A stretch of 64,000 nt of DNA from an uncultured Candidatus Berkelbacteria bacterium (GCA_903834195.1 CAILIB010000003.1:5477-69476), one strand, 5' to 3'; shown: positions 1 through 64,000, numbered from the stretch's first letter. Numbers and translations: made by a program. Notes: generated by a model not told the origin, from the letters alone.

Positions 1-157
1 CCTACCGTTCTACGCTCTCGAGTTATTTGTAGGAGTAATACAAGCTCTCGTATTCTGTTTCCTCACCATTGTTTTTGCATCTATTGCTATCAGTGATCAC
101 GGCGAACCACATGCCGAGGTGCCACTGGAAGCAGTAGCTGTTCAAACAAGTAAGTAA
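1..157 (+). CDS. atpB: F0F1 ATP synthase subunit a, C-terminal fragment (gene runs off left edge)
   Basis: Frame starting at nt 2 reads LPFYALELFVGVIQALVFCFLTIVFASIAISDHGEPH... to TAA 155-157. The LFVG.IQA.VF..LT pattern is the conserved last TM helix of subunit a. atpE follows directly. Confidence 0.85.
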   Translation, partial: LPFYALELFVGVIQALVFCFLTIVFASIAISDHGEPHAEVPLEAVAVQTSK

Positions 158-178
158 AATAAGTAGTAGGAGTTCACA

Positions 179-406
179 ATGAATGTTGATTCTGCACGAC
201 TGTTCGCAATGGCAATCGCCATCGGTATCGGAGTAGTAGGCCCAGCCCTAGCCATGGGACTTATCGCAGGCCGCGGTCTTGAAGCAATTGGTCGCAACCC
301 AGAGACTGAAAACTCAGTTCGAAACACCATGGTACTTGCCTTGGCTTTCTGTGAGTCATTGGCAATTTTTGCCCTCGTAGTTGCCTTGATCATTAAGTTC
401 GTATAA
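179..406 (+). CDS. atpE: ATP synthase subunit c
   Basis: 75 aa two-helix hairpin with the loop GRNPE and the carboxylate in FCESLAIFALV. A GGAG-type RBS (gtaggagttcacaATG) lies upstream. Confidence 0.95.
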   Translation: MNVDSARLFAMAIAIGIGVVGPALAMGLIAGRGLEAIGRNPETENSVRNTMVLALAFCESLAIFALVVALIIKFV

Positions 407-409
407 CCC

Positions 410-892
410 ATGGAAGGCCTCGGCATTGATCTACGCCTGATTATCTTTCAGCTGATTAATTTCATCTTGCTGTTAGGTATTTTGACGTACCTTCTTCATA
501 AACCCATTTTGAAATTGATCGAAACCCGTCAACGGGAGATTAAAGAAGGGTTGGAAAATGCCGCCAAGGCTAAAGCCGCCCTTGAAAAAGCTGAGGAGCA
601 GCAAAAAGAAATGCTGGCTGAGGCTGAAAAACAAGGACGTGCACTCGTGGAAGAAGTACGTGCTCAAGCAAAAGAACTGGAGAAGGTTCTAGAAAACCGA
701 GCAGCTGAAAAAGCAGATAAAATGGTTCAACGTGCTGAAGAAGAAATTCAAGCTGATCGTCTCCGTCTGCATACCGAGCTAAAAGGTGAACTTGCTGCCA
801 TGGTAGTTACTGCCACGAGCAAGGTTTTGCACGAGAACCTGAAGGAAGAAAAGCGTTCTCAAATAGAAAAAATGGTTAACACACTGTCATGA
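410..892 (+). CDS. atpF: ATP synthase subunit b
   Basis: 160 aa with an N-terminal TM helix followed by a long charged coiled coil (AEAEKQGRALVEEVRAQAKELE). Position is between atpE and atpH. The TGA stop overlaps the atpH ATG (ATGA). Confidence 0.9.
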   Translation: MEGLGIDLRLIIFQLINFILLLGILTYLLHKPILKLIETRQREIKEGLENAAKAKAALEKAEEQQKEMLAEAEKQGRALVEEVRAQAKELEKVLENRAAEKADKMVQRAEEEIQADRLRLHTELKGELAAMVVTATSKVLHENLKEEKRSQIEKMVNTLS

Positions 893-1212
893 GTACTGCC
901 AAAACCATTGCTGAACGCTTTATCACCTACCTAAAGGAAGAAGAGCAAATTGAACACCTTGAAGAAATCGCTGGATATATTCAAGCTGAAGCTCTTCGTC
1001 GTCAAGAAATTCATGTTATATCTGCCCTCGAACTTGACGCAAAGGAACGAAAATCACTCGAAAAAACCTTACATGAAAAGTGGGGAGAACACCCAACTAT
1101 TTTCACCTGTGACCCAATTATTCTTTCCGGAGTAATCATCAAATACAGCGACACAATTATAGACCTGTCGGGACGCGCCTCACTTACCGACTTAGCCACT
1201 CACCTGAAATAA
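889..1212 (+). CDS. atpH: ATP synthase subunit delta (OSCP), short form of 107 aa
   Basis: The C-terminal part [21 protein letters not shown]...[27 protein letters not shown] matches the conserved delta C-terminal region. It sits in the operon position between b and alpha. Confidence 0.8.
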
Positions 1213-1213
1213 T

Positions 1214-2725
1214 ATGGCAGAAGACACATTACTTAACGAACTAAAGGAAAAGCTTGGTTCTTGGAAACCAACCTCACACGAACAAACCGTAGGTATTGTT
1301 GAACGCGTTGGTGACGGTATTGCTTCGGTTAGTGGATTACCAAACACTCGCGCCGGCGAACTTCTCCACATTCAAACAGAAGAAGGTCCTGTTCCAGCCA
1401 TGACACTCAACCTTGAAGAGCAACGTATCGGAGTTGTAATTTTAGGAGCCGCTGAAAAAGTTCAAGCAGGTATGACAGTTATTGGTACCGGACAAGTTGC
1501 CACTATGCCAGTAAGTGCCGAAATGATCGGTCGCACGGTCAATGCACTTGGTGAACCAATTGATGGTCGCGGCGATATTAAAGCTGAAAAAAACATTCCA
1601 ATCGAGCGTGTTGCCCCTGGCGTAATTACGCGTGAAGGAGTAAATCAACCACTTCAAACCGGCATAATGGCAATTGACGCCATGATTCCAGTTGGACGGG
1701 GACAGCGCGAGTTAATTATCGGTGATCGTGGTACTGGAAAGACATCGATTGCCATTGATACAATTATCAACCAAAGAAATTCAGGAGTTACCTGTATTTA
1801 CGTTGCGATTGGTCAAAAGGAATCAAAAATTGCTCGACTCCGAGCAGAGCTTGAACAAGCTGATGCAATGGAGCACACAATTATCGTGGCTGCCGGCGCT
1901 TCTGATCCCGCCGCAATGCAGTATCTTGCCCCATATGCAGGCTGTGCCCTTGGTGAGTTCTTCATGGAACAAGGCAAAGATGCTCTGATCATTTACGATG
2001 ATCTTTCCAAGCACGCTGTTGCATACCGTGAAATCTCACTATTACTACGCCGTCCACCAGGTCGTGAAGCGTATCCAGGTGACGTTTTTTACCTTCACTC
2101 CCGTCTTTTGGAGCGCGCTGCCAAATTAAATAAAGAAAACGGCGGAGGATCACTTACTGCTCTGCCAATTATTGAAACACAAGCTGGTGACGTTGCTGCG
2201 TACATTCCTACAAACGTAATTTCAATTACTGACGGTCAGATTTACCTCGAGAGTGATCTCTTCTACCAAGGTGTTCGCCCTGCAGTAAACGTGGGTATTT
2301 CAGTTTCTCGCGTAGGTGGAGCAGCTCAGGTTAAGTCAATGAAAAAAGTGGCTGGACCACTCCGTATTGGTTTGGCACAGTATCGTGAACTTGCATCATT
2401 TGCCCAGTTTGGTTCAGATCTTGATAGTGAGACCCAGGGTCGTATTGACCGTGGCCGACGTCTTACCGAACTTCTCAAACAACCTCAAAGTGAGCCAATT
2501 CCGGTTGGAGAGCAGATTGCCCTTCTATACGCTGGTACACGTGGACTTATCGACAAGATTGCGCCAGAAAAGATCCGCGGCTTCATCGAATTTACTCGTG
2601 ATGAATTAAGTCGAAATCACGCCGATCTGCTTACAAAACTTTCAACCGAAGCATTTGAAGAACCGCTTGAAGCCGAATTGAAATCTACACTAGAAAAGCT
2701 TATTACCTCGTATAGTCACCTCTAA
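1214..2725 (+). CDS. atpA: ATP synthase subunit alpha
   Basis: 503 aa with Walker [12 protein letters not shown] and conserved blocks [29 protein letters not shown] and ITDGQIYL. Confidence 0.98.
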
Positions 2726-3597
2726 TGGCTTCTACTCGCGAACTTCGCCGCCACATTCGCTCCATTCGCGCCACTCGCCAAGTCACCAAGGCGATGGAGA
2801 TGGTTTCGAGTTCAAAGATGCGACGCGCAATAACTTCAACACTGGCTACCCGTCCGTACGCTGAACGTGCTCTCGCTGTAATTGCCGATTTAAATGCTGC
2901 TAGCGGAGAAGTTACTCATCCCCTACTCACATCTCGTCCAGTTAAAAAGGTTACTCTTGTAACAATTTCTTCAGATCGCGGACTTGCTGGCGCATATGAT
3001 TCATCAATAACTCGTGCTGCTGCTCAATTTATTCAGGAGCGCCAAGCAGAAAAACAGCATGTTACGCTTATTACCTTAGGACGAAAGAGTGAAACAGCTC
3101 TCAGTCACTTAGGTTTTACTGCCGAGCAAAGTTATCCACATTCACTCAGTCATCCAGATCCTGCTGATACCACACCAATTAGTTCAATGCTCACTGGTCG
3201 GTTCTTGAATGGTGAAACAGACGAAGTCTACGTTGTATGGACAAGTTTTAAGAGCGCTCTCAAACAGGAGACTGAGTTACGAAAACTTCTACCACTCCGG
3301 AACGATCTACCTGCCGTCACACCTACACATCAGACCCAATTTCTCTACGAACCCTCCCCTGAAGTTGTTCTCAATTATATTTTGCCACGTCTCGTAGATG
3401 CGCAGTTCTATCAGTTTTTACAGGAATCACTCGCTTCAGAACATGCTGCTCGTCGCCTGGCTATGAATAATGCCAGTGAAAATGCCTCTTCGATTATTGA
3501 TGACCTCCAACTTACCTATAACGGCGTTCGTCAATCTTCAATTACTCAAGAAATTGCTGAAATTACTGGCGGTGCTGCCGCCCTTGAAGAACGTTAA
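2725..3597 (+). CDS. atpG: ATP synthase subunit gamma
   Basis: 290 aa. N-terminal IRSIRATRQVTKAMEMVSSSKMRRA and C-terminal LQLTYNGVRQSSITQEIAEITGGAAAL are gamma signatures. The start overlaps the atpA stop (TAATG). Confidence 0.95.
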   Translation: MASTRELRRHIRSIRATRQVTKAMEMVSSSKMRRAITSTLATRPYAERALAVIADLNAASGEVTHPLLTSRPVKKVTLVTISSDRGLAGAYDSSITRAAAQFIQERQAEKQHVTLITLGRKSETALSHLGFTAEQSYPHSLSHPDPADTTPISSMLTGRFLNGETDEVYVVWTSFKSALKQETELRKLLPLRNDLPAVTPTHQTQFLYEPSPEVVLNYILPRLVDAQFYQFLQESLASEHAARRLAMNNASENASSIIDDLQLTYNGVRQSSITQEIAEITGGAAALEER

Positions 3598-3600
3598 TTT

Positions 3601-6450
<2,850 letters not shown>

Positions 6451-6466
6451 CGGCGCGAGTTAGGAT

Positions 6467-7021
6467 TTATGACGGAATCCGTTCCGCCACATAGATAAAG
6501 AGTCCTGGTGCCATCGACGGATACTCCTGGGCACGTTTTTCTGGGATATGTCGCCAGAGAATTGTCGTTTGTAGTGTCGTAAAGATTCCAATACTAGCTT
6601 CAACTTCTAGATCAATTCTCTCCTGTGAACTTCGTGCTTGCTCTACTTCAGGAAAGAACTGATCACCATTTGGTTTAGAAATCCACAATACTGGAATACT
6701 TGTAGATACACGCTTTAAGCTAAGCGGAACTGAAAGCGCTGATCCAATCCATGCCCAATCAAGATCCTTTCGAACATCATCCAAGAGCGTTTCAAGATCT
6801 TTTAGAGTTGGATTAGGAATTTGTTTTGCATTAAACCCAATATCCGGATAGATAAACCTTCCGAGGGCATCAGAGAGGCCCGGAAAGAAAGGTTGCATCC
6901 TACTTCGCAAAAGCTCAACGGATGAAAAACGATTTGAATTGCTAAAAGCAAATTCGACAGTTGAATAACAATCAAAAGGACTAAACATGCGCCCAGAAAA
7001 ATCTAATTCACCATTTAACAA
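6467..7021 (-). CDS. Hypothetical protein
   Basis: 184-aa ORF, same strand as and 53 nt downstream of the photolyase-related gene. No motif recognised. Confidence 0.5.
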   Translation of the reverse strand: MLNGELDFSGRMFSPFDCYSTVEFAFSNSNRFSSVELLRSRMQPFFPGLSDALGRFIYPDIGFNAKQIPNPTLKDLETLLDDVRKDLDWAWIGSALSVPLSLKRVSTSIPVLWISKPNGDQFFPEVEQARSSQERIDLEVEASIGIFTTLQTTILWRHIPEKRAQEYPSMAPGLFIYVAERIPS

Positions 7022-7074
7022 GGGTCACCTCACTCGGGAAGATACCAGAAAACAAACTTAATTTAAAGTAAAAA

Positions 7075-8448
7075 CTACTTTTGTAAGAATTTCTTAGCTA
7101 TTTGAGTTGTCACTCCCAAGCGTTTTAGTTCTACAATTAATTGCTGTGCACGAATGTTTTTTTGAGCTTTATTTTTTAAATAAAGTAATAAAAGTGAATC
7201 CCACAATCCAGCCTCTGACACACTCAGAGTTCCACCAATTTCAGAAATTCGACTTGAACTCATAAATTGAACTCTATCACTTGAAGTGTTCAAGCTTTGT
7301 ACAAGTTGGACTACAATAATTTCCGTATTCCAATTTACAGAGTCAATCATATGCTCCATGAAATATGAAACTACCGTTTCCATGGTTTGCCCAGTCATCA
7401 ATAAATACTGTGCAACAATCAATCTTTCAGTAAATGGCAGGTAGGCAAAATCAGCTAAGCGAATCTCCAACTCCTGCAAGAAAGTAATAACTTTGGGAAG
7501 TTCTTTAGAAGTACTTTTTGTAAGCACAGCTGCACGCAAATACTGGGCGCGTAAAAATTCACGAGTACCAGCAACTTCTCGAATGTATCGTTCAATAGTT
7601 ACAAGTGGCACATTTTTTCGCTCACCAAATTCAAGAATACTTTTACACACATCAAGTGGAGTAAGTAACCCAATATTAAGAAATGGTGAAAGTGCACTAT
7701 GTGCACCTACAAGCGAATCACTTAAGAGATCATACCGTGCAGCAAAGTGAATTAGTCGGTCATCTTGAAAGTCAGCTAACCAATCCTTTGCATCATTATG
7801 TGTTACAGGCCAAATGAACGGATTAGTAGCACCGGGATTATGTGAAAAATACGTAGCAATATACTCCTGAGCTTCATCTACATACCGATTTGGCTCCATT
7901 TCTGTTACACCAGGCAATTCCTTAGAGGTATCATCACGATCTAGGGTTGCAAAACTCCATCGCCCACCTACTGGCTTACCTTCTGCATCAACTAATAATC
8001 CATGCACCTTACGAGCTGCTTCGTACACTTTTGCATGTGTAAAATTCTGACCTAACGATGAAATATTTTCACGTGTTAGTAAAAATAAATCTGAAGACCT
8101 CTCTTTTGTTGTAATTCCTGCCTTGGAAAAGGACTGTAAGAAGTCTTCATACGTCGTATGATCTGTGATTTCGAAATGTTCAACATCAGTTACACCACGT
8201 TTTTTAAGATGTGTTACCACACTTTCAAGATTTGGATACTGCTGAATATCTAGATACTCAACCTCAAACCCTTTAGTAAGCAAACGCTCTCGCATCGCCT
8301 GCATACTTGCTCGGTGTAAAATCAACTTTTGTTTATGAAATGTGAATCGAGTAAAGTACTCTTCACTTTCGATAATATGAAAAACAGTGTCCGCCGGTAG
8401 ACGGGACAAGGTGCTGAACAAATGATTAGGGAAAATTAGCAGATTCAT
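7075..8448 (-). CDS. Cryptochrome/photolyase-related protein (FeS-BCP / 'photolyase-related' COG3046-like family), divergent C-terminus
   Basis: 457 aa. The N-terminal pattern LLIFPNHLF...HKQKLILHRASMQAMRERL..GFEVEYL, plus GKPVGGRWSFA, HSALSPFLNIGLLTPLDVCK and IERYIREVAGTREFLR, resemble this family as I recall it. The protein has only one Cys. Confidence 0.65.
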   Translation of the reverse strand: MNLLIFPNHLFSTLSRLPADTVFHIIESEEYFTRFTFHKQKLILHRASMQAMRERLLTKGFEVEYLDIQQYPNLESVVTHLKKRGVTDVEHFEITDHTTYEDFLQSFSKAGITTKERSSDLFLLTRENISSLGQNFTHAKVYEAARKVHGLLVDAEGKPVGGRWSFATLDRDDTSKELPGVTEMEPNRYVDEAQEYIATYFSHNPGATNPFIWPVTHNDAKDWLADFQDDRLIHFAARYDLLSDSLVGAHSALSPFLNIGLLTPLDVCKSILEFGERKNVPLVTIERYIREVAGTREFLRAQYLRAAVLTKSTSKELPKVITFLQELEIRLADFAYLPFTERLIVAQYLLMTGQTMETVVSYFMEHMIDSVNWNTEIIVVQLVQSLNTSSDRVQFMSSSRISEIGGTLSVSEAGLWDSLLLLYLKNKAQKNIRAQQLIVELKRLGVTTQIAKKFLQK

Positions 8449-8498
8449 AATAGAATGTGTTGGCCCATTCTAGCAGAATCTGCTCCTAGTGCGAGTAC

Positions 8499-10373
8499 TC
8501 AGTTTGCTGAGCCAGTATTTGTGCTAATCGTATCACTTATTGAGTTTCCATCTTGAATCATAAAGTGACCACTAACCTTTCCAGTCACTGGGTCAATTTG
8601 TACACATGTTAACGTATAATTTTTCCCAGTACTAACATATGTGTAATGATATGTTGAAACTTCAGGATCAGCTGCAATCTTATTAACTATAGCTATAAAC
8701 TTGGGATCTTGAGCAAGTATATTATTAGGATCATCTAAATTCTCAATCACACCGTTCGTAGTTGGAGCTAACCCATCAACATTTGAATCATCCATTTTAT
8801 AGAACTCAATGGCTTTACCAAGTTCTGTAATGTCAGATTTTCGAGTCGCATTCATCGCTTTTATTTTTATATCACCAGACTGGCTTACCGCAGAATTATA
8901 CTCACCCAATAGAATATCTCGAACACTCAACACGTAAGCTGAATTTCCAAACCAGTCTGTATCAGGCTGATATACAGTACCGTCCATCAAATTTTGAACA
9001 GCCGTATTAAATGTACTTGAAACATAATTTTCACCATTTGGAATAGTATCGGTACTTGCAGGCTTATCAATTGAAGGCACTCCATAACTTACAACTTCAC
9101 TCATACTCAACGAAAATCGAACATTACTCGCAGTATCAGGTTCGGAAAATGTAAGATCAACACTATGTAACTGAGCAGTTTCCGGAGTCATTTCTATTAC
9201 AGCATCAAGAGTGAAGTCACCTGCATCAGCTACATCTTTGAAATCAGATTTGTAATCTGATAATGCTTTTATATCTTGCAACTTTATTAACGTGTTTTTA
9301 TCGAGACGCAATGTATATTTTGCATATGCAGTACCATTGTCGCGAATAATACCATTATCCGTACCTACAGCATCAATAATTGCAGCTAACGCTTTCGTAT
9401 CGCTATCTGAAAGATTTTTCATAATCGAAGTATCAGGATGCATAAAAGTATCCAAATAGCTTTGGGGAACATCTATACGCAACCACTTCCCCTTATCTGG
9501 AACTGACTGATATGGGATAAGATTTGATTTTACCAGCGCTTGTTTGTCGCCAGGGAAAAGAAGGGTTGCAAAGGTTAGCTTAGAAGATGCTGTGGGTGTA
9601 ATAGTCGTTTTAGGAAGTAGTTTAGCGATATCAGTAAAATCTAACGATGCAGTGAGAGAAGTATTTTTTGAAGCGTCCTGAGAGTACCCTAGATCCGCTG
9701 AGAAACTGAGTGGCAATAAACTATCAATATTGAACTGGTCTGAAACGACTTGCGCACAAGGTGATGTTTGACACTGCGGGACATCTGCCAATGTATTTCC
9801 TGAATCCGAAAGAAATGCCAACGATGAGAAAATTTTACTATCCCCTAGCTGCAAACCTTTTGCTTTATCAATTTTATCCACTGTAAATGAAAATTTTGCA
9901 GCACTACTCCCAATACTTGAACTCGTAGTATTTAGAAGCATTTTCCCCAAACTAACAGAGGCCTTTCCATAGGTTCCATGCCACAATAGCGGAAGTGGTG
10001 TTTTACGGTATAACTTTGAAAAGCCTGGCAAATACCCATGTTCAGCGAAAGCTACTCCTGTACCAAACAAGACAATAACTACACCTAACGCAATACTGGT
10101 TGGAATAAGATATTTTCGAAAATGTACCCGTGCAGTACGAGCAGGCTTAGCCGGCTTAGCTTCTGATTGAACTGTTGACTCACTGTGTGCAAACAATGTT
10201 TCAACCTGAAGTGTTTCAGTTTGTACAGCTTGATGTACATCAACTTTAGGAGAAAAAGCTTGCGCAACAAGCTCATCAGACCAACCGGCAGTATGCAACT
10301 GAAGTCGAATTTCTTCATCAGAAAATCCACTCGCTCTACAGTTGTCTATATAATTCTGTAATTCCGGGTTCAT
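8499..10373 (-). CDS. Membrane-anchored surface protein with a pilin-like C-terminal domain
   Basis: 624 aa. A short cytoplasmic N-terminal domain (NYIDNCRASGFSDEEIRLQLHTAGWSDE) is followed by one TM helix (IPTSIALGVVIVLFGTGVAFA) and a long S/T-rich ectodomain. The C-terminal ATRKSDITELGKAIEFY...YHYTYVSTGKNYTLTC resembles pilin head domains. Confidence 0.6.
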   Translation of the reverse strand: MNPELQNYIDNCRASGFSDEEIRLQLHTAGWSDELVAQAFSPKVDVHQAVQTETLQVETLFAHSESTVQSEAKPAKPARTARVHFRKYLIPTSIALGVVIVLFGTGVAFAEHGYLPGFSKLYRKTPLPLLWHGTYGKASVSLGKMLLNTTSSSIGSSAAKFSFTVDKIDKAKGLQLGDSKIFSSLAFLSDSGNTLADVPQCQTSPCAQVVSDQFNIDSLLPLSFSADLGYSQDASKNTSLTASLDFTDIAKLLPKTTITPTASSKLTFATLLFPGDKQALVKSNLIPYQSVPDKGKWLRIDVPQSYLDTFMHPDTSIMKNLSDSDTKALAAIIDAVGTDNGIIRDNGTAYAKYTLRLDKNTLIKLQDIKALSDYKSDFKDVADAGDFTLDAVIEMTPETAQLHSVDLTFSEPDTASNVRFSLSMSEVVSYGVPSIDKPASTDTIPNGENYVSSTFNTAVQNLMDGTVYQPDTDWFGNSAYVLSVRDILLGEYNSAVSQSGDIKIKAMNATRKSDITELGKAIEFYKMDDSNVDGLAPTTNGVIENLDDPNNILAQDPKFIAIVNKIAADPEVSTYHYTYVSTGKNYTLTCVQIDPVTGKVSGHFMIQDGNSISDTISTNTGSAN

Positions 10374-10432
10374 GAAACGAAATTATGGTGAAGTATACAT
10401 ATAGTATACGGCCAGTGCAGCTATTTTGCTAT

Positions 10433-11482
10433 TTATGCTGTACGAGCTGCAAGGTAGTCTACAAGCCCCACCCACGCTGAACGCGTATCTTCCGAAACAT
10501 TTTGTTGAAAAACCATATTTCGTGCACTATCAAAATATCGTGTAACTTCTGAACGTACGTACGTTTCAGCTCCACAACTCGTGAAAAGCCACCGTAATCG
10601 ATTTGGATCAACTGAATTACACCCTCGTATTCGTTCCAACTCTCGTCGATACCGTGCAGGTGCCTTATGCATAACGTATTCAGTCAACATCGTATGTTGC
10701 CCATTCACTATCTCTAACATCACAGACTTTTGTATACCTGCTGAACTACCATAGACATCAAGAATATCGTCTTGAAGTTGAAAGGCGAGCCCAATATCTT
10801 GTCCGTACATTTCACAAAAAGAAAGCATTTCTTCAGGAGCACCTGAAAGAATTGCTCCAATTTTCATCGGATATATAAAAGTGTACCAGGCAGTTTTTAG
10901 TTCTGTTTTGCGTAGAATTTCAGTCTCAGAAACATCAGCAAACGTAGTAACATCTAAATCCAACATTTCTCCAAGCACAACTCGATTCATCATTTGGTGA
11001 AATTGTGTTAATACCGAACCCATTTTATTAACAGGAACAGTCCGTTCAAGAATTTCAAATGACCAATTTGCAAGCAAATCACCAACCAATAAGGCCTGGC
11101 TACGCGCAATATGATCAATATCACCCAATCGTCCTTGAGAGTACATGTACCTTTTAAGGTGCGCATGAAGGGTAGGTATGCCATGTCGAATTAATCCATG
11201 ATCAATCAGATCATCGTGGACGAGAGCAAATGCATGAAATAATTCAAACGCGCAGACAAGTTCAGCAATATTATCCACTTCAGTCCCACCTAAACAACTG
11301 TACATCGTATACGCTACAAATGGTCGCGCACGCTTGCCTCCAGCAAGTATTATTTCTGAAACATGACGTACAGCTTCCTGAACTAACGGATTTGGAGCAT
11401 CAAATAGACACCGCTGCATGGTGTCTTCTAGAGTCTTCTCCAGATAAGGCTGAAGTGTATGTTTAAATTGGACAATATCCAC
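10433..11482 (-). CDS. Polyprenyl diphosphate synthase (trans-isoprenyl diphosphate synthase family)
   Basis: 349 aa with both aspartate-rich motifs: FALVHDDLIDHG and FQLQDDILDV. Confidence 0.9.
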   Translation of the reverse strand: MDIVQFKHTLQPYLEKTLEDTMQRCLFDAPNPLVQEAVRHVSEIILAGGKRARPFVAYTMYSCLGGTEVDNIAELVCAFELFHAFALVHDDLIDHGLIRHGIPTLHAHLKRYMYSQGRLGDIDHIARSQALLVGDLLANWSFEILERTVPVNKMGSVLTQFHQMMNRVVLGEMLDLDVTTFADVSETEILRKTELKTAWYTFIYPMKIGAILSGAPEEMLSFCEMYGQDIGLAFQLQDDILDVYGSSAGIQKSVMLEIVNGQHTMLTEYVMHKAPARYRRELERIRGCNSVDPNRLRWLFTSCGAETYVRSEVTRYFDSARNMVFQQNVSEDTRSAWVGLVDYLAARTA

Positions 11483-11529
11483 CCCTCCATGTTACGGACG
11501 GGAGATTAAAGATTTATTAATTATTAAAA

Positions 11530-12333
11530 CTAACTCAATGCTACACTTCCTGCGTCTTCAATAATGAATCCTTCTGCAAGCATTTGAGCATATGCTGGCG
11601 CCACACGATCATCTACAATTTTAGTTTCATTAACTAGTTCCTGATAAGTAAGTTTTTGATGTTGCGTGAGCACACGTAAAATTGCACCGCGAACTTCCCG
11701 GTTTGAGCCAGCAAGCTTCCCCTGTTTTACATAATGTAAACTTCGACGATTTGGATTTGGTAAAGTCTTTGCTAATTGAGATCCATAATCCATCAATGCG
11801 TAATACCACTCACGCGGGTTATCTGCATCCAACGTCGCTTCAATGAGAGGCATTAAATCTTTGTCAGAAACCACAGAATCAGGGGCGAAAAAGTGATGAA
11901 TATACACCCGCCGTATATTAGTCTCAATTACCGGCACCGGTATATTAAATGCAAACGCTAAAATTGCTCCAGAAGTGTACGGCCCTATTCCTGGTAAAGA
12001 CACTAACTCTGTTTGCGTATGTGGTAATAGACCTGCGTACTTTTCAACAACTACCTGAGCCATCTTCTTAAGCGACAACGCCCGTCGATTATACCCAAGC
12101 CCCTGCCAAAGCGTAAAAAGTTCAGCATTATTCACTTCAGATAATGCTTGCCAATTTGGGAGAGCAGATAAAAATGCCTGATATTTTGGAACAACACGAT
12201 CAGTTTGAGTTTGCTGCAACATAATCTCTGAAACCGTAATCGCGTAGGGATCTTTGGTTTCACGCCATGGAAAAGATCTGCCATGTTTCAGGTAGTGATC
12301 AAAAATAATCTGCTTGAATTCAGTAATTTCCAT
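11530..12333 (-). CDS. MutY/Nth-family HhH-GPD DNA glycosylase (MutY-like), lacking Fe-S cluster cysteines
   Basis: 267 aa with VSEIMLQQTQTDRV (MutY-type catalytic Glu block) and the HhH LPGIGPYTSGAILAFAF. There are zero cysteines in the whole protein, and the C-terminus looks like a winged helix rather than a NUDIX-like domain. Confidence 0.75.
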   Translation of the reverse strand: MEITEFKQIIFDHYLKHGRSFPWRETKDPYAITVSEIMLQQTQTDRVVPKYQAFLSALPNWQALSEVNNAELFTLWQGLGYNRRALSLKKMAQVVVEKYAGLLPHTQTELVSLPGIGPYTSGAILAFAFNIPVPVIETNIRRVYIHHFFAPDSVVSDKDLMPLIEATLDADNPREWYYALMDYGSQLAKTLPNPNRRSLHYVKQGKLAGSNREVRGAILRVLTQHQKLTYQELVNETKIVDDRVAPAYAQMLAEGFIIEDAGSVALS

Positions 12334-12390
12334 ACACGTATTGTAGCAAAATAAAAAGCCTCGCCTTGTAGTCTTCTACACGTATTTGCC

Positions 12391-12470
12391 AAAATAAAAA
12401 GACCGTTTCATTTAGTCTCCGCAACCCTATTTTTAATCCAGGGTGAGGACCAACTAAAGAAACGGTCTTA
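12391..12470 (-). terminator. Long-stem intrinsic terminator downstream of the helicase gene
   Basis: Arms aagaccgtttcatttagt (12399-12416) and actaaagaaacggtctt (12453-12469) pair over 17 bp with one bulge. On the minus strand the hairpin is followed by tttttatttt. Confidence 0.6.
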
Positions 12471-12477
12471 ATTATTT

Positions 12478-13965
12478 TTATTTACGACGGAAAGGACGAT
12501 TGTTTCGGTTACTACGAGGAGCAACGAAGCCTTTCGGAGCACTAATGCCAGTTGCAACATCTGCAGATTGACCATCTGAAGAACGTGCTGGACGAGGAGT
12601 GTTGAATGAACCAGAACCAGCTGGACGTGGCGTATTAAACGAACCTCCTGGTCGAGGAGTACGCTCAGATCGCTGTGGTTGACCACCACGATTGAACGGA
12701 CGACTTTCGCCTGAGTTAAAGTTATTCTGACGCTCACTGCGGTGGAATTGTTGACGTCCACGACGCTCGTTTGAGGAATATCCTCCTGCTAGCTCACCAA
12801 CTGAATGCTCTGAACGAGGTAAGGTGATGCGCATTAAACGCTCAATAGCGCGAACTTCTTTAGCCTGGTCAGGAGAAGCAAGTGAAATTGCGTGACCAGT
12901 TGCACCAGCACGGCCAGTACGACCAATACGGTGAATGTAATCATCAGCATTATCAGGAAGGTCATAGTTTAGAACAAGCTCGATACCTGTTACATCAATA
13001 CCGCGAGCTGCAATATCGGTAGCAACGAGGATACGTGCGCGACCAGACTTGAAAGAATCAAGTGCCTGACGACGCTGACCGAGTGAACGATCTGAGTGAA
13101 TTTCCATTGCTTGGTGACCACCAGCACGTAGAGCGCGGGTAAGGTTACTTGCACCATGACGTGTACGACTGAAAATCAGTACTGAACCTTTAAAGGTGTT
13201 AAGCAATGTCTCAAGCATGTTCTGCTTTTCAGCGCGAGAAACAATAATCAGCTCTTGTTCAATTTGAACGTTTGCAGTTCCTGCACGAGCAACCTCGATC
13301 CGGATTGGATCTTTCTGATATTTCTTAGTCATGTGCAGAATTTCATCTGGCATTGTAGCTGAGAAAAGCAATGTTTGACGATCTTTTGGAACGAAATTCA
13401 TGATTTCAGCAATCTGAGGAGCAAATCCCATATCAAGCATGCGGTCTGCTTCATCAAGAATGACGACGCGAACTGTATCAAGTTTGATAGTCCCCTGTTT
13501 CAAGTGGTCATTTAAACGACCAGGAGTTGCAACAACGATATCGATTCCCATCTGGAGACGGCGAATTTGACGACCAATGTGTTCACCACCAATTAGTACT
13601 GCAGTTTGCAGATGAAGGGGTCGTGTAATTTTTACTAAACTTTCTTCAACCTGAATTGCTAGTTCGCGGGTAGGAACAACGATTAACGCTTTTCCGCCCT
13701 GAAGCATCAGGCGTTGAACAGTTGGAACTCCAAATGCAAGAGTTTTACCTGTACCTGTTTGAGCAATACCAATAACGTCTACACCAGTTGCAACAACTGG
13801 GATAGCATCACGCTGAATTGGGGTTGGAATCTTGTACCCGTAGTAATCGAGGGTCTTTAAGATTTGTGGAGCGATACCGAGATTATTGAAGCTTTCGGTT
13901 GAAGCTGCTGGCGCGTCTGTAGAATCAGACACACCTAAAGTACGATCAGTGCTTTGGGTGGACAT
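12478..13965 (-). CDS. DEAD-box ATP-dependent RNA helicase with an R/G/P-rich C-terminal tail
   Basis: 495 aa with AQTGTGKT, PTRELA, DEAD (VILDEADRML), SAT (FSATMP) and HRIGRTGRAG. The tail carries the repeats GSFNTPRPA. Confidence 0.95.
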   Translation of the reverse strand: MSTQSTDRTLGVSDSTDAPAASTESFNNLGIAPQILKTLDYYGYKIPTPIQRDAIPVVATGVDVIGIAQTGTGKTLAFGVPTVQRLMLQGGKALIVVPTRELAIQVEESLVKITRPLHLQTAVLIGGEHIGRQIRRLQMGIDIVVATPGRLNDHLKQGTIKLDTVRVVILDEADRMLDMGFAPQIAEIMNFVPKDRQTLLFSATMPDEILHMTKKYQKDPIRIEVARAGTANVQIEQELIIVSRAEKQNMLETLLNTFKGSVLIFSRTRHGASNLTRALRAGGHQAMEIHSDRSLGQRRQALDSFKSGRARILVATDIAARGIDVTGIELVLNYDLPDNADDYIHRIGRTGRAGATGHAISLASPDQAKEVRAIERLMRITLPRSEHSVGELAGGYSSNERRGRQQFHRSERQNNFNSGESRPFNRGGQPQRSERTPRPGGSFNTPRPAGSGSFNTPRPARSSDGQSADVATGISAPKGFVAPRSNRNNRPFRRK

Positions 13966-14171
13966 ATTGTGTTAGCTGCGACCACAGGCTACTCAACAAG
14001 GAGTAATGCAGTCTATAAGTGGCTGACCCGAGTCCCGCTTGAGGTCATAATACCACTGGAGAATCAGATCATGTCGCATTTCGCGACTAAGTTTTATGGA
14101 CTGAGTTTAGTGGAATATTTACTGTTTGTCAATCAGTATACCTTCAGAGCACGAGCTGGTACGCTTAATAT

Positions 14172-14675
14172 ATGCAAAAAGAGTTTATTGACGTCGTAAA
14201 TGAGCATGACGAGGTGGTTGGAGTTGCTGAACGAGAGGAATTATATACAAACCTCCTCAAGCATCGCATTGTCCACGTTTTAATCTTTAATACAAAGGGC
14301 GAAATGGCTCTGCAAATGCGTAGTGAGCATAAATCGTTCTGCCCTCATCACTGGAGTACAGCTGTTGGAGGCCATGTTCACCAAGGAGAAACCACTGAGC
14401 AAGCTGCTGTTCGAGAGTTTCAAGAAGAAATGGGTGTAGTTGTTCCTTTTACATTCGCGTTTAAAGATTATTATAAAGACCCACATAACCCTGGCTTGTA
14501 CAAATTTATTACAACGTACACTTGTGTATATGAAGGCCCATTTGAGATAAATCCTCTTGAAGTTACCGAGGTTCGCTATTTTAAACTCAAAGAACTGCGT
14601 ACGCTCATTAAAAACGGTGGTAAATTTCACCCAGAACTTGCCTATATTTTGGAAAAACACTACAGCAAGGCTTAG
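14172..14675 (+). CDS. NUDIX hydrolase (Idi-related subfamily)
   Basis: 167 aa with the Nudix box GGHVHQGETTEQAAVREFQEEMGV. Its N-terminal half resembles the Idi-like NUDIX layout but lacks the Idi catalytic Cys. Confidence 0.8.
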   Translation: MQKEFIDVVNEHDEVVGVAEREELYTNLLKHRIVHVLIFNTKGEMALQMRSEHKSFCPHHWSTAVGGHVHQGETTEQAAVREFQEEMGVVVPFTFAFKDYYKDPHNPGLYKFITTYTCVYEGPFEINPLEVTEVRYFKLKELRTLIKNGGKFHPELAYILEKHYSKA

Positions 14676-14677
14676 TC

Positions 14678-14965
14678 ATGCCAGTCTACTCAGGAAAAAA
14701 GAAGTCGAAAGCCCATTCAACACTCATTAAAGATGCTGTACCTGTAGTACAACTCGCCCAACGACTTTCTGAAGTTAGTAAGATTTCATGTGGTGTTATT
14801 ACTCCAACTCGCTCTCGAGAGGAGACGTGGTTAAAAATTGCCCATGAAGCCGCCTGCTTACGTATTACCGTACATGGACAAGCAAGCGTTCAAATACTTC
14901 GCTTGTATTGCAAACAGCTAGATTTACTCGAGAAAGAATTGCGTAGTTCGTTTACTGTTCGCTAA
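14678..14965 (+). CDS. Small hypothetical protein
   Basis: 95-aa ORF starting 2 nt after the NUDIX stop, so likely co-transcribed. It vaguely resembles a small conserved family beginning K.HSTLI, but I cannot name it confidently. Confidence 0.5.
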   Translation: MPVYSGKKKSKAHSTLIKDAVPVVQLAQRLSEVSKISCGVITPTRSREETWLKIAHEAACLRITVHGQASVQILRLYCKQLDLLEKELRSSFTVR

Positions 14966-15013
14966 TACTCGGGTTAATTTTCCTGTATTCTGAAAGAAAT
15001 AAAATCAACTTGA

Positions 15014-16021
15014 ATGTCTACTATTCTTATTACAGGTGGTACCGGGTATATCGGAAGCCATGTCGCAAAGGAACTTATAACCGCTGGTCACAAGGTTATC
15101 CTTTTTGATACCAACGAAATGGGTCACGCCGAAGTGCTTACGTATCTTCCAGGTGCACAATTAGTAGTTGGAGATATTGCTGATTCAGATCTGATTATAA
15201 AAACAGTCAAAGAAAACAGTGTAACTGCAGTAATTCATCTTGCTGCGTACACACTAGTGGGTGAAAGTGTTGAAGACCCGGCCAAATATTACCTTAACAA
15301 CACAGCTAAAGCTGTACAATTTCTCGAAGTAATTCGCAGTACAGGAATAGACAAGCTCATTTTTTCATCAACAGCAGCAGTATATGGAGAACCTCAGTAC
15401 TCTCCAATCGATGAGCAGCACCCATTTTCCCCTACTAATCCATATGGGCAAACCAAACTCATATTTGAAAAGATACTCCAAGACTATGAACGGGCGTATG
15501 GTCTGAGATCAATTTCACTCAGGTTTTTCTGTGCGGCCGGAGCCGATCCTGATGGAGATTTAGGTGAAGATCAAACTCCAGAAACTCACCTCATTCCACT
15601 GACAATCTTTACTGCACTCGGATATCGCCCAAGTCTCACCGTGCATGGCACCGATTACCCAACACCTGATGGTACTGCAGTACGAGATTTCATTCATGTT
15701 AATGATCTTGCACGAGCGCACGTACTTGCTCTCAATGCCCTTGAAAACGGCGCCAAAAGTACTGCGTACAACCTTGGTACGGGAAAAGGTTACTCTGTGC
15801 GAGAAATAATCGAGACTACCCAAAAGATAACAAACTCTCAGTTTAAGGTAGTTGATAGTACACGCCGACCAGGAGATCCAGTGCAACTTGTTGCAAGTTC
15901 AGATCGTATCCAGCGCGAACTAGGTTGGGAGCCAAAATATAGTGACTTAGAAACTATTATCCGTACTGCATATACGTGGTTTTCAACACATCCGAAAGGG
16001 TACTCAGGAAACTCTAAGTAA
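15014..16021 (+). CDS. galE: UDP-glucose 4-epimerase
   Basis: 335 aa with the Rossmann motif ITGGTGYIGSH, the catalytic YGQTK (YxxxK), and DGTAVRDFIHV. Confidence 0.9.
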   Translation: MSTILITGGTGYIGSHVAKELITAGHKVILFDTNEMGHAEVLTYLPGAQLVVGDIADSDLIIKTVKENSVTAVIHLAAYTLVGESVEDPAKYYLNNTAKAVQFLEVIRSTGIDKLIFSSTAAVYGEPQYSPIDEQHPFSPTNPYGQTKLIFEKILQDYERAYGLRSISLRFFCAAGADPDGDLGEDQTPETHLIPLTIFTALGYRPSLTVHGTDYPTPDGTAVRDFIHVNDLARAHVLALNALENGAKSTAYNLGTGKGYSVREIIETTQKITNSQFKVVDSTRRPGDPVQLVASSDRIQRELGWEPKYSDLETIIRTAYTWFSTHPKGYSGNSK

Positions 16022-16072
16022 GGATCTGCTAAAATAGTTACGTAAGTAGACTAATATAGTCAAAAAAATCGT

Positions 16073-16663
16073 ATGAAAAAAGTACTTTTGAGTGGCGGGT
16101 TAATAGCTATATTTATTATCTATGGCCTGACACAACAAAAACCTCAGGATAATTTGGCTATTGCACAACCACTGGCTACTGATACACCCACTCCATCGCC
16201 AACCGACACACCTACTCCTACTCCGACAGATACTCCAACACCGACACCAACTGACACACCAACTCCTACACCAGTTGCAACTAGTAGTAGTACTCCGGTA
16301 GCTACGCCAAAACCAACTCCGAAACCTACACCAAAGCCAACTCCAACTCCGACCCCCACTCCAACACCTACCCCAGCCGGAAAGTATAAAACCGGCACGT
16401 ACACAGGTAGTGCTGCAGACGCATATTACGGCAATATTCAGGTCCAAATTGTTGTAACAAACGGTAAACTTTCAACGGTTAACTTTTTGCAGTATCCAAA
16501 TGACCGTTCCCGATCAATTCAGATCAATAATTATGCGATGCCCATTCTTCGCCAAGAAGCTATTTCAGCTCAGAGTGCCCAAGTGAACTCAGTTTCAGGT
16601 GCCAGTGATAGCAGCATGGCTTTTGTACAAAGCCTTTCATCAGCACTATCACAAGCACAATAA
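16073..16663 (+). CDS. Membrane-anchored/exported FMN-binding domain protein (probable ApbE flavinylation substrate)
   Basis: 196 aa. It has an N-terminal anchor MKKVLLSGGLIAIFIIYGL and a T/P-rich linker (residues about 36-101). The C-terminal FMN_bind-like domain carries the motif VSGASDS (S175-G-A-S178, nt 16595-16606). Confidence 0.8.
   Translation: MKKVLLSGGLIAIFIIYGLTQQKPQDNLAIAQPLATDTPTPSPTDTPTPTPTDTPTPTPTDTPTPTPVATSSSTPVATPKPTPKPTPKPTPTPTPTPTPTPAGKYKTGTYTGSAADAYYGNIQVQIVVTNGKLSTVNFLQYPNDRSRSIQINNYAMPILRQEAISAQSAQVNSVSGASDSSMAFVQSLSSALSQAQ
16181..16377 (+). repeat. Tandem codon-level repeats encoding DTPTPTPT / KPTP / TPTP linker
   Basis: Direct repeats gayacnccnacnccnacncc x4, then ccaaaaccaact/ccgaaacctaca and a (TP)n run. 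The antisense reading gives the spurious GVGVGV ORFs in the track. Confidence 0.9.
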
Positions 16664-16664
16664 G

Positions 16665-17411
16665 ATGAAAGAAACCCGGGACATTATGGGTATGCCAATT
16701 ACGATCGAAGTTTCTGATGGTCATGTTACCGCCAAAGATCTCGACGAAGCATTCAAATATCTTACGTACGTTGATGAAAAGTTCAGCACCTACAAATTAG
16801 ATAGTGAGATTACGAAAATTAACCAGAAACTCATTCGTCGTAGTCAGTACAGTGCAGACATGAGATTAGTTCTCGCCGCGTGTGAAAAGACAAAACAAGA
16901 AACCGACGGATACTTTAACATTGAACAAAACGGCAAAATTGATCCATCTGGGTATGTTAAGGGTTGGGCAATTCAAAACTGCGCTAATCTCCTCGGAAAA
17001 ATGGGGTTTAAAAACTACTTTGTTGATGCGGGAGGCGACATTCAAGCCGCTGGATTAAATCCAGACGGCGTTCCATGGATTGTTGGCATTCGAAATCCAC
17101 TCAACAAAACTGAAATTGTGAAAAGAATCAGCTTACATAATGCTGGAATTGCAACCTCAGGAACGTATATTCGAGGACAGCACATCTATAACCCATTTAA
17201 GCCCGAATCTACTTTTATAGAGGTACTTAGTTTAACTGTGATCGGACGATATGTTGTAGATGCTGATCGTTTTGCAACCGCTGCGTTCGCCATGGGTAAA
17301 AAGGGTGTTGCATTTATTGCCTCGCTCACAGGATACGAAGCATACTCAATTGATTCTAAAGGAATTGCCACATTCACACCCGGATTTAACTCGTACGTTA
17401 TACCATCATGA
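16665..17411 (+). CDS. apbE: FAD:protein FMN transferase (ApbE family), no signal peptide
   Basis: Likely start is the ATG at 16665 (MKETRDIMGMPITIEV...), 1 nt after the preceding stop. The track start 16599 would overlap the FMN_bind gene by 65 nt. ApbE-like blocks are MGMPITI, SEITKIN, GYVKGWA, VDAGGDI and ATSGTY. Confidence 0.8.
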   Translation: MKETRDIMGMPITIEVSDGHVTAKDLDEAFKYLTYVDEKFSTYKLDSEITKINQKLIRRSQYSADMRLVLAACEKTKQETDGYFNIEQNGKIDPSGYVKGWAIQNCANLLGKMGFKNYFVDAGGDIQAAGLNPDGVPWIVGIRNPLNKTEIVKRISLHNAGIATSGTYIRGQHIYNPFKPESTFIEVLSLTVIGRYVVDADRFATAAFAMGKKGVAFIASLTGYEAYSIDSKGIATFTPGFNSYVIPS

Positions 17412-18925
17412 TTACTTTCATCGACTACTACCTCGATCGGATTACAATGTACCGCTTTACGTTGTTCTACCTGATAGCCATTATTGGATGTGGGGTTCTT
17501 TTAGCGGGAATGGGAATGCTACCCATGTACACTGCCGATGGCATTCTTATTTCTGCGAGTATTTCGTTGATTCTGTGTCTGGCTACCAATGTGGTATTCT
17601 CACGCGTTTTTGACGCACCAACAAATCTTGAATCATCGTACATCACCGCACTTATTATTGTGTGTTTGGTGCCTCCAATCCAGAGTACACAAGATCTCCC
17701 CCTACTCGTTTGGGCAGCAATATTAGCAATTGCCAGTAAATTTATCTTGGCGATTCGAAATAAACACGTCTTCAATCCTGCAGCAATTGCTGTAGTTCTC
17801 ACAGCTGTTTGGCTCAATTTATCAGCAGCATGGTGGATTGGCACTGGCTGGATGATTCCAGTCACACTCATCGGAGGACTCTTATTGGTTCGCAAGATTC
17901 GCCGCATCGACATGATGTACGGCTTTTTCGTAGCAGCCATAATCACAATCACACTCTTCACTGCTAGTAAGGGTGGAAACATTCTCGATACTGCAAAGGA
18001 AACGTTTCTCCGATCCCCTATTCTGTTTTTCGCCTTTGTAATGCTTACCGAACCACTCACTTCTCCTCCGACACAGTTTCTTCAGGTTATTTACGGGGCA
18101 ATTGTCGGTGTTCTCTCAGCGCCCCAAATCCACTTTGCTAGCTACTACCTTACTCCAGAAATGGCATTAGTTGCCGGCAATGTTTTTTCATTTGCAGTTA
18201 GTCCAAAAATTAAAGAGAAATTAACGTTAACACGAAAAACCTTCCTGGCACCTGATGTTATGGAATTTGAATTTGCCCCTGCACGCCAACTTAAGTTTAC
18301 CCCCGGTCAATACATGGAATTTACCCTTCCACACGAACGGCCAGATACACGTGGTACGCGCAGATATCTTACTGTCGCGTCATCTCCAACTGAAGATCGT
18401 CTACTTCTCGGTGTTAAGTTCTACCATGAAGGTAGTTCATTCAAAACTCACCTTGCCGACCTTGAACTAGGAAAGTCACTGATGGGTGGCCAACTTGCGG
18501 GCGACTTCACACTGCCAAAAGATGAGACTGAAAAACTTGTCTTTATTGCAGGTGGAATTGGTATTACACCCTTCCGCAGCATGCTTAAATACCTGAGTGA
18601 CACAAATTCAAAACGCGACATTGTACTCATTTACATGAATAAAACCGTGGACGAAATTGCGTACGCTGATATTTTCAGTGATGCCGAGAAAGCAATTGGC
18701 GCTCGCATTGTGTACACGCTTACCGGCTCAGTCCCAAGTGACTGGAAAGGTAAGATTGGACGTGTTGATGCGGCATTAATACAAGACGTTGTACCTGATT
18801 TCATGAGCCGAACCTTCTATCTTTCAGGACCTCACACTATGATCACAGGTGTTGAGAATACTCTTCAAGAATTGCGTGTACCCGGTAAACAAATTAAAAA
18901 AGACTTTTTCCCTGGACTAGCATAA
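17408..18925 (+). CDS. Fusion protein: RnfD/NqrB-like polytopic membrane domain + ferredoxin-NADP reductase-like FAD/NAD(P)-binding domain
   Basis: 505 aa. The N-terminal ~265 aa are multi-TM with HVFNPAA and MLTEPLTSPPT..IYGAIVG (RnfD/NqrB hallmarks). The C-terminal part has RRYLTVASSP (RxYS-type FAD motif) and LVFIAGGIGITPFRSML (NAD(P) motif). It overlaps the apbE stop by 4 nt. Confidence 0.75.
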   Translation: MITFIDYYLDRITMYRFTLFYLIAIIGCGVLLAGMGMLPMYTADGILISASISLILCLATNVVFSRVFDAPTNLESSYITALIIVCLVPPIQSTQDLPLLVWAAILAIASKFILAIRNKHVFNPAAIAVVLTAVWLNLSAAWWIGTGWMIPVTLIGGLLLVRKIRRIDMMYGFFVAAIITITLFTASKGGNILDTAKETFLRSPILFFAFVMLTEPLTSPPTQFLQVIYGAIVGVLSAPQIHFASYYLTPEMALVAGNVFSFAVSPKIKEKLTLTRKTFLAPDVMEFEFAPARQLKFTPGQYMEFTLPHERPDTRGTRRYLTVASSPTEDRLLLGVKFYHEGSSFKTHLADLELGKSLMGGQLAGDFTLPKDETEKLVFIAGGIGITPFRSMLKYLSDTNSKRDIVLIYMNKTVDEIAYADIFSDAEKAIGARIVYTLTGSVPSDWKGKIGRVDAALIQDVVPDFMSRTFYLSGPHTMITGVENTLQELRVPGKQIKKDFFPGLA

Positions 18926-18926
18926 C

Positions 18927-19382
18927 ATGGAAACACACGGACTCATTATTGGGAAATTCCTTCCACCTCACCTTGGTCACTCGTACCTAATTTCAACTGG
19001 GCATGCCCAAGTTGATACCCTTACTGTGCTTATTTGCGAAAGCGAGACTGATCCAATTCCCGTGCGACTGCGCGAAATGTGGCTTCACCAATCTCATCCA
19101 TACATCACTACTCACATCCTTAATCAGGATGCATTTGATCGCAATGATCCACATGCCTGGATCGAGGCAACGCAAAAATTAATCATTCATAAGCCTGATT
19201 GGGTTTTCAGCTCTGAAGAATACGGTATACTCTATGCTGAGCTCCTGGGATGTTCACATATGATGGTAGATAAAGATCGGGTTACTATTCCCTGCTCAGG
19301 CAGTACAATCAGAGAAAATCCACTGCAGTACCTCGAATATTTAGAAGAACCGGTGGCTGAATACTACAGAACACAAAAATGA
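18927..19382 (+). CDS. Nicotinamide-nucleotide adenylyltransferase-like protein (NadR-type adenylyltransferase domain only)
   Basis: 151 aa with GKFLPPHLGHSYLI (GKFxPxHxGH) and a C-terminal SGSTIRENP (ISSTxxR-like). It starts 1 nt after the previous stop. Confidence 0.7.
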   Translation: METHGLIIGKFLPPHLGHSYLISTGHAQVDTLTVLICESETDPIPVRLREMWLHQSHPYITTHILNQDAFDRNDPHAWIEATQKLIIHKPDWVFSSEEYGILYAELLGCSHMMVDKDRVTIPCSGSTIRENPLQYLEYLEEPVAEYYRTQK

Positions 19383-20161
19383 GACAACGTAAGCGTTTCG
19401 ACTACTTACCTTTTAGAGTTGGAGGTCGTGAACCACAAATAAAACGTCAACCTTTTCTTTCCGATGGCAGGGTTGAGAGAGCAAATCGCAAACGTATTAC
19501 TATGGCGTATGCTATTTTTGCAGGTATCGTAGTTATATTCTTAGGAACAAAATTTATTCATCGAAAAAGTAATTCACCAACTACACAAGAGATCGCCGCC
19601 GTTAAAGTTGCTGCAGCCACTCCAACTCCCATACCTACAGCAACAGAAACAAACTTTCTCAGACAAGTTACACAGTGTTTCCTACCAATTTCCAAACTTT
19701 ATGGGTATGACCTGTATATTTCAGCAGGGTTTCGTTCATTTGACGAACAAGATCAACTCTACGAGCAAGGGAGAAGTGTTGCAGGTCACATTGTAACGAA
19801 CGCAAAAGGTGGCGATAGCATCCATAACTTTGGACTCGCAATAGATTTGGCAGATCACCGCTATGGCATAGATCTTGATTGGGATAAGCTCGAGAAAATC
19901 GGCACGTACTGTGGCTTAGAACATGGTGACCGTGGATATACTGACCTTCCCCACTTTCAGTATATTGGCCATCTTTCCATCGAGGATTTAAAGGCAGGGA
20001 AAGCCCCTGAACCCCTTACGCTTCCATGTCCAGCAATGAGTGAGGCAACTCCACTTACCATGTCTGAACTCAACGCCTGCAACGCGCCTAGTTTTAGCAA
20101 CAGCAATAGCAGTGTGCACATAGTTGCTCCTCCACTTAATCAGTACTACATCAACAACTAA
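19379..20161 (+). CDS. Membrane-anchored peptidase M15 family (LD-/DD-peptidase, endolysin-like)
   Basis: 260 aa with an ATGA overlap onto the upstream stop. It has a TM helix AYAIFAGIVVIFLG and the catalytic blocks SAGFRSFDEQDQLYEQGR, GGDSIHNFGLAIDL and DLPHFQY. Confidence 0.8.
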   Translation: MRQRKRFDYLPFRVGGREPQIKRQPFLSDGRVERANRKRITMAYAIFAGIVVIFLGTKFIHRKSNSPTTQEIAAVKVAAATPTPIPTATETNFLRQVTQCFLPISKLYGYDLYISAGFRSFDEQDQLYEQGRSVAGHIVTNAKGGDSIHNFGLAIDLADHRYGIDLDWDKLEKIGTYCGLEHGDRGYTDLPHFQYIGHLSIEDLKAGKAPEPLTLPCPAMSEATPLTMSELNACNAPSFSNSNSSVHIVAPPLNQYYINN

Positions 20162-20955
20162 CGAAGTACTGAGCGCAGGTATGGTTCTTGCATGAAGGCG
20201 TGCGAACGGCCGTACACCACGAAGATACTATTTCCTTCCTTCCAAAGTTTCTCTATTTCTTGCACAACATACTCATCGCGAAATCTACTCACAAATCGAG
20301 AAACAGTGTTCAATATGTATCCAGTTTTCACCGGATTTACCGCAGATTCCCACCACTCCTCATTTTCAGACCCAAACCCTGCAGTCTCGTAGGTTTTACA
20401 CAATTCAATGAATCTTTCCCATGTGAACTCAGCTGAATTTTTGCCGAGTATTTTAAGCACATCACTTTTAAGCGCATGTTTAATATAGATTTCTGGATCT
20501 GGATTCTCAGGTAACCTATAGCGTTGAGCAGCGTACATACACCCCCAATAAAAGAAGTACATTTCGCTGCCAAATTGTGCCGAAACTGCTGCATATTCTT
20601 CTTGTGGCGAAGGCTCAGGGCACAGTATCTTCACCTGTTCTCTTGCACTCAGTCTTTGTAGTAACCCACCTTCAGCTGCTCGTTCAATTGCCTCGATATC
20701 GGTATCAAAAACTGGGGATAAACTTCCCTCTTCTAGTGCTACACGTGCAGATTTTTCTGTAGATCGTACAAATGCCGCCCAAGTCCCACGAAGTACATCG
20801 TATTGATGATTCTCAGGATCGTGCGAATGATTTGCACCGAAATAGACTAATTTTTGCTTCCCTTTTTCTAACTGCCAAATATATGGCTCTGGTAATCGAG
20901 CTGAGTATTCATCATGAACATCGTAAGAGAGAATTTTATCAAACACTAATTTCAT
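20158..20955 (-). CDS. Hypothetical protein, possibly Tiki/TraB/erythromycin-esterase-like superfamily
   Basis: 265 aa. The tentative assignment rests only on LVYFGANHSHDP and IFVVYGRSHAF, which resemble the paired GxxH motifs of that superfamily. Confidence 0.45.
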   Translation of the reverse strand: MKLVFDKILSYDVHDEYSARLPEPYIWQLEKGKQKLVYFGANHSHDPENHQYDVLRGTWAAFVRSTEKSARVALEEGSLSPVFDTDIEAIERAAEGGLLQRLSAREQVKILCPEPSPQEEYAAVSAQFGSEMYFFYWGCMYAAQRYRLPENPDPEIYIKHALKSDVLKILGKNSAEFTWERFIELCKTYETAGFGSENEEWWESAVNPVKTGYILNTVSRFVSRFRDEYVVQEIEKLWKEGNSIFVVYGRSHAFMQEPYLRSVLR

Positions 20956-21000
20956 TTTGAAAGAATAAAGTTCTTAAATACTAGCACGCTCTGACAAACA

Positions 21001-21025
21001 AAAAAGAGGCCCGAAGGCCTCTTTT
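21001..21025 (-). terminator. Intrinsic terminator after the SnoaL-like gene
   Basis: aaaaagaggcc-cgaa-ggcctctttt: a 7-bp GC-rich stem with an A run and a T run on either side, 10 nt downstream of the stop at 21035. Confidence 0.8.
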
Positions 21026-21034
21026 ACATTTCTC

Positions 21035-21394
21035 CTAGAAATTGGTAGGCTCAGCGTAGAAGTATTCTTCGACAACCTTACCATCTTGTAGCTTGTAAAA
21101 GCCAAACTCGTGCATCATCATGCGCTCACCGCCCTTAGGGGTAACATCTAGTTTGAACTCAAGGATAAAGTTATCCTTTCCAACAAAAGCTGTTGTAACA
21201 CCGCCGCCGTGGAATGCTTCAAAAGATTCAAAAGCACCCTTAGTCTTTGCGATTACAGCTTCTTTACCCTGTACTGAGTAGCCGTTTTGTTCAACTGAAA
21301 GAACATTATCAGCGTATAATTCTTCTTCAGCTTGCACGTTTTGACCAGCGTTAATATACTTTACTAACTGCTGTACGATTTCTTCTGTAGTCAT
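21035..21394 (-). CDS. SnoaL-like / NTF2-fold protein
   Basis: 119 aa. Both the N-terminal MTTEEIVQQLVKYINAGQN and the size are typical of NTF2-like small enzymes. It is divergent from an HxlR regulator. Confidence 0.5.
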   Translation of the reverse strand: MTTEEIVQQLVKYINAGQNVQAEEELYADNVLSVEQNGYSVQGKEAVIAKTKGAFESFEAFHGGGVTTAFVGKDNFILEFKLDVTPKGGERMMMHEFGFYKLQDGKVVEEYFYAEPTNF

Positions 21395-21475
21395 TGTGAC
21401 CTTTCAATTTACTGCTATTTAATATATATTCATTATTAAGTATACTTTATATAGTGTCAATACCTAATTCGGTAT

Positions 21476-21784
21476 ATGTCTCCACAACCCTCATGCAATG
21501 TTCATAAAGCCGTCGATTTAATCGGTAGCAAGTGGACTCTTCTCATCCTCCACCAGCTCTGTTCCCAGAAGCGTGGATTTAATGAACTCCTTCACGGAAT
21601 AGAAGGAATTAATCCGCGTGCACTTTCAATTCGACTCAAAGAGATGGCAGAACATGGTCTGGTTATTAAGACAGTTCGACCAACCAGTCCGCCACAAGTA
21701 GAGTACTCTCTAACCACTCAAGGCGATTCTCTTAAAGGTATTATTGAGCAAATTGGTGAGTGGGCAAGTACACTTCCTGTCTAG
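21476..21784 (+). CDS. HxlR-family winged-helix transcriptional regulator
   Basis: 102 aa with C.V.KAVDLIGSKWTLLILHQL...GFNELL..IEGINPRALSIRLKEMAEHGLV...VEYSLT..G. Confidence 0.85.
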   Translation: MSPQPSCNVHKAVDLIGSKWTLLILHQLCSQKRGFNELLHGIEGINPRALSIRLKEMAEHGLVIKTVRPTSPPQVEYSLTTQGDSLKGIIEQIGEWASTLPV

Positions 21785-21905
21785 TTTCTAGCTCTAGTAG
21801 TATTTTTCTTTGTTTTCGTGTATAACAACCACGTCGACACTTTAAACGGTGATCGCGATCTTTAAGGAGGTGTGACACACCATCGTTAGATTAAAATACT
21901 TCGGC

Positions 21906-22718
21906 ATGCGCACCCTCTACTGGCTCGATAGAGCCTCGAGGTTAGCGCTCTACCTACCTACTTGGGCATTCATATTTGTATGGGGAGCTTGGGTTGGACT
22001 TGGATACCGCGACAAGTGTGCAGACTACCAGAATGGCCTCATATCTGTCTATCAGATTACTGGGTACACCATTCTGTTCTATGTTGCACTCGTCACTTGG
22101 TTTGGTATGTGGATACTTCACAAAATCCTCTTTACTGAGGGTGAGTGGAAACGATTCACACTCAAGCGTTTTCTCATACTTTGTCTCAAGAACATCTTTT
22201 CTATCGAAGAGATCAATATAAATCTCAACGACAGATTACGGGATGAAACGTCGGTTCGCCGACGTCAACTCTTCAGACAATACCGTGCAGAAGAACGTCT
22301 TGAACTAGAACAAGTTCGATTGCAACTCAATGACCGGGAAAAGTTCGAAGCGTTCCTCAACAGTCGCTACGGACCTATCCGACATAGTCTTACGACTGCA
22401 ATGATCGTCGTAATTGGCACATCACTTGTTTCAACGGTCTCTGCTCAAATCAGAGTTAACCGGTCCGAACGAGTGATTATTGCTGGACGGCAAGCAAGCA
22501 TAACTGCTTCGCTGGCTGGCTCGGCAAGTTGCCACCCTCCCCCACTTCCCGCTTATGAACCAGAGCAAGTGTTAAACAAAGAGATTTCGTACCCTCTCCA
22601 CGAAATCATCAACGTTTTACATATCCACTTTAGGTTCAAAGCACTGGTAATAGCTGGATTCCACGATCCACCTGAAAGTATTCCAAAGTTCCATCGCCTC
22701 CGTCACGCATCCGCGTAA
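21906..22718 (+). CDS. Hypothetical membrane protein
   Basis: 270-aa ORF with 2-3 predicted TM helices near the N-terminus (TWAFIFVWGAWVGL, ILFYVALVTWFGMWIL), a charged coiled region, and one further hydrophobic segment. No family recognised. Confidence 0.5.
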   Translation: MRTLYWLDRASRLALYLPTWAFIFVWGAWVGLGYRDKCADYQNGLISVYQITGYTILFYVALVTWFGMWILHKILFTEGEWKRFTLKRFLILCLKNIFSIEEININLNDRLRDETSVRRRQLFRQYRAEERLELEQVRLQLNDREKFEAFLNSRYGPIRHSLTTAMIVVIGTSLVSTVSAQIRVNRSERVIIAGRQASITASLAGSASCHPPPLPAYEPEQVLNKEISYPLHEIINVLHIHFRFKALVIAGFHDPPESIPKFHRLRHASA

Positions 22719-22769
22719 CCTGGCGACTGGTCGACTGGCTTCGTCGCCCCGACCGTTTGGAACATTGAA

Positions 22770-23366
22770 ATGCAAAAATTCAGAACTATCGCTGGCTTCC
22801 TCTCTTTCGTACTCGTCTGCACAGCTTCGGCCCAGGCCCCCTCGGTGGGGTTCCTCGATTTTCATCCCATGAACGCTGCGAAATCAGACGAACATGACTT
22901 GACTTTCGGGTGGGCGAACAAAAAGGTTGCTCTGGGAGGATACATTTTCTCCTATGATCAACCACATCCGCAGTACTGGCTCGAAGGAGGTTTACCAGAG
23001 CTCAATTTCAAAGCTGGTCCAATTACGGTTACCCCTGGTCTCTATGGTGCTCGAGAGGGCACACAATGGGACGGTGGTGCGTACATCTGGACAAGTGGCG
23101 AAATTGGTCGCGTTAGACTGTCACTACCGCTGTACGTCAGCCGCATCGTGGGAGTAAAAACCCCATGTCTACGGTTTGATGACACCAAATCCTCGTGGGG
23201 TATTGAATCTAACTTTGCTGTTCAAGAACACAGCAAATGGATCAATGCAGGCCCAAGCCTGCGCACCTCATTAGGTTCTGGCACGGTTCGCATCAGTTAT
23301 CTCTGCCCAATTTCGGGAGGAAAAGGTCACCAACTTCGGTTATACACCTCATTCCCCATAAAATAG
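22770..23366 (+). CDS. Secreted hypothetical protein, beta-rich
   Basis: 198 aa with a Sec-type signal peptide MQKFRTIAGFLSFVLVCTASAQA and locally high GC. A strong terminator follows. Confidence 0.6.
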   Translation: MQKFRTIAGFLSFVLVCTASAQAPSVGFLDFHPMNAAKSDEHDLTFGWANKKVALGGYIFSYDQPHPQYWLEGGLPELNFKAGPITVTPGLYGAREGTQWDGGAYIWTSGEIGRVRLSLPLYVSRIVGVKTPCLRFDDTKSSWGIESNFAVQEHSKWINAGPSLRTSLGSGTVRISYLCPISGGKGHQLRLYTSFPIK

Positions 23367-23395
23367 TGGGCACCTCAAAAACAGCACCTTGCTGT

Positions 23396-23422
23396 CCCCT
23401 CGCGGAAACGTGAGGGGTTTTT
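23396..23422 (+). terminator. Intrinsic terminator
   Basis: cccctcgcg-gaaa-cgtgagggg (9-bp stem including one G-T pair) followed by ttttt. Confidence 0.85.
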
Positions 23423-23424
23423 AT

Positions 23425-23538
23425 TTACCTATTACACTCTGCACCTTTCCATTCAGGTGTCATACCAGAAGCAAAATATGATTGCATTATTGCACCAGCT
23501 CGTTCAGCAAGGTTGAGGGCAAATTCTTTTCTATTCAT
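23425..23538 (-). other. 37-codon ORF, possibly an N-terminal remnant of an inositol-monophosphatase-like gene
   Basis: Reads MNRKEFALNLAERAGAIMQSYFASGMTPEWKGAECNR*. The LNLAERAGAIM..YF stretch resembles IMPase-family N-termini. It is too short to be a full enzyme. Confidence 0.25.
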
Positions 23539-23631
23539 ACGTCCATGCTATCAGAAATCTAGTATTATCCCTCGACAAAATGCCTTAAACCTGATACTAT
23601 CTTTCCATCATCAACCTTGGGAGGGAAATGA

Positions 23632-24183
23632 TTGACTACTGCAGATTTAAAAAGTGAGTTTCTTGTTGAGGGTTTAGGCAACGTTTCACTCCGTAAACCT
23701 ATTCCAGAGCAAGCTGAGCTCGCATTTGGAATAATCTCAAACGAGACAAATATGAGATTTTTCATGGTCAGCAACTGGACTTTAGATGAATATCGAAAGT
23801 TCATTCCAAAGGTCATGAAAGATCGAAAGCGCTACCCTTTCTGGATTTATGCAGGTGAAACGTTTGTCGGAATCTGCCAGATCTGGAAAATCTCAAATAA
23901 GCCCAAGAAGTATGGCCGCAATGCCTACATCTTTTGTGCTTTAAGCCCTGAATACCAAAAAATGGGTACTGCACGGGCGGCGTTGAAACTAATGATTGAG
24001 TTTGCCTTCAATGAGTTGAACCCACCAATTGATACAATTCGGGTACATATCATTGAGGAAAATAGACCGAGTCTCAACTTAGCGTTCGGCCTTGGCTTCA
24101 AAAAGACAATTCGCCATAAATCAGCCGGATTAGTTGACGGACAAAAGGTCCCCGCAATCTATGCCATTCTCCGACGGACGTGA
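23632..24183 (+). CDS. GNAT-family N-acetyltransferase (RimJ/RimL-like)
   Basis: 183 aa with a TTG start 6 nt after a GGGAGGG RBS. It has LRKPIPEQAELAFGIISNE and an acetyl-CoA motif region QKMGTARAALKLMIEFAF. Confidence 0.8.
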   Translation: MTTADLKSEFLVEGLGNVSLRKPIPEQAELAFGIISNETNMRFFMVSNWTLDEYRKFIPKVMKDRKRYPFWIYAGETFVGICQIWKISNKPKKYGRNAYIFCALSPEYQKMGTARAALKLMIEFAFNELNPPIDTIRVHIIEENRPSLNLAFGLGFKKTIRHKSAGLVDGQKVPAIYAILRRT

Positions 24184-24225
24184 ACGTTCGTCACCTTGCG
24201 TATGAAGAGCCCTTTATACGCAAAA

Positions 24226-24266
24226 ACCAGAGCAGTCAAAATAATTTTGAAAACTCTGGTTTTTTT
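24226..24266 (+). terminator. Intrinsic terminator
   Basis: accagag...ctctggt stem with an inner tcaaaa/ttttga extension, followed by tttttt. Confidence 0.7.
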
Positions 24267-24308
24267 GTTAGAGCTACAAACTTCAAATATTTGAAATCTC
24301 TAGTTCTT

Positions 24309-24333
24309 CCCGAATGATGACACGTCATTCGGG
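24309..24333 (-). terminator. Possible hairpin terminator (no clear U-tract)
   Basis: cccgaatga-tgacacg-tcattcggg: a 9-bp stem 13 nt downstream of the stop at 24346. Confidence 0.35.
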
Positions 24334-24345
24334 TGAGATTGTTGC

Positions 24346-24792
24346 TTACGCGATTTTGATTGAAACATTTCTTGTCACAATCCTTCGGAGCTTACGACTC
24401 AACGTGCTCCAAAACGGCAAATTGCACAGAATCATGTTCGTACAATTATTCTCCTGCGCAATGATAAACATTTCCTTCAGCAATTTTACGATTACCTCGG
24501 AACGCCCTTTTTGCCAGTTCGCCTTACAAGAGTATATAATCAAGTGCTTCTCACCATCTTCACTTGAAACCACTTCTGCTATTGCTGAACCACAATATAG
24601 ATCACCGAGATATGCGTAGACTGCCTCGGATACATATGTCCGTTCCAAAACCTCAAATTGTGCAACATTCAACCGGCGTGAACTATTTCCGTTTTCTTTC
24701 CACAAACGTTCAGCCGGAAATGACGAAATAATCGAAGAGTCAGAGTCATCTTTACTCGCTCTCCGAATGGTAACTTGCTCCAAAGGGATCAT
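24346..24792 (-). CDS. Hypothetical protein, possibly GNAT-like fold
   Basis: 148-aa ORF with an ATG start. It has only a weak resemblance to a GNAT core (HLIIYSCKANWQKGRSEVIVKLLKEMFIIAQEN). Confidence 0.4.
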   Translation of the reverse strand: MIPLEQVTIRRASKDDSDSSIISSFPAERLWKENGNSSRRLNVAQFEVLERTYVSEAVYAYLGDLYCGSAIAEVVSSEDGEKHLIIYSCKANWQKGRSEVIVKLLKEMFIIAQENNCTNMILCNLPFWSTLSRKLRRIVTRNVSIKIA

Positions 24793-24843
24793 TGGAAGAT
24801 TTAACCATAATTATGCTCAAAAATCAACCACTAAGACTGCTTA

Positions 24844-25275
24844 TCAAATAACGTCCCAACACTCGCGCAATAACGTATTAGCGTTCTCATAATCTGTACA
24901 CCACACATACAACCATCCGGATAATGCTCGAGCTTTTACATCAAAATGAAATTCAATACCCTTCGATTTCAGATATGCCATTTGTGGTTTACAGGCAATT
25001 AACTCAGCCTGCAACCTAAAAGTTCGTGAAAATACATACAATAAAAAATGCTTATTGGGACCGTGCTTTTTATACTCTTTGAGATGTTCTTGCTCATGCA
25101 ACACAATTGCAATACTCCACGGAGTTGGGTGGGCAGTCTGCAAATCTTCATACACCCAATGCGGCACCCAAATTTTACCAAAAAAGGCCTGACAGGTTTT
25201 TGAACCTATCCACGGCAGTGGATTAACCCAGCGAGGTTTCATGCGGATTGGATATTCAACTCCTTCTACAATCAT
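24844..25275 (-). CDS. Small HExxH protein (putative zincin-like metallopeptidase, YgjP/SprT-like)
   Basis: Preferred start is the ATG at 25275, which overlaps the idi TGA stop (ATGA). The motif IVLHEQEHLKEYKKHGPNKHF contains HExxH plus a downstream His. Confidence 0.5.
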   Translation of the reverse strand: MIVEGVEYPIRMKPRWVNPLPWIGSKTCQAFFGKIWVPHWVYEDLQTAHPTPWSIAIVLHEQEHLKEYKKHGPNKHFLLYVFSRTFRLQAELIACKPQMAYLKSKGIEFHFDVKARALSGWLYVWCTDYENANTLLRECWDVI

Positions 25276-25826
25276 ATTGAAAACAACCAACCACACTTTG
25301 CACGTAATTCCTTAACTTCCCATCCAGCCCATTCTGAATACCGCTCTGGGAACTGCTCAATTTCAGAGACAAATGCATTCCAATCCCACCACCGATACGC
25401 CTCAACTTCAGCAGAATTCAAAAGTGGATTTTGTGTAGTATTCCCTACCCATACCGGACAAATCTCATTCTCGACAATCCCACCACGCTCTGCTCGATAA
25501 CGAAAGTCTGGCAATACTTCATGCAAACCTTCAATTTTGGAAATACCTAATTCAAACTGTACTCTTCGCCGAATTGCATCTTCAGTTTTTTCACCTGGTA
25601 AAGGATGTCCACAACAACTATTTGACCACATTAACGGCCAGGTCTTTTTTAACACGCTTCGTTGTTGCAAAAGTACCTCATTTTGATCATTAAAAAGAAA
25701 CACTGAAAACGCCCGATGAAGCGGCGTATGATCAGAATGAATCTCAGCTTTTGGAAGTGTGCCAATTTCCTGATTAAGTTCATCTACAAGAACTACTAAT
25801 TCTTCCATTTCACTGTCACTACTCAT
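25272..25826 (-). CDS. idi: Isopentenyl-diphosphate delta-isomerase, type 1 (NUDIX fold)
   Basis: 184 aa with LHRAFSVFLFN..NEVLLQQRS..KKTWPLMWSNSCCGHP..GE....A..RR...ELGI. This is the classic Idi-1 pattern, including the catalytic Cys in CCGHP. Confidence 0.85.
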   Translation of the reverse strand: MSSDSEMEELVVLVDELNQEIGTLPKAEIHSDHTPLHRAFSVFLFNDQNEVLLQQRSVLKKTWPLMWSNSCCGHPLPGEKTEDAIRRRVQFELGISKIEGLHEVLPDFRYRAERGGIVENEICPVWVGNTTQNPLLNSAEVEAYRWWDWNAFVSEIEQFPERYSEWAGWEVKELRAKCGWLFSI

Positions 25827-25977
25827 GTTTAAAGTTTAAATAAACCCTTACTGAATTAAATTATCCCGAGTAACTTAATTAACTCTTCATTAAGTGAGAC
25901 TTTGACTTTCGACGCTTCGGCAGACGTAGAAAATATAAACGCCCCAACAATTGTTCGATGAATGCTTCGCATAAGAA

Positions 25978-26784
25978 CTAATTCTCCAAACTTACAGCCA
26001 ATAACCAACGTGCTCGTTCTACAGGAATGTTTGTCTTGTACCCAGGAGAAAACCGAATTACCCGAGGCTCATGCAGAAGAACGAGATCACCGGGCAGATA
26101 TGAAATATATTCTTGTGCATCTTCAAGCTGAGAAAGGAGAAATGCTGCAGCGTGTGCATATTTTTTATCAGTGACATTTTTGACAATTTTCCGCAGCATT
26201 TTTACCGCGTCAGGAAGATCTAAGTCTTTCACAAATTTCTCCAATTCCGAACGTTCAAAAATATATTTTGAAAATGTGTATGTACCATCATGCAGCTCAA
26301 TAAGTGGAAAAGCAGGAGTATCAGCAATATACGAATACGGAGTCAACAAATCAGGAAGTAACTCACCTGCGCTACGTGCAACATTTCCAGCTACTAAATA
26401 GTATGTCTTGGCACTTTCATCGGCGCGGACACAGTAAAACAGTGAGCTTTTAAATTGAAAATGACTGTGCCAGGTTTCGTTATTTGTCCCCTCACCTTCC
26501 AAATTAAACCTAATTGTATGCTCAATTCCTTTATCCGAGATTGCCCCCAAATATTGAGCAATTGTTGTTAAAATATTCTTTTCTAGCTCAGGAAAGGTTT
26601 GTTCACGAATCTCTAATGGAGTATTTGGTAATATTTCAGAAACTGGCATGCCCCGAATTATAAGGTAATCGAGTTTGCCTGACTTAAATAACTCGATATT
26701 CTGCAAAATTTCAGATGAAAATAAATTTTCAATCGTCAAACCTTGTTCTAAATTGAATTTTGTATTTTGATGTACGGTAATCAC
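25978..26784 (-). CDS. Hypothetical protein, possibly TauD/clavaminate-synthase-like fold with a non-canonical metal motif
   Basis: 268 aa. ETWHSHFQF...LFYCV sits where the family has WHxD, and YLPGDLVLLHEPRVIRF resembles the distal gDlvi.DN..lH block. This is pattern-level only. Confidence 0.35.
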   Translation of the reverse strand: MITVHQNTKFNLEQGLTIENLFSSEILQNIELFKSGKLDYLIIRGMPVSEILPNTPLEIREQTFPELEKNILTTIAQYLGAISDKGIEHTIRFNLEGEGTNNETWHSHFQFKSSLFYCVRADESAKTYYLVAGNVARSAGELLPDLLTPYSYIADTPAFPLIELHDGTYTFSKYIFERSELEKFVKDLDLPDAVKMLRKIVKNVTDKKYAHAAAFLLSQLEDAQEYISYLPGDLVLLHEPRVIRFSPGYKTNIPVERARWLLAVSLEN

Positions 26785-26919
26785 AAATGTAGTTTTCTAG
26801 ATTTTTTGCCATATCTGTCACAATCCTATCTTAAATGTGAATCTTCTGCTATTTTCGTTTTACCTCATCTTCATTTTTAGGTGGGAGCTTTCATTCTGAC
26901 GACCCCCAAGGAGGGTACT

Positions 26920-27378
26920 TTGTTGAAATTTTTTGCTCTTTTTCTCTCCCTTGCAACCTGCCTTTGCGAAGCGCAAAAGTCACCTGATTTGATAACCCGG
27001 GAGTATCAGCAAATGGTACGTGACATTCCTAATCAAAAACTGGCAAAATCCTTCACCGGTATTTGGGAAGTGGTTAAGGTGACCCCAATATCGAAAAATA
27101 CTGACCACTCCAAATGGCCAGTGTACACACTGACAAATCTCAAGTACCCAAACCAGAGTTTGACCGTGAACGCAGTTGATGACATGTTTGGCGGAGCGAT
27201 TAAATTTGTTCCTCAACCAGGGATAAAGCTTAAAGTTCAGACCTTGCTCGGCCTGAAGTTTCACGTGATGACAATGAAGGAGTACCGTTTCAACCGAAAG
27301 AAAGGTGACCCATACTTCATCATCCAAAATCATTTGAAGTACCGTTACTTTCTTTACGTCGACGTAATCAAAGACTAG
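26920..27378 (+). CDS. Secreted hypothetical protein
   Basis: The ORF is open from 26881 (GTG), but AAGGAGG at 26908-26914 precedes in-frame TTG codons at 26920/26923. Those give a clean signal peptide, LLKFFALFLSLATCLCEAQ. Confidence 0.55.
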   Translation: MLKFFALFLSLATCLCEAQKSPDLITREYQQMVRDIPNQKLAKSFTGIWEVVKVTPISKNTDHSKWPVYTLTNLKYPNQSLTVNAVDDMFGGAIKFVPQPGIKLKVQTLLGLKFHVMTMKEYRFNRKKGDPYFIIQNHLKYRYFLYVDVIKD

Positions 27379-27398
27379 ACTACGCTCGACACACTGTC

Positions 27399-27430
27399 CA
27401 GGCCTTCAACCCTACGAAGGCCTGTTTTTT
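27399..27430 (+). terminator. Intrinsic terminator
   Basis: caggccttc-aaccctac-gaaggcctg (9-bp stem) followed by tttttt. Confidence 0.85.
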
Positions 27431-27498
27431 AATCTCACAGAATCTCAACGTTACATACTAACATTGTTCAATGTCACCTTTTGTGTATAGAGAAATAC

Positions 27499-27642
27499 GT
27501 GGCACTTACAAGTCAGACAGAACAAGCCAAACTCAACGAGCTAGAGGCAGACGCCAAACGCTACTTTGAAAATGGAATAAATAGCCCAAAACTCTTTGAT
27601 ATTGCGGCAACAGCCGCCACTTCGCCATTAGCCCAGCGCTAA
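27499..27642 (+). CDS. Possible 47-aa small protein (GTG start)
   Basis: Reads VALTSQTEQAKLNELEADAKRYFENGINSPKLFDIAATAATSPLAQR*, which is helical-looking, in an otherwise empty 370-nt gap. The RBS is weak and the ORF is below the track's size cut-off. Confidence 0.3.
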   Translation: MALTSQTEQAKLNELEADAKRYFENGINSPKLFDIAATAATSPLAQR

Positions 27643-27751
27643 TGGTCATCACACAAAAAAAGGTTGTTATGTGTGGTAGTGAAAAACGAAGCTACTTTTT
27701 TGAATTCATGCGCTCAGTGTTTCAGAAACAAGGCATACGTTTTCCTTGTAA

Positions 27752-28249
27752 TTAAAACTTCACTTTCCCGTACACCCATTCAGGCTGATCTGAAAATATT
27801 TTGCGCTTGCGTAGAAACTCTTTCAGCCGATACAAGGTCAAATAGAACGTACAGTAGTAGATGAGAATTAGCACTGGAGACTTCCACATATTTGTAGAAA
27901 GTGACATTCCACATTCTTTCATCCATGTGAGCACAGCTGGAGTATGACTACATGTATACGCCCCGCATTTGCGCTGCTTAATATCTTCAATTTGAGCAGT
28001 AAATAATTCTTTGCCAATCCCCTGTTTTTGGAACTCTGGAAATACAAAGAGTACTGCCATGTACGTCCAATACGAGCCAAAATCTTGACTGGTAGCAACA
28101 CCTGCAATTTTTCCATTACTCTCATGCACCCATACATCAGAAAAAGACATCCACTCTTTCACTGAATACCCTGTTATGTTTGGAGTGGCTTGCAGCGCAT
28201 GCACCAGGACGTGAGCTTCTGATAACGTAATCGATCTTTTCATATTCAT
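27752..28249 (-). CDS. GNAT-family acetyltransferase with a hydrophobic C-terminal segment
   Basis: 165 aa with the acetyl-CoA motif FVFPEFQKQGIGKELF and the C-terminal PVLILIYYCTFYLTLY. Confidence 0.7.
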   Translation of the reverse strand: MNMKRSITLSEAHVLVHALQATPNITGYSVKEWMSFSDVWVHESNGKIAGVATSQDFGSYWTYMAVLFVFPEFQKQGIGKELFTAQIEDIKQRKCGAYTCSHTPAVLTWMKECGMSLSTNMWKSPVLILIYYCTFYLTLYRLKEFLRKRKIFSDQPEWVYGKVKF

Positions 28250-28314
28250 AGTGTAGCACTTTACATATGTCTATAACCTAGACAAACCTACTAAATTATG
28301 CTATCCTATCGCGG

Positions 28315-29058
28315 ATGAAAGACCTTGAGATTCCAGTAAACATTGACCTGGATAATCCAGGTGAAGTACATCAATTACGAAAGAAGATTCGAGCGGAAAC
28401 TCTTGAAATTGTCTTAGACGGAATACCTGTAACTAATCCCGATTATAAGCAACTGAAAAAGAATGCTTGTAAACTTGCTAAGAAAAATTCAAGAACTGTA
28501 ATAAAGGCTGTCCGAATGATCCGGATGGAGCCACTAACCAAAATGTGGCGTGCTGAATTTCTTCATGATTACGGCGACCAACTGATCACAAGCTGGCTCA
28601 ACAAAGACCTTTGTGTTGCGTACTTTATACTCGATGTTATCGGGTTGAAACACGCAAATAAATTTGGTCTAGAAGTGGGCGATCGCTGCATCAAAGAAGT
28701 TGCTGAAATTATCCGCGATGAATTCAAAAAAGTTTGCGGAAAAAAATTCAGATTTCGTCCATATCGCCGCGGTGGCGATGAATACGCAGTTATCGTACAA
28801 GGACTTACAAAGGAAGAGTGCGAAAGAATTATTCAAAGGATTAACCACAGAGTCAAAAAAGTGAAACTTTTCGGAATAATAAAACTCCGAGGTATGCACT
28901 GCGGCTCGGCCGTATGTGGACCAAATCCGGATGAGCGGTTATCTCTAAAGGAACTGAACTCAAAAGCTGAAGCACAGCTCCTCAAGAGTAAAAAGCAGAA
29001 GAAATTAGCAAAACTTTTGCACGGAATGATTCCCGTGCAACTAATGTTGAAAAAGTGA
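28315..29058 (+). CDS. GGDEF-domain protein (putative diguanylate cyclase; motif variant GGDEY)
   Basis: 247 aa. ILDVIGLKHANKFGLEVGDRCIKEVA matches D.D.FK.iND..GH..GD..L, and YRRGGDEYAVIV is the active-site loop. The ~95-aa N-terminal region is unassigned and the tail is lysine-rich. Confidence 0.7.
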   Translation: MKDLEIPVNIDLDNPGEVHQLRKKIRAETLEIVLDGIPVTNPDYKQLKKNACKLAKKNSRTVIKAVRMIRMEPLTKMWRAEFLHDYGDQLITSWLNKDLCVAYFILDVIGLKHANKFGLEVGDRCIKEVAEIIRDEFKKVCGKKFRFRPYRRGGDEYAVIVQGLTKEECERIIQRINHRVKKVKLFGIIKLRGMHCGSAVCGPNPDERLSLKELNSKAEAQLLKSKKQKKLAKLLHGMIPVQLMLKK

Positions 29059-29082
29059 TTTTACTTATTCAACATCTTGATT

Positions 29083-29119
29083 GGACCTCCAAGCCCTTGC
29101 GCTCGGAGGCCCTTTTTTT
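29083..29119 (+). terminator. Intrinsic terminator
   Basis: ggacctccaagc-ccttgc-gctcggaggccc (12-position stem with 2 mismatches) followed by ttttttt. Confidence 0.75.
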
Positions 29120-29129
29120 AACAAAACAA

Positions 29130-29710
29130 CTACAAAATCTGTTGAATTTCACTCAACTCATGCACAATTTTCCATGCAACATCGGAAATCTTTGAACCCT
29201 CAAATGTAATTCCCTTTCCCGTTGCTTCAAAAAGTTATCTGTCATTATCACCGTCACCAATACACACGCATTGATCAATATTGATACCTACTTTTGTGGA
29301 AAATTCCTCGAGATAATTACGTTTCGCAATCCCATCGTCACCAAACATGACAAGATCCTTGAGGTAGTCATGTTCATCAAAAATGAAAATATTATTAGCT
29401 GCCGACAGTGTAATCTCATACCCTTTTTCCTGCAGATTTTTTACAACATCCTGCGCGCCAGGCGAGTAAATATATTTCGAAATTGCTTCAAGAATATTTT
29501 TTCGACTCGCCTTGCCCTGCTTTTTATATATTGAAAGGAGAATCTTATTGCCTCTTCATATGACAGAACTCCTTCTTCATATCAGCGCATGAGAAGGTCA
29601 TCTTCTTCTTGGGTAACACCCATGGCAAGACTAAGGTTGAGCCAGCTATCTTCTTTGATCAAGGTTTTATTGAGATCAAAACAGACTAATGCTATACCTT
29701 CTTGTGTCAT
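29130..29710 (-). pseudogene. Decayed HAD-superfamily (SerB-like/HAD-IB) phosphatase gene
   Basis: My reverse-complement translation gives MTQEGIALVCFDLNKTLIKE...LLMR, then an in-frame TGA (29582-29584). Next comes YEEGVLSYEEAIRFSFQYIK and a frameshift at the A5/T5 run 29521-29525. The reading continues as QGKASRKNILEAISKYIYSPGAQDVVKNLQEKGYEITLSAA...CIGDGDNDR, an in-frame TAA (29235-29237), then LFEATGKGITFEG...QIL*. HAD motifs I (FDLNKT) and IV (GDGDND) are both recognisable. Confidence 0.85.
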
Positions 29711-30324
29711 GAGACCTGAGCTACAACCTGTATCCACACAGTACTTCCTTCTATTATTTCTTGCGACTGAAGGACACTAAATCCAGCATCTTTAAGTATT
29801 GAGTCTATCTGTTGTAGGGAATAATAATAAAAGTCACGTTCAAATCCACGTGTACGCGCAGTTCGCGCGTAGCCTTCACCTTGAATCATGCTCATAAAAA
29901 TTACCCCATCTGGAGGCAGTATGGTATGCGCTTTTTGAAGAAATGCAGCACTTTCTTCTGGAGAAAAATGGACGAATAATGCATTTGCGTAGATACAATC
30001 CTGCGGAATCGGTAAATCATCATGCTTTGCATCAAGTTTAAGCGGGTGTAACCCTGCCTTCCTCATCTCATCGAGAAAAGAATCAACGTAATCTGAAGGG
30101 GTAACAGTATACCCTTTTGAAGCAAAAATTATAGCATCTCTGCCATTTCCAGAACCTATTTCTAAGATACGTGCACCAGGCTTAATGTACTCACCTAGAT
30201 ACGCAATCCGGTTCTCAGGGGTTTCGCCACCAATTCTTCCATTACTATTGCTTTCTAAATACGTAGCCGTGTGTTGTTCGTATTGAGATTGATTGAAATC
30301 TTGTGGAGTGTTTTGCGTGTTCAT
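29707..30324 (-). CDS. Class I SAM-dependent methyltransferase
   Basis: 205 aa with motif I ILEIGSGNGRDAIIFASKGYTVTPSD. Its TGA stop overlaps the ATG of the HAD pseudogene (ATGA). Confidence 0.85.
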   Translation of the reverse strand: MNTQNTPQDFNQSQYEQHTATYLESNSNGRIGGETPENRIAYLGEYIKPGARILEIGSGNGRDAIIFASKGYTVTPSDYVDSFLDEMRKAGLHPLKLDAKHDDLPIPQDCIYANALFVHFSPEESAAFLQKAHTILPPDGVIFMSMIQGEGYARTARTRGFERDFYYYSLQQIDSILKDAGFSVLQSQEIIEGSTVWIQVVAQVS

Positions 30325-30386
30325 ATGTTTACTGTATCAAGTTTTTGATTTTACACTCAGAGAATCCGGAGTTTTTTGTAGACACA

Positions 30387-30806
30387 TTAACCATGCAAAA
30401 TTCCGTCCTCTATTAACCGCGGTACGAGAACGTTTGCGACGGTATCAGTTGCAGTCACCACATCAGTTCGAATTTCCTCTACAGTCACCCATCGAACATG
30501 CGCAATTTCAGAAGTCGGTACTGGATTACCTACTAGCTCGACAAGATAATATCCAAACGAACGCAAAATGTCCGGCCCGGCAGAGTGATACGATTGCAAA
30601 CTGAGAAGAAAATTGACAGACGATGCCTCCACGCCTAATTCTTCACGAACTTCGCGACGTAATGCCTCGACATTACCCTCATTTTCTTCAACCCTTCCAC
30701 CAGGTGTCCACCACACCTTGCTTTGTGAGTTGGTAACCAAAAGTAATCGCCCTTCACGGACTATTACTGCTCCAACGCGGTAGAATTGAGGTTCTTTGTT
30801 TTCCAC
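30387..30806 (-). CDS. NUDIX hydrolase
   Basis: 139 aa with the Nudix box GGRVEENEGNVEALRREVREELGVE. Confidence 0.85.
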   Translation of the reverse strand: MENKEPQFYRVGAVIVREGRLLLVTNSQSKVWWTPGGRVEENEGNVEALRREVREELGVEASSVNFLLSLQSYHSAGPDILRSFGYYLVELVGNPVPTSEIAHVRWVTVEEIRTDVVTATDTVANVLVPRLIEDGILHG

Positions 30807-30824
30807 ACTGCGATTTGTAAGAAA

Positions 30825-31325
30825 TTAAGAAGTCGTCAGCTGCTTAAAAATAACTTCCGACGTTTCCTCTGGGGACTGATTTGTGGAATCAATCATCGTG
30901 AATAATATATGTTTTTCACCCGTCAAATCAGCAAACACTTCATCAACACGCTTACCAAGCTGTCGTTCAGGTGGTCGTTGCGCATCTCGATCATGCAACT
31001 CATCTAATGTTGGGAGGAGTAAAAACGCATGTACATTATCAAAATACTCACGATATTTTGTAACATCAGCATCGTCAAATACATGATCAATAATGACCAC
31101 AAAATTCTTGGCAAGATACCGCTTAATCATGTCAATTGAGATGTCAGTCGCTAATACGCACTGACCTTCCTCGTCGGTATCGTTCCATGGAGCAACATAC
31201 CCTGCTTTCACAAAATCACGAAGATCGTCGAGTGAAAAATTCACCGATCGCTGAAATTTGTATGCAAGGATATTTCCAACTGTACTTTTGCCCGCACCTG
31301 GTGGACCTGTAAGGATAATTAACAT
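30825..31325 (-). CDS. P-loop NTPase / small-molecule kinase-like protein (AAA_33-like)
   Basis: 166 aa with Walker A at the N-terminus, MLIILTGPPGAGKSTVG. Size and layout resemble small nucleotide or antibiotic kinases. Confidence 0.6.
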   Translation of the reverse strand: MLIILTGPPGAGKSTVGNILAYKFQRSVNFSLDDLRDFVKAGYVAPWNDTDEEGQCVLATDISIDMIKRYLAKNFVVIIDHVFDDADVTKYREYFDNVHAFLLLPTLDELHDRDAQRPPERQLGKRVDEVFADLTGEKHILFTMIDSTNQSPEETSEVIFKQLTTS

Positions 31326-31376
31326 GACTAAAGTATATCAGATTTGAATTGAACAAATTAAACTTCTACGAGCCAC

Positions 31377-32252
31377 TTATTTTGTATGTTTACTTTTCAG
31401 ATACGGAACCGCTGCCGCCACAATAATTATTCCTGCACCTAAGATAGCAAGAAATGACGGGTTCTCCTGAAAAAGAACAGCTCCAAAAACAAGTGCAAAC
31501 ACAATTTCAAATAGCCCTAGAATCCCCGCTACCCCTGCATCAATAAGCTTCACCCCCTTTGTCAGTGACCACGAAGCTACAAGAGATGCGCCGGCAAAGA
31601 GAATAAGGTATATCCACTCAACATGCGCACCAATTACCGGATACTGCTCTCTGAACACAAAAAGCATGAGCGTATTTGCAATAACTGAAGTAACCCACAA
31701 CACCACCGTAGTTTGAGTCGCGTTATACTGAATGTTCTTACTAATTACTGTATTTAATGCTGTTGCTAAACCGCTTAACATTGCAGCGCCTAGAGCAAGC
31801 CAGGCAACATGAGAGGTTGAAGGAGAAAATATAAGAGCTAGCCCAATAATACCTAACATTACTGAAGCAGTTTTTGCTAAGGTAAAACGCTCGTGAGCAA
31901 GTAGCCAACCAAAGAACAACATCCCGATTACAATAGATGCGTACGCAACTGTAAGAGCCAAACCTACACCCGCATTCAAAACTGCATAATACAGCGGACC
32001 CCAAATAAAGAGAGAAGCTCCGATCATTCCCAAAATATAACGCCAATTCTTTTTTAGGTTTAATGGCTCAAACCTTTTTAACTTCCAAGTTATTGGTATT
32101 AAAAGTATGAGCACAACAACACTCCGAAGTGCAGATGCCGTGTATCCTCCAAAAAAATCTCCCATTAGCTTTGTCCAAATTCCGTAACTTGCGTAAAAGA
32201 GAGATGACAAGAGTATGAGTCCTGCTCCTAAAGGTACTTTTGCTTTATTCAT
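31377..32252 (-). CDS. EamA/DMT-family transporter
   Basis: 291 aa with about 10 TM helices in two homologous halves, typical of the drug/metabolite transporter superfamily. Confidence 0.75.
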   Translation of the reverse strand: MNKAKVPLGAGLILLSSLFYASYGIWTKLMGDFFGGYTASALRSVVVLILLIPITWKLKRFEPLNLKKNWRYILGMIGASLFIWGPLYYAVLNAGVGLALTVAYASIVIGMLFFGWLLAHERFTLAKTASVMLGIIGLALIFSPSTSHVAWLALGAAMLSGLATALNTVISKNIQYNATQTTVVLWVTSVIANTLMLFVFREQYPVIGAHVEWIYLILFAGASLVASWSLTKGVKLIDAGVAGILGLFEIVFALVFGAVLFQENPSFLAILGAGIIIVAAAVPYLKSKHTK

Positions 32253-32424
32253 ACACGTATCGTAGCAGCTTGATTCAAATCTTGCATTTACTATACAGAG
32301 AAATCAAATCATTGATGCCTCTGGTTTTTTATTACTAACTAATATAAAAGATTCTCTGAGAGACTCTTTTATATTAATCGTCCTAACGGGGCGATCTTTG
32401 AATTGATAGAAAATTACAAGCGAC

Positions 32425-32748
32425 TCAACTAATCCCTGTCTGTTTCTGAGAACCAATCCTTTTATACAAAACTAACTCACAATCTTGAGTAACCTCTATA
32501 ATACGATGAGGTTCACCTTCCCCAAAATAAATAAATGCACGCTGTGAAGATTTCACTACATCGCCGTCCTTTGACTCAAAAACTAACTCACCAGAAAGAA
32601 CTTGGTAAAACTCAAAAGTATTTGGATGTGAATGAAATTGTTCTTCACTATATCCGACTGGAAAAACGACAGTGCGAATAAAGAGGTCTGGATTATTCTC
32701 TTCACCACAGATTACACCTGGATCACTTGGATATTGAAAGTGTTTCAT
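32425..32748 (-). CDS. Cupin-domain protein
   Basis: The ATG at 32748 (MKHFQYP...) is preferred over the TTG at 32754. Cupin motifs are EEQFHSHPNTFEFYQVLSGE and GEGEPHRI. Confidence 0.7.
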   Translation of the reverse strand: MKHFQYPSDPGVICGEENNPDLFIRTVVFPVGYSEEQFHSHPNTFEFYQVLSGELVFESKDGDVVKSSQRAFIYFGEGEPHRIIEVTQDCELVLYKRIGSQKQTGIS

Positions 32749-32977
32749 ACCCAAAGTATATCAAGTTTAAAATAACAAAAAACTGCAGCCCGCGTATATG
32801 CAGTCCTGACAATTCAGGTGGGTTTCCTCACGCACACCCCACGGGGTGTACAAATATCGGAGTCCCAATGCATTAAGAGATAACTACATACGGGGCGGCA
32901 GCGGAATCACGATACCTCAAATATGAAATTTGCACAATGCTATTCCTGTACGCCGTAGCTTTGCTATACTTAGTTAT

Positions 32978-35350
32978 ATGACTTCTGCACTTGCTGTTCA
33001 GATTTGTCGGATTGTAGCTCCTGATAAACTCCCCGATCGCCTTCTGGCCTCGGGTGTTCTTCGCAAAGAGGGAGATGCTTCTATAAAAGACCAAGTAGTT
33101 CTGGCCTACCTTTTTGAGGTTACCAGACCATGGTTTTCTTCTTCGACTCTCCTTCCAACCCTTACCGCAACGCTTGAGGCTGAGTACGCTAAACTCACCC
33201 CAGCTCACCCACTTGATGACCAGCTCGAGTATGTTCTTAAATCAGTTAATCAAAGTCTGAACAAAATCTCCGAAGACGGTGAAACTGACTGGATCGGCTC
33301 TCTAAATGGTATTATCCTGGTTATTTCGGGCGAAGAAATCCACTTTTCTCAAACTGGCCGTTTCCCAGCCTACCTTCTACAGAACAACCGAATTCGCCAA
33401 ATTACTGACGACCCTCAGGTAAACCAAGAGCCACATCCGCTGCGAACCTTCGCCAACCTGGCATCTGGCCATCTTATTGAAGGTGATCAACTTCTCTTTG
33501 CTAATCAAGAACTCTACAACGAGATTTCTCTCGATGCACTTCGCCGTATTCTCAACAGTTCTACCCCGCTTGCATCCTCACTTACCATTACCAAAGAGTT
33601 AAAACGCGAAAAAAATCCGCTTGTTTCTTCGCTGATTATTAAAATTGAAAACCCAGCAAGTCTTCCAGCTACTCCTGAGGCTGAAGTAGTTTCTCTTGAA
33701 GAAGAAATGCAAAGTGTTCTTAAGAAGCTTGGGCGACAATTAGCTCCAGTTGCAAAAAAGGCTAAAGAAATTGGCAAGCAAGCCGGCGCTGCCAGCTTAA
33801 AAGCCGCTCAACAAACCAACGTAGCATTCAAAGAAAAAGTTGCACCAAAGGCAAGTGAACTTATCAAAAAAAGCATCAAGAGCTTGCGAGAAGAAGATAA
33901 AAAGCCAGAAGAAATTGGCACTCCAACTGAGGTGATTGTTGACGAAACACCTGTCGAACCACCAGTAGTCGAGATTATTCGTTCACGAAGTAAGCAAACG
34001 CACATTCACTTAGAAGCACTCGCTGCAGCTGCCCAGTCTCGATTAGAGCACCAAGAAGCAGAATTACCAACTCGCGCCTTTCCAGAACCTAACGCGAGGC
34101 CGCACACTCCTCCGCACCCTGCACTGATTTTCCTTACCAAAACACTTCCCCACATCATCTTAAGTGTCTGGGCACATGTTAAACTCTGGCTAGTAGTACC
34201 AAAAAATAAGAAAACTGCAGCACTTTCACTCGGTGTCGTTATCATTATTGGAACCATCGCAATTGCACTAAATTCACGTCACACCAGCACAGGTACCACA
34301 ACTGAGAAGTCTAACAATGTTGCAATTATCGAAAGCATTAGCACGCTGAAAGATAAAATTGTCACCGATATTAAACAAGACCAACAAGTTGAAGCACAGA
34401 AATTTGCAGTACAGGCCGGACAAGCCGCTGACACACTCCAAAGCCCAAGTACTAACCAAACTCAACAAGTTACCCAACTTCTTGCAGATATCAATACACT
34501 GGCTGATCCTCTCAGTAAGACAACTCGCTTTACCCAAGCCACTGCCACCTATTCACTTACAGCGCCCGCCAACGGTTTCATAGCTACACTCCCATATTTC
34601 TTCGCTTGGAATAATACCTCATCAATTTTACGTACAGGTATTGGTGCTGCAGCACAGGTCCAAGATAGTAAAATACTTCCAGATAGTAGTGATATCATTA
34701 TTGCCGCAGCTTCAAGTAATGAAGCAAATGTTGCAGGATATGCTTTGACCCGTCAAAACAAGGTCTACCGCATCATGCAAAACGGTAGCACTACAACACT
34801 TAAAGCAATTAGTCCTCAGTCAGGTGACTTTGCGGCTGGAGATACAATCACAACCTACAACGGCAATGTGTATATCTTAGATAGTAAAACTGGTCTGCTC
34901 TGGAAATACGCTAATTCAGGTACAACCTATGCCAAAGGCGTAAGTGTTATAGATATTAATAAATACGATATAAAAAATAATGTTTCTTTAGCGATTGATG
35001 GATCGATCTACTTCCTCAAGCCAAATAATACTATTACTAAGTTCACGAGCGGTAAGCAAGTACCAGATTTTCTGCTGAAAAACCTGCCTTACAATGTGCA
35101 GAATCCGGTACAAACCTCCCAAATTATTACCGCTGAAACCTTCCCGAGTATTTATGTACTTGATGCCGGTTCAACATCATCAAACCACTCTACTGCACGC
35201 GTAATTGAATACACCAAAGACGGCACATTTGTTCGGCAATACGCCTTTCCAGCAGATGCAACTCGGGTTCGCGGGTTTAGTATTAATCCGAAAGATAAGA
35301 AGCTCTGGATTCTTAACGGATCAGGTATTGAAGAATTTACCCTCCCGTAA
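32978..35350 (+). CDS. Large membrane protein: N-terminal PP2C/SpoIIE-like (degenerate?) domain, one TM region, C-terminal beta-propeller-like ectodomain
   Basis: The ORF is open from 32930. The ATG at 32978 is preferred because TATACT lies 7 nt upstream, suggesting a near-leaderless transcript. The N-terminal domain contains GSLNGIILVISGEEIHFSQTGRFPAYLLQNNRIRQITDD. A TM helix occurs at AALSLGVVIIIGTIAIAL. The C-terminal repeats include VYILDSKTGLLWKY, IYFLKPNNTITKF, IYVLDAGS and LWILNGSGIEEF. Confidence 0.6.
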   Translation: MTSALAVQICRIVAPDKLPDRLLASGVLRKEGDASIKDQVVLAYLFEVTRPWFSSSTLLPTLTATLEAEYAKLTPAHPLDDQLEYVLKSVNQSLNKISEDGETDWIGSLNGIILVISGEEIHFSQTGRFPAYLLQNNRIRQITDDPQVNQEPHPLRTFANLASGHLIEGDQLLFANQELYNEISLDALRRILNSSTPLASSLTITKELKREKNPLVSSLIIKIENPASLPATPEAEVVSLEEEMQSVLKKLGRQLAPVAKKAKEIGKQAGAASLKAAQQTNVAFKEKVAPKASELIKKSIKSLREEDKKPEEIGTPTEVIVDETPVEPPVVEIIRSRSKQTHIHLEALAAAAQSRLEHQEAELPTRAFPEPNARPHTPPHPALIFLTKTLPHIILSVWAHVKLWLVVPKNKKTAALSLGVVIIIGTIAIALNSRHTSTGTTTEKSNNVAIIESISTLKDKIVTDIKQDQQVEAQKFAVQAGQAADTLQSPSTNQTQQVTQLLADINTLADPLSKTTRFTQATATYSLTAPANGFIATLPYFFAWNNTSSILRTGIGAAAQVQDSKILPDSSDIIIAAASSNEANVAGYALTRQNKVYRIMQNGSTTTLKAISPQSGDFAAGDTITTYNGNVYILDSKTGLLWKYANSGTTYAKGVSVIDINKYDIKNNVSLAIDGSIYFLKPNNTITKFTSGKQVPDFLLKNLPYNVQNPVQTSQIITAETFPSIYVLDAGSTSSNHSTARVIEYTKDGTFVRQYAFPADATRVRGFSINPKDKKLWILNGSGIEEFTLP

Positions 35351-35396
35351 ACTGAAAACAGTTTCAGAGAGACACTTTTTTGCTATAGTGCAGTAA

Positions 35397-37157
35397 ATGC
35401 CAACCTTACAACAGTACGTTACTGATATTGTTTCAGCTGCGTTTTCAGCAGCCGGCTTCGACACTTCTTACGGTGCCGTGGTTTTTTCTGAACGCCCTGA
35501 CCTGAGCCAGTTCCAGTGTAATGGTGCTCTCAAGGCAGCAAAACAGTATGGTCAAAGCCCTCGTTCAATTGCCGAAGCAGTGTCCGTACAACTGCAACAA
35601 AACACAGAAATTCTGAGTAACGTTCAAGTTGATGGACCAGGTTTTCTCAATATTAGCCTGACCGACACTGCAATTGCCGCACAACTTAATCAGTACGCTC
35701 AATCGGAAATTGTACCACAGGATCAAAATCCTCAAACCGTAATTGTAGATTTTGGCGGACCAAATGTAGCTAAACCGCTTCACGTTGGCCATCTCCGATC
35801 CAGTATTATTGGCGACAGTATTCAGAAATTACATCGTGCACTTGGCCACACAGTTTACGGAGATATTCACCTTGGTGACTGGGGTACGCCAATGGGAATT
35901 CTGATTGCCTTTATTCAACGTGAGCAGCCTGAACTCATCTATTTTGACCCAACTATTACCGATGGATACCCTGCCGAATCTCCGGTTAGCATGGCCGATT
36001 TGGAACGACTCTATCCAGCTGGTTCTACACTATTAAAAGAAGATGCCGAATTTCAACGTGCAGCCCAACAAGCCACTGCCGAGTTGCAAGCTGGCCGACC
36101 TGGCTACCGCGCATTATGGAACCACTTCATTACGGTTTCTGAAGTTGGTCTCAAAGATAACTTTAAATCACTTGGAGTTGAATTCGATTGGTGGTATGGC
36201 GAAAGCCATTATCACGACCGAATTGACCCTCTAGTTGAGAAACTAAAGTCCGAAGGTATTGCAGTTGAAAGCAAGGGTGCACTTATCATCCCCCTACCGG
36301 AACAAAACGGCACTGAAATTCCCCCACTTATTTTATTGAAATCTGATGGAGCATTTTTATACAGCACAACTGACTTAGCATGTGTTGATGAGCGCGTCCA
36401 CGACAATCACGCCAACCAGATTATTTATGTGGTAGATCAACGTCAGCATCTGCACTTTACTCAGGTATTTAGTGCTGCCCGATTAGCAAAACTTTGCCCT
36501 GAAAATGTGCCACTTATACACGCTGGTTTTGGCACCATTAATGGCAGTGATGGCAAGCCTTTTAAGACCCGTGCAGGCGGCGTAATGCGTCTTCGTGATC
36601 TTATTACCATGGTCACTGAAAAAGCTACAGAGCGCATGGTGGAAGCTGGAATGAGCCAAGAGTACCCTGAAGCTGAGCAAAAAGAAATCGCTCGAAAAGT
36701 GGGTATTTCTGCCCTTAAGTTTGCCGATCTGATCAACAACCGAACCTCAAATTACATCTTTGATTTAGATCGGTTTGTTTCGTTTGAAGGAAAAACTGGA
36801 CCGTACCTGGTTTACACTGCCGTGCGTATTCAATCTATTCTGCGTAAGCTTAAGGTTCAACCTGATACTGATTTTGTCATGCAAGCTCCGACTGATGTTG
36901 AACGTGGACTCATGCTTACACTTTCCCAACTACCAGACGTAGTAAACGCAACTTTGGAAGGACTAACTCCACATACCCTCGCCGAGTATGGGTTTACACT
37001 TGCCCAAGAATTCAACCGATTCTATCAGCAGACCAGCATTATTCACGAGCAAGATACGCAAAAACAGCAAGGCTGGTTAGCACTTTCGCTTTTCACATTA
37101 AAACAGTTGACCTGGATTACTGAGATTCTTGGAATGGAAATTCCAGAACGGATGTAA
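35397..37157 (+). CDS. argS: Arginine--tRNA ligase
   Basis: 586 aa with the class I HIGH-type motif PLHVGHLRSS. The N-terminal add-1 and C-terminal DALR anticodon-binding layout fit, and the protein ends with the typical terminal M. Confidence 0.9.
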   Translation: MPTLQQYVTDIVSAAFSAAGFDTSYGAVVFSERPDLSQFQCNGALKAAKQYGQSPRSIAEAVSVQLQQNTEILSNVQVDGPGFLNISLTDTAIAAQLNQYAQSEIVPQDQNPQTVIVDFGGPNVAKPLHVGHLRSSIIGDSIQKLHRALGHTVYGDIHLGDWGTPMGILIAFIQREQPELIYFDPTITDGYPAESPVSMADLERLYPAGSTLLKEDAEFQRAAQQATAELQAGRPGYRALWNHFITVSEVGLKDNFKSLGVEFDWWYGESHYHDRIDPLVEKLKSEGIAVESKGALIIPLPEQNGTEIPPLILLKSDGAFLYSTTDLACVDERVHDNHANQIIYVVDQRQHLHFTQVFSAARLAKLCPENVPLIHAGFGTINGSDGKPFKTRAGGVMRLRDLITMVTEKATERMVEAGMSQEYPEAEQKEIARKVGISALKFADLINNRTSNYIFDLDRFVSFEGKTGPYLVYTAVRIQSILRKLKVQPDTDFVMQAPTDVERGLMLTLSQLPDVVNATLEGLTPHTLAEYGFTLAQEFNRFYQQTSIIHEQDTQKQQGWLALSLFTLKQLTWITEILGMEIPERM

Positions 37158-37158
37158 T

Positions 37159-37479
37159 ATGCTGACGTACCTCATTTTTACACCGCTCGTTTGTGCATAC
37201 CTTTTCTGCCTTGGAAAAGCACTCGTAGTTCAGTTCAGTGCTGCAGAGTTGTCTGACATTGCTCTAAAATGGTGGGCATACTCAGTTGGCATATTCTCTG
37301 TATCGATTATTATCGACCAGGTACTATTTAACGGAGTTAGCTCTGATCCTGGCCCAGCCATCTTTGTAATCGTTTTGGCCTGTTTTTCACTTACAGTTGA
37401 AACATTTATTCTTCTCATGATTACACTCGTAATTAGCAGAGTAATTACCTGGGCTAAAAGCCTGAAAAAAACTAAATAA
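37159..37479 (+). CDS. Small membrane protein
   Basis: The ATG at 37159 lies 1 nt after the argS stop. The 106-aa product has 3 hydrophobic helices and overlaps the convergent tyrS end by 8 nt. Confidence 0.45.
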   Translation: MLTYLIFTPLVCAYLFCLGKALVVQFSAAELSDIALKWWAYSVGIFSVSIIIDQVLFNGVSSDPGPAIFVIVLACFSLTVETFILLMITLVISRVITWAKSLKKTK

Positions 37480-38668
37480 GCTTGACGTAACGGCGTGGCC
37501 CTACTTGTAACAGACTACCTGATTCTATTGCAACTACAGCCTCAGTATCCGTTACTTTCTCGTTATTGAACTTTACTGCACCCTCACGAACCAGCTGCCG
37601 TGCTTCTGTTTTGCTTTTGGCAAAAGTACTAACAATAAGTAAATCAACAATCGAAATTTCCGAACCTTCAACGTGTAATTCAGGAATATCAGTCGGAAGC
37701 TGTTTCTCACTAAACTGATTCATGTACTCCTGACGAGTTGTCTTCGCCACATCTTCGCCGTGATACAACGCCACCAGACGCTCTGACATATCAAGTTTAA
37801 TATCACGCGGATTTTCACCAGAAGCAATTCGCGTAGCTAATTCTTCCTTAGTAAACGGAAGGGCGGGCTGTGGAAATACAATCAGGAAATCAGCCATTAG
37901 ATCGTCACGCAAAGTCATGAACTTACCAAACTTGTCTTTTGGTGTATCAAGCAGAAAAATTCCATTGCCGTAACTTGAACTCATCTTGCGACCATCCATA
38001 CCGCTCACCAGTGGATTCACAATAATAGCTTGCTGACGCTTGCCAGCCTGTTCTTGAAGAGTACGTCCTGCGAGTAGATTAAACCACTGATCGGTACCCC
38101 CAAGCTCAACGTCGGCTTCTACAGCAATCGAATCGTAGCCCTGCATAAGAGGATAGAGCATTTCACGCAACGAAACACGTCCACCTTTTTCCAAACGCTT
38201 TGCTACAAGCTCGCGTTTTATAAACGTATTCACCGAGAAGGCATCAGCCAGATGGCTGATTTTTCCTAATGAAAGCGAATTCAACCAGGTTGAATTATGA
38301 TGAAAGGTAACTTGATCTTTGCGTTCTGGGTTGAGAACCATCCAAAGCTGCTCTTCGTAGCGAGCCATATTTTCTGTAACTTGCTCCTCGGAAAGCATCG
38401 GCCGTTCTGAATCTTTATCTGAAGTATCCCCAACTTGACCGGTAAAATCACCAATAATGAGTTCAATTTTGTGACCAAGCTCCTGAAAGGCACGGAGGCG
38501 CCACAAAACTATTGCGCGACCAATGTGAATATTAGCGCTGGTAGGGTCAATTCCGAGCTTTACGTGCAAAACTTCGCCAGCATCAATTCGCTTTTTAGCA
38601 TCATCAATACCGACCTGATCTGCAACTGCGTACGAGAAAATATCGTCTTGTGAAAATTTGAGTTCCAT
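37472..38668 (-). CDS. tyrS: Tyrosine--tRNA ligase
   Basis: GIDPTSANIHIGRAIVL (HIGH region), KMSSS (KMSKS) and a C-terminal S4-like domain. The ATG at 38668 (MELKFSQDD) is preferred over the track's TTG at 38704. Confidence 0.85.
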   Translation of the reverse strand: MELKFSQDDIFSYAVADQVGIDDAKKRIDAGEVLHVKLGIDPTSANIHIGRAIVLWRLRAFQELGHKIELIIGDFTGQVGDTSDKDSERPMLSEEQVTENMARYEEQLWMVLNPERKDQVTFHHNSTWLNSLSLGKISHLADAFSVNTFIKRELVAKRLEKGGRVSLREMLYPLMQGYDSIAVEADVELGGTDQWFNLLAGRTLQEQAGKRQQAIIVNPLVSGMDGRKMSSSYGNGIFLLDTPKDKFGKFMTLRDDLMADFLIVFPQPALPFTKEELATRIASGENPRDIKLDMSERLVALYHGEDVAKTTRQEYMNQFSEKQLPTDIPELHVEGSEISIVDLLIVSTFAKSKTEARQLVREGAVKFNNEKVTDTEAVVAIESGSLLQVGPRRYVKLI

Positions 38669-38708
38669 ACCTGTAACTTTAGCGTGTATTATGCTATTCT
38701 TCAATCAC

Positions 38709-41700
38709 ATGAAGCGTTCAAACAAGCGGCCAACCAGTCGCCTCAACCCTCTCGATTTACGGAAGACCGGCGGCAAGCTCCCAAAGAGCGGAATTGCTTC
38801 TACGCAAACCGAAAAGCTTCCCTTCTGGAAACGTCTCATCCCTTTCCAAAAAGGGTTCAAATTTTCTTGGAAAAAGTTTCTCCTCGGCATTCTCATACTT
38901 ATTGTGCTGCTATTTATCGCAATTGCAGCAGTTTTTGCGTACTACGTTCGCGACCTTCCGAACCCAACCAAGCTCATTGATCAAGTAGTTAACCAGTCAA
39001 CTAAAATTCTTGACCGTAATGGCACGCTCATATACTCGTTTCACGGTGATCAAAACCGCACACTCGTTACACTGGATAACATCAGTCCTAACCTCAAAAA
39101 TGCAACATTAGCGGTTGAGGATGCCAACTTTTATAACGAAAGTGGTTTTGCTGTTAAAGGAATTGCTCGCGCAGTGTACTGTCGTATCAATTCTCATTGC
39201 GGACTTGAATCTGGTGGTGGTTCAACAATTACTCAACAGTTCGTTAAGAACGCAATTCAAAGTGTAGACACAGCTTCAGGTAAGCCTGCAATTGCCTTCA
39301 CAAACCGGACACTCAGCGACAAAGTCAAAGAACTTATTCTTTCAATTGAAGTTGAACAGCGCTATAGCAAAGACGACATTCTAACTGGATACCTCAATAA
39401 CATCTCGTACGGAAACAGCACATACGGTATCGAGGCTGCTTCTGAGACCTACTTTGGTGTACATGCTAAAGATCTTACATTATCACAGGCCGCCACTCTT
39501 GCTGCCATCCCACAGCTGCCAACCTACTATTCTCCATACGGCACTCATCTCGATAAGCTTATGGCACGCAAAGCACTCGTACTCGATCGCATGGTAAAGG
39601 TTGGATATATTTCTCAGGCTGACGCTGACAAAGCAAAAACCGATGCACCTACATTAGACAACCCTTCATTTGCCAAACAAGGCGGGCTCGTTGCGCCTCA
39701 CTTCACATTCTTTGTTCGCCAGGCATTGATCGACTTTATCGGTGGTGACCCTGCAACTGCTGAACAGCGCCTCGATAGTTCCGGTATGATTGTCCACACC
39801 TCACTCGACATGAACACCCAAAACCTTGCCCAAGGTATCCTTGAAAACATGGGTCCTAATGCAGTCAAAAAATACAACGCTACAAACGCCGCCCTATCAG
39901 CTGTAGATCCAAATACAGGCGAAATTCTGGCTATGGTAGGTAGTATCGATTACACATCTTCAAAATCGGGAAATACAAACTTTGCTACAGCCGCACTGCA
40001 GCCGGGGTCATCATTCAAACCATTTGTATATGCAACTGAGTTTGATCCGGATCATAAAAAATCCCCTGCATCTATTACGTATGACGTGCCAACCGATTTT
40101 GGTGGTGGCTATGCACCAAATAACTATGATGGTAAATTCCGCGGCCCAATTACTGACCGTCTTGCCCTCGCAGGATCATTGAACATTCCAGCTGTAAAGA
40201 ACTTTTACATGGCCGGGAGCAAACAATCAATTGATACAGCACACCGCATGGGAATTACCACGTTAAATGCTGATCCTAGTACATACGGATTATCTCTCGT
40301 TCTTGGTAGTGGAGAAGTCCGCGGTGTGGACATGGCAAACTCATATGGAACATTCGCAAACGGCGGAACCGCACATGCACTTCGACCAATTTTATACATC
40401 GAACAAAGTGGCAAAACAATTAAAGACTATCGCACAGATGCAGGTAAAAAAGCCATTGAACCAGAAGTTGCCTACGAAATTAGCAACATCTTAAGTGATG
40501 TAAACGCTAAGCGACCAGTCTTTGGTTCACTTGTGAATAACCTTACGCTGTCCGATCGTACGGTAGCTGCTAAAACCGGTACAACTCAAAGCTTCCGAGA
40601 CAGTTGGACAGTTGGATACACTCCTCAAATTGCAGTTGCAGTTTGGGTAGGAAATAACGATCCTGGCAAAACCATGAATTCAGGCTCTGATGGATCAGTT
40701 GTTGCTGCCCCGATTTGGAAACAGTTTATGACGCAATACCTCGCTGGTAAGCCAGTGCTTGATTTCACAAAGCCAGATGACATCACGACGTTCACTGTTG
40801 ATAAGCTATCTGGGAAAATTCCTACTGATCAAACCCCGACCACTGACGGTTCTCGCATTACAGATATTTTTGCACCATGGCAGATTCCAAAAGACTTCGA
40901 CGATGTTCATCAACTTGTTAAAATTGATAAAGTTTCAGGCAAGCTTGCAACAAGTCTAACCCCTGCCGAAGACATCGTTGATCAGTTCTATTTCAATGTA
41001 CATTCTGAGGAACCCGACAAACCAAACTGGGAAAATCCTGTGCAAGCATGGGCATTGGCAAATGGCGGCGGATCAACTCCTCCAACCGCAACTGATGATG
41101 TACATACCGACACAAATAAACCAACAATTTCGATTACCGCTCCGGCTAATAATTCAACAATTACTGGACCATTTACTATCACTACAAGTGTAGGTGGACC
41201 ACAAGCAATCACAAAAGTTGAATTCTTTATTAACAATGTTTCAGTTGGAACTGCAACTCAAGCACCATGGCAACTTGACTATGATGCAAGTTCTCTTCCA
41301 TCTGGAAGTGAAATTATTGAGACTACAGTAACGAATAGCTTAGGACTCACAAGCTCTACGCAGATTACCGTAACTAAAGGTGATGCTGCCCCACCAACTC
41401 CACCAGAAATTCCTGGACCAGTTACGAGTGCCACCGCAACCAATGGAATGATTCACCCAGTCCTTAAAGCAGTTCATTTAAGTTGGCTGAACCCTGCGAG
41501 CACTGCACTGAGTTCAGTTGTAATTTATCAATCAAGCACAAGCACCGCACTTGGAACACAGGTAAAAAGCCTTGCAGCTACTTCAGGAGCAGCAGCATCA
41601 ACTGATATTACAATAACAACCCCTGGAACATATTACTTTACGATTAGAACTGCAAATTCAGCCGGTGACCAGAATACTCCTGGCGTAACCGTAATGGCAC

Positions 41701-41714
41701 AAGTACTACCGTAA
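38709..41714 (+). CDS. Class A penicillin-binding protein (PBP1A family: glycosyltransferase + transpeptidase) with an Ig-like/FN3-like C-terminal extension
   Basis: The ATG at 38709 (MKRSNKRP...) is preferred. GT51 motifs are AVEDANFY and GGSTITQQ. Transpeptidase motifs are SSFKP (SxxK) and KTGTT. The last ~280 aa are T/S/P-rich beta-type domains. Confidence 0.9.
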   Translation: MKRSNKRPTSRLNPLDLRKTGGKLPKSGIASTQTEKLPFWKRLIPFQKGFKFSWKKFLLGILILIVLLFIAIAAVFAYYVRDLPNPTKLIDQVVNQSTKILDRNGTLIYSFHGDQNRTLVTLDNISPNLKNATLAVEDANFYNESGFAVKGIARAVYCRINSHCGLESGGGSTITQQFVKNAIQSVDTASGKPAIAFTNRTLSDKVKELILSIEVEQRYSKDDILTGYLNNISYGNSTYGIEAASETYFGVHAKDLTLSQAATLAAIPQLPTYYSPYGTHLDKLMARKALVLDRMVKVGYISQADADKAKTDAPTLDNPSFAKQGGLVAPHFTFFVRQALIDFIGGDPATAEQRLDSSGMIVHTSLDMNTQNLAQGILENMGPNAVKKYNATNAALSAVDPNTGEILAMVGSIDYTSSKSGNTNFATAALQPGSSFKPFVYATEFDPDHKKSPASITYDVPTDFGGGYAPNNYDGKFRGPITDRLALAGSLNIPAVKNFYMAGSKQSIDTAHRMGITTLNADPSTYGLSLVLGSGEVRGVDMANSYGTFANGGTAHALRPILYIEQSGKTIKDYRTDAGKKAIEPEVAYEISNILSDVNAKRPVFGSLVNNLTLSDRTVAAKTGTTQSFRDSWTVGYTPQIAVAVWVGNNDPGKTMNSGSDGSVVAAPIWKQFMTQYLAGKPVLDFTKPDDITTFTVDKLSGKIPTDQTPTTDGSRITDIFAPWQIPKDFDDVHQLVKIDKVSGKLATSLTPAEDIVDQFYFNVHSEEPDKPNWENPVQAWALANGGGSTPPTATDDVHTDTNKPTISITAPANNSTITGPFTITTSVGGPQAITKVEFFINNVSVGTATQAPWQLDYDASSLPSGSEIIETTVTNSLGLTSSTQITVTKGDAAPPTPPEIPGPVTSATATNGMIHPVLKAVHLSWLNPASTALSSVVIYQSSTSTALGTQVKSLAATSGAAASTDITITTPGTYYFTIRTANSAGDQNTPGVTVMAQVLP

Positions 41715-43061
41715 CTAGAGTTCCTTCGACGAGCCTTTTTTCTCTATTCCTAGTGCCTTTAAGAGCTGTTTCAGCTCTTTTTGGTAACCTGTATGTGTGT
41801 ATCCGAGTTGCTCGATTTCTTTTTCGCGACGAGCTTGTTGTTGGACACGTCGTACCTCTCCACCTAGTCCAACTTCACCGATAACACAAAGCTTCTCGTC
41901 GAGTGTTTTGTTTAGTGCTGCAGAAGCAAGTGCTACACACACAGCAGCATCAACAGCCGGATCTTTAATTTTCATACCGCCAACAACGTTCACAAAAACA
42001 TCTTGACTACTTAAATCAATTCCTGCACGACGCTGCAGGACTGCAAGAAGTAGGTTGAGACGATTTAAATCAAACCCCGAGGCAGTTCGACGCGGATATC
42101 CGAACACACTTGGAACTGTAAGCGCCTGAATTTCTACAAGCATTGGACGACTTCCTTCCATGACAGTGGAGAGAATAGAACCAGGTACTTGAACTCGTTC
42201 ACCGAGCAAAAACTGAGCTGGGTTTGTAACTTCTTGGAGACCTTTTTCTCCCATTGCAAGGAGGCCGGTTTCACTAATATCACCAAACCGATTTTTTACT
42301 GCCCGTAATATACGAAGGTCGTGCTGCGAATCTCCTTCTAAGTACAGAACTACATCAACTAAGTGTTCTAGTGTACGAGGCCCTGCAACTGTACCCTCTT
42401 TTGTAATGTGACCTACAAGCACAACTGGAACACCAATTCCTTTAGCGAGTTGTTGAATACGAATTGCAGTCTCGCGGACTTGCACGATACTTCCCGGAGT
42501 AGAGGGGAAAGCTGGATCGTACATAGTCTGAATAGAATCAATAATAACCAAGGCTGGCTTTTCGTTCTCAATTTGTGCAGCAATACTATCTACGTTTGTA
42601 GCTGCAAGTACATGCACCGCATCTGCTTCGGCACCAAGACGCTCGGAACGCAATTTAATTTGCTCAGGAGATTCTTCACCGCTTACATATAACACAACAC
42701 CTTCAACATGCGCTGCAACTTGAAGTAATAATGTACTTTTACCTATTCCTGGATCACCACCCAGTAAAATAACACTTCCTGGGACAATGCCACCACCAAG
42801 TACACGATCAACTTCTCCAACACCAGAGGAGCGCCGTACTAAACGCTCACCTTGTACATCACTCAGCTTCTGAACTTGTTGTGTAGTTTGCCCGCTATAC
42901 CCACCAGTACGTACATTTTTATTTCGCTCTGAACTTGTTGGAACAGAAAACTCTTTTAACGTATTCCACTCTCCACAGTTTGAACAACGCCCTTGCCACT
43001 GCAAGAACTCTTCACCGCAACTATTACAGACGAAAACTGTGGTTGATTTACTTTTAGCCAT
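41715..43061 (-). CDS. radA: DNA repair protein RadA
   Basis: 448 aa with an N-terminal zinc ribbon CNSCGEEFLQWQGRCSNCGEW, Walker A GGDPGIGKSTLLLQ, KNRFG, and a Lon-like C-terminal domain. Confidence 0.95.
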   Translation of the reverse strand: MAKSKSTTVFVCNSCGEEFLQWQGRCSNCGEWNTLKEFSVPTSSERNKNVRTGGYSGQTTQQVQKLSDVQGERLVRRSSGVGEVDRVLGGGIVPGSVILLGGDPGIGKSTLLLQVAAHVEGVVLYVSGEESPEQIKLRSERLGAEADAVHVLAATNVDSIAAQIENEKPALVIIDSIQTMYDPAFPSTPGSIVQVRETAIRIQQLAKGIGVPVVLVGHITKEGTVAGPRTLEHLVDVVLYLEGDSQHDLRILRAVKNRFGDISETGLLAMGEKGLQEVTNPAQFLLGERVQVPGSILSTVMEGSRPMLVEIQALTVPSVFGYPRRTASGFDLNRLNLLLAVLQRRAGIDLSSQDVFVNVVGGMKIKDPAVDAAVCVALASAALNKTLDEKLCVIGEVGLGGEVRRVQQQARREKEIEQLGYTHTGYQKELKQLLKALGIEKKGSSKEL

Positions 43062-43121
43062 ACAGTTACTATACCGAACAAATTACGAAGTTCAACACTA
43101 GTACAGTGTGGAGTAGCAAAA

Positions 43122-44768
43122 CTAATCTAGAGAAATAATATTTTGAATATGGCAAACCGGAGAAGAAACGTCCCGCCACGTTTCACATTCAACTGTATAC
43201 ACTACTCGGTACATTCCCCCATCTTGAACATCTCTATCCCCTTGCTGAAATGCAATTGCTTTTTTTCGTACCGATCCTTCAGTTAAAAACCCACTCAAGT
43301 GTTGTCCAGTACTCCCAACTTTTCGCAGCCCATTAAGAGTGCACACAGTCTCAAAAAGAGGTCGTGAAAACCCAATTCCAAATGGCTCCATCTCTTCAAG
43401 TGCAGTGCATAAATCAAGGGTTACATCACTCAAATTAAGTTCTAATTCAGCCGTTCGTTCAGCAGCACGTCGTAAATCTGCCAATGTAAACCCTTGCGCC
43501 TGAACATATGTAGATAACTTTGTTCGAAACTGATCGATATCCCCGATAAAGGTAAGTCCTGCAGCTTTTGTATGCCCACCAAACCGCTCCAATTCATCCT
43601 TACTCGCCTCTAACATCTCAACAGCATGAACTGCACCCACACTCCGTACTGAACCCTTAATTACCCCATCTTCTGGTGCCAAAGCGATAACAGGACGTTT
43701 ATATCTATCCATAAGCCTACTCGCAACTAAGCCTATTACCCCTGTTGACCACGTCTCGTGAAACACAACTAATACAAGTGCATCGTCCATTTCACTTGCC
43801 TGTCGCTCTGCTTCGAGTAGATGTGTATCAACTAATGCTTGGCGCTCAGTGTTTTGGTCTGTAAGATGTCGTGCAAGTTGAGCAGCTTGCCGAGCATCAC
43901 TCGTAATTAAAAGCTGCACTGCTGCATTTACGCCTGCAACTAATTCATTGTGCATTCGTGAAGGAGCATTAATGCGCGGAGCAATCTTAAATCCAACATC
44001 ACCTGCGGATACTGTATCAATTTGAACTCCAGCAGACTCAACTAATGCGCGTATTCCCACATTTTTGCTTTTTTGTAACACGTGTAACCCATATCGAGCA
44101 AATAAGCGATTTTCACCTACAAGAGGAACCATATCCGCAATTGTAGAAATTGCCACTAAATCCAGCTCCCATTTCAACTGCTGCACATCTTCACTTCGTG
44201 AGACATACAACTGCTCAACTACCTTCCAGGATAAGCCGCAGGCACACATCTCTTTAAACTCGTACGGGCAATTTTCTTGCTTAGGATTAATAATTGCAAG
44301 TGCACGATCGGCTATCTCACCAACTTGTGGTTCATGGTGATCAATTACAATGACATCAATTCCTGCATCTGCAATTTGAGCAATTTCCGCCTTTGCAACC
44401 GTCCCATTATCCACCGTGATAAGTAACCTAGGTGCACGAGAAATAACCTCAGCAACTATTACCGAAGTTAACCCATACCCTTGTGCACGACTTGGAATAA
44501 GTGGCACAACTTTCATGCCCAATGTACTCAAAGTTCGTACAAGTAAGGCTGTTGCTGGCACGCCGTCAGCATCATAATCCCCGAAGATTAAAACCTCTTC
44601 AGCTAACTCAATAGCCTTATTTAACCGAGAAACAACGACATCCATACCAAGCATTTTGGATGCATCATACTGATCTTTGTAAAAATCAGGTCGCAAAAAA
44701 TGCTCCTGTTCAGCAAGTGGTATTCCACGACCAACTAAGATCTTTTCTAATATCGGATTAACTGACAT
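43122..44768 (-). CDS. recJ: Single-stranded-DNA-specific exonuclease RecJ
   Basis: 548 aa with DHH-family motifs IFGDYDADGV, TVDNG and VIVIDHHEP, plus a DHHA1-like region GGHTKAAG. Confidence 0.9.
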   Translation of the reverse strand: MSVNPILEKILVGRGIPLAEQEHFLRPDFYKDQYDASKMLGMDVVVSRLNKAIELAEEVLIFGDYDADGVPATALLVRTLSTLGMKVVPLIPSRAQGYGLTSVIVAEVISRAPRLLITVDNGTVAKAEIAQIADAGIDVIVIDHHEPQVGEIADRALAIINPKQENCPYEFKEMCACGLSWKVVEQLYVSRSEDVQQLKWELDLVAISTIADMVPLVGENRLFARYGLHVLQKSKNVGIRALVESAGVQIDTVSAGDVGFKIAPRINAPSRMHNELVAGVNAAVQLLITSDARQAAQLARHLTDQNTERQALVDTHLLEAERQASEMDDALVLVVFHETWSTGVIGLVASRLMDRYKRPVIALAPEDGVIKGSVRSVGAVHAVEMLEASKDELERFGGHTKAAGLTFIGDIDQFRTKLSTYVQAQGFTLADLRRAAERTAELELNLSDVTLDLCTALEEMEPFGIGFSRPLFETVCTLNGLRKVGSTGQHLSGFLTEGSVRKKAIAFQQGDRDVQDGGMYRVVYTVECETWRDVSSPVCHIQNIISLD

Positions 44769-45573
44769 ACGCCCAACGATCTATGCGCAGGTCGACGTGA
44801 GAACTGGCAGTATTAACCTTATTCTGATGCACAAGACGTGTAAGGTTACGCACTTGCACACCCGCATCTCCCAACGTATTAAACTGAACTTGCATCCCCT
44901 CTTTTGTGAAGACAGTTAAATCATATGTACTATTTCCAACTTGAGCACTTGTTACATGTACACCTGGTAAATCTGTCAGAAAATCAGTTTGCAAAACTTC
45001 TATAAACGAGATGAATGTACGACCAACTAATGGCTTACCCAGTGTTACGTTAATATTTTTAGTATCAACTACATGCGGTAAACTGGCGATTTTGGCCCCT
45101 GCCGAACTTGCCACATCTGGAAGAGTGTCTTGAGTGTATTGAGTAAAAGCAATTCCCTGACTATCAACCAGAATCGACATACCATTACTTACCCACACAA
45201 AGGCAGGTTGTCGCTCAGTTATTACAAGACGAAGCGTATCTGGAATACCGCGTAGAATACTTACATTCGTAACGAGTGGATCCTGCGCAATGCCTTTGAG
45301 AATTGTATCTTTAGGCAAGAACCAAATACTTCCACCGAGTGGAACTGACTTACTAAGTTCATCAGGATTGCTGAGAATTACACCTTGAATATCAACTTTT
45401 CGTACTCGAAAAAAGGGACCAAAAAATACTGCATAGAGTAGGAGAATTGCACCAATACCAAGTGATACTTGTTTAACTGTACGAAAGAAAAAAGACCAGT
45501 CACGCCGTGGCTTCTGGAGACTACCGTAAATTTTGGGCATTTGACGTACGTAACGTCGAGGTGCGCGTGCCAT
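44758..45573 (-). CDS. ftsQ: Cell division protein FtsQ/DivIB-like
   Basis: 271 aa: a basic N-terminus, one TM helix (GIGAILLLYAVFFGPFF), then a POTRA-like VRKVDIQG. It sits at the end of the dcw cluster. Confidence 0.7.
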   Translation of the reverse strand: MARAPRRYVRQMPKIYGSLQKPRRDWSFFFRTVKQVSLGIGAILLLYAVFFGPFFRVRKVDIQGVILSNPDELSKSVPLGGSIWFLPKDTILKGIAQDPLVTNVSILRGIPDTLRLVITERQPAFVWVSNGMSILVDSQGIAFTQYTQDTLPDVASSAGAKIASLPHVVDTKNINVTLGKPLVGRTFISFIEVLQTDFLTDLPGVHVTSAQVGNSTYDLTVFTKEGMQVQFNTLGDAGVQVRNLTRLVHQNKVNTASSHVDLRIDRWAYVS

Positions 45574-45591
45574 ATACGTATTATACCTTAC

Positions 45592-46545
45592 TCATTCCCA
45601 TAGACCGATGCGTTCAAAGGCAGGGCGTAATTCTGCACCAGTTGCATGCCATGCTGCTTGTTGAATCTGTGTAACCATATTCCACACTGAACTCGCCGAT
45701 GGCTGCACCTTACCTTTTCGAAGGTAATTTCGATTGCGTTTTTCAACATACAATCCATCTACTCTAATCTTGTCGATTCCAGAAGCTGATAAAATTTCTT
45801 CAAGATTTTGATCTGGAAGAGGTAAAAAGAGTGGACCAAACACTTCACCTTTTGGAACTGATCGCGCCAACCCTTTTACTTGCTCAGTGATACGTCGAAT
45901 CAACTCATCACTCCTCACTGAGGTTAACTGGATATGAGCATTCAAAATGACAGGTCGAGGCTCATCAATTGAACGATCAACTCGTAGCTGCTGTAATTTC
46001 GTCAGACCACCATCTTTTGTTAACCAATCAGCTTTATACCGTACCATTGTTACATCAACTTTCATTTTTGTTGGAGGCATAAGCATAGTTACATAACGCA
46101 CTGACGAAAGTATATTCTGGCCATTTGCACCAGCATTCGTATATAATGCTCCCCCAATAGTTCCCCCCACTCCGTAGAGTGAAGTTAACCCGCCAAAACC
46201 CTGACTAGCTGCTGACGTAATAAAACGCTGTAATTGCATTCCACTATCAACAATCATCTGGCTATGGTCTGCGGTCATAACGCAATTTGATGAAAGGTTG
46301 TGGATAACTAAACCAGGAAAACCGCCATCAGAAAATAAAACTCCCTCTCCAGCACCTACTACTACATAGGGAACTTTCGCGTCAATTGCACCTTTTACAG
46401 CTTCTATAAGTTCAATGGCATCGTGAGCTATGGTGAAAAAATCTGTAGTTCCTCCAACACTCAGTGCATTAAATTGAGCCAAGGATACATTTTCCTCAAC
46501 CTGCGATATTCGTCGTAATAATTCAGCACGAACCCCACTCACCAT
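45592..46545 (-). CDS. MurB-like paralog with degenerate catalytic/FAD motifs
   Basis: 317 aa, clearly MurB-fold (ALSVGGTTDFF, GFPGLVIH, GFGGLTSLYGVGGTIGGALYTNAGANGQ). However, GxGSN is replaced by GAGEG, and the GS.F.N serine block is replaced by GEVFGPLF. Confidence 0.7.
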   Translation of the reverse strand: MVSGVRAELLRRISQVEENVSLAQFNALSVGGTTDFFTIAHDAIELIEAVKGAIDAKVPYVVVGAGEGVLFSDGGFPGLVIHNLSSNCVMTADHSQMIVDSGMQLQRFITSAASQGFGGLTSLYGVGGTIGGALYTNAGANGQNILSSVRYVTMLMPPTKMKVDVTMVRYKADWLTKDGGLTKLQQLRVDRSIDEPRPVILNAHIQLTSVRSDELIRRITEQVKGLARSVPKGEVFGPLFLPLPDQNLEEILSASGIDKIRVDGLYVEKRNRNYLRKGKVQPSASSVWNMVTQIQQAAWHATGAELRPAFERIGLWE

Positions 46546-47600
46546 ACAAATCGTTCACCATTTTCAGTAATACACTCGGCTTCAGGATGCAGTGTCACAC
46601 CATACTTTTCCTTAACGGTTTCTCGAACTTGCTGAACGAGTGCAATAAAATCAGCCTGAGTGCCCGTGCCTAAATTTGTAATAAAATTTCCATGTGTTGG
46701 ATACACCTGCATACCTCCATACTGCCTCCCTAATTGACCAGAAAATTCTACATAATACCCTGCAGCACCTGAAGTCTCACCAGCAGGTATTTCAGAAGGT
46801 TCCAAATTCTGAAATACAGAACCACAGTTTGCAGCTATTGGCTGAATAGTATTTTTAGTTTTTGTCCAATCTAAATACTGCGTCTTCGCAGCTGCTATTT
46901 GTTCTGTAGGAGCTGCAAATAATCGTAGAATTACTGAGGTAATTACCTCAGTACTTGTGTGAAATCGACTATAATCATAGCCAAATTCGGATTCATTTAC
47001 TGGGTAGAACCGAGTTTCGCCTTTTCCATCTCGTGACACACAGTTAACACCAACTATTACTTCTGATAGTAAATGTTTTTCACCATGAATATTATTAAAT
47101 ACTGCCCCACCTACGTTACAAGGAATTCGTGCAAACCAATGCAATCCAGTTAACCCTTGATTCAAAGACCACATAACAGCCTGTCCCCAGGCAACTCCTG
47201 CACCTAGTTCCACATATGTCGGAGCGCCTTCAGACACAACTTTTCCTTCTAACGCCAGATACTTTTCTCCTTCTCCACGAGCATATCTTGGTGCAGCATT
47301 ATATGGTTCAATTTTATCATACTTTTTCATACTCACTTCATCGCTCGATAAGACAGTGCACAAAGTAAGAGCAGGTTGAATTACCAACCCATCCATACCA
47401 GCATCGGCAAAAAGTATATCACTACCACCACCAATTATTCTGGTTTTAATATCTGCTTCTTGGGCCAGAATAAGATCTTCCTGCAATTCTTCGATGGTTG
47501 TTGGTCGAGAAAAATAGGCAATTTCACCACCAACTTTAATACTCGTCAACTGACTTCCGAGTACACCTTTTTTCCAACGCTCAGGAATTACTGTCGCCAT
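46539..47600 (-). CDS. murB: UDP-N-acetylenolpyruvoylglucosamine reductase
   Basis: 353 aa with SIKVGGEIAYF, IGGGSDILF, ARIPCNVGGAVFNNIHG, CGSVFQN, HGNFITN and LHPEAE. Confidence 0.85.
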   Translation of the reverse strand: MATVIPERWKKGVLGSQLTSIKVGGEIAYFSRPTTIEELQEDLILAQEADIKTRIIGGGSDILFADAGMDGLVIQPALTLCTVLSSDEVSMKKYDKIEPYNAAPRYARGEGEKYLALEGKVVSEGAPTYVELGAGVAWGQAVMWSLNQGLTGLHWFARIPCNVGGAVFNNIHGEKHLLSEVIVGVNCVSRDGKGETRFYPVNESEFGYDYSRFHTSTEVITSVILRLFAAPTEQIAAAKTQYLDWTKTKNTIQPIAANCGSVFQNLEPSEIPAGETSGAAGYYVEFSGQLGRQYGGMQVYPTHGNFITNLGTGTQADFIALVQQVRETVKEKYGVTLHPEAECITENGERFVW

Positions 47601-48907
47601 TTTTCCAAAAGGTTACTTATACTACCCGCACCAACATTAATAATAACACCTGAAACTTTACTTACTTCTTTAACATACTCACCCACCTCATCAAGGGTAT
47701 GCAAGGTAGTTAGTTTAAATGAATGTTTTCCAGTCTCAATTTCTTTCGCAACGTCATCAATTGTAACGTCTATATCATCCTCACGACCAGGGACGTGAAA
47801 TATTGGTGCAAGTACTAGCTCAGTAGGAGCCGGATCATCAAAAGCTCGGGCAAAATCTTTGAGCAATGCCTGAGTGCGTGCTTTTTGATGCGGTTGAAAT
47901 ATCACAGTCACATGTTCAGTTGGAAATTTTTCCCGGACACCTTTCATAAGTGCCTGAATTTCGCGTGGATGATGAGCATAATCATCATATAACTCAGCCT
48001 TATTCCAAATACCAAGGTACTCAAACCGTCGCCCGACACCTGGAAAACTATTTAGTGCTTTCTTGATTAGATCATGTGAAATACCCAACTCATGGGCAAT
48101 GCGTGCAGCAGCAGTTGCATTTAATAGATTATGTAGACCTGGCTGCGGAACTGTAACCCCAGGCCAGAGATGAAATTCATCATACCAACGAAACTTGTAT
48201 GAAAAACTCTTACACACTTTCCGTATACGGGCATCACGTCCGTACGCCACAACCAACCCAGTTTTCCCAGGCAGATTTCGCAGGAACCGTTTATACGACT
48301 GCTCAATTTCGGGAAGACCCTTAGTGTAATAATCAGTATGATCCAGATCAATATTTAGGATAACCGCCATTTGCGGTGTAAATCGATGAAAGGAACGATC
48401 GTATTCATCTGCTTCTAATACAAGATACTTACTTTGACCAATCTTTGTAGTGTTATTCCATGCACGAATATTTCCTCCCACAAAAACTGTTGGATCGAGT
48501 CCTGCTTGATCAAGTATCCAGCCCACCATAGCTGTTGTTGTAGTTTTTCCGTGTGCGCCAGAAATACAAATAGTGAACTTTTCTCGAGTTAGCTTACCTA
48601 TCCACTCAGAGCGTTTAACAATTGAAATGCCACGGTTACGCAAGGTTTCAACTTCAGCAAAACTTGGCGAATTAGGTGTAGCTGCAGCCGTCATTACAGC
48701 TTCAGTTACAGTCGTTGGAATTTTCTCAGGATCACTACCTATGTGAATGTTAGCTCCTAACGCTTGAAGTCGAGCAACATTAGGCGAAAATGATGCATCA
48801 CTTCCCGAAACATCCCACCCCATTTGTAGTGCGTAATCGGCAATCCAAACCATACCAACGCCACCAGCTCCAACCAAATAAATGTGAGGTTTTTGAGTTT
48901 CTATCAT
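47588..48907 (-). CDS. murC: UDP-N-acetylmuramate--L-alanine ligase
   Basis: 439 aa with IYLVGAGGVGMVWIADY and ISGAHGKTTTTAM, plus the Mur ligase middle and C-terminal domains. Confidence 0.9.
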   Translation of the reverse strand: MIETQKPHIYLVGAGGVGMVWIADYALQMGWDVSGSDASFSPNVARLQALGANIHIGSDPEKIPTTVTEAVMTAAATPNSPSFAEVETLRNRGISIVKRSEWIGKLTREKFTICISGAHGKTTTTAMVGWILDQAGLDPTVFVGGNIRAWNNTTKIGQSKYLVLEADEYDRSFHRFTPQMAVILNIDLDHTDYYTKGLPEIEQSYKRFLRNLPGKTGLVVAYGRDARIRKVCKSFSYKFRWYDEFHLWPGVTVPQPGLHNLLNATAAARIAHELGISHDLIKKALNSFPGVGRRFEYLGIWNKAELYDDYAHHPREIQALMKGVREKFPTEHVTVIFQPHQKARTQALLKDFARAFDDPAPTELVLAPIFHVPGREDDIDVTIDDVAKEIETGKHSFKLTTLHTLDEVGEYVKEVSKVSGVIINVGAGSISNLLEKWRQ

Positions 48908-50040
48908 GTTGGTATGCTACCAGAAAGCATGAATTTCGCCATTTCTCGCGCAGCATTCGGAAAATCAAATTGACCAATTGCATCACGCAACGCAGCTTGC
49001 GCAGTCTGGTTTTCAAGAATGTACATAATTTGATGTGCTAATTCTACTGAAGTTCCAGAAACTTCATCAAAAACCTGTACAGCACCAGCTTTTTCGAACA
49101 CAGCAGCATTGGCTTGCTGATGGTTTTGGGCTGAGGTTGAAAGTGGTACAAGGATAACTGCCGCCCGCACCGCAGCAAGTTCAGCAATTGTTCCTCCTGC
49201 CCTACTTACCACAACATCACTCTGCTGAAACAAGGCCGGCAACTCATCACTTACAAAAGGAGCAATCCATAATTTTTCACGCACATGAACTGGTAATTCT
49301 GACGCAGCATGAGAAAATTCGGCATAATCTCGCTGGCCTGTAATGTGCACAATATTCATTTTTTCGAGCAGTGTTTCCCAGGAGTTCTGAATATGCACAT
49401 TTAGTCGATGACCACCCTGACTACCTCCAGTAACCGTCAACAAGGGTGTTTTAACAGTGCGACCATCCAGCTCAATATTTTCATGGCGATGATCAGCATA
49501 AAATTCAGCTCGGACTGGCTGACCAACTTGTTGCAGCTTCGCTTTTGGCAAATTCTTATATGAATCAACCGGATAGGCAGTGAAAATACGTCGCGCATAC
49601 CGTGCGGTCATTTTATTTGCCAAACCTGGAATTACATCAGTTTCATGAGTAACTAAGGGAATTCGAAGAGCTGTTGCCATAATTGATACCGGCACAGCTA
49701 CATGCCCACCAGCAGCAAAAATATAATCTGGTCGCATTGTTCGAACGAGCTTTCCAGCCTCTCCCAACCCTTTCACAAACTTAGAAAATTCCTTAACATG
49801 CTTCCAGGTAAGGTATCGATTCAACTTTCCTGAAGACACTTCGTACCGGTCAAATTTCAATTCACTCTCGCGAATAAGCGGAGATTGCACATCACTTGAA
49901 AGGCCAGCATAGGCACAGTTAACATCCAAGCTTTCTTCCTTGCCCAGAGCCAATACTTGTTCCATGACAGCAAGACACTTGCTGATATGGCCAGAAGTTC
50001 CACCTCCAACGAATAAGATCTTTATACTACTTTTGTGCAT
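48904..50040 (-). CDS. murG: Undecaprenyldiphospho-muramoylpentapeptide beta-N-acetylglucosaminyltransferase
   Basis: 378 aa with ILFVGGGTSGH, TGGSQGG and SRAGGTIAELAA. Confidence 0.9.
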   Translation of the reverse strand: MHKSSIKILFVGGGTSGHISKCLAVMEQVLALGKEESLDVNCAYAGLSSDVQSPLIRESELKFDRYEVSSGKLNRYLTWKHVKEFSKFVKGLGEAGKLVRTMRPDYIFAAGGHVAVPVSIMATALRIPLVTHETDVIPGLANKMTARYARRIFTAYPVDSYKNLPKAKLQQVGQPVRAEFYADHRHENIELDGRTVKTPLLTVTGGSQGGHRLNVHIQNSWETLLEKMNIVHITGQRDYAEFSHAASELPVHVREKLWIAPFVSDELPALFQQSDVVVSRAGGTIAELAAVRAAVILVPLSTSAQNHQQANAAVFEKAGAVQVFDEVSGTSVELAHQIMYILENQTAQAALRDAIGQFDFPNAAREMAKFMLSGSIPT

Positions 50041-51181
50041 GCTGTGCTCCGCGTCGTCGTTTCTGTTGTGGGACTACAATCGCATCTTTATCGCCAGTAT
50101 AGCGGGAGATATTCAAGAGCACACCCATTGCAGCAAGTGAGATCATTAAGTTCGTTCCACCATAACTGATGAACGGCAGTGGAACACCTACGAGTGGAAC
50201 AATTCCAAGCATTGATGCCAAATTAATAAACGCTTGGAATCCGATCCAGGTAGTAATTCCAACTGCGAGTAAGCGCCCAAACGGATCCTGAGTTTGTGCG
50301 GCAATTCTGTAGCCTCGATAAATAATCAGCGAAAATACTGCCACAATTGCAATCCCAACCACCAATCCAAGCTCTTCAATAATAATTGCAAAAATTGAGT
50401 CAGTATGAGGCTCAGGTAAGAACAACCGCTTTTGAGAACTTGCACCGTATCCAACTCCAAACCAACCGCCCGATCCAATTGCAATCGAAATATTTTGAAT
50501 ATGATATTTCACCGCATCTGACCCCCCGGAAGGGTCAAGAAACGTTAAGATACGTGCCCGACGATACGGCACAGCAAGAATTCCACCCATTGCCACTACA
50601 GATGTTCCCAGTCCAACAACAAATTGCTGAAACGACATTCCAGCAACAACAAACACCGCGATTACAGAAGCCAACATAATACTTAATGTGCCAAAGTCAG
50701 GCTCCATAAGCATGAGGATTGAGATAACTGCCAACATCCCAAGAAATGGGAAAAAAGTAGCGCGAAAACTCTTTACCTGATCTTGCATTTTCGTGAACCA
50801 AGCACAGATATAGACCAAAAAACTAAACTTCGCTAATTCAGAAGGCTGGAAGGTTTGACCTAAAAATGTGATCCAGCGATGTGCGCCATTTACTGACCCC
50901 TTAGTAAAAAGAAAGACACTTAACAGTAAAAGAATCGTCGTGATCATTAATGCTGTAGCCCATTTCTTCCACGATCGATAGTCAATATTTGAAGTAGTTA
51001 TAAGAGCAATAATTCCAACTACTGCCCAAATAAGCTGACGTTTAAAAAAGTACTTTGGATCGTTAAAGTCAGTGTATCCCACAATCACTGAAGCAGAGTA
51101 AATCATTACAATACCAAAAAGTACTGTGGAAATAGTCGCTATTAACAGAATTAAATCTTGTCGATGTTTTCCAAGTGCCAT
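50027..51181 (-). CDS. ftsW: Peptidoglycan glycosyltransferase FtsW (SEDS family)
   Basis: A polytopic SEDS pattern (QPSELAK, PEPHTDSIFAII, GVPLPFISYGGT). The ATG at 51181 (MALGKHRQD) lies 1 nt after the murD stop and is preferred over the track start 51259. Confidence 0.85.
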   Translation of the reverse strand: MALGKHRQDLILLIATISTVLFGIVMIYSASVIVGYTDFNDPKYFFKRQLIWAVVGIIALITTSNIDYRSWKKWATALMITTILLLLSVFLFTKGSVNGAHRWITFLGQTFQPSELAKFSFLVYICAWFTKMQDQVKSFRATFFPFLGMLAVISILMLMEPDFGTLSIMLASVIAVFVVAGMSFQQFVVGLGTSVVAMGGILAVPYRRARILTFLDPSGGSDAVKYHIQNISIAIGSGGWFGVGYGASSQKRLFLPEPHTDSIFAIIIEELGLVVGIAIVAVFSLIIYRGYRIAAQTQDPFGRLLAVGITTWIGFQAFINLASMLGIVPLVGVPLPFISYGGTNLMISLAAMGVLLNISRYTGDKDAIVVPQQKRRRGAQHAQK

Positions 51182-51182
51182 A

Positions 51183-52601
51183 CTACGCCCCGTACCGTTT
51201 ATGAATGGCTTCAGCAAAGGCTTCGCCACGAAGTTTATAGTTTGCAAATGGTGTATCACTTGCTGCAGCTGGCGCTAGCAATACTACATCTCCACCTTTC
51301 AAATGGGTATGAATGCCACTCAAAATTGTTTCCATAACCGGGTTTTGTGCTAGTGGTAGTAATACAAGCGAACTACTCGTTTTCTTTATTTCCTTCTCTA
51401 GAGCTTTTCGGAGAGCAGCTGTAACGGCACCAGGGAGAAAACTAACTGTAGTGCACCGTGCTGCAATATGTTTAGCAAGCTCTTCATGAGTTTGTCCTTT
51501 ATCTTTTCCACCAACAAGCAAGTGAATTCGACGACCTTCAAACGCCTCCATAGCTACGACACATGACTCATTTGTAGTTGCGATACTATCATCGTAAAAT
51601 GACACCCCACCCTTTTCAGCAACGAGTGATAGTCGATGCTCTAGTCCGGTAAATCCAGTTACAACTTTGCTCATTACTAGAGGTGAAACATGGAAATACG
51701 CACCGAGAATTGCTGCCGGTAAAATATTTTCGATATTATGTGCTCCTAATAATTTTCGCCCAGTAATTTCAAAGGATTCTATGCCACTACCAATTGCCAC
51801 AAACACGATTTCCTTACCTTCTAGGTTTTCAACCCAGGCAGATTGCTGCCGTGGCTGATGACGTGAGTATTGAAATAACTTCCCTTGCACATTTTGAAGG
51901 AACAGTGCCTGCGTAGCGTACTCGGCATTCACAATTGCAATATCATTTGGTCGCTGATTTGTGAGTATACGTGCTTTTGCGTGCCGATATTCTTCCAGAT
52001 TCTTGTGATGATCTAAGTGATCCTGAGTTACGTGTAGTACTACCGCAATGTGCGGACTTAACCGTACATCCTCAAGTTGAAAACTTGAGAGTTCGAGCAA
52101 GACAATATCATCCTCTTGCAGGTCATCGAGAAATGAAAATGGGTCGACACCAATATTACCCGCCAAAAACGTTCGACCAGCTTTATACCCGCGTGAGAGA
52201 ATTTCATACGCAAGTGTTGAAGTGGTTCCCTTACCTTTGGTTCCAGTAATACCAATTGTAATTGCAGGGCAAAGTTCAAGAAACAACTGAGTTTGTGAAG
52301 AAAGCTGCGCACCTTTTGAAACCGCCTGAACCAGTCTCGGTTCTGTACTTGAAATCACAGGAGCTCGAAATAGCACGTCAAAACCCGAGAGATCAGCAAG
52401 GATGTCCTGACGAATATCCCAAACAACCTGATCACCAAACTCAGCATATTGAGGAGCAAATGTATCACGCACTGCAGCATCACGATCCCTGATTGTCAGT
52501 GAGATACCATTGCGAAGCAAAAATGTAGTGAGCGCACGATTATTTACCCCGTACCCGAGAATCACTACCGACTTTTGACGCAATGATGTTACATCACTCA
52601 T
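51183..52601 (-). CDS. murD: UDP-N-acetylmuramoylalanine--D-glutamate ligase
   Basis: 472 aa with VVILGYGVNNRAL and ITGTKGKGTTSTL, plus the Mur ligase domains. Confidence 0.9.
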   Translation of the reverse strand: MSDVTSLRQKSVVILGYGVNNRALTTFLLRNGISLTIRDRDAAVRDTFAPQYAEFGDQVVWDIRQDILADLSGFDVLFRAPVISSTEPRLVQAVSKGAQLSSQTQLFLELCPAITIGITGTKGKGTTSTLAYEILSRGYKAGRTFLAGNIGVDPFSFLDDLQEDDIVLLELSSFQLEDVRLSPHIAVVLHVTQDHLDHHKNLEEYRHAKARILTNQRPNDIAIVNAEYATQALFLQNVQGKLFQYSRHQPRQQSAWVENLEGKEIVFVAIGSGIESFEITGRKLLGAHNIENILPAAILGAYFHVSPLVMSKVVTGFTGLEHRLSLVAEKGGVSFYDDSIATTNESCVVAMEAFEGRRIHLLVGGKDKGQTHEELAKHIAARCTTVSFLPGAVTAALRKALEKEIKKTSSSLVLLPLAQNPVMETILSGIHTHLKGGDVVLLAPAAASDTPFANYKLRGEAFAEAIHKRYGA

Positions 52602-52630
52602 GGAACTCCCCTAACTGATACTAATTTACC

Positions 52631-53671
52631 CTACTGAAGCAACGCAAGCATTAACCCGATAGAACATCCGACCGCTGCGATAACCCAAAACCGCATCGTA
52701 ACACGTGGCTCAGGCCACCCAAGTGCTTCAAAGTGGTGGTGAATCGGTGCCACCAAAAATACCTTTCTATGAAATACTCTCTTAGAAAAGATTTGAATCA
52801 TGGTTGCGATACCTTCGATGTACGGAATCAAGAGTAAAAATGGCAATACGGCAACCGAATTAGTCAAAAACGCGAGCACCGGCAATGTCATACCCAGAGC
52901 CATACTTCCTGTGTCTCCCATGAAGAATCGAGCAGGATGAATATTAAACCAGAGAAACGAGAGTAGTGCTCCAAACATACATGCACAGAAGATTGCGAGA
53001 TGAACCTTTCCCTGTGTTAACGCAATAAACATAAAGACACCAAAGGCGGGCATTGAAACACCGGCAGCTAAGCCATCTAAGCCATCGGTTTGATTCATAC
53101 TAAACGCAGTGAAAATAACCGTTGCAATGAAAAGTGGAATATAGAGCCAGCCAATCGTAAACGTGCCAAAGTGTGGAATGTGGAGCGTATTAAACCCAAG
53201 CTTGGAATAGAACCACCAAGCTCCAATTGCAGCAACGGCAACATACACCCATAATTTATATTTCAATCGTAATCCCCCGCCATTGGAGCCTTTTCCAAGT
53301 ACATTCAGGATGTCATCTACAGCTCCAATTACACCAGCCGAAACAAGTGCAAAGAGAGGCAACCAAGTTTCTGCGCGATCAAGGTTGAAGATGGCTGTAA
53401 GTACCGCGGTAGTTACCCAGAAAAGTACTCCACCCATCGTAGGAGTACCTTCTTTGTCTTTATGAAGTTTGGTAAAAATTGGCGCCGCATTTCCATCACT
53501 CCCATGCTGACGCAACCGTTTACCAATACGGTTCTTGAAGAGGAAGTTTGTTAATAATGGCGCAATTAAGAACGCAATCACAAAAGAGACGATCACGTAG
53601 ATTGCAACCTGTTTAATATCTTCTGTTTGAATACTTACTGCAACACTCATAAAATTGATTACTCTTGCCAC
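52631..53671 (-). CDS. mraY: Phospho-N-acetylmuramoyl-pentapeptide transferase
   Basis: 346 aa with KEGTPTMGG, NQTDGLDGLA, FMGDTGS and APIHHHFE. The start could alternatively be the ATG at 53650. Confidence 0.9.
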   Translation of the reverse strand: MARVINFMSVAVSIQTEDIKQVAIYVIVSFVIAFLIAPLLTNFLFKNRIGKRLRQHGSDGNAAPIFTKLHKDKEGTPTMGGVLFWVTTAVLTAIFNLDRAETWLPLFALVSAGVIGAVDDILNVLGKGSNGGGLRLKYKLWVYVAVAAIGAWWFYSKLGFNTLHIPHFGTFTIGWLYIPLFIATVIFTAFSMNQTDGLDGLAAGVSMPAFGVFMFIALTQGKVHLAIFCACMFGALLSFLWFNIHPARFFMGDTGSMALGMTLPVLAFLTNSVAVLPFLLLIPYIEGIATMIQIFSKRVFHRKVFLVAPIHHHFEALGWPEPRVTMRFWVIAAVGCSIGLMLALLQ

Positions 53672-54942
53672 TCATTACCCTGTCGGACCAGGAGTTTTTC
53701 AGCTTGTTCTGGATGTTCCATTAATTCTTTCACAATTCGCTCTAAGCGCATGCCATTCTGAGATGCTTTCAGGTATACGACGTCATTTTTCTGGACAACC
53801 TGTTTCAACTGACTTACTACATTCTCTGGCGCTGGAAATCCAATCATTTTTGTAGCCGGCATTCCTGCTTCTTTTGCTGCAGCAAGCATGGTTTGAGAAA
53901 ATTGACCAACTGCAACAAGTGAATCTACGGTTCGTGCAGCAGCAGCGCCAATCTCCGCATGTGCTGCTTCAGCATATGAACCCAACTCATTCATTGTACC
54001 AAGAATTGCCACTGTTCGTCGGCCATTTGCAAACGGCTTCAACATCTTTACACCAGCAATTACAGCTTCAGGTGAGGAATTCGCAGTATCATCAATTATA
54101 GTTACTTCTCGAGCTCCTTTAATGATCCGTCCCCGACCAGCAGGTATTGAATACGCTTTTAGTCCAGCTAGTACATTCTTTTCAGTCAGACCTTCTCGAG
54201 CTCCAACCGCAACCGCAGCAATAAGTGGGTAGAGTTGTTGATCACCAATAATTGCAACATGAGCTTCGATAGCTTTGCTCGAAATTTTGTCCTCCAAACA
54301 AGTAAACGAGCACTTCAAACCTGTTCCATCTCTACTTTCTACTTTTCCTCGTACTGCCAACTTCTTTTGACTCTTTACCCCAAAATACAAGATTGATTGT
54401 GTAGGCTTTAGATGTTGTAGCGGCACATCATCTGCATTAACTACTACATACCCGTCTTTATCAACATACTTTAAGAGAGAACTGATCTCAGCAATAACTG
54501 CTTCTTCAGTTTTGTAGAGTTCCATATGCGCCATTCCTCCAGTCGTAAATACTGCTGCCTTTATAGGAAAATGCTTAGCCAAAAAATCTAAGTCACCTAC
54601 TGTATCAGAAGAAAACTCTAGTACGTAGTAGGGTTGAGTTGTGAACTTTGGAAATTGTGGAAACAGTGCTTTGAATAACACTGTAATCCAGCGACCCTTA
54701 GTTTTCGCACGATCTGCAAAACCTAACAATGAAAGTGGAATACCAGTATCCGTTGCCATGTTTCCCGCAGTTTTTACAACTGGCTTCCCAGTTTGTTCCA
54801 ACATAGCCGCAATCGCTTCCTTGGTAGAAGTTTTACCGACACTTCCAGTTACCACAATCACATATGGATTATCTTGCTTCACCCTAATTCGAACCGCGCG
54901 CCAGAGAATAGCCAGAACAAAACGGCGGAGTACAGCTTTCAT
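53659..54942 (-). CDS. murF: UDP-N-acetylmuramoyl-tripeptide--D-alanyl-D-alanine ligase (MurF-like)
   Basis: 427 aa with VIVVTGSVGKTSTKE and DDTANSSPEA, which is the MurF-type DDSYNANP block rather than the MurE-type DYAHTPD. Confidence 0.75.
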   Translation of the reverse strand: MKAVLRRFVLAILWRAVRIRVKQDNPYVIVVTGSVGKTSTKEAIAAMLEQTGKPVVKTAGNMATDTGIPLSLLGFADRAKTKGRWITVLFKALFPQFPKFTTQPYYVLEFSSDTVGDLDFLAKHFPIKAAVFTTGGMAHMELYKTEEAVIAEISSLLKYVDKDGYVVVNADDVPLQHLKPTQSILYFGVKSQKKLAVRGKVESRDGTGLKCSFTCLEDKISSKAIEAHVAIIGDQQLYPLIAAVAVGAREGLTEKNVLAGLKAYSIPAGRGRIIKGAREVTIIDDTANSSPEAVIAGVKMLKPFANGRRTVAILGTMNELGSYAEAAHAEIGAAAARTVDSLVAVGQFSQTMLAAAKEAGMPATKMIGFPAPENVVSQLKQVVQKNDVVYLKASQNGMRLERIVKELMEHPEQAEKLLVRQGNEWQE

Positions 54943-54947
54943 ATTTT

Positions 54948-56756
54948 CTATTGATTAGTTGGCGGTATTTGGTAGTAGTGTAACAGGTATTGAGCTATAC
55001 GACCAAATAATGGCACTGCAGTACTTTCAGCATACATACCAACTTTTGCAAGATTTGGCTGATCAATTTTCACCAACATGATAAACTTCGGATCATCAGT
55101 TGGACCCATTCCAATAAACGAATGATTATAGGCATCAGGCAAGTAACCACCATTAACTGAGTCAGGCACCTGAGCAGTTCCTGTTTTTCCACCAACTTTA
55201 TATCCTGGTACTCCTGCCCGAGTGTGGTTTGTTGCTACAACTTGAACAAGCATGTCTCGCACTTGTGCAGCAGTCTCAGGTTTAATAATTTGTTGACTAT
55301 GCGTCGGCTGAACCAGTTGCCACGGACTTGAGTCATCCTGCTGCACTGCATGTACCATATGTGGCATAACTTCTTTTCCATCATTCGCAATTGCACTATA
55401 AGCAGTCAAAATCTGAATTGGCGTGACACTAATTCCTTGTCCAAAAGTTGTAGTTGCCCGCTGCACATCTCCCCACTGACTAAGAGGAACCACTCTACCA
55501 CTTGCCTCACCAGTTAAATCAATTCCAGTTTGAGACCCAAAACCGTACATTTTCAGATAATCTGACAACGTTTGGTTTCCGAGTTTATTACCTACCCAAA
55601 CCATTGCCACGTTATCTGAATTTACCAACACCTTCGTCATTGTTTCAGTACCATACGAACGACGTAACGCAGTTTCAATCTTATACCCATTCACAGTTAC
55701 AGACTCATCAAACGTATTTGAGGTATCAGGAGTAACAAGTCCCTGATCGATTGCTGCAGCCATTACAACTGGTTTGAAAATACTTCCAGGCTCCCAGTTA
55801 GAACTTACAGCCGGATTCGTAAATAAGTTAATACTTTGTTTACCAACATTACGAAAATCGTTTGGATCATAGCTCGGATAATTTGCCAGTGCACGAATCT
55901 CACCTGTTTTCGGATCCATAATTATGACTGACCCTCCAACAGCTTCATCTTTTTGAACTTCAGCCGCTAATTCCTGCTCAGCGTCATACTGAATATTGCG
56001 ATCTATAGAAAGTTGATAATTAGAACCATCTTTTTCTTGAACTACTTCTTGTTGAGCTAGTACACTTCCCTGACTATCGCGCTCTAGCTGCACCTGACCA
56101 GCATACCCCTTCAGCTCAGTATCATATTGTCCTTCAATGCCATACTGACCCTGATCCTTATCATTTACAAAACCAAGAGTTTGCCCCAAGAAATTACCTT
56201 CTGGATATACCCGTTTATAACTTCGTGTAAAGAAAATTCCGTTCGTAAAGTAAATTGTATTACCTTGGGTCGGATCAAAGCTTGGCACTACTGGAGAAGA
56301 CTTCGAAAGTTGTTTTCGTAGTGCATTTACTTGCGTAATAATATTCTGCACTTGATCCTTACTCAGGTTAGTAGCCAGAGGATCAGCATATGCAACTATG
56401 TTTCCCTGTGCATTCTTCTTCTGCAATGTTGCGAGAATCGAAGCTTCATCTGTATTTGTTAAACTCGCCAATAGATGTGCAAATTCTGGTTTATTTAAGA
56501 CATCGCGAGGTGTAACAGAGAGAGAAAAAATTTCCAAACTTTCAGCTGCAGCAATGGTAGTTCCTGCAGCAGCATCCTGAACATAAATAGTACCCCGCTT
56601 CGGCTGAATAGCCCGCAGAGTATCTTGCTGCTTCTTTGCAAGTGCCACAAAATTACTGTGCTGTAAAACAGTAATTTGAAACGTCCTCCCTACCAATATG
56701 ACGGCAAGGATGAAGAGTGCGCCGATAAGCAATCCGATGCGCGCTCGTGTAGACAT
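54948..56756 (-). CDS. ftsI: Class B penicillin-binding protein (FtsI/PBP2-type transpeptidase)
   Basis: 602 aa with an N-terminal TM anchor, the SxxK motif GSIFKP, the SxN motif NSDN, and the KTG motif GGKTGTAQ. Confidence 0.9.
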   Translation of the reverse strand: MSTRARIGLLIGALFILAVILVGRTFQITVLQHSNFVALAKKQQDTLRAIQPKRGTIYVQDAAAGTTIAAAESLEIFSLSVTPRDVLNKPEFAHLLASLTNTDEASILATLQKKNAQGNIVAYADPLATNLSKDQVQNIITQVNALRKQLSKSSPVVPSFDPTQGNTIYFTNGIFFTRSYKRVYPEGNFLGQTLGFVNDKDQGQYGIEGQYDTELKGYAGQVQLERDSQGSVLAQQEVVQEKDGSNYQLSIDRNIQYDAEQELAAEVQKDEAVGGSVIIMDPKTGEIRALANYPSYDPNDFRNVGKQSINLFTNPAVSSNWEPGSIFKPVVMAAAIDQGLVTPDTSNTFDESVTVNGYKIETALRRSYGTETMTKVLVNSDNVAMVWVGNKLGNQTLSDYLKMYGFGSQTGIDLTGEASGRVVPLSQWGDVQRATTTFGQGISVTPIQILTAYSAIANDGKEVMPHMVHAVQQDDSSPWQLVQPTHSQQIIKPETAAQVRDMLVQVVATNHTRAGVPGYKVGGKTGTAQVPDSVNGGYLPDAYNHSFIGMGPTDDPKFIMLVKIDQPNLAKVGMYAESTAVPLFGRIAQYLLHYYQIPPTNQ

Positions 56757-56759
56757 AGG

Positions 56760-57146
56760 TTATGGACGCGCGGTGGAAACTCCCGCGACATCGCCCTTAT
56801 CTACGTAGGTTGGTTCACTAGATGACATTGGTACCATTTGTGCTTTGGCAGGATCTTGCGAAATCGCATTAATTGCCTGATACCGTTCAGCTTGAAGCTG
56901 AAGATTGGTATTTTCTTGATCAACTTGACTAATATTATTACGCAAGGCGCTATCTGTATACGGACTTGTAGCACTCTTTGTGTTACTCAACATAACGAGC
57001 GCTAGAATAGCTAATACAGCTAGTCCAAAAAATTTAGCAGTGGTTGGACCAAACGTTACGCGTTTTTGCGTAGTACGCATTGGCGCGCGAGCAACCGTGC
57101 GCTTTGAAATAGTGTACCCAGTATTGCGGGAATATCGTGCCCCCAT
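56760..57146 (-). CDS. FtsL/DivIC-like small bitopic division protein
   Basis: 128 aa: a basic N-terminus, one TM helix (FFGLAVLAILALVMLS), then a short coiled coil (QENTNLQLQAERYQAI). It occupies the position between mraZ and ftsI. Confidence 0.5.
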   Translation of the reverse strand: MGARYSRNTGYTISKRTVARAPMRTTQKRVTFGPTTAKFFGLAVLAILALVMLSNTKSATSPYTDSALRNNISQVDQENTNLQLQAERYQAINAISQDPAKAQMVPMSSSEPTYVDKGDVAGVSTARP

Positions 57147-57165
57147 GTAATGCTCCTTTAGGCGG

Positions 57166-57597
57166 CTAGATGCCGATTTCTTTCAGTGTTTGCGCAAATT
57201 CTTCGGTAGTTTGATCGATTTGACCTTGATAGGTTTCCCAGGTCTTTTCGTCCCAAACTTCCACGTGATCGAACAGTCCAGCGAGAATTGCTTGCTTTCC
57301 AAGGTTGGCGTACTGACGTAGGTAAGCTGGTAGTACAACACGACCCAGTTTATCTAACTCAACATCCACGGCCCCAGCTAAGGTTTGACGCACGTAGGCG
57401 CGTGTAGACGCCTGACTTTGCGGTAACTTAGCAAGCTTTTCTGCAATCTCCTGCCAGGCAGACAGCGGGTAGAATTTGAGTGAGCCGTCGAACCCCTTGG
57501 TTATAACGGCTCCCTCAGCCAATTTCGATCGCCATTTAACAGGCAACTGCAGTCGTCCTTTCTCGTCGATACTGTGTCGGTGCTCGCCGATGAACAT
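57166..57597 (-). CDS. mraZ: Transcriptional regulator MraZ
   Basis: The true start is the ATG at 57597 (MFIGEHRHSIDEKGRLQLPVKWR). The second half repeats the DKLGRVVLP motif. The track's 57699 start would read through the operator and promoter. Confidence 0.9.
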   Translation of the reverse strand: MFIGEHRHSIDEKGRLQLPVKWRSKLAEGAVITKGFDGSLKFYPLSAWQEIAEKLAKLPQSQASTRAYVRQTLAGAVDVELDKLGRVVLPAYLRQYANLGKQAILAGLFDHVEVWDEKTWETYQGQIDQTTEEFAQTLKEIGI

Positions 57598-57620
57598 ATG
57601 CAATTGATTATTATTTGAGC

Positions 57621-57650
57621 GATCCACTTTGCCCCACTTCAGACCACTTG
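57621..57650 (-). promoter_or_regulatory. MraZ operator: three direct AAGTGG boxes at exact 10-bp spacing
   Basis: The minus strand reads cAAGTGGtctgAAGTGGggcaAAGTGGatc (plus-strand ccactt at 57624, 57634 and 57644). The boxes lie 25-50 nt upstream of the mraZ ATG. Confidence 0.75.
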
Positions 57651-57654
57651 TTGT

Positions 57655-57684
57655 TATTATGGAGCTGCTTTCCAGGTGTGTCAA
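57655..57684 (-). promoter_or_regulatory. Sigma-70-type promoter of the dcw operon
   Basis: The minus strand has TTGACA (57684-57679), an 18-nt spacer, then ATAATA (57660-57655), immediately upstream of the MraZ boxes. Confidence 0.6.
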
Positions 57685-57721
57685 CGCTAGAACATACACC
57701 GAACACCCACCAATGAAGAAA

Positions 57722-57747
57722 TTAAAAGAGGGCCGCCGGAGCGACCC
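57722..57747 (-). terminator. Intrinsic terminator separating the upstream ORFan from the mraZ promoter
   Basis: The minus strand has gggtcgc-tccg-gcggccc (7-bp stem including one G-U pair) followed by tcttttaatttctt. Confidence 0.65.
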
Positions 57748-57765
57748 ACTTCCGATTAGATCGAA

Positions 57766-58236
57766 TTATCGACCTGTACTGATTTTTTTCACCTCCCTAT
57801 ATACATGTGAACCTTCGGACATGACCATGCGGTACCTGCTCCGAAGTATCGCACTCGGCATTCTCTGACGCTTCTTACAGGTTTTCAGATGGTCCCGTGA
57901 TCGTGTTAATCTCTCACGATATTTCATCGCCTCTACAGGTATGAGCTCTCTAACAACTCTATCCGCAGCCTTGATGCGCATTTCCGCAACTGTTCTGAAT
58001 AACCCAGTTGCCATCAGGTCCATTGCTATCCTTAGTTCTCTGTATGGCAAACCCTCATGGCTTCGAATCTGTTTTAGCAATTTCTTCAGCTTTGAATACT
58101 GGAAAATATCCTCCTCGGATGCCTGTTCAAAGAAACAGTTACCCATTCGATCGATCATGTTTTCCAAGTGACCAGCATCTCGTTGTAATGCTTTGTAATC
58201 ACAACAACCTGCACCAGTCTTACTTTGTCTAGACAA
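57766..58236 (-). CDS. Hypothetical basic, all-helical protein (ORFan)
   Basis: 156-aa ORF with a TTG start in the track; an internal ATG (MIDRMGNC...) is also possible. It is R/K-rich with no recognised motif and sits between glyQS and mraZ. Confidence 0.4.
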   Translation of the reverse strand: MSRQSKTGAGCCDYKALQRDAGHLENMIDRMGNCFFEQASEEDIFQYSKLKKLLKQIRSHEGLPYRELRIAMDLMATGLFRTVAEMRIKAADRVVRELIPVEAMKYRERLTRSRDHLKTCKKRQRMPSAILRSRYRMVMSEGSHVYREVKKISTGR

Positions 58237-58297
58237 TTAAATCACCCCCAGATGTGACATGGAGTAAAATACCAGAAAATCAGAGTAAGTACAGTCC

Positions 58298-59779
58298 CTA
58301 GAGAACCGTCGAAAGTTCTTCTATCGCAACACGGACCTGTTCCATCGTATCGCGGTCACGAATAGTTACAGTTCCATCTTCAAGGGTTTGGTAATCAATA
58401 GTAATACAACTTGGAGTTCCAATCTCATCCTGACGGCGGTAACGCTTTCCAATTGCTCCAGATTCCTCATACACCGTCATGTAATCAGGTTTCAGCAACG
58501 CAGCAACTTCACGGGCTTTTTCAGCCAGACCATCCTTTTTCATAAGTGGCAGCACAGCCACACGAATAGGTGCAAGATGTTTAGGCAAGTGGAGCACTGT
58601 CTCAAGCTCTCCAGATTGACCATCACGGCCTTCAGGGTACTCTCGGTAGCAATCTATAAGAGTTGTAAGGAGAGCACGTCCTAGCCCCAGTGACGGCTCA
58701 ATCACGTATGGGATGTATTTATCGCGGGTTTCTTCATCAAAATAGGTAAGATCACGACCAGAAGCTACTTGATGCTGAGTTAAGTCATAATCTGTTCGAC
58801 TTGCACAACCCCAGAGCTCGCCCCAGCCACCAAACGGAAAGTCGTATTCAAAATCAACTGTACGCTTGGAATAGTGAGCAATTTCATCTGCCTGGCCTTC
58901 ATAGCGACGCAGCCGTTTTTTCTCAATTCCCAAATCTTCTGTAAGAAATTGCTCCATTGAATCCAGCCAGCTATCAAAGGCCACTTCTTCTTCCCCTGGT
59001 TTCACAAAGTACTCGATTTCCATCTGTTCAAACTCGCGTACTCGGAAAAGCGAATTACCTGTAGTGATTTCGTTGCGAAATGCCTTACCAATTTGAGCAA
59101 TACCAAACGGCAATTTGCGGGGATATGTTTGCAGAACGTTTTTAAAGTTAACAAAGATACCCTGGGCGGTTTCTGGTCGTAAATAGGTTACAGCACCAGC
59201 ATCTTCTACCGGACCAAGCATAGTCTTGAACATCATATTGAACATACGCGGCTCACCAAAGGCTTTTTCAGCACAGTTTGGACAAACCAAATACTTCACC
59301 TGCTCGGTTTCTGGCAAAGGGTTTTCAGTAACATTTAGTTCTTTCCAGGCTTTTTCTGCCTCTTCTGCCGCCCGCTTTTCACCGATCTTGCGATACCCAA
59401 TTGCTGCATCACGCCACCGAATCACAAACACTTCCTGATTTGATTCACCAAGAAAGTGGTCTGAACGAAGCCGAATATGACAATTTGAACATTCAATAAG
59501 TGGGTCAGCAAAAGTATCAACGTGTCCAGAAGCCTTCAAAACAGCCGCTGGAGTTAGTATAGAAGAGTCGAGGCTCAACATATCATCACGGAGCTGAACA
59601 AAACGCCACTGCCAACGTGCTTTAATATTGTTGTTGAGCAGCGTTCCGAGTGGCCCTAAATCATATAATCCACCAGCACCACCATAAATTTCACTGGTCG
59701 GAAATAAAAAGCCACGTCGTTTCAAAAGATTGACGATAGGCTCGAGCGTTTTTGGTGGTTCGGATGGTTTTTGGTTCAT
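58298..59779 (-). CDS. glyQS: Glycine--tRNA ligase (dimeric class II GlyQS type)
   Basis: 493 aa with RRGFLFPTSEIYGG, LRPETAQG, GKAFRNE and REFEQMEIEYF, plus a C-terminal anticodon-binding domain. Confidence 0.95.
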   Translation of the reverse strand: MNQKPSEPPKTLEPIVNLLKRRGFLFPTSEIYGGAGGLYDLGPLGTLLNNNIKARWQWRFVQLRDDMLSLDSSILTPAAVLKASGHVDTFADPLIECSNCHIRLRSDHFLGESNQEVFVIRWRDAAIGYRKIGEKRAAEEAEKAWKELNVTENPLPETEQVKYLVCPNCAEKAFGEPRMFNMMFKTMLGPVEDAGAVTYLRPETAQGIFVNFKNVLQTYPRKLPFGIAQIGKAFRNEITTGNSLFRVREFEQMEIEYFVKPGEEEVAFDSWLDSMEQFLTEDLGIEKKRLRRYEGQADEIAHYSKRTVDFEYDFPFGGWGELWGCASRTDYDLTQHQVASGRDLTYFDEETRDKYIPYVIEPSLGLGRALLTTLIDCYREYPEGRDGQSGELETVLHLPKHLAPIRVAVLPLMKKDGLAEKAREVAALLKPDYMTVYEESGAIGKRYRRQDEIGTPSCITIDYQTLEDGTVTIRDRDTMEQVRVAIEELSTVL

Positions 59780-59872
59780 ATGGCTACAGTAGCAAATATG
59801 CGGTTGTGCGGAAAGTGTCCAGGTATAAAAATAGAGCGGGCCGCATAATCGCGACTCCGCCCCGTGACCGGC

Positions 59873-60442
59873 TCATCCTTTGCAGAGAAATTTCATGAGC
59901 ATTCCTCGTTTTCGAATTTTCCCGTCGGCACCTGGTTTATCGGGAAACGCATCGATCCACTTTCCACCAATCAAAACCTGTTGTTTCAGGTACCACTGCC
60001 GTATACCGCGAGTACCCTCCTTGATTTTGAACTGGAGGAAGAAATCGCAGGCTGTTCCTGGGTGAGATGTAAGCTCACCAGACTTAACTTTCCAGAAGTC
60101 AGAGTTAGCTGGCGTAGATGGTAGCGGGATATCCTGAGGCACCCCATCCAGACCGTCAACACTTTCGATGTGAATTCTTCTGGTCTTTTCGCTCCAGTCC
60201 TGACCACCAGCATTAATGATAGGGAACAACTTCAAGTATAGCTGTCCACTATGAACGATGCTGGACAGTTGAACTTCAAGCGGAAGCTTGGGATCATAAT
60301 CCTTCATCGTTTCTCTGGATGCGTCGAACCGGGCATTGTCAAACGGTAGCGTAGGGGGTGCGTACTTTCTCGACTCAGTCGTTTGGCCAAAGGCGCACTG
60401 TAGCAACGCTACAAAAAGCGCAAAAATAAATATTCGATTCAC
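59873..60442 (-). CDS. Secreted hypothetical protein (ORFan)
   Basis: 189 aa with the signal peptide MNRIFIFALFVALLQCAFGQ. No family recognised. Confidence 0.5.
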   Translation of the reverse strand: MNRIFIFALFVALLQCAFGQTTESRKYAPPTLPFDNARFDASRETMKDYDPKLPLEVQLSSIVHSGQLYLKLFPIINAGGQDWSEKTRRIHIESVDGLDGVPQDIPLPSTPANSDFWKVKSGELTSHPGTACDFFLQFKIKEGTRGIRQWYLKQQVLIGGKWIDAFPDKPGADGKIRKRGMLMKFLCKG

Positions 60443-60515
60443 AAATCACCGCAAGAGCTGTCTCTGACAGATTGCCGAGTAAATATAGCAGAAAATGGCC
60501 TTTAGAGCAACGATC

Positions 60516-61286
60516 TTACTCTACAAAGCGAACTGATTTAAGCGGTTTGCCAATCTGAGTTTGCAAGTAATCAAACACAACTTTAGCCGTCTCTTTGCAG
60601 ACTGCCTCATCCGCCGACAACCTATCGCTAATAAACTCTGGCCGAGCAAATTGTCGCAGTACAACAACTGTTTTTGGATGATCTAAACGCAAAAAGGGGA
60701 ACTGCGATGTTTGAGGCGCGCGCTCACATACCACTCCACCAATCACACTACTCCACCCCACCCAGTGCTGATCCAATGCATCACCCGTAACCGCACAATG
60801 CGATAATTCAGGCTGATACCCCAAAACCGTCAGCATTTTAAAGAGGAGCTCGGCAACAATCAGCTGAAGCCGAATCGGATCAGGGTTAGATTCAGCGCAG
60901 CGACTATGAATACAATCGAGCGTATAAATTAACCCGTCATACACCTCAGGATGCGCTTCACGTTCAACAAAAAGCTTATCCACAGCCTCTGACAAGATTT
61001 CGGCGAACTGTAAAAATAAGAGCGTGTGTTCTGGGTACTGCGCTGCACTTTGCCCACCAATAACCTGCGCCTGAACAATCAAATAACTATTTCCAGCTTC
61101 CACTAACTCAAGCATCGTCGGCACATAGGCAAGTAAGTGCCCAGTTAAGCGAGATGTAGTCCGTCGTACTCCCCGTGCCCGCGCCCATACTTTGCCAAAT
61201 TCTCGAGTAAACAAAAGGTAGGATCGATCAGCATCGAACACATCCGCATCATGCAGAATGATGGCAGCCGTCTTTTTCTCTCTCAT
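60516..61286 (-). CDS. recO: DNA repair protein RecO
   Basis: 256 aa with an N-terminal OB-fold pattern (AIILHDADVFDADRSYLLFTREFGKVWARARGVRR). Length and context next to mutM fit RecO. Confidence 0.75.
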   Translation of the reverse strand: MREKKTAAIILHDADVFDADRSYLLFTREFGKVWARARGVRRTTSRLTGHLLAYVPTMLELVEAGNSYLIVQAQVIGGQSAAQYPEHTLLFLQFAEILSEAVDKLFVEREAHPEVYDGLIYTLDCIHSRCAESNPDPIRLQLIVAELLFKMLTVLGYQPELSHCAVTGDALDQHWVGWSSVIGGVVCERAPQTSQFPFLRLDHPKTVVVLRQFARPEFISDRLSADEAVCKETAKVVFDYLQTQIGKPLKSVRFVE

Positions 61287-61289
61287 AGA

Positions 61290-62159
61290 TTAATGTTGGC
61301 ACTCAGGACAATAATGAGTCGAGCGCCCAGCAACTTTAACCCGTTCTATAGTTCCTTCTAAACACCGTACACACTGCTGTCCGGTTCGGTGATATACCTG
61401 TGCAATCTTGAGGTACGTCCCTTTTTCGCCAATCGCATTCACGTAGTCCTTCTCACTTGAACCACCATAGAGCAATGCAAGTTCAAGAGTTTCACCAATT
61501 GCAGCATGCAAATTGCGCACTTCTCCGGAAGTTAAACTCCCAGAAAGTCGAACCGGCAATATTGCAGCCCGAAACAAACTCTCATCTGCGTAAATATTTC
61601 CCAAACCAGCTATGTTTGTCTGATCCAGTAGAAAAGATTTAATCGGCACACGAGGATGCTTTTTGATCTGTTGCGCGAGGTAATCAGATGTAAATTCTTT
61701 ATCTAATGGCTCAGGTCCAAGTTTCTGAATAAAATGAAGTTCTTCCAAACCCTTTTCATCGAGTACGCTCATCATGCCGAATTTACGCAGATCGTTGAAA
61801 TAAAGCGTTGAGCCATCACTAAAATCAATTACCACATGGGTATGCTTGTGAGGGAGAGGGTCCAAATACCCTTCAGACGGATGTCCGCCCATCACCGCTT
61901 CTTCTGATGCAGATTTAGCCGGTTTCCAGATTAACTGACCAGTCATCTTAAGGTGAACTGTAATTGCATGGCCGTCATCGAGAATAAAAACGAGCAGTTT
62001 GCCATGACGTCGTAACTCACTGATGTAGCGACCAATTACTGCCTCTTCATCGCCAGAAAACATTTTGCTTTCCCGAACAGTAATCTCCTCGATCGTTTTA
62101 CCGATTAAGCGAGGTGCAAGTCCGCGACGAATTGTTTCAACTTCAGGAAGTTCAGGCAT
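61290..62159 (-). CDS. mutM: Formamidopyrimidine-DNA glycosylase
   Basis: The true start is the ATG at 62159, giving MPELPEVETIRRGL. It has an H2TH region and a C-terminal zinc finger CVRC...CPEC. Confidence 0.9.
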   Translation of the reverse strand: MPELPEVETIRRGLAPRLIGKTIEEITVRESKMFSGDEEAVIGRYISELRRHGKLLVFILDDGHAITVHLKMTGQLIWKPAKSASEEAVMGGHPSEGYLDPLPHKHTHVVIDFSDGSTLYFNDLRKFGMMSVLDEKGLEELHFIQKLGPEPLDKEFTSDYLAQQIKKHPRVPIKSFLLDQTNIAGLGNIYADESLFRAAILPVRLSGSLTSGEVRNLHAAIGETLELALLYGGSSEKDYVNAIGEKGTYLKIAQVYHRTGQQCVRCLEGTIERVKVAGRSTHYCPECQH

Positions 62160-63186
62160 GGGTGAGGTACTTTTCAGCTTCATTTAAATAGAGGAGTGCA
62201 GCGAGAACACGGGCAAGTTTTTTAGCATCATGCCGGATAAGTGTACGTGTGGCAGCCAGACGATCTACAGATTCAGGAATGATCGGAGGCTTCGTACTCA
62301 AGAGATTAGCGCCTACTAGCCGATAGGGCAAGCTCTTGCGCCGTTTCACATCCACCTTTACCGGACTACGCTCCATTTCCTTCTTATAAAGATCGAGTAA
62401 CCCAGGTGCTGGCAACCGATTATTATAAATTACATAATCAATTTGTCGCTCTCCAATATACTGCTCTATGAGGGCAGCAAAATCCTGGACTGAAAAAGAG
62501 CCAGTTTGACCTTTTTCGGTCATCAAGTTCACCACATAAGCTATTTTTGCCTTAGTTTTATGGAGCGCTTCACATACACCGTCAACTAATAAGTTTGGAA
62601 TAAGGCTTGTGTAAATACTTCCTGGCGCAATGACAATTAAATCAGCATTTAAAATTACCTGACGCGCCAGAGGGTGTACTGTGCAGGCCGGCTCAATCCA
62701 CAGTTTATTAATATGTTCCTTTTCAGACCACAGATGCTGCTCAATTGCATGCTCACCACTAACCGTTTTACCATCCAGAGTTTGGGCAAATAAGTGCATT
62801 TGATCTGTTGTAACCGGAATTACCTGACCGTTAATTGCCAAAATTTTTCCAGCCTCAAGCACTGCTTGATCAAACTTACCTGTCACCTTTTCAAGTGCTG
62901 ATAGGAGTAAATTACCAAAACTATGCCCTGACAAACTCCCCTCTTTAAAACGATAGTTAAACAGGTCGCGCAAAACTGATGAGTCTGCCGAAAGCGCTAC
63001 CAATGCCTGTCGAAGGTCTCCTGGAGGTAGCACGCCAAGCTCGTCACGTAGAATACCCGTTGAACCGCCATCATCCGCCGTCGAAACAATTGCAGAGATT
63101 TCAAATGGACTATCGCGCAAGGCCTGCAGCACACTAAAAGTTCCGGTCCCGCCACCTATCACAACCACTTTTTTTCGTGAACTCAT
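62152..63186 (-). CDS. YvcK/CofD-family protein (gluconeogenesis factor / 2-phospho-L-lactate transferase-like)
   Basis: 344 aa with KVVVIGGGTGTFSVLQAL and VSTADDGGSTGILRDELGVLPPGDLRQAL. Confidence 0.85.
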   Translation of the reverse strand: MSSRKKVVVIGGGTGTFSVLQALRDSPFEISAIVSTADDGGSTGILRDELGVLPPGDLRQALVALSADSSVLRDLFNYRFKEGSLSGHSFGNLLLSALEKVTGKFDQAVLEAGKILAINGQVIPVTTDQMHLFAQTLDGKTVSGEHAIEQHLWSEKEHINKLWIEPACTVHPLARQVILNADLIVIAPGSIYTSLIPNLLVDGVCEALHKTKAKIAYVVNLMTEKGQTGSFSVQDFAALIEQYIGERQIDYVIYNNRLPAPGLLDLYKKEMERSPVKVDVKRRKSLPYRLVGANLLSTKPPIIPESVDRLAATRTLIRHDAKKLARVLAALLYLNEAEKYLTHA

Positions 63187-63268
63187 TGCAGAAATATCTC
63201 GAGTAAGTTTAACGCTAGTATGCCAGATGTTTTCTTGCTAGGATAGGAGTACAGTAATACCTCGACCT

Positions 63269-63622
63269 ATGAGTGCTTCAGCAAGTCCAACAAGTCCACA
63301 ATACTGGCACGCTCTAATCAACCAGAGCGCAATCCGGTTTTTTATCCTTCGCGCCCTTTGGGACAAGGATTCCTACGGCTATATTCTTTCTAAGGAAATA
63401 GAGGAGTTATCATGGGGATTTTGCACTCCAACAGAGAGCACCCTCTACCCTGCCCTCAACGACCTCGAAAAGCGCGGCCTGATTCACAGTACAAAAACCA
63501 CTGCCAATTCTCGTACCCGCAAGGTGTACCATATTACCGAATCTGGTAAATTAGCCTTTCGTACCGCCGCCAAAACCTGGGGTGATATTATTCCTGCTAT
63601 TCGCAAGGCAACTACGTTATAA
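63269..63622 (+). CDS. PadR-family transcriptional regulator
   Basis: 117 aa with FFILRALWDKDSYGYILSKEIEE...TLYPALNDLEKRGLI...RKVYHITESG. Confidence 0.85.
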   Translation: MSASASPTSPQYWHALINQSAIRFFILRALWDKDSYGYILSKEIEELSWGFCTPTESTLYPALNDLEKRGLIHSTKTTANSRTRKVYHITESGKLAFRTAAKTWGDIIPAIRKATTL

Positions 63623-63628
63623 AAAAAT

Positions 63629-63652
63629 GGACCACCCTAGCTAGGGCGGTCC
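63629..63652. terminator. Hairpin between convergent genes (bidirectional terminator candidate)
   Basis: ggaccaccctag/ctagggcggtcc is a near-perfect 12-bp palindrome with an A run upstream. Confidence 0.55.
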
Positions 63653-63660
63653 ACGGTGGC

Positions 63661-63966
63661 TCAATTTCGTCTGATGTGAAATCGAGCCTCAATTCCTTTT
63701 AACCGAGAATCCGGTTCTAGATCCCAGGAAACTACTGGTTTCATGGGAACTTGAATGACTTTTTTTCTTGGTTTTCGGATATTCACCAGAGTCTCGTATA
63801 TGATGAGTGGGCTTAGTATAATTCCAGTAAGGAAGATAACTAGTCCAAAAAGCCCAACAAGCCAATCCCAGATTTGGGGTTGGTAGGACTCCAAGTCCTG
63901 CATAGCCTCTGGTGGGTGGATATTACTCCACCAAGCCGAGATTGGAATTGCCGAAAACTTAATCAA
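63661..63966 (-). CDS. Small membrane protein (hypothetical)
   Basis: 101-aa ORF with a TTG start in the track and one TM helix (WLVGLFGLVIFLTGIILSPLII). It is close to the window edge. Confidence 0.35.
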   Translation of the reverse strand: MIKFSAIPISAWWSNIHPPEAMQDLESYQPQIWDWLVGLFGLVIFLTGIILSPLIIYETLVNIRKPRKKVIQVPMKPVVSWDLEPDSRLKGIEARFHIRRN

Positions 63967-64000
63967 GAAATTTGCGATGAAAAAACTTGAAAGAATTAAC

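Follow-up and report, generated by a model that had tools for sequence, protein, structure and literature searches.

In peptidoglycan synthesis, the MurB step is regarded as essential, encoded by a single-copy gene and uniform in mechanism, and the enzyme is also viewed as a target for antibiotics. The MurBs known so far are monomers, with the active site inside one chain and not at a subunit interface. The type-II enzymes of S. aureus (1HSK, 4PYT) and L. monocytogenes (3TX1) have a three-domain fold, which is common to the two proteins described below. In B. subtilis, the dcw order is presumably murG-murB-divIB, with murB directly preceding the ftsQ/divIB gene and ddl located elsewhere. The position of murB within this cluster matters for growth and sporulation, according to the title of Real & Henriques 2006 (reference 20 in PMC8871954). 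AdoMetDC and deoxyhypusine synthase of trypanosomatids offer another point of comparison: each is an impaired enzyme paired with a dead paralogue (prozyme), as described in PMC3663545 and PMC5201418. Searches of the literature for MurB paralogues or pseudoenzymes in Patescibacteria/CPR returned nothing relevant. Active-site positions such as Arg159 follow E. coli MurB numbering, and the roles of the catalytic, substrate and FAD residues are those given in a review (PMC12844806) that cites Benson et al. 1997.

Here, we describe two adjacent genes in the dcw cluster of a 64-kb stretch of DNA (the window) from an uncultured Patescibacteria bacterium with a small genome. The upstream gene, murB-A, encodes an atypical MurB, and the downstream gene, murB-L, encodes a MurB-fold protein that has lost its catalytic residues (Table 1). 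An earlier sequence-only reading of the window had proposed both genes, their lengths and their 7-nt overlap, and open reading frames are found at exactly these coordinates, both on the minus strand. The arrangement of the overlap would allow translational coupling. Other genes in this compact cluster also overlap (murC/murB-A by 13 nt, murG/murC by 4 nt and ftsQ/recJ by 11 nt). A tblastn search with E. coli DdlB gave no match within the 64-kb window, in agreement with the earlier observation that ddl is missing from the cluster. As in a B. subtilis-type dcw cluster, a murB gene adjoins ftsQ/divIB and ddl lies elsewhere; however, that cluster contains one active copy, whereas the window contains two copies, of which the one next to ftsQ is catalytically dead. 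Scans of the window for tRNA genes and Rfam families found none, and promoter and terminator scans of positions 43000-58500 gave counts within the murB pair close to the shuffled expectation, with nothing usable there.

Table 1. Features of the murB-A/murB-L locus, in window coordinates.
Feature	Coordinates	Strand	Description and basis
murB-L	45592..46545	-	pseudo-MurB, 317 aa, catalytically dead MurB-fold protein; ORF, Pfam, AF2
murB-A	46539..47600	-	atypical MurB, 353 aa, presumed working reductase; ORF, Pfam, AF2
murB-A/murB-L overlap	46539..46545	-	7 nt, ATGGTGA; ATG is the murB-L start, TGA the murB-A stop
MurB-L Gly180	46006..46008	-	at catalytic Arg159 position; Arg in 0/25 L-family members; alignment
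MurB-L Pro238	45832..45834	-	at general acid Ser229 position; Pro in 25/25 L-family members
MurB-L Ala309	45619..45621	-	at catalytic Glu325 position; Glu in 0/25 L-family members
MurB-L residues 64-68	46342..46356	-	GAGEG replacing FAD-pyrophosphate loop GxGSN; translation, alignment
MurB-A Asp209	46974..46976	-	at catalytic Arg159 position; FGYDYS replacing YRxS; Asp in 25/25 A-type
MurB-A residues 84-126	47223..47351	-	43-aa insertion absent from canonical MurBs; alignments
radA	41715..43061	-	downstream of recJ; syntenic in all related loci
recJ	43122..44768	-	downstream of ftsQ; syntenic in all related loci
ftsQ	44758..45573	-	downstream neighbour; Pfam POTRA_1 and FtsQ_DivIB_C
murC	47588..48907	-	upstream neighbour, 13-nt overlap with murB-A; TIGR01082, 355 bits, above cut-off
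murG	48904..50040	-	dcw cluster, upstream of murC
ftsW	50027..51259	-	dcw cluster
murD	51183..52601	-	dcw cluster
mraY	52631..53671	-	dcw cluster
murF-like	53659..54942	-	dcw cluster
ftsI	54948..56756	-	dcw cluster
FtsL-like ORF	56760..57146	-	dcw cluster
mraZ	57166..57699	-	dcw cluster; remaining upstream dcw part spans 48904..57699

Both proteins have the MurB fold, as had been proposed from the sequence. The AF2 model of MurB-L (pLDDT 94.5, pTM 0.91) superposes over its full length on the type-II MurBs 1hsk, 4pyt, 3tx1 and 9dtk with target-normalised TM scores of 0.83-0.88. Foldseek aligns it with 9dtk, 4pyt and 1hsk (TM 0.82-0.88) over ~317 columns, which cover the two FAD-binding domains and the substrate domain. 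The MurB-A model (pLDDT 91.5) shares the full-length fold of the same four structures, with target-normalised TM scores of 0.80-0.87 overall and 0.85-0.87 for 1hsk, 4pyt and 3tx1. In Pfam, MurB-A matches FAD_binding_4 and MurB_C, both above cut-offs, and MurB-L matches FAD_binding_4 only. Against NCBIfam PRK13905 (cut-off 259), MurB-A scores 168.6 bits and misses the equivalog cut-offs. MurB-L scores 100 bits against PRK13905 and 64.6 bits against TIGR00179 (cut-off 144.5), and these models cover only its residues 14-163, corresponding to their own N-terminal half; it thus fails the curated MurB family models. All motifs quoted in the earlier reading are present in the translations: GGGSDILF, CGSVFQN, HGNFITN and LHPEAE in MurB-A, and SVGGTTDFF, GLTSLYGVGGTIGGALYTNAGANG, GAGEG and GEVFGPLF in MurB-L.

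The active-site residues were compared among 26 canonical MurBs, 15 single-copy Patescibacteria MurBs, 25 A-type sequences and 25 L-family sequences. Position 159 is arginine in every canonical MurB (26/26) and every single-copy Patescibacteria MurB (15/15) but in no L-family member. In MurB-L, Gly180 takes this place just ahead of helix 183-190, which agrees with the secondary structure of the AF2 model. At position 229, the place of the general acid, canonical and A-type sequences always have Ser or Cys, whereas the L family has proline throughout. Glu325, present in 26/26 canonical, 15/15 single-copy Patescibacteria and 25/25 A-type sequences, is alanine in MurB-L. All three residues of the Arg159/Ser229/Glu325 triad are therefore replaced. 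The substrate diphosphate ligands Lys217 (K/R) and Asn233 (N) never vary among the canonical, A-type and single-copy Patescibacteria MurBs, whereas L-family members either lack them or vary at these positions. MurB-L has not retained the FAD pyrophosphate loop GxGSN as such, but it keeps the glycines as well as the second motif, G-x-x-G-G-A. Within the L-core family, position 50 varies (E7/S7/R3/T2), as does position 51 (S9/G7/K3/A2), where canonical MurBs have S and N, respectively. The L copies of two tandem pairs (L019 and L026) still contain GQGSN, and R159, S229 and E325 are already gone from them; these copies represent an intermediate state. Compared with type-II MurBs, MurB-L lacks Arg159, Ser229, Glu325, Lys217, Asn233, the Ser-Asn of the FAD loop and a Pfam MurB_C match. 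The loss of the catalytic apparatus recognized in the sequence-only reading is confirmed and is wider than described there, extending to Arg159, Lys217, Asn233 and Glu325.

Despite these losses, MurB-L belongs to a widespread family. At E<=1e-47, 51 homologues with 38-74% identity were found; their lengths are 296-331 aa, with the sole exception of P0048 at 247 aa. The family alignment contains 23 invariant and 30 nearly invariant columns, and the degenerate copy is thus neither confined to this genome nor visibly decaying. When the window is compared with the syntenic loci L001-L007, identity is 41-57% for MurB-L, 38-59% for MurB-A, 35-58% for FtsQ and 42-49% for MurG. Because its homologues are as conserved as MurB-A, FtsQ and MurG, MurB-L appears to be maintained by purifying selection and not to be decaying. 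These comparisons were made on proteins: the closest homologue with DNA has 57% protein identity, and the available sequences are so divergent that their synonymous sites are saturated.

Beyond this family, triad-less MurB-like proteins of Patescibacteria form about 100 clusters or more with mutual identities below 50% and a frame open for ~310-330 codons. The 139 new cluster representatives closest to the L profile include 70 with none of the three catalytic residues (0/3) and 21 with one (1/3). Averaged over 110 triad-less sequences, column conservation reaches 0.465 in domains 1-2 and 0.341 in domain 3; the corresponding values for active Patescibacteria MurBs are 0.530 and 0.542. The FAD-fold glycines (Ec G47, G60, G86, G103, G112 and G115) are kept at 0.90-1.00 in the same 110 sequences, and the least conserved parts of MurB-L are domain 3 and the flavin-facing loop. 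L-specific invariants (R150, P157, P158, R169, T208, S209, R211, D213 and E214) lie in the domain-2 sheet and the next helix. The Ser229 position, which is Pro in the L subfamily, is Q, N, E, D, H, Y or K in the wider triad-less group. By its fold, its lost catalytic residues and the active-type paralogue directly alongside it, MurB-L is a pseudoenzyme.

The upstream copy had been described as keeping the canonical blocks. These blocks are indeed present, but MurB-A and all other A-type sequences compared have an Asp at the position of Arg159, and MurB-A contains a 43-aa insertion and the motif NIHGEKH, which replaces N-x-G-A-Y-G and accompanies the motif ARIPC. These features, together with its sub-cut-off NCBIfam scores, set it apart from type-II MurBs. 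Within the insertion, Arg105 is invariant in the family and Tyr106 nearly so; the AF2 model is partly of low confidence here (pLDDT ~60, residues 101-120). In other respects the active site of type-II MurBs is retained: Ser261 (Ser229), Glu340 (Glu325), K249 (Lys217), N265 (Asn233), H303 (His288) and GGGSD (GxGS) are all in place, and the triad departs from the strict pattern at one of three residues, Asp209. MurB-A probably functions in the manner of a MurB whose carboxylate site has been rewired. Its competence as the sole MurB, despite the Asp at position 159, is suggested by the intact pathway and by the Ser, Glu, Lys and Asn that it retains. When the A-family alignment was used to scan metagenomes, most of the matches were ordinary MurBs, owing to one generic search pattern, and only L035-L040 are A-type. 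MurBs with the same Asp, ARIP and NIHG-x-H occur in murC-murB-murA-mraY and relA-murB-murA clusters (L034, L038-L040), with no second murB within the 7-21 kb available per locus. The occurrence of A-type genes that have no neighboring L copy suggests that the A type may work alone.

The origin of the two copies was examined by synteny. Tandem A-L adjacency is found in 13 independent loci, and the two genes overlap by 1-25 nt in related loci. In 15 related Patescibacteria loci (L008-L018, L020 and L023-L025), one canonical murB occupies the same slot, in the order murC-murB-ftsQ-recJ-radA; the synteny of recJ and radA in all related loci anchors the orthology of this slot. No second murB was found beside these genes in the DNA available, ~6 kb on each side for most of the loci, and ddl is absent from the cluster in these relatives as well. 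The sequence-only reading had placed the downstream gene in a vacated ddl slot, and this view is not upheld, as the 15 relatives carry their single canonical murB exactly there. The single-copy MurBs are the closest active relatives of MurB-L (127-165 bits, 27-39% identity); in the direct comparison MurB-L scores 150-165 bits against these genes and MurB-A 84-106 bits. They also share lineage-specific residues with MurB-L, namely PY, SQ-VVDSG, W174, Q206 and a C-terminal E-x-I-G-x-W tail, but unlike MurB-L they keep GxGSN, YR[ST]S, AGS-F-[KR]-NP, HANF and LEEEIEY. In neighbor-joining trees, L sequences cluster next to the resident single-copy murBs. The agreement of scores, motifs and trees, together with the common slot, indicates that MurB-L is the displaced resident and MurB-A the newcomer, which reverses the polarity first proposed, with the downstream copy as the added paralog. 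We also considered, and rejected, an origin of L by recent tandem duplication of A, as the two window proteins share 32% identity over 76 aa only and L groups with the single-copy genes.

These data lead us to favor, with a probability of roughly 0.6, a model in which MurB-L is a conserved pseudoenzyme, the original murB displaced by MurB-A, with its FAD-fold module kept for a non-catalytic role. MurB-L would be the lineage's original murB, the gene that lies directly upstream of ftsQ in related Patescibacteria. The divergent subtype MurB-A, either an ancient paralogue or a product of horizontal transfer, would have arrived between murC and this resident gene and taken over the reduction of enolpyruvyl-UDP-GlcNAc. 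The resident copy would then have lost Arg159, Ser229, Glu325, Lys217 and Asn233 and, in this sub-lineage, also the Ser-Asn of the FAD pyrophosphate loop. Purifying selection would nonetheless have kept it as a folded protein of three domains, with domains 1-2, the FAD-fold module, conserved almost as in active MurBs and domain 3 relaxed. Its non-catalytic function was most likely already present in the ancestral MurB or was gained soon after displacement. Such a role would reside in domains 1-2 and may be structural, adaptor or regulatory, in the cell-wall-precursor or division machinery, with MurB-L presumably co-expressed with MurB-A and FtsQ, whose reading frames overlap or adjoin its own. 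Several observations count against this model. MurB-A has lost Arg159 and stays below the NCBIfam equivalog cut-offs, and the strongly conserved FAD-fold motifs of the triad-less proteins could equally reflect a persisting flavin-dependent activity. Triad-less murBs adjoin ftsQ at L021, L022 and L027, where no A-type gene is found in the 2.8-6 kb upstream per locus (L021 is a 5.2-kb contig); the murC genes upstream in L022 and L027, the two scanned, are full-length but divergent (168-172 bits against the murC cut-off of 335). Moreover, monophyly of the triad-less group has neighbor-joining bootstrap support of only 27/60.

Among the roles suggested by the sequence-only reading, a non-catalytic one is thus favored, and that of a heterodimer partner is weakened. 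In the latter case, MurB-A would be impaired by the Asp at position 159 and would need to form a heteromer with MurB-L for full activity or stability. The pairing would resemble the trypanosomatid prozymes, in which a dead paralogue is likewise retained under selection beside an atypical active one. The adjacent, overlapping frames of the 13 tandem loci, the lack of the canonical Arg159 in both copies and the L-specific invariants, which could form an interface, are all consistent with this arrangement. However, it is made unlikely by the A-type genes that appear able to stand alone in other genomes and, conversely, by the triad-less murBs that adjoin ftsQ without a neighboring A copy at L021, L022 and L027. 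Overlapping frames are common throughout the cluster and are not specific to the pair, and, in contrast to the prozyme systems, the MurB active site is not known to lie at a subunit interface. Alternatively, MurB-L could still bind FAD or an ADP-containing ligand and have acquired another redox or binding function through new residues. The FAD-fold glycine motifs are conserved at 0.90-1.00 across the 110 triad-less sequences, GQGSN is kept in early-branching L copies, and R150, R169, R211, D213 and E214 are invariant polar residues specific to the family. Nevertheless, conservation is lowest in domain 3 and the flavin-facing loop, and the assorted residues found at the Ser229 position across the wider group reveal no shared new catalytic residue. 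In addition, the GAGEG loop of the window protein places a Glu at the Ser50 position, which is unfavorable for phosphate binding, and positions 50 and 51 vary within the family. We consider a neofunctionalised flavoprotein or ligand-binder quite unlikely.

The remaining alternatives fare much worse. If MurB-L were a pseudogene in the making, its frame would be open by chance or to maintain ftsQ expression. The loss of every catalytic residue would fit such a relic, as would the effect of murB placement suggested by the title of the B. subtilis study. Decay is, however, effectively refuted by the conservation data: the frame stays open in more than 100 clusters, the family has its invariant columns, orthologue identity equals that of MurB-A, FtsQ and MurG, and the AF2 model is very confident, so that this explanation is very improbable. 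It is just as hard to credit that MurB-L is still a MurB with shifted catalytic residues or a substitute for ddl. A phmmer alignment to 4pyt does set Arg188 of MurB-L opposite the catalytic Arg, but position 188 is R/Q/K in the family and lies inside helix 183-190. The family-anchored alignment on the conserved [ST]-K-L motif instead puts Gly180 at Arg159, and no alignment restores Ser229 or Glu325. As for ddl, its absence from the window would suit a substitute; yet neither protein matches ATP-grasp or Ddl families, the fold is that of MurB throughout, and relatives with a canonical murB also lack ddl in the cluster.

A broader form of the favored model, in which MurB-L is a displaced pseudoenzyme, can be put forward tentatively, although we regard it as doubtful. 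The triad-less MurB may be a dedicated non-catalytic component of the Patescibacteria wall or division machinery, kept across many lineages after an Arg-less MurB subtype took over catalysis. It could be, for instance, a flavin- or nucleotide-binding adaptor that either connects cytoplasmic precursor synthesis by MurB-A and MurC with FtsQ and the divisome or gates division by sensing redox or nucleotide state.

The finding settles no long-standing open question. It does mark two departures from the uniform picture of MurB: a catalytically dead MurB conserved inside the dcw cluster across a large group of Patescibacteria, and a MurB subtype with an Asp at the position of the textbook catalytic Arg. 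Both proteins are currently annotated as "UDP-N-acetylmuramate dehydrogenase" or "FAD-binding protein", and because they share these names, pathway reconstructions of reduced genomes can count the wrong gene. The A type offers a natural experiment in which the enolate intermediate is stabilized without Arg159, and the conserved pseudo-MurB may hint at a second, non-enzymatic role of MurB.

The sequence-only reading placed two MurB homologues in tandem, and the ORF listing confirms both genes, upstream murB-A and downstream murB-L, at those coordinates on the minus strand. They overlap by 7 nt (ATGGTGA), and all of the motifs quoted at that stage are found in the two translations. MurB-A falls below the NCBIfam equivalog cut-offs, and NCBIfam MurB models cover just residues 14-163 of MurB-L, at 100 bits versus a cut-off of 259. 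The pair is part of a division/cell-wall (dcw) cluster with the minus-strand order mraZ, FtsL-like ORF, ftsI, murF-like ligase, mraY, murD, ftsW, murG, murC, murB-A, murB-L, ftsQ, recJ, radA. When E. coli queries were used in tblastn, DdlB, MurE, FtsA, FtsZ, and RsmH gave no match anywhere in the 64-kb window, in agreement with the earlier statement that the cluster is missing ddl. No Pfam family matches the ORF that separates mraZ from ftsI, and it looks like FtsL by position, size, and hydrophobic stretch. The mraZ ORF as listed opens with GTG and has an N-terminal extension that contains the region's best promoter-like site. An internal Met (MFIGEHRH, about 57597) is the likelier start of MraZ, and this would leave the site as the candidate dcw operon promoter. 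With its listed GTG start, at 51259, the ftsW ORF shares 77 nt (51183-51259) with murD, and the real start of ftsW is probably further downstream.

Coordinates of the gene pair, its surroundings, and genes in related loci (L numbers)
Feature	Location	Coordinates	Strand	Remarks
murB-A	window	46539..47600	minus	ORF, 353 aa; Pfam FAD_binding_4 + MurB_C
murB-L	window	45592..46545	minus	ORF, 317 aa; Pfam FAD_binding_4 only
dcw cluster with downstream recJ, radA	window	41715-57699		
FtsL-like ORF	window	56760-57146	minus	128 aa
mraZ ORF, GTG-started	window	57166-57699		
Promoter-like site	window	57656-57684	minus	TTGACA-17-CATAAT, 11/12 match
Triad-less murB-like gene	L021	2854-3834		next to ftsQ
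Triad-less murB-like gene	L022	6055-7020		next to ftsQ
Triad-less murB-like gene	L027	5965-6972		next to ftsQ
A-type murB	L034	2085-3107		order relA-murB-murA
A-type murB	L038	4111-5202		just 3' of murC
A-type murB	L039	9965-11071		just 3' of murC
A-type murB	L040	9923-11011		Mur ligase-cofD-murC-murB-murA-mraY; 1.05-Mb contig; neighbours scanned against Pfam
GNAT gene (Pfam Acetyltransf_6)	L004	6161-6937		inserted between murC and murB-A; possibly FemAB-like
Gene of unassigned family	L004	4162-4704		180 aa; between murG and murC
MurT-like gene (Mur_ligase_M + MurT_C)	L033	11090-11215		3' of radA

In MurB, Arg159 and Glu325 are ligands of the enolpyruvyl carboxylate, Lys217 and Asn233 are ligands of the diphosphate, and Ser229 is the general acid (review PMC12844806, citing Benson et al. 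1997). These positions, numbered as in E. coli MurB from the MG1655 record, were compared in an alignment of 26 canonical MurBs, 15 single-copy MurBs from related Patescibacteria, 25 sequences of the MurB-A family (A-type), and 25 of the MurB-L family (L-type). Arg159 is present in 26/26 canonical and 15/15 single-copy sequences, is Asp in 25/25 A-type sequences, and is never Arg in the L-type (Gly180 in MurB-L). Glu325 is kept in 26/26, 15/15, and 25/25 sequences of the first three groups and never in the L-type (Ala309 in MurB-L). Position 229 is Ser or Cys in those three groups and Pro in 25/25 L-type sequences; Lys217 and Asn233, invariant in the three, are lost in the L-type. The Ser-Asn of the G-x-G-S-N loop varies across the L core, and MurB-L reads GAGEG. 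A phmmer alignment to 4pyt offered Arg188 of MurB-L as the catalytic Arg. Family members have R, Q, or K at this position, which falls within helix 183-190, and a conserved [ST]-K-L motif common to MurB-L and the single-copy genes aligns Gly180 with the catalytic Arg, which argues against conservation at a shifted position. The proposed loss of the catalytic apparatus thus stands, and, judged from the aligned residues, MurB-L cannot act as a MurB by the known mechanism.

The A-type, seen in the window, L001-L007, L019, L026, and L032-L040, has its own signature. The Asp at position 159 belongs to an FGYD-x-S motif, N-x-G-A-Y-G is replaced by NIH-G-x-x-H (NIHGEKH in MurB-A), and all 25 sequences have an insertion of ~43 aa (residues 84-126, partly low confidence in the AlphaFold2 model) in which Arg105 is invariant and Tyr106 nearly so. 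Arg158 is also invariant, within ARIPC in the pair-bearing subfamily and ARIPG/S elsewhere. Ser229 (or Cys), Glu325, Lys217, Asn233, His288, and GxGS are retained, and one of the invariant arginines may stand in for Arg159. The A-type genes of L034, L038, L039, and L040 have Cys at position 229 and no ftsQ nearby. Because no second murB, triad-less (without Arg159, Ser229, and Glu325) or otherwise, occurs in the 7-21 kb covered at each of these loci, we read the A-type as a MurB variant that stands alone and has a putatively rewired carboxylate site.

When one genome of each species was scanned, the family was located in Patescibacteria (labels Candidatus Berkelbacteria, Candidatus Saccharibacteria, and Patescibacteria group). 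One murB lies between murC and ftsQ-recJ-radA in 15/25 loci, and it keeps all canonical motifs (GxGSN, YR[ST]S, AGS-F-[KR]-NP, HANF, LEEEIEYIGQW). The position that the sequence-only reading called the ddl slot is the native murB site in these loci, relatives with a normal murB also have clusters without ddl, and the term reflects E. coli gene order. The single-copy proteins match MurB-L at 27-39% identity (127-165 bits) and MurB-A at 23-27% (78-106 bits), and they have lineage-specific residues and a C-terminal E-x-I-G-x-W tail in common with MurB-L. MurB-A and MurB-L are only 32% identical over 76 residues. The L copies of the L019 and L026 pairs keep GQGSN, with Arg159, Ser229, and Glu325 already gone, and by sequence show an earlier state. 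From the slot synteny, the closer scores, the shared residues and tail, the low A-L identity, and these two pairs, we infer that MurB-L derives from the resident murB and that MurB-A was inserted between it and murC.

A word-indexed search returned 51 proteins at E<=1e-47 with 38-74% identity to MurB-L and lengths of 296-331 aa, save the 247-aa P0048; after a gap in the hit list, ordinary MurBs follow at E>=7e-21. When 37 of the 51 are aligned, 23 columns are invariant and 30 are nearly so. Compared with its counterparts in seven syntenic loci, MurB-L of the window is 41-57% identical; the corresponding figures are 38-59% for MurB-A, 35-58% for FtsQ, and 42-49% for MurG. The close homologues, invariant columns, and MurG- and FtsQ-like identity indicate that MurB-L is neither confined to this genome nor a decaying gene. 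The sole NCBI-named close homologues of both proteins, P0013 and P0102, are labelled 'FAD-binding protein [Verrucomicrobiae bacterium]' on a 22-kb contig that is probably mis-binned or mislabelled, since synteny elsewhere is Patescibacteria-type. The L-profile HMM, run in full against 1.84 billion cluster representatives, yielded 531 matches at E<=1e-30; of the 139 top representatives that were new, 70 lack all three catalytic residues and 21 have one. In a neighbour-joining tree, the triad-less sequences form one group adjoining active Patescibacteria MurBs, with modest bootstrap support (27/60) for strict monophyly.

AlphaFold2 models built with family alignments reached pLDDT 94.5 and pTM 0.91 for MurB-L and pLDDT 91.5 for MurB-A, and the top Foldseek matches in the PDB are MurB structures only for both. 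Target-normalised TM is 0.85-0.87 for MurB-A against 1hsk, 4pyt, and 3tx1. Because the MurB-L matches (9dtk, 4pyt, 1hsk; TM 0.82-0.88) run over about 317-320 columns, MurB-L is predicted to be a complete three-domain MurB fold, including the substrate domain missed by sequence profiles. Across 110 triad-less sequences, FAD-fold glycines are conserved at 0.90-1.00, and conservation per column averages 0.465 over domains 1-2 and 0.341 over domain 3, versus 0.530 and 0.542 in active relatives. The drop in domain 3 therefore points to relaxation centred on the catalytic and substrate domain.

The very well preserved FAD-fold motifs could suggest that MurB-L has a new flavin-dependent activity. Against this, conservation is lowest in domain 3 and in the loop that faces the flavin, and position 229 has no common replacement residue across the wider triad-less group, so this explanation is not favoured. 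A prozyme-like, obligate partnership of MurB-A with MurB-L is weakened by the A-type genes that stand alone in other contigs and by L021, L022, and L027, where the triad-less copy adjoins ftsQ with no A-type gene in the 2.8-6 kb covered upstream. In L022 and L027, the two of these loci that were scanned, the murC upstream of that copy is full-length but divergent (168-172 bits versus a cut-off of 335).

Functional displacement of the resident murB by the A-type is the best-supported reading. The A-type would take over catalysis, and the resident copy would lose its active site, yet stay under selection as a pseudoenzyme, with the constraint on the retained MurB-L sitting in the FAD-fold module. 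Pseudoenzyme paralogues are a known phenomenon. Our literature search found no paper that reports, for Patescibacteria, either a catalytically dead MurB copy or a MurB subtype with Asp at position 159. We favour a function without catalysis for MurB-L, which is presumably co-expressed with MurB-A and FtsQ: it would serve precursor synthesis or division as a structural, adaptor, or regulatory protein.
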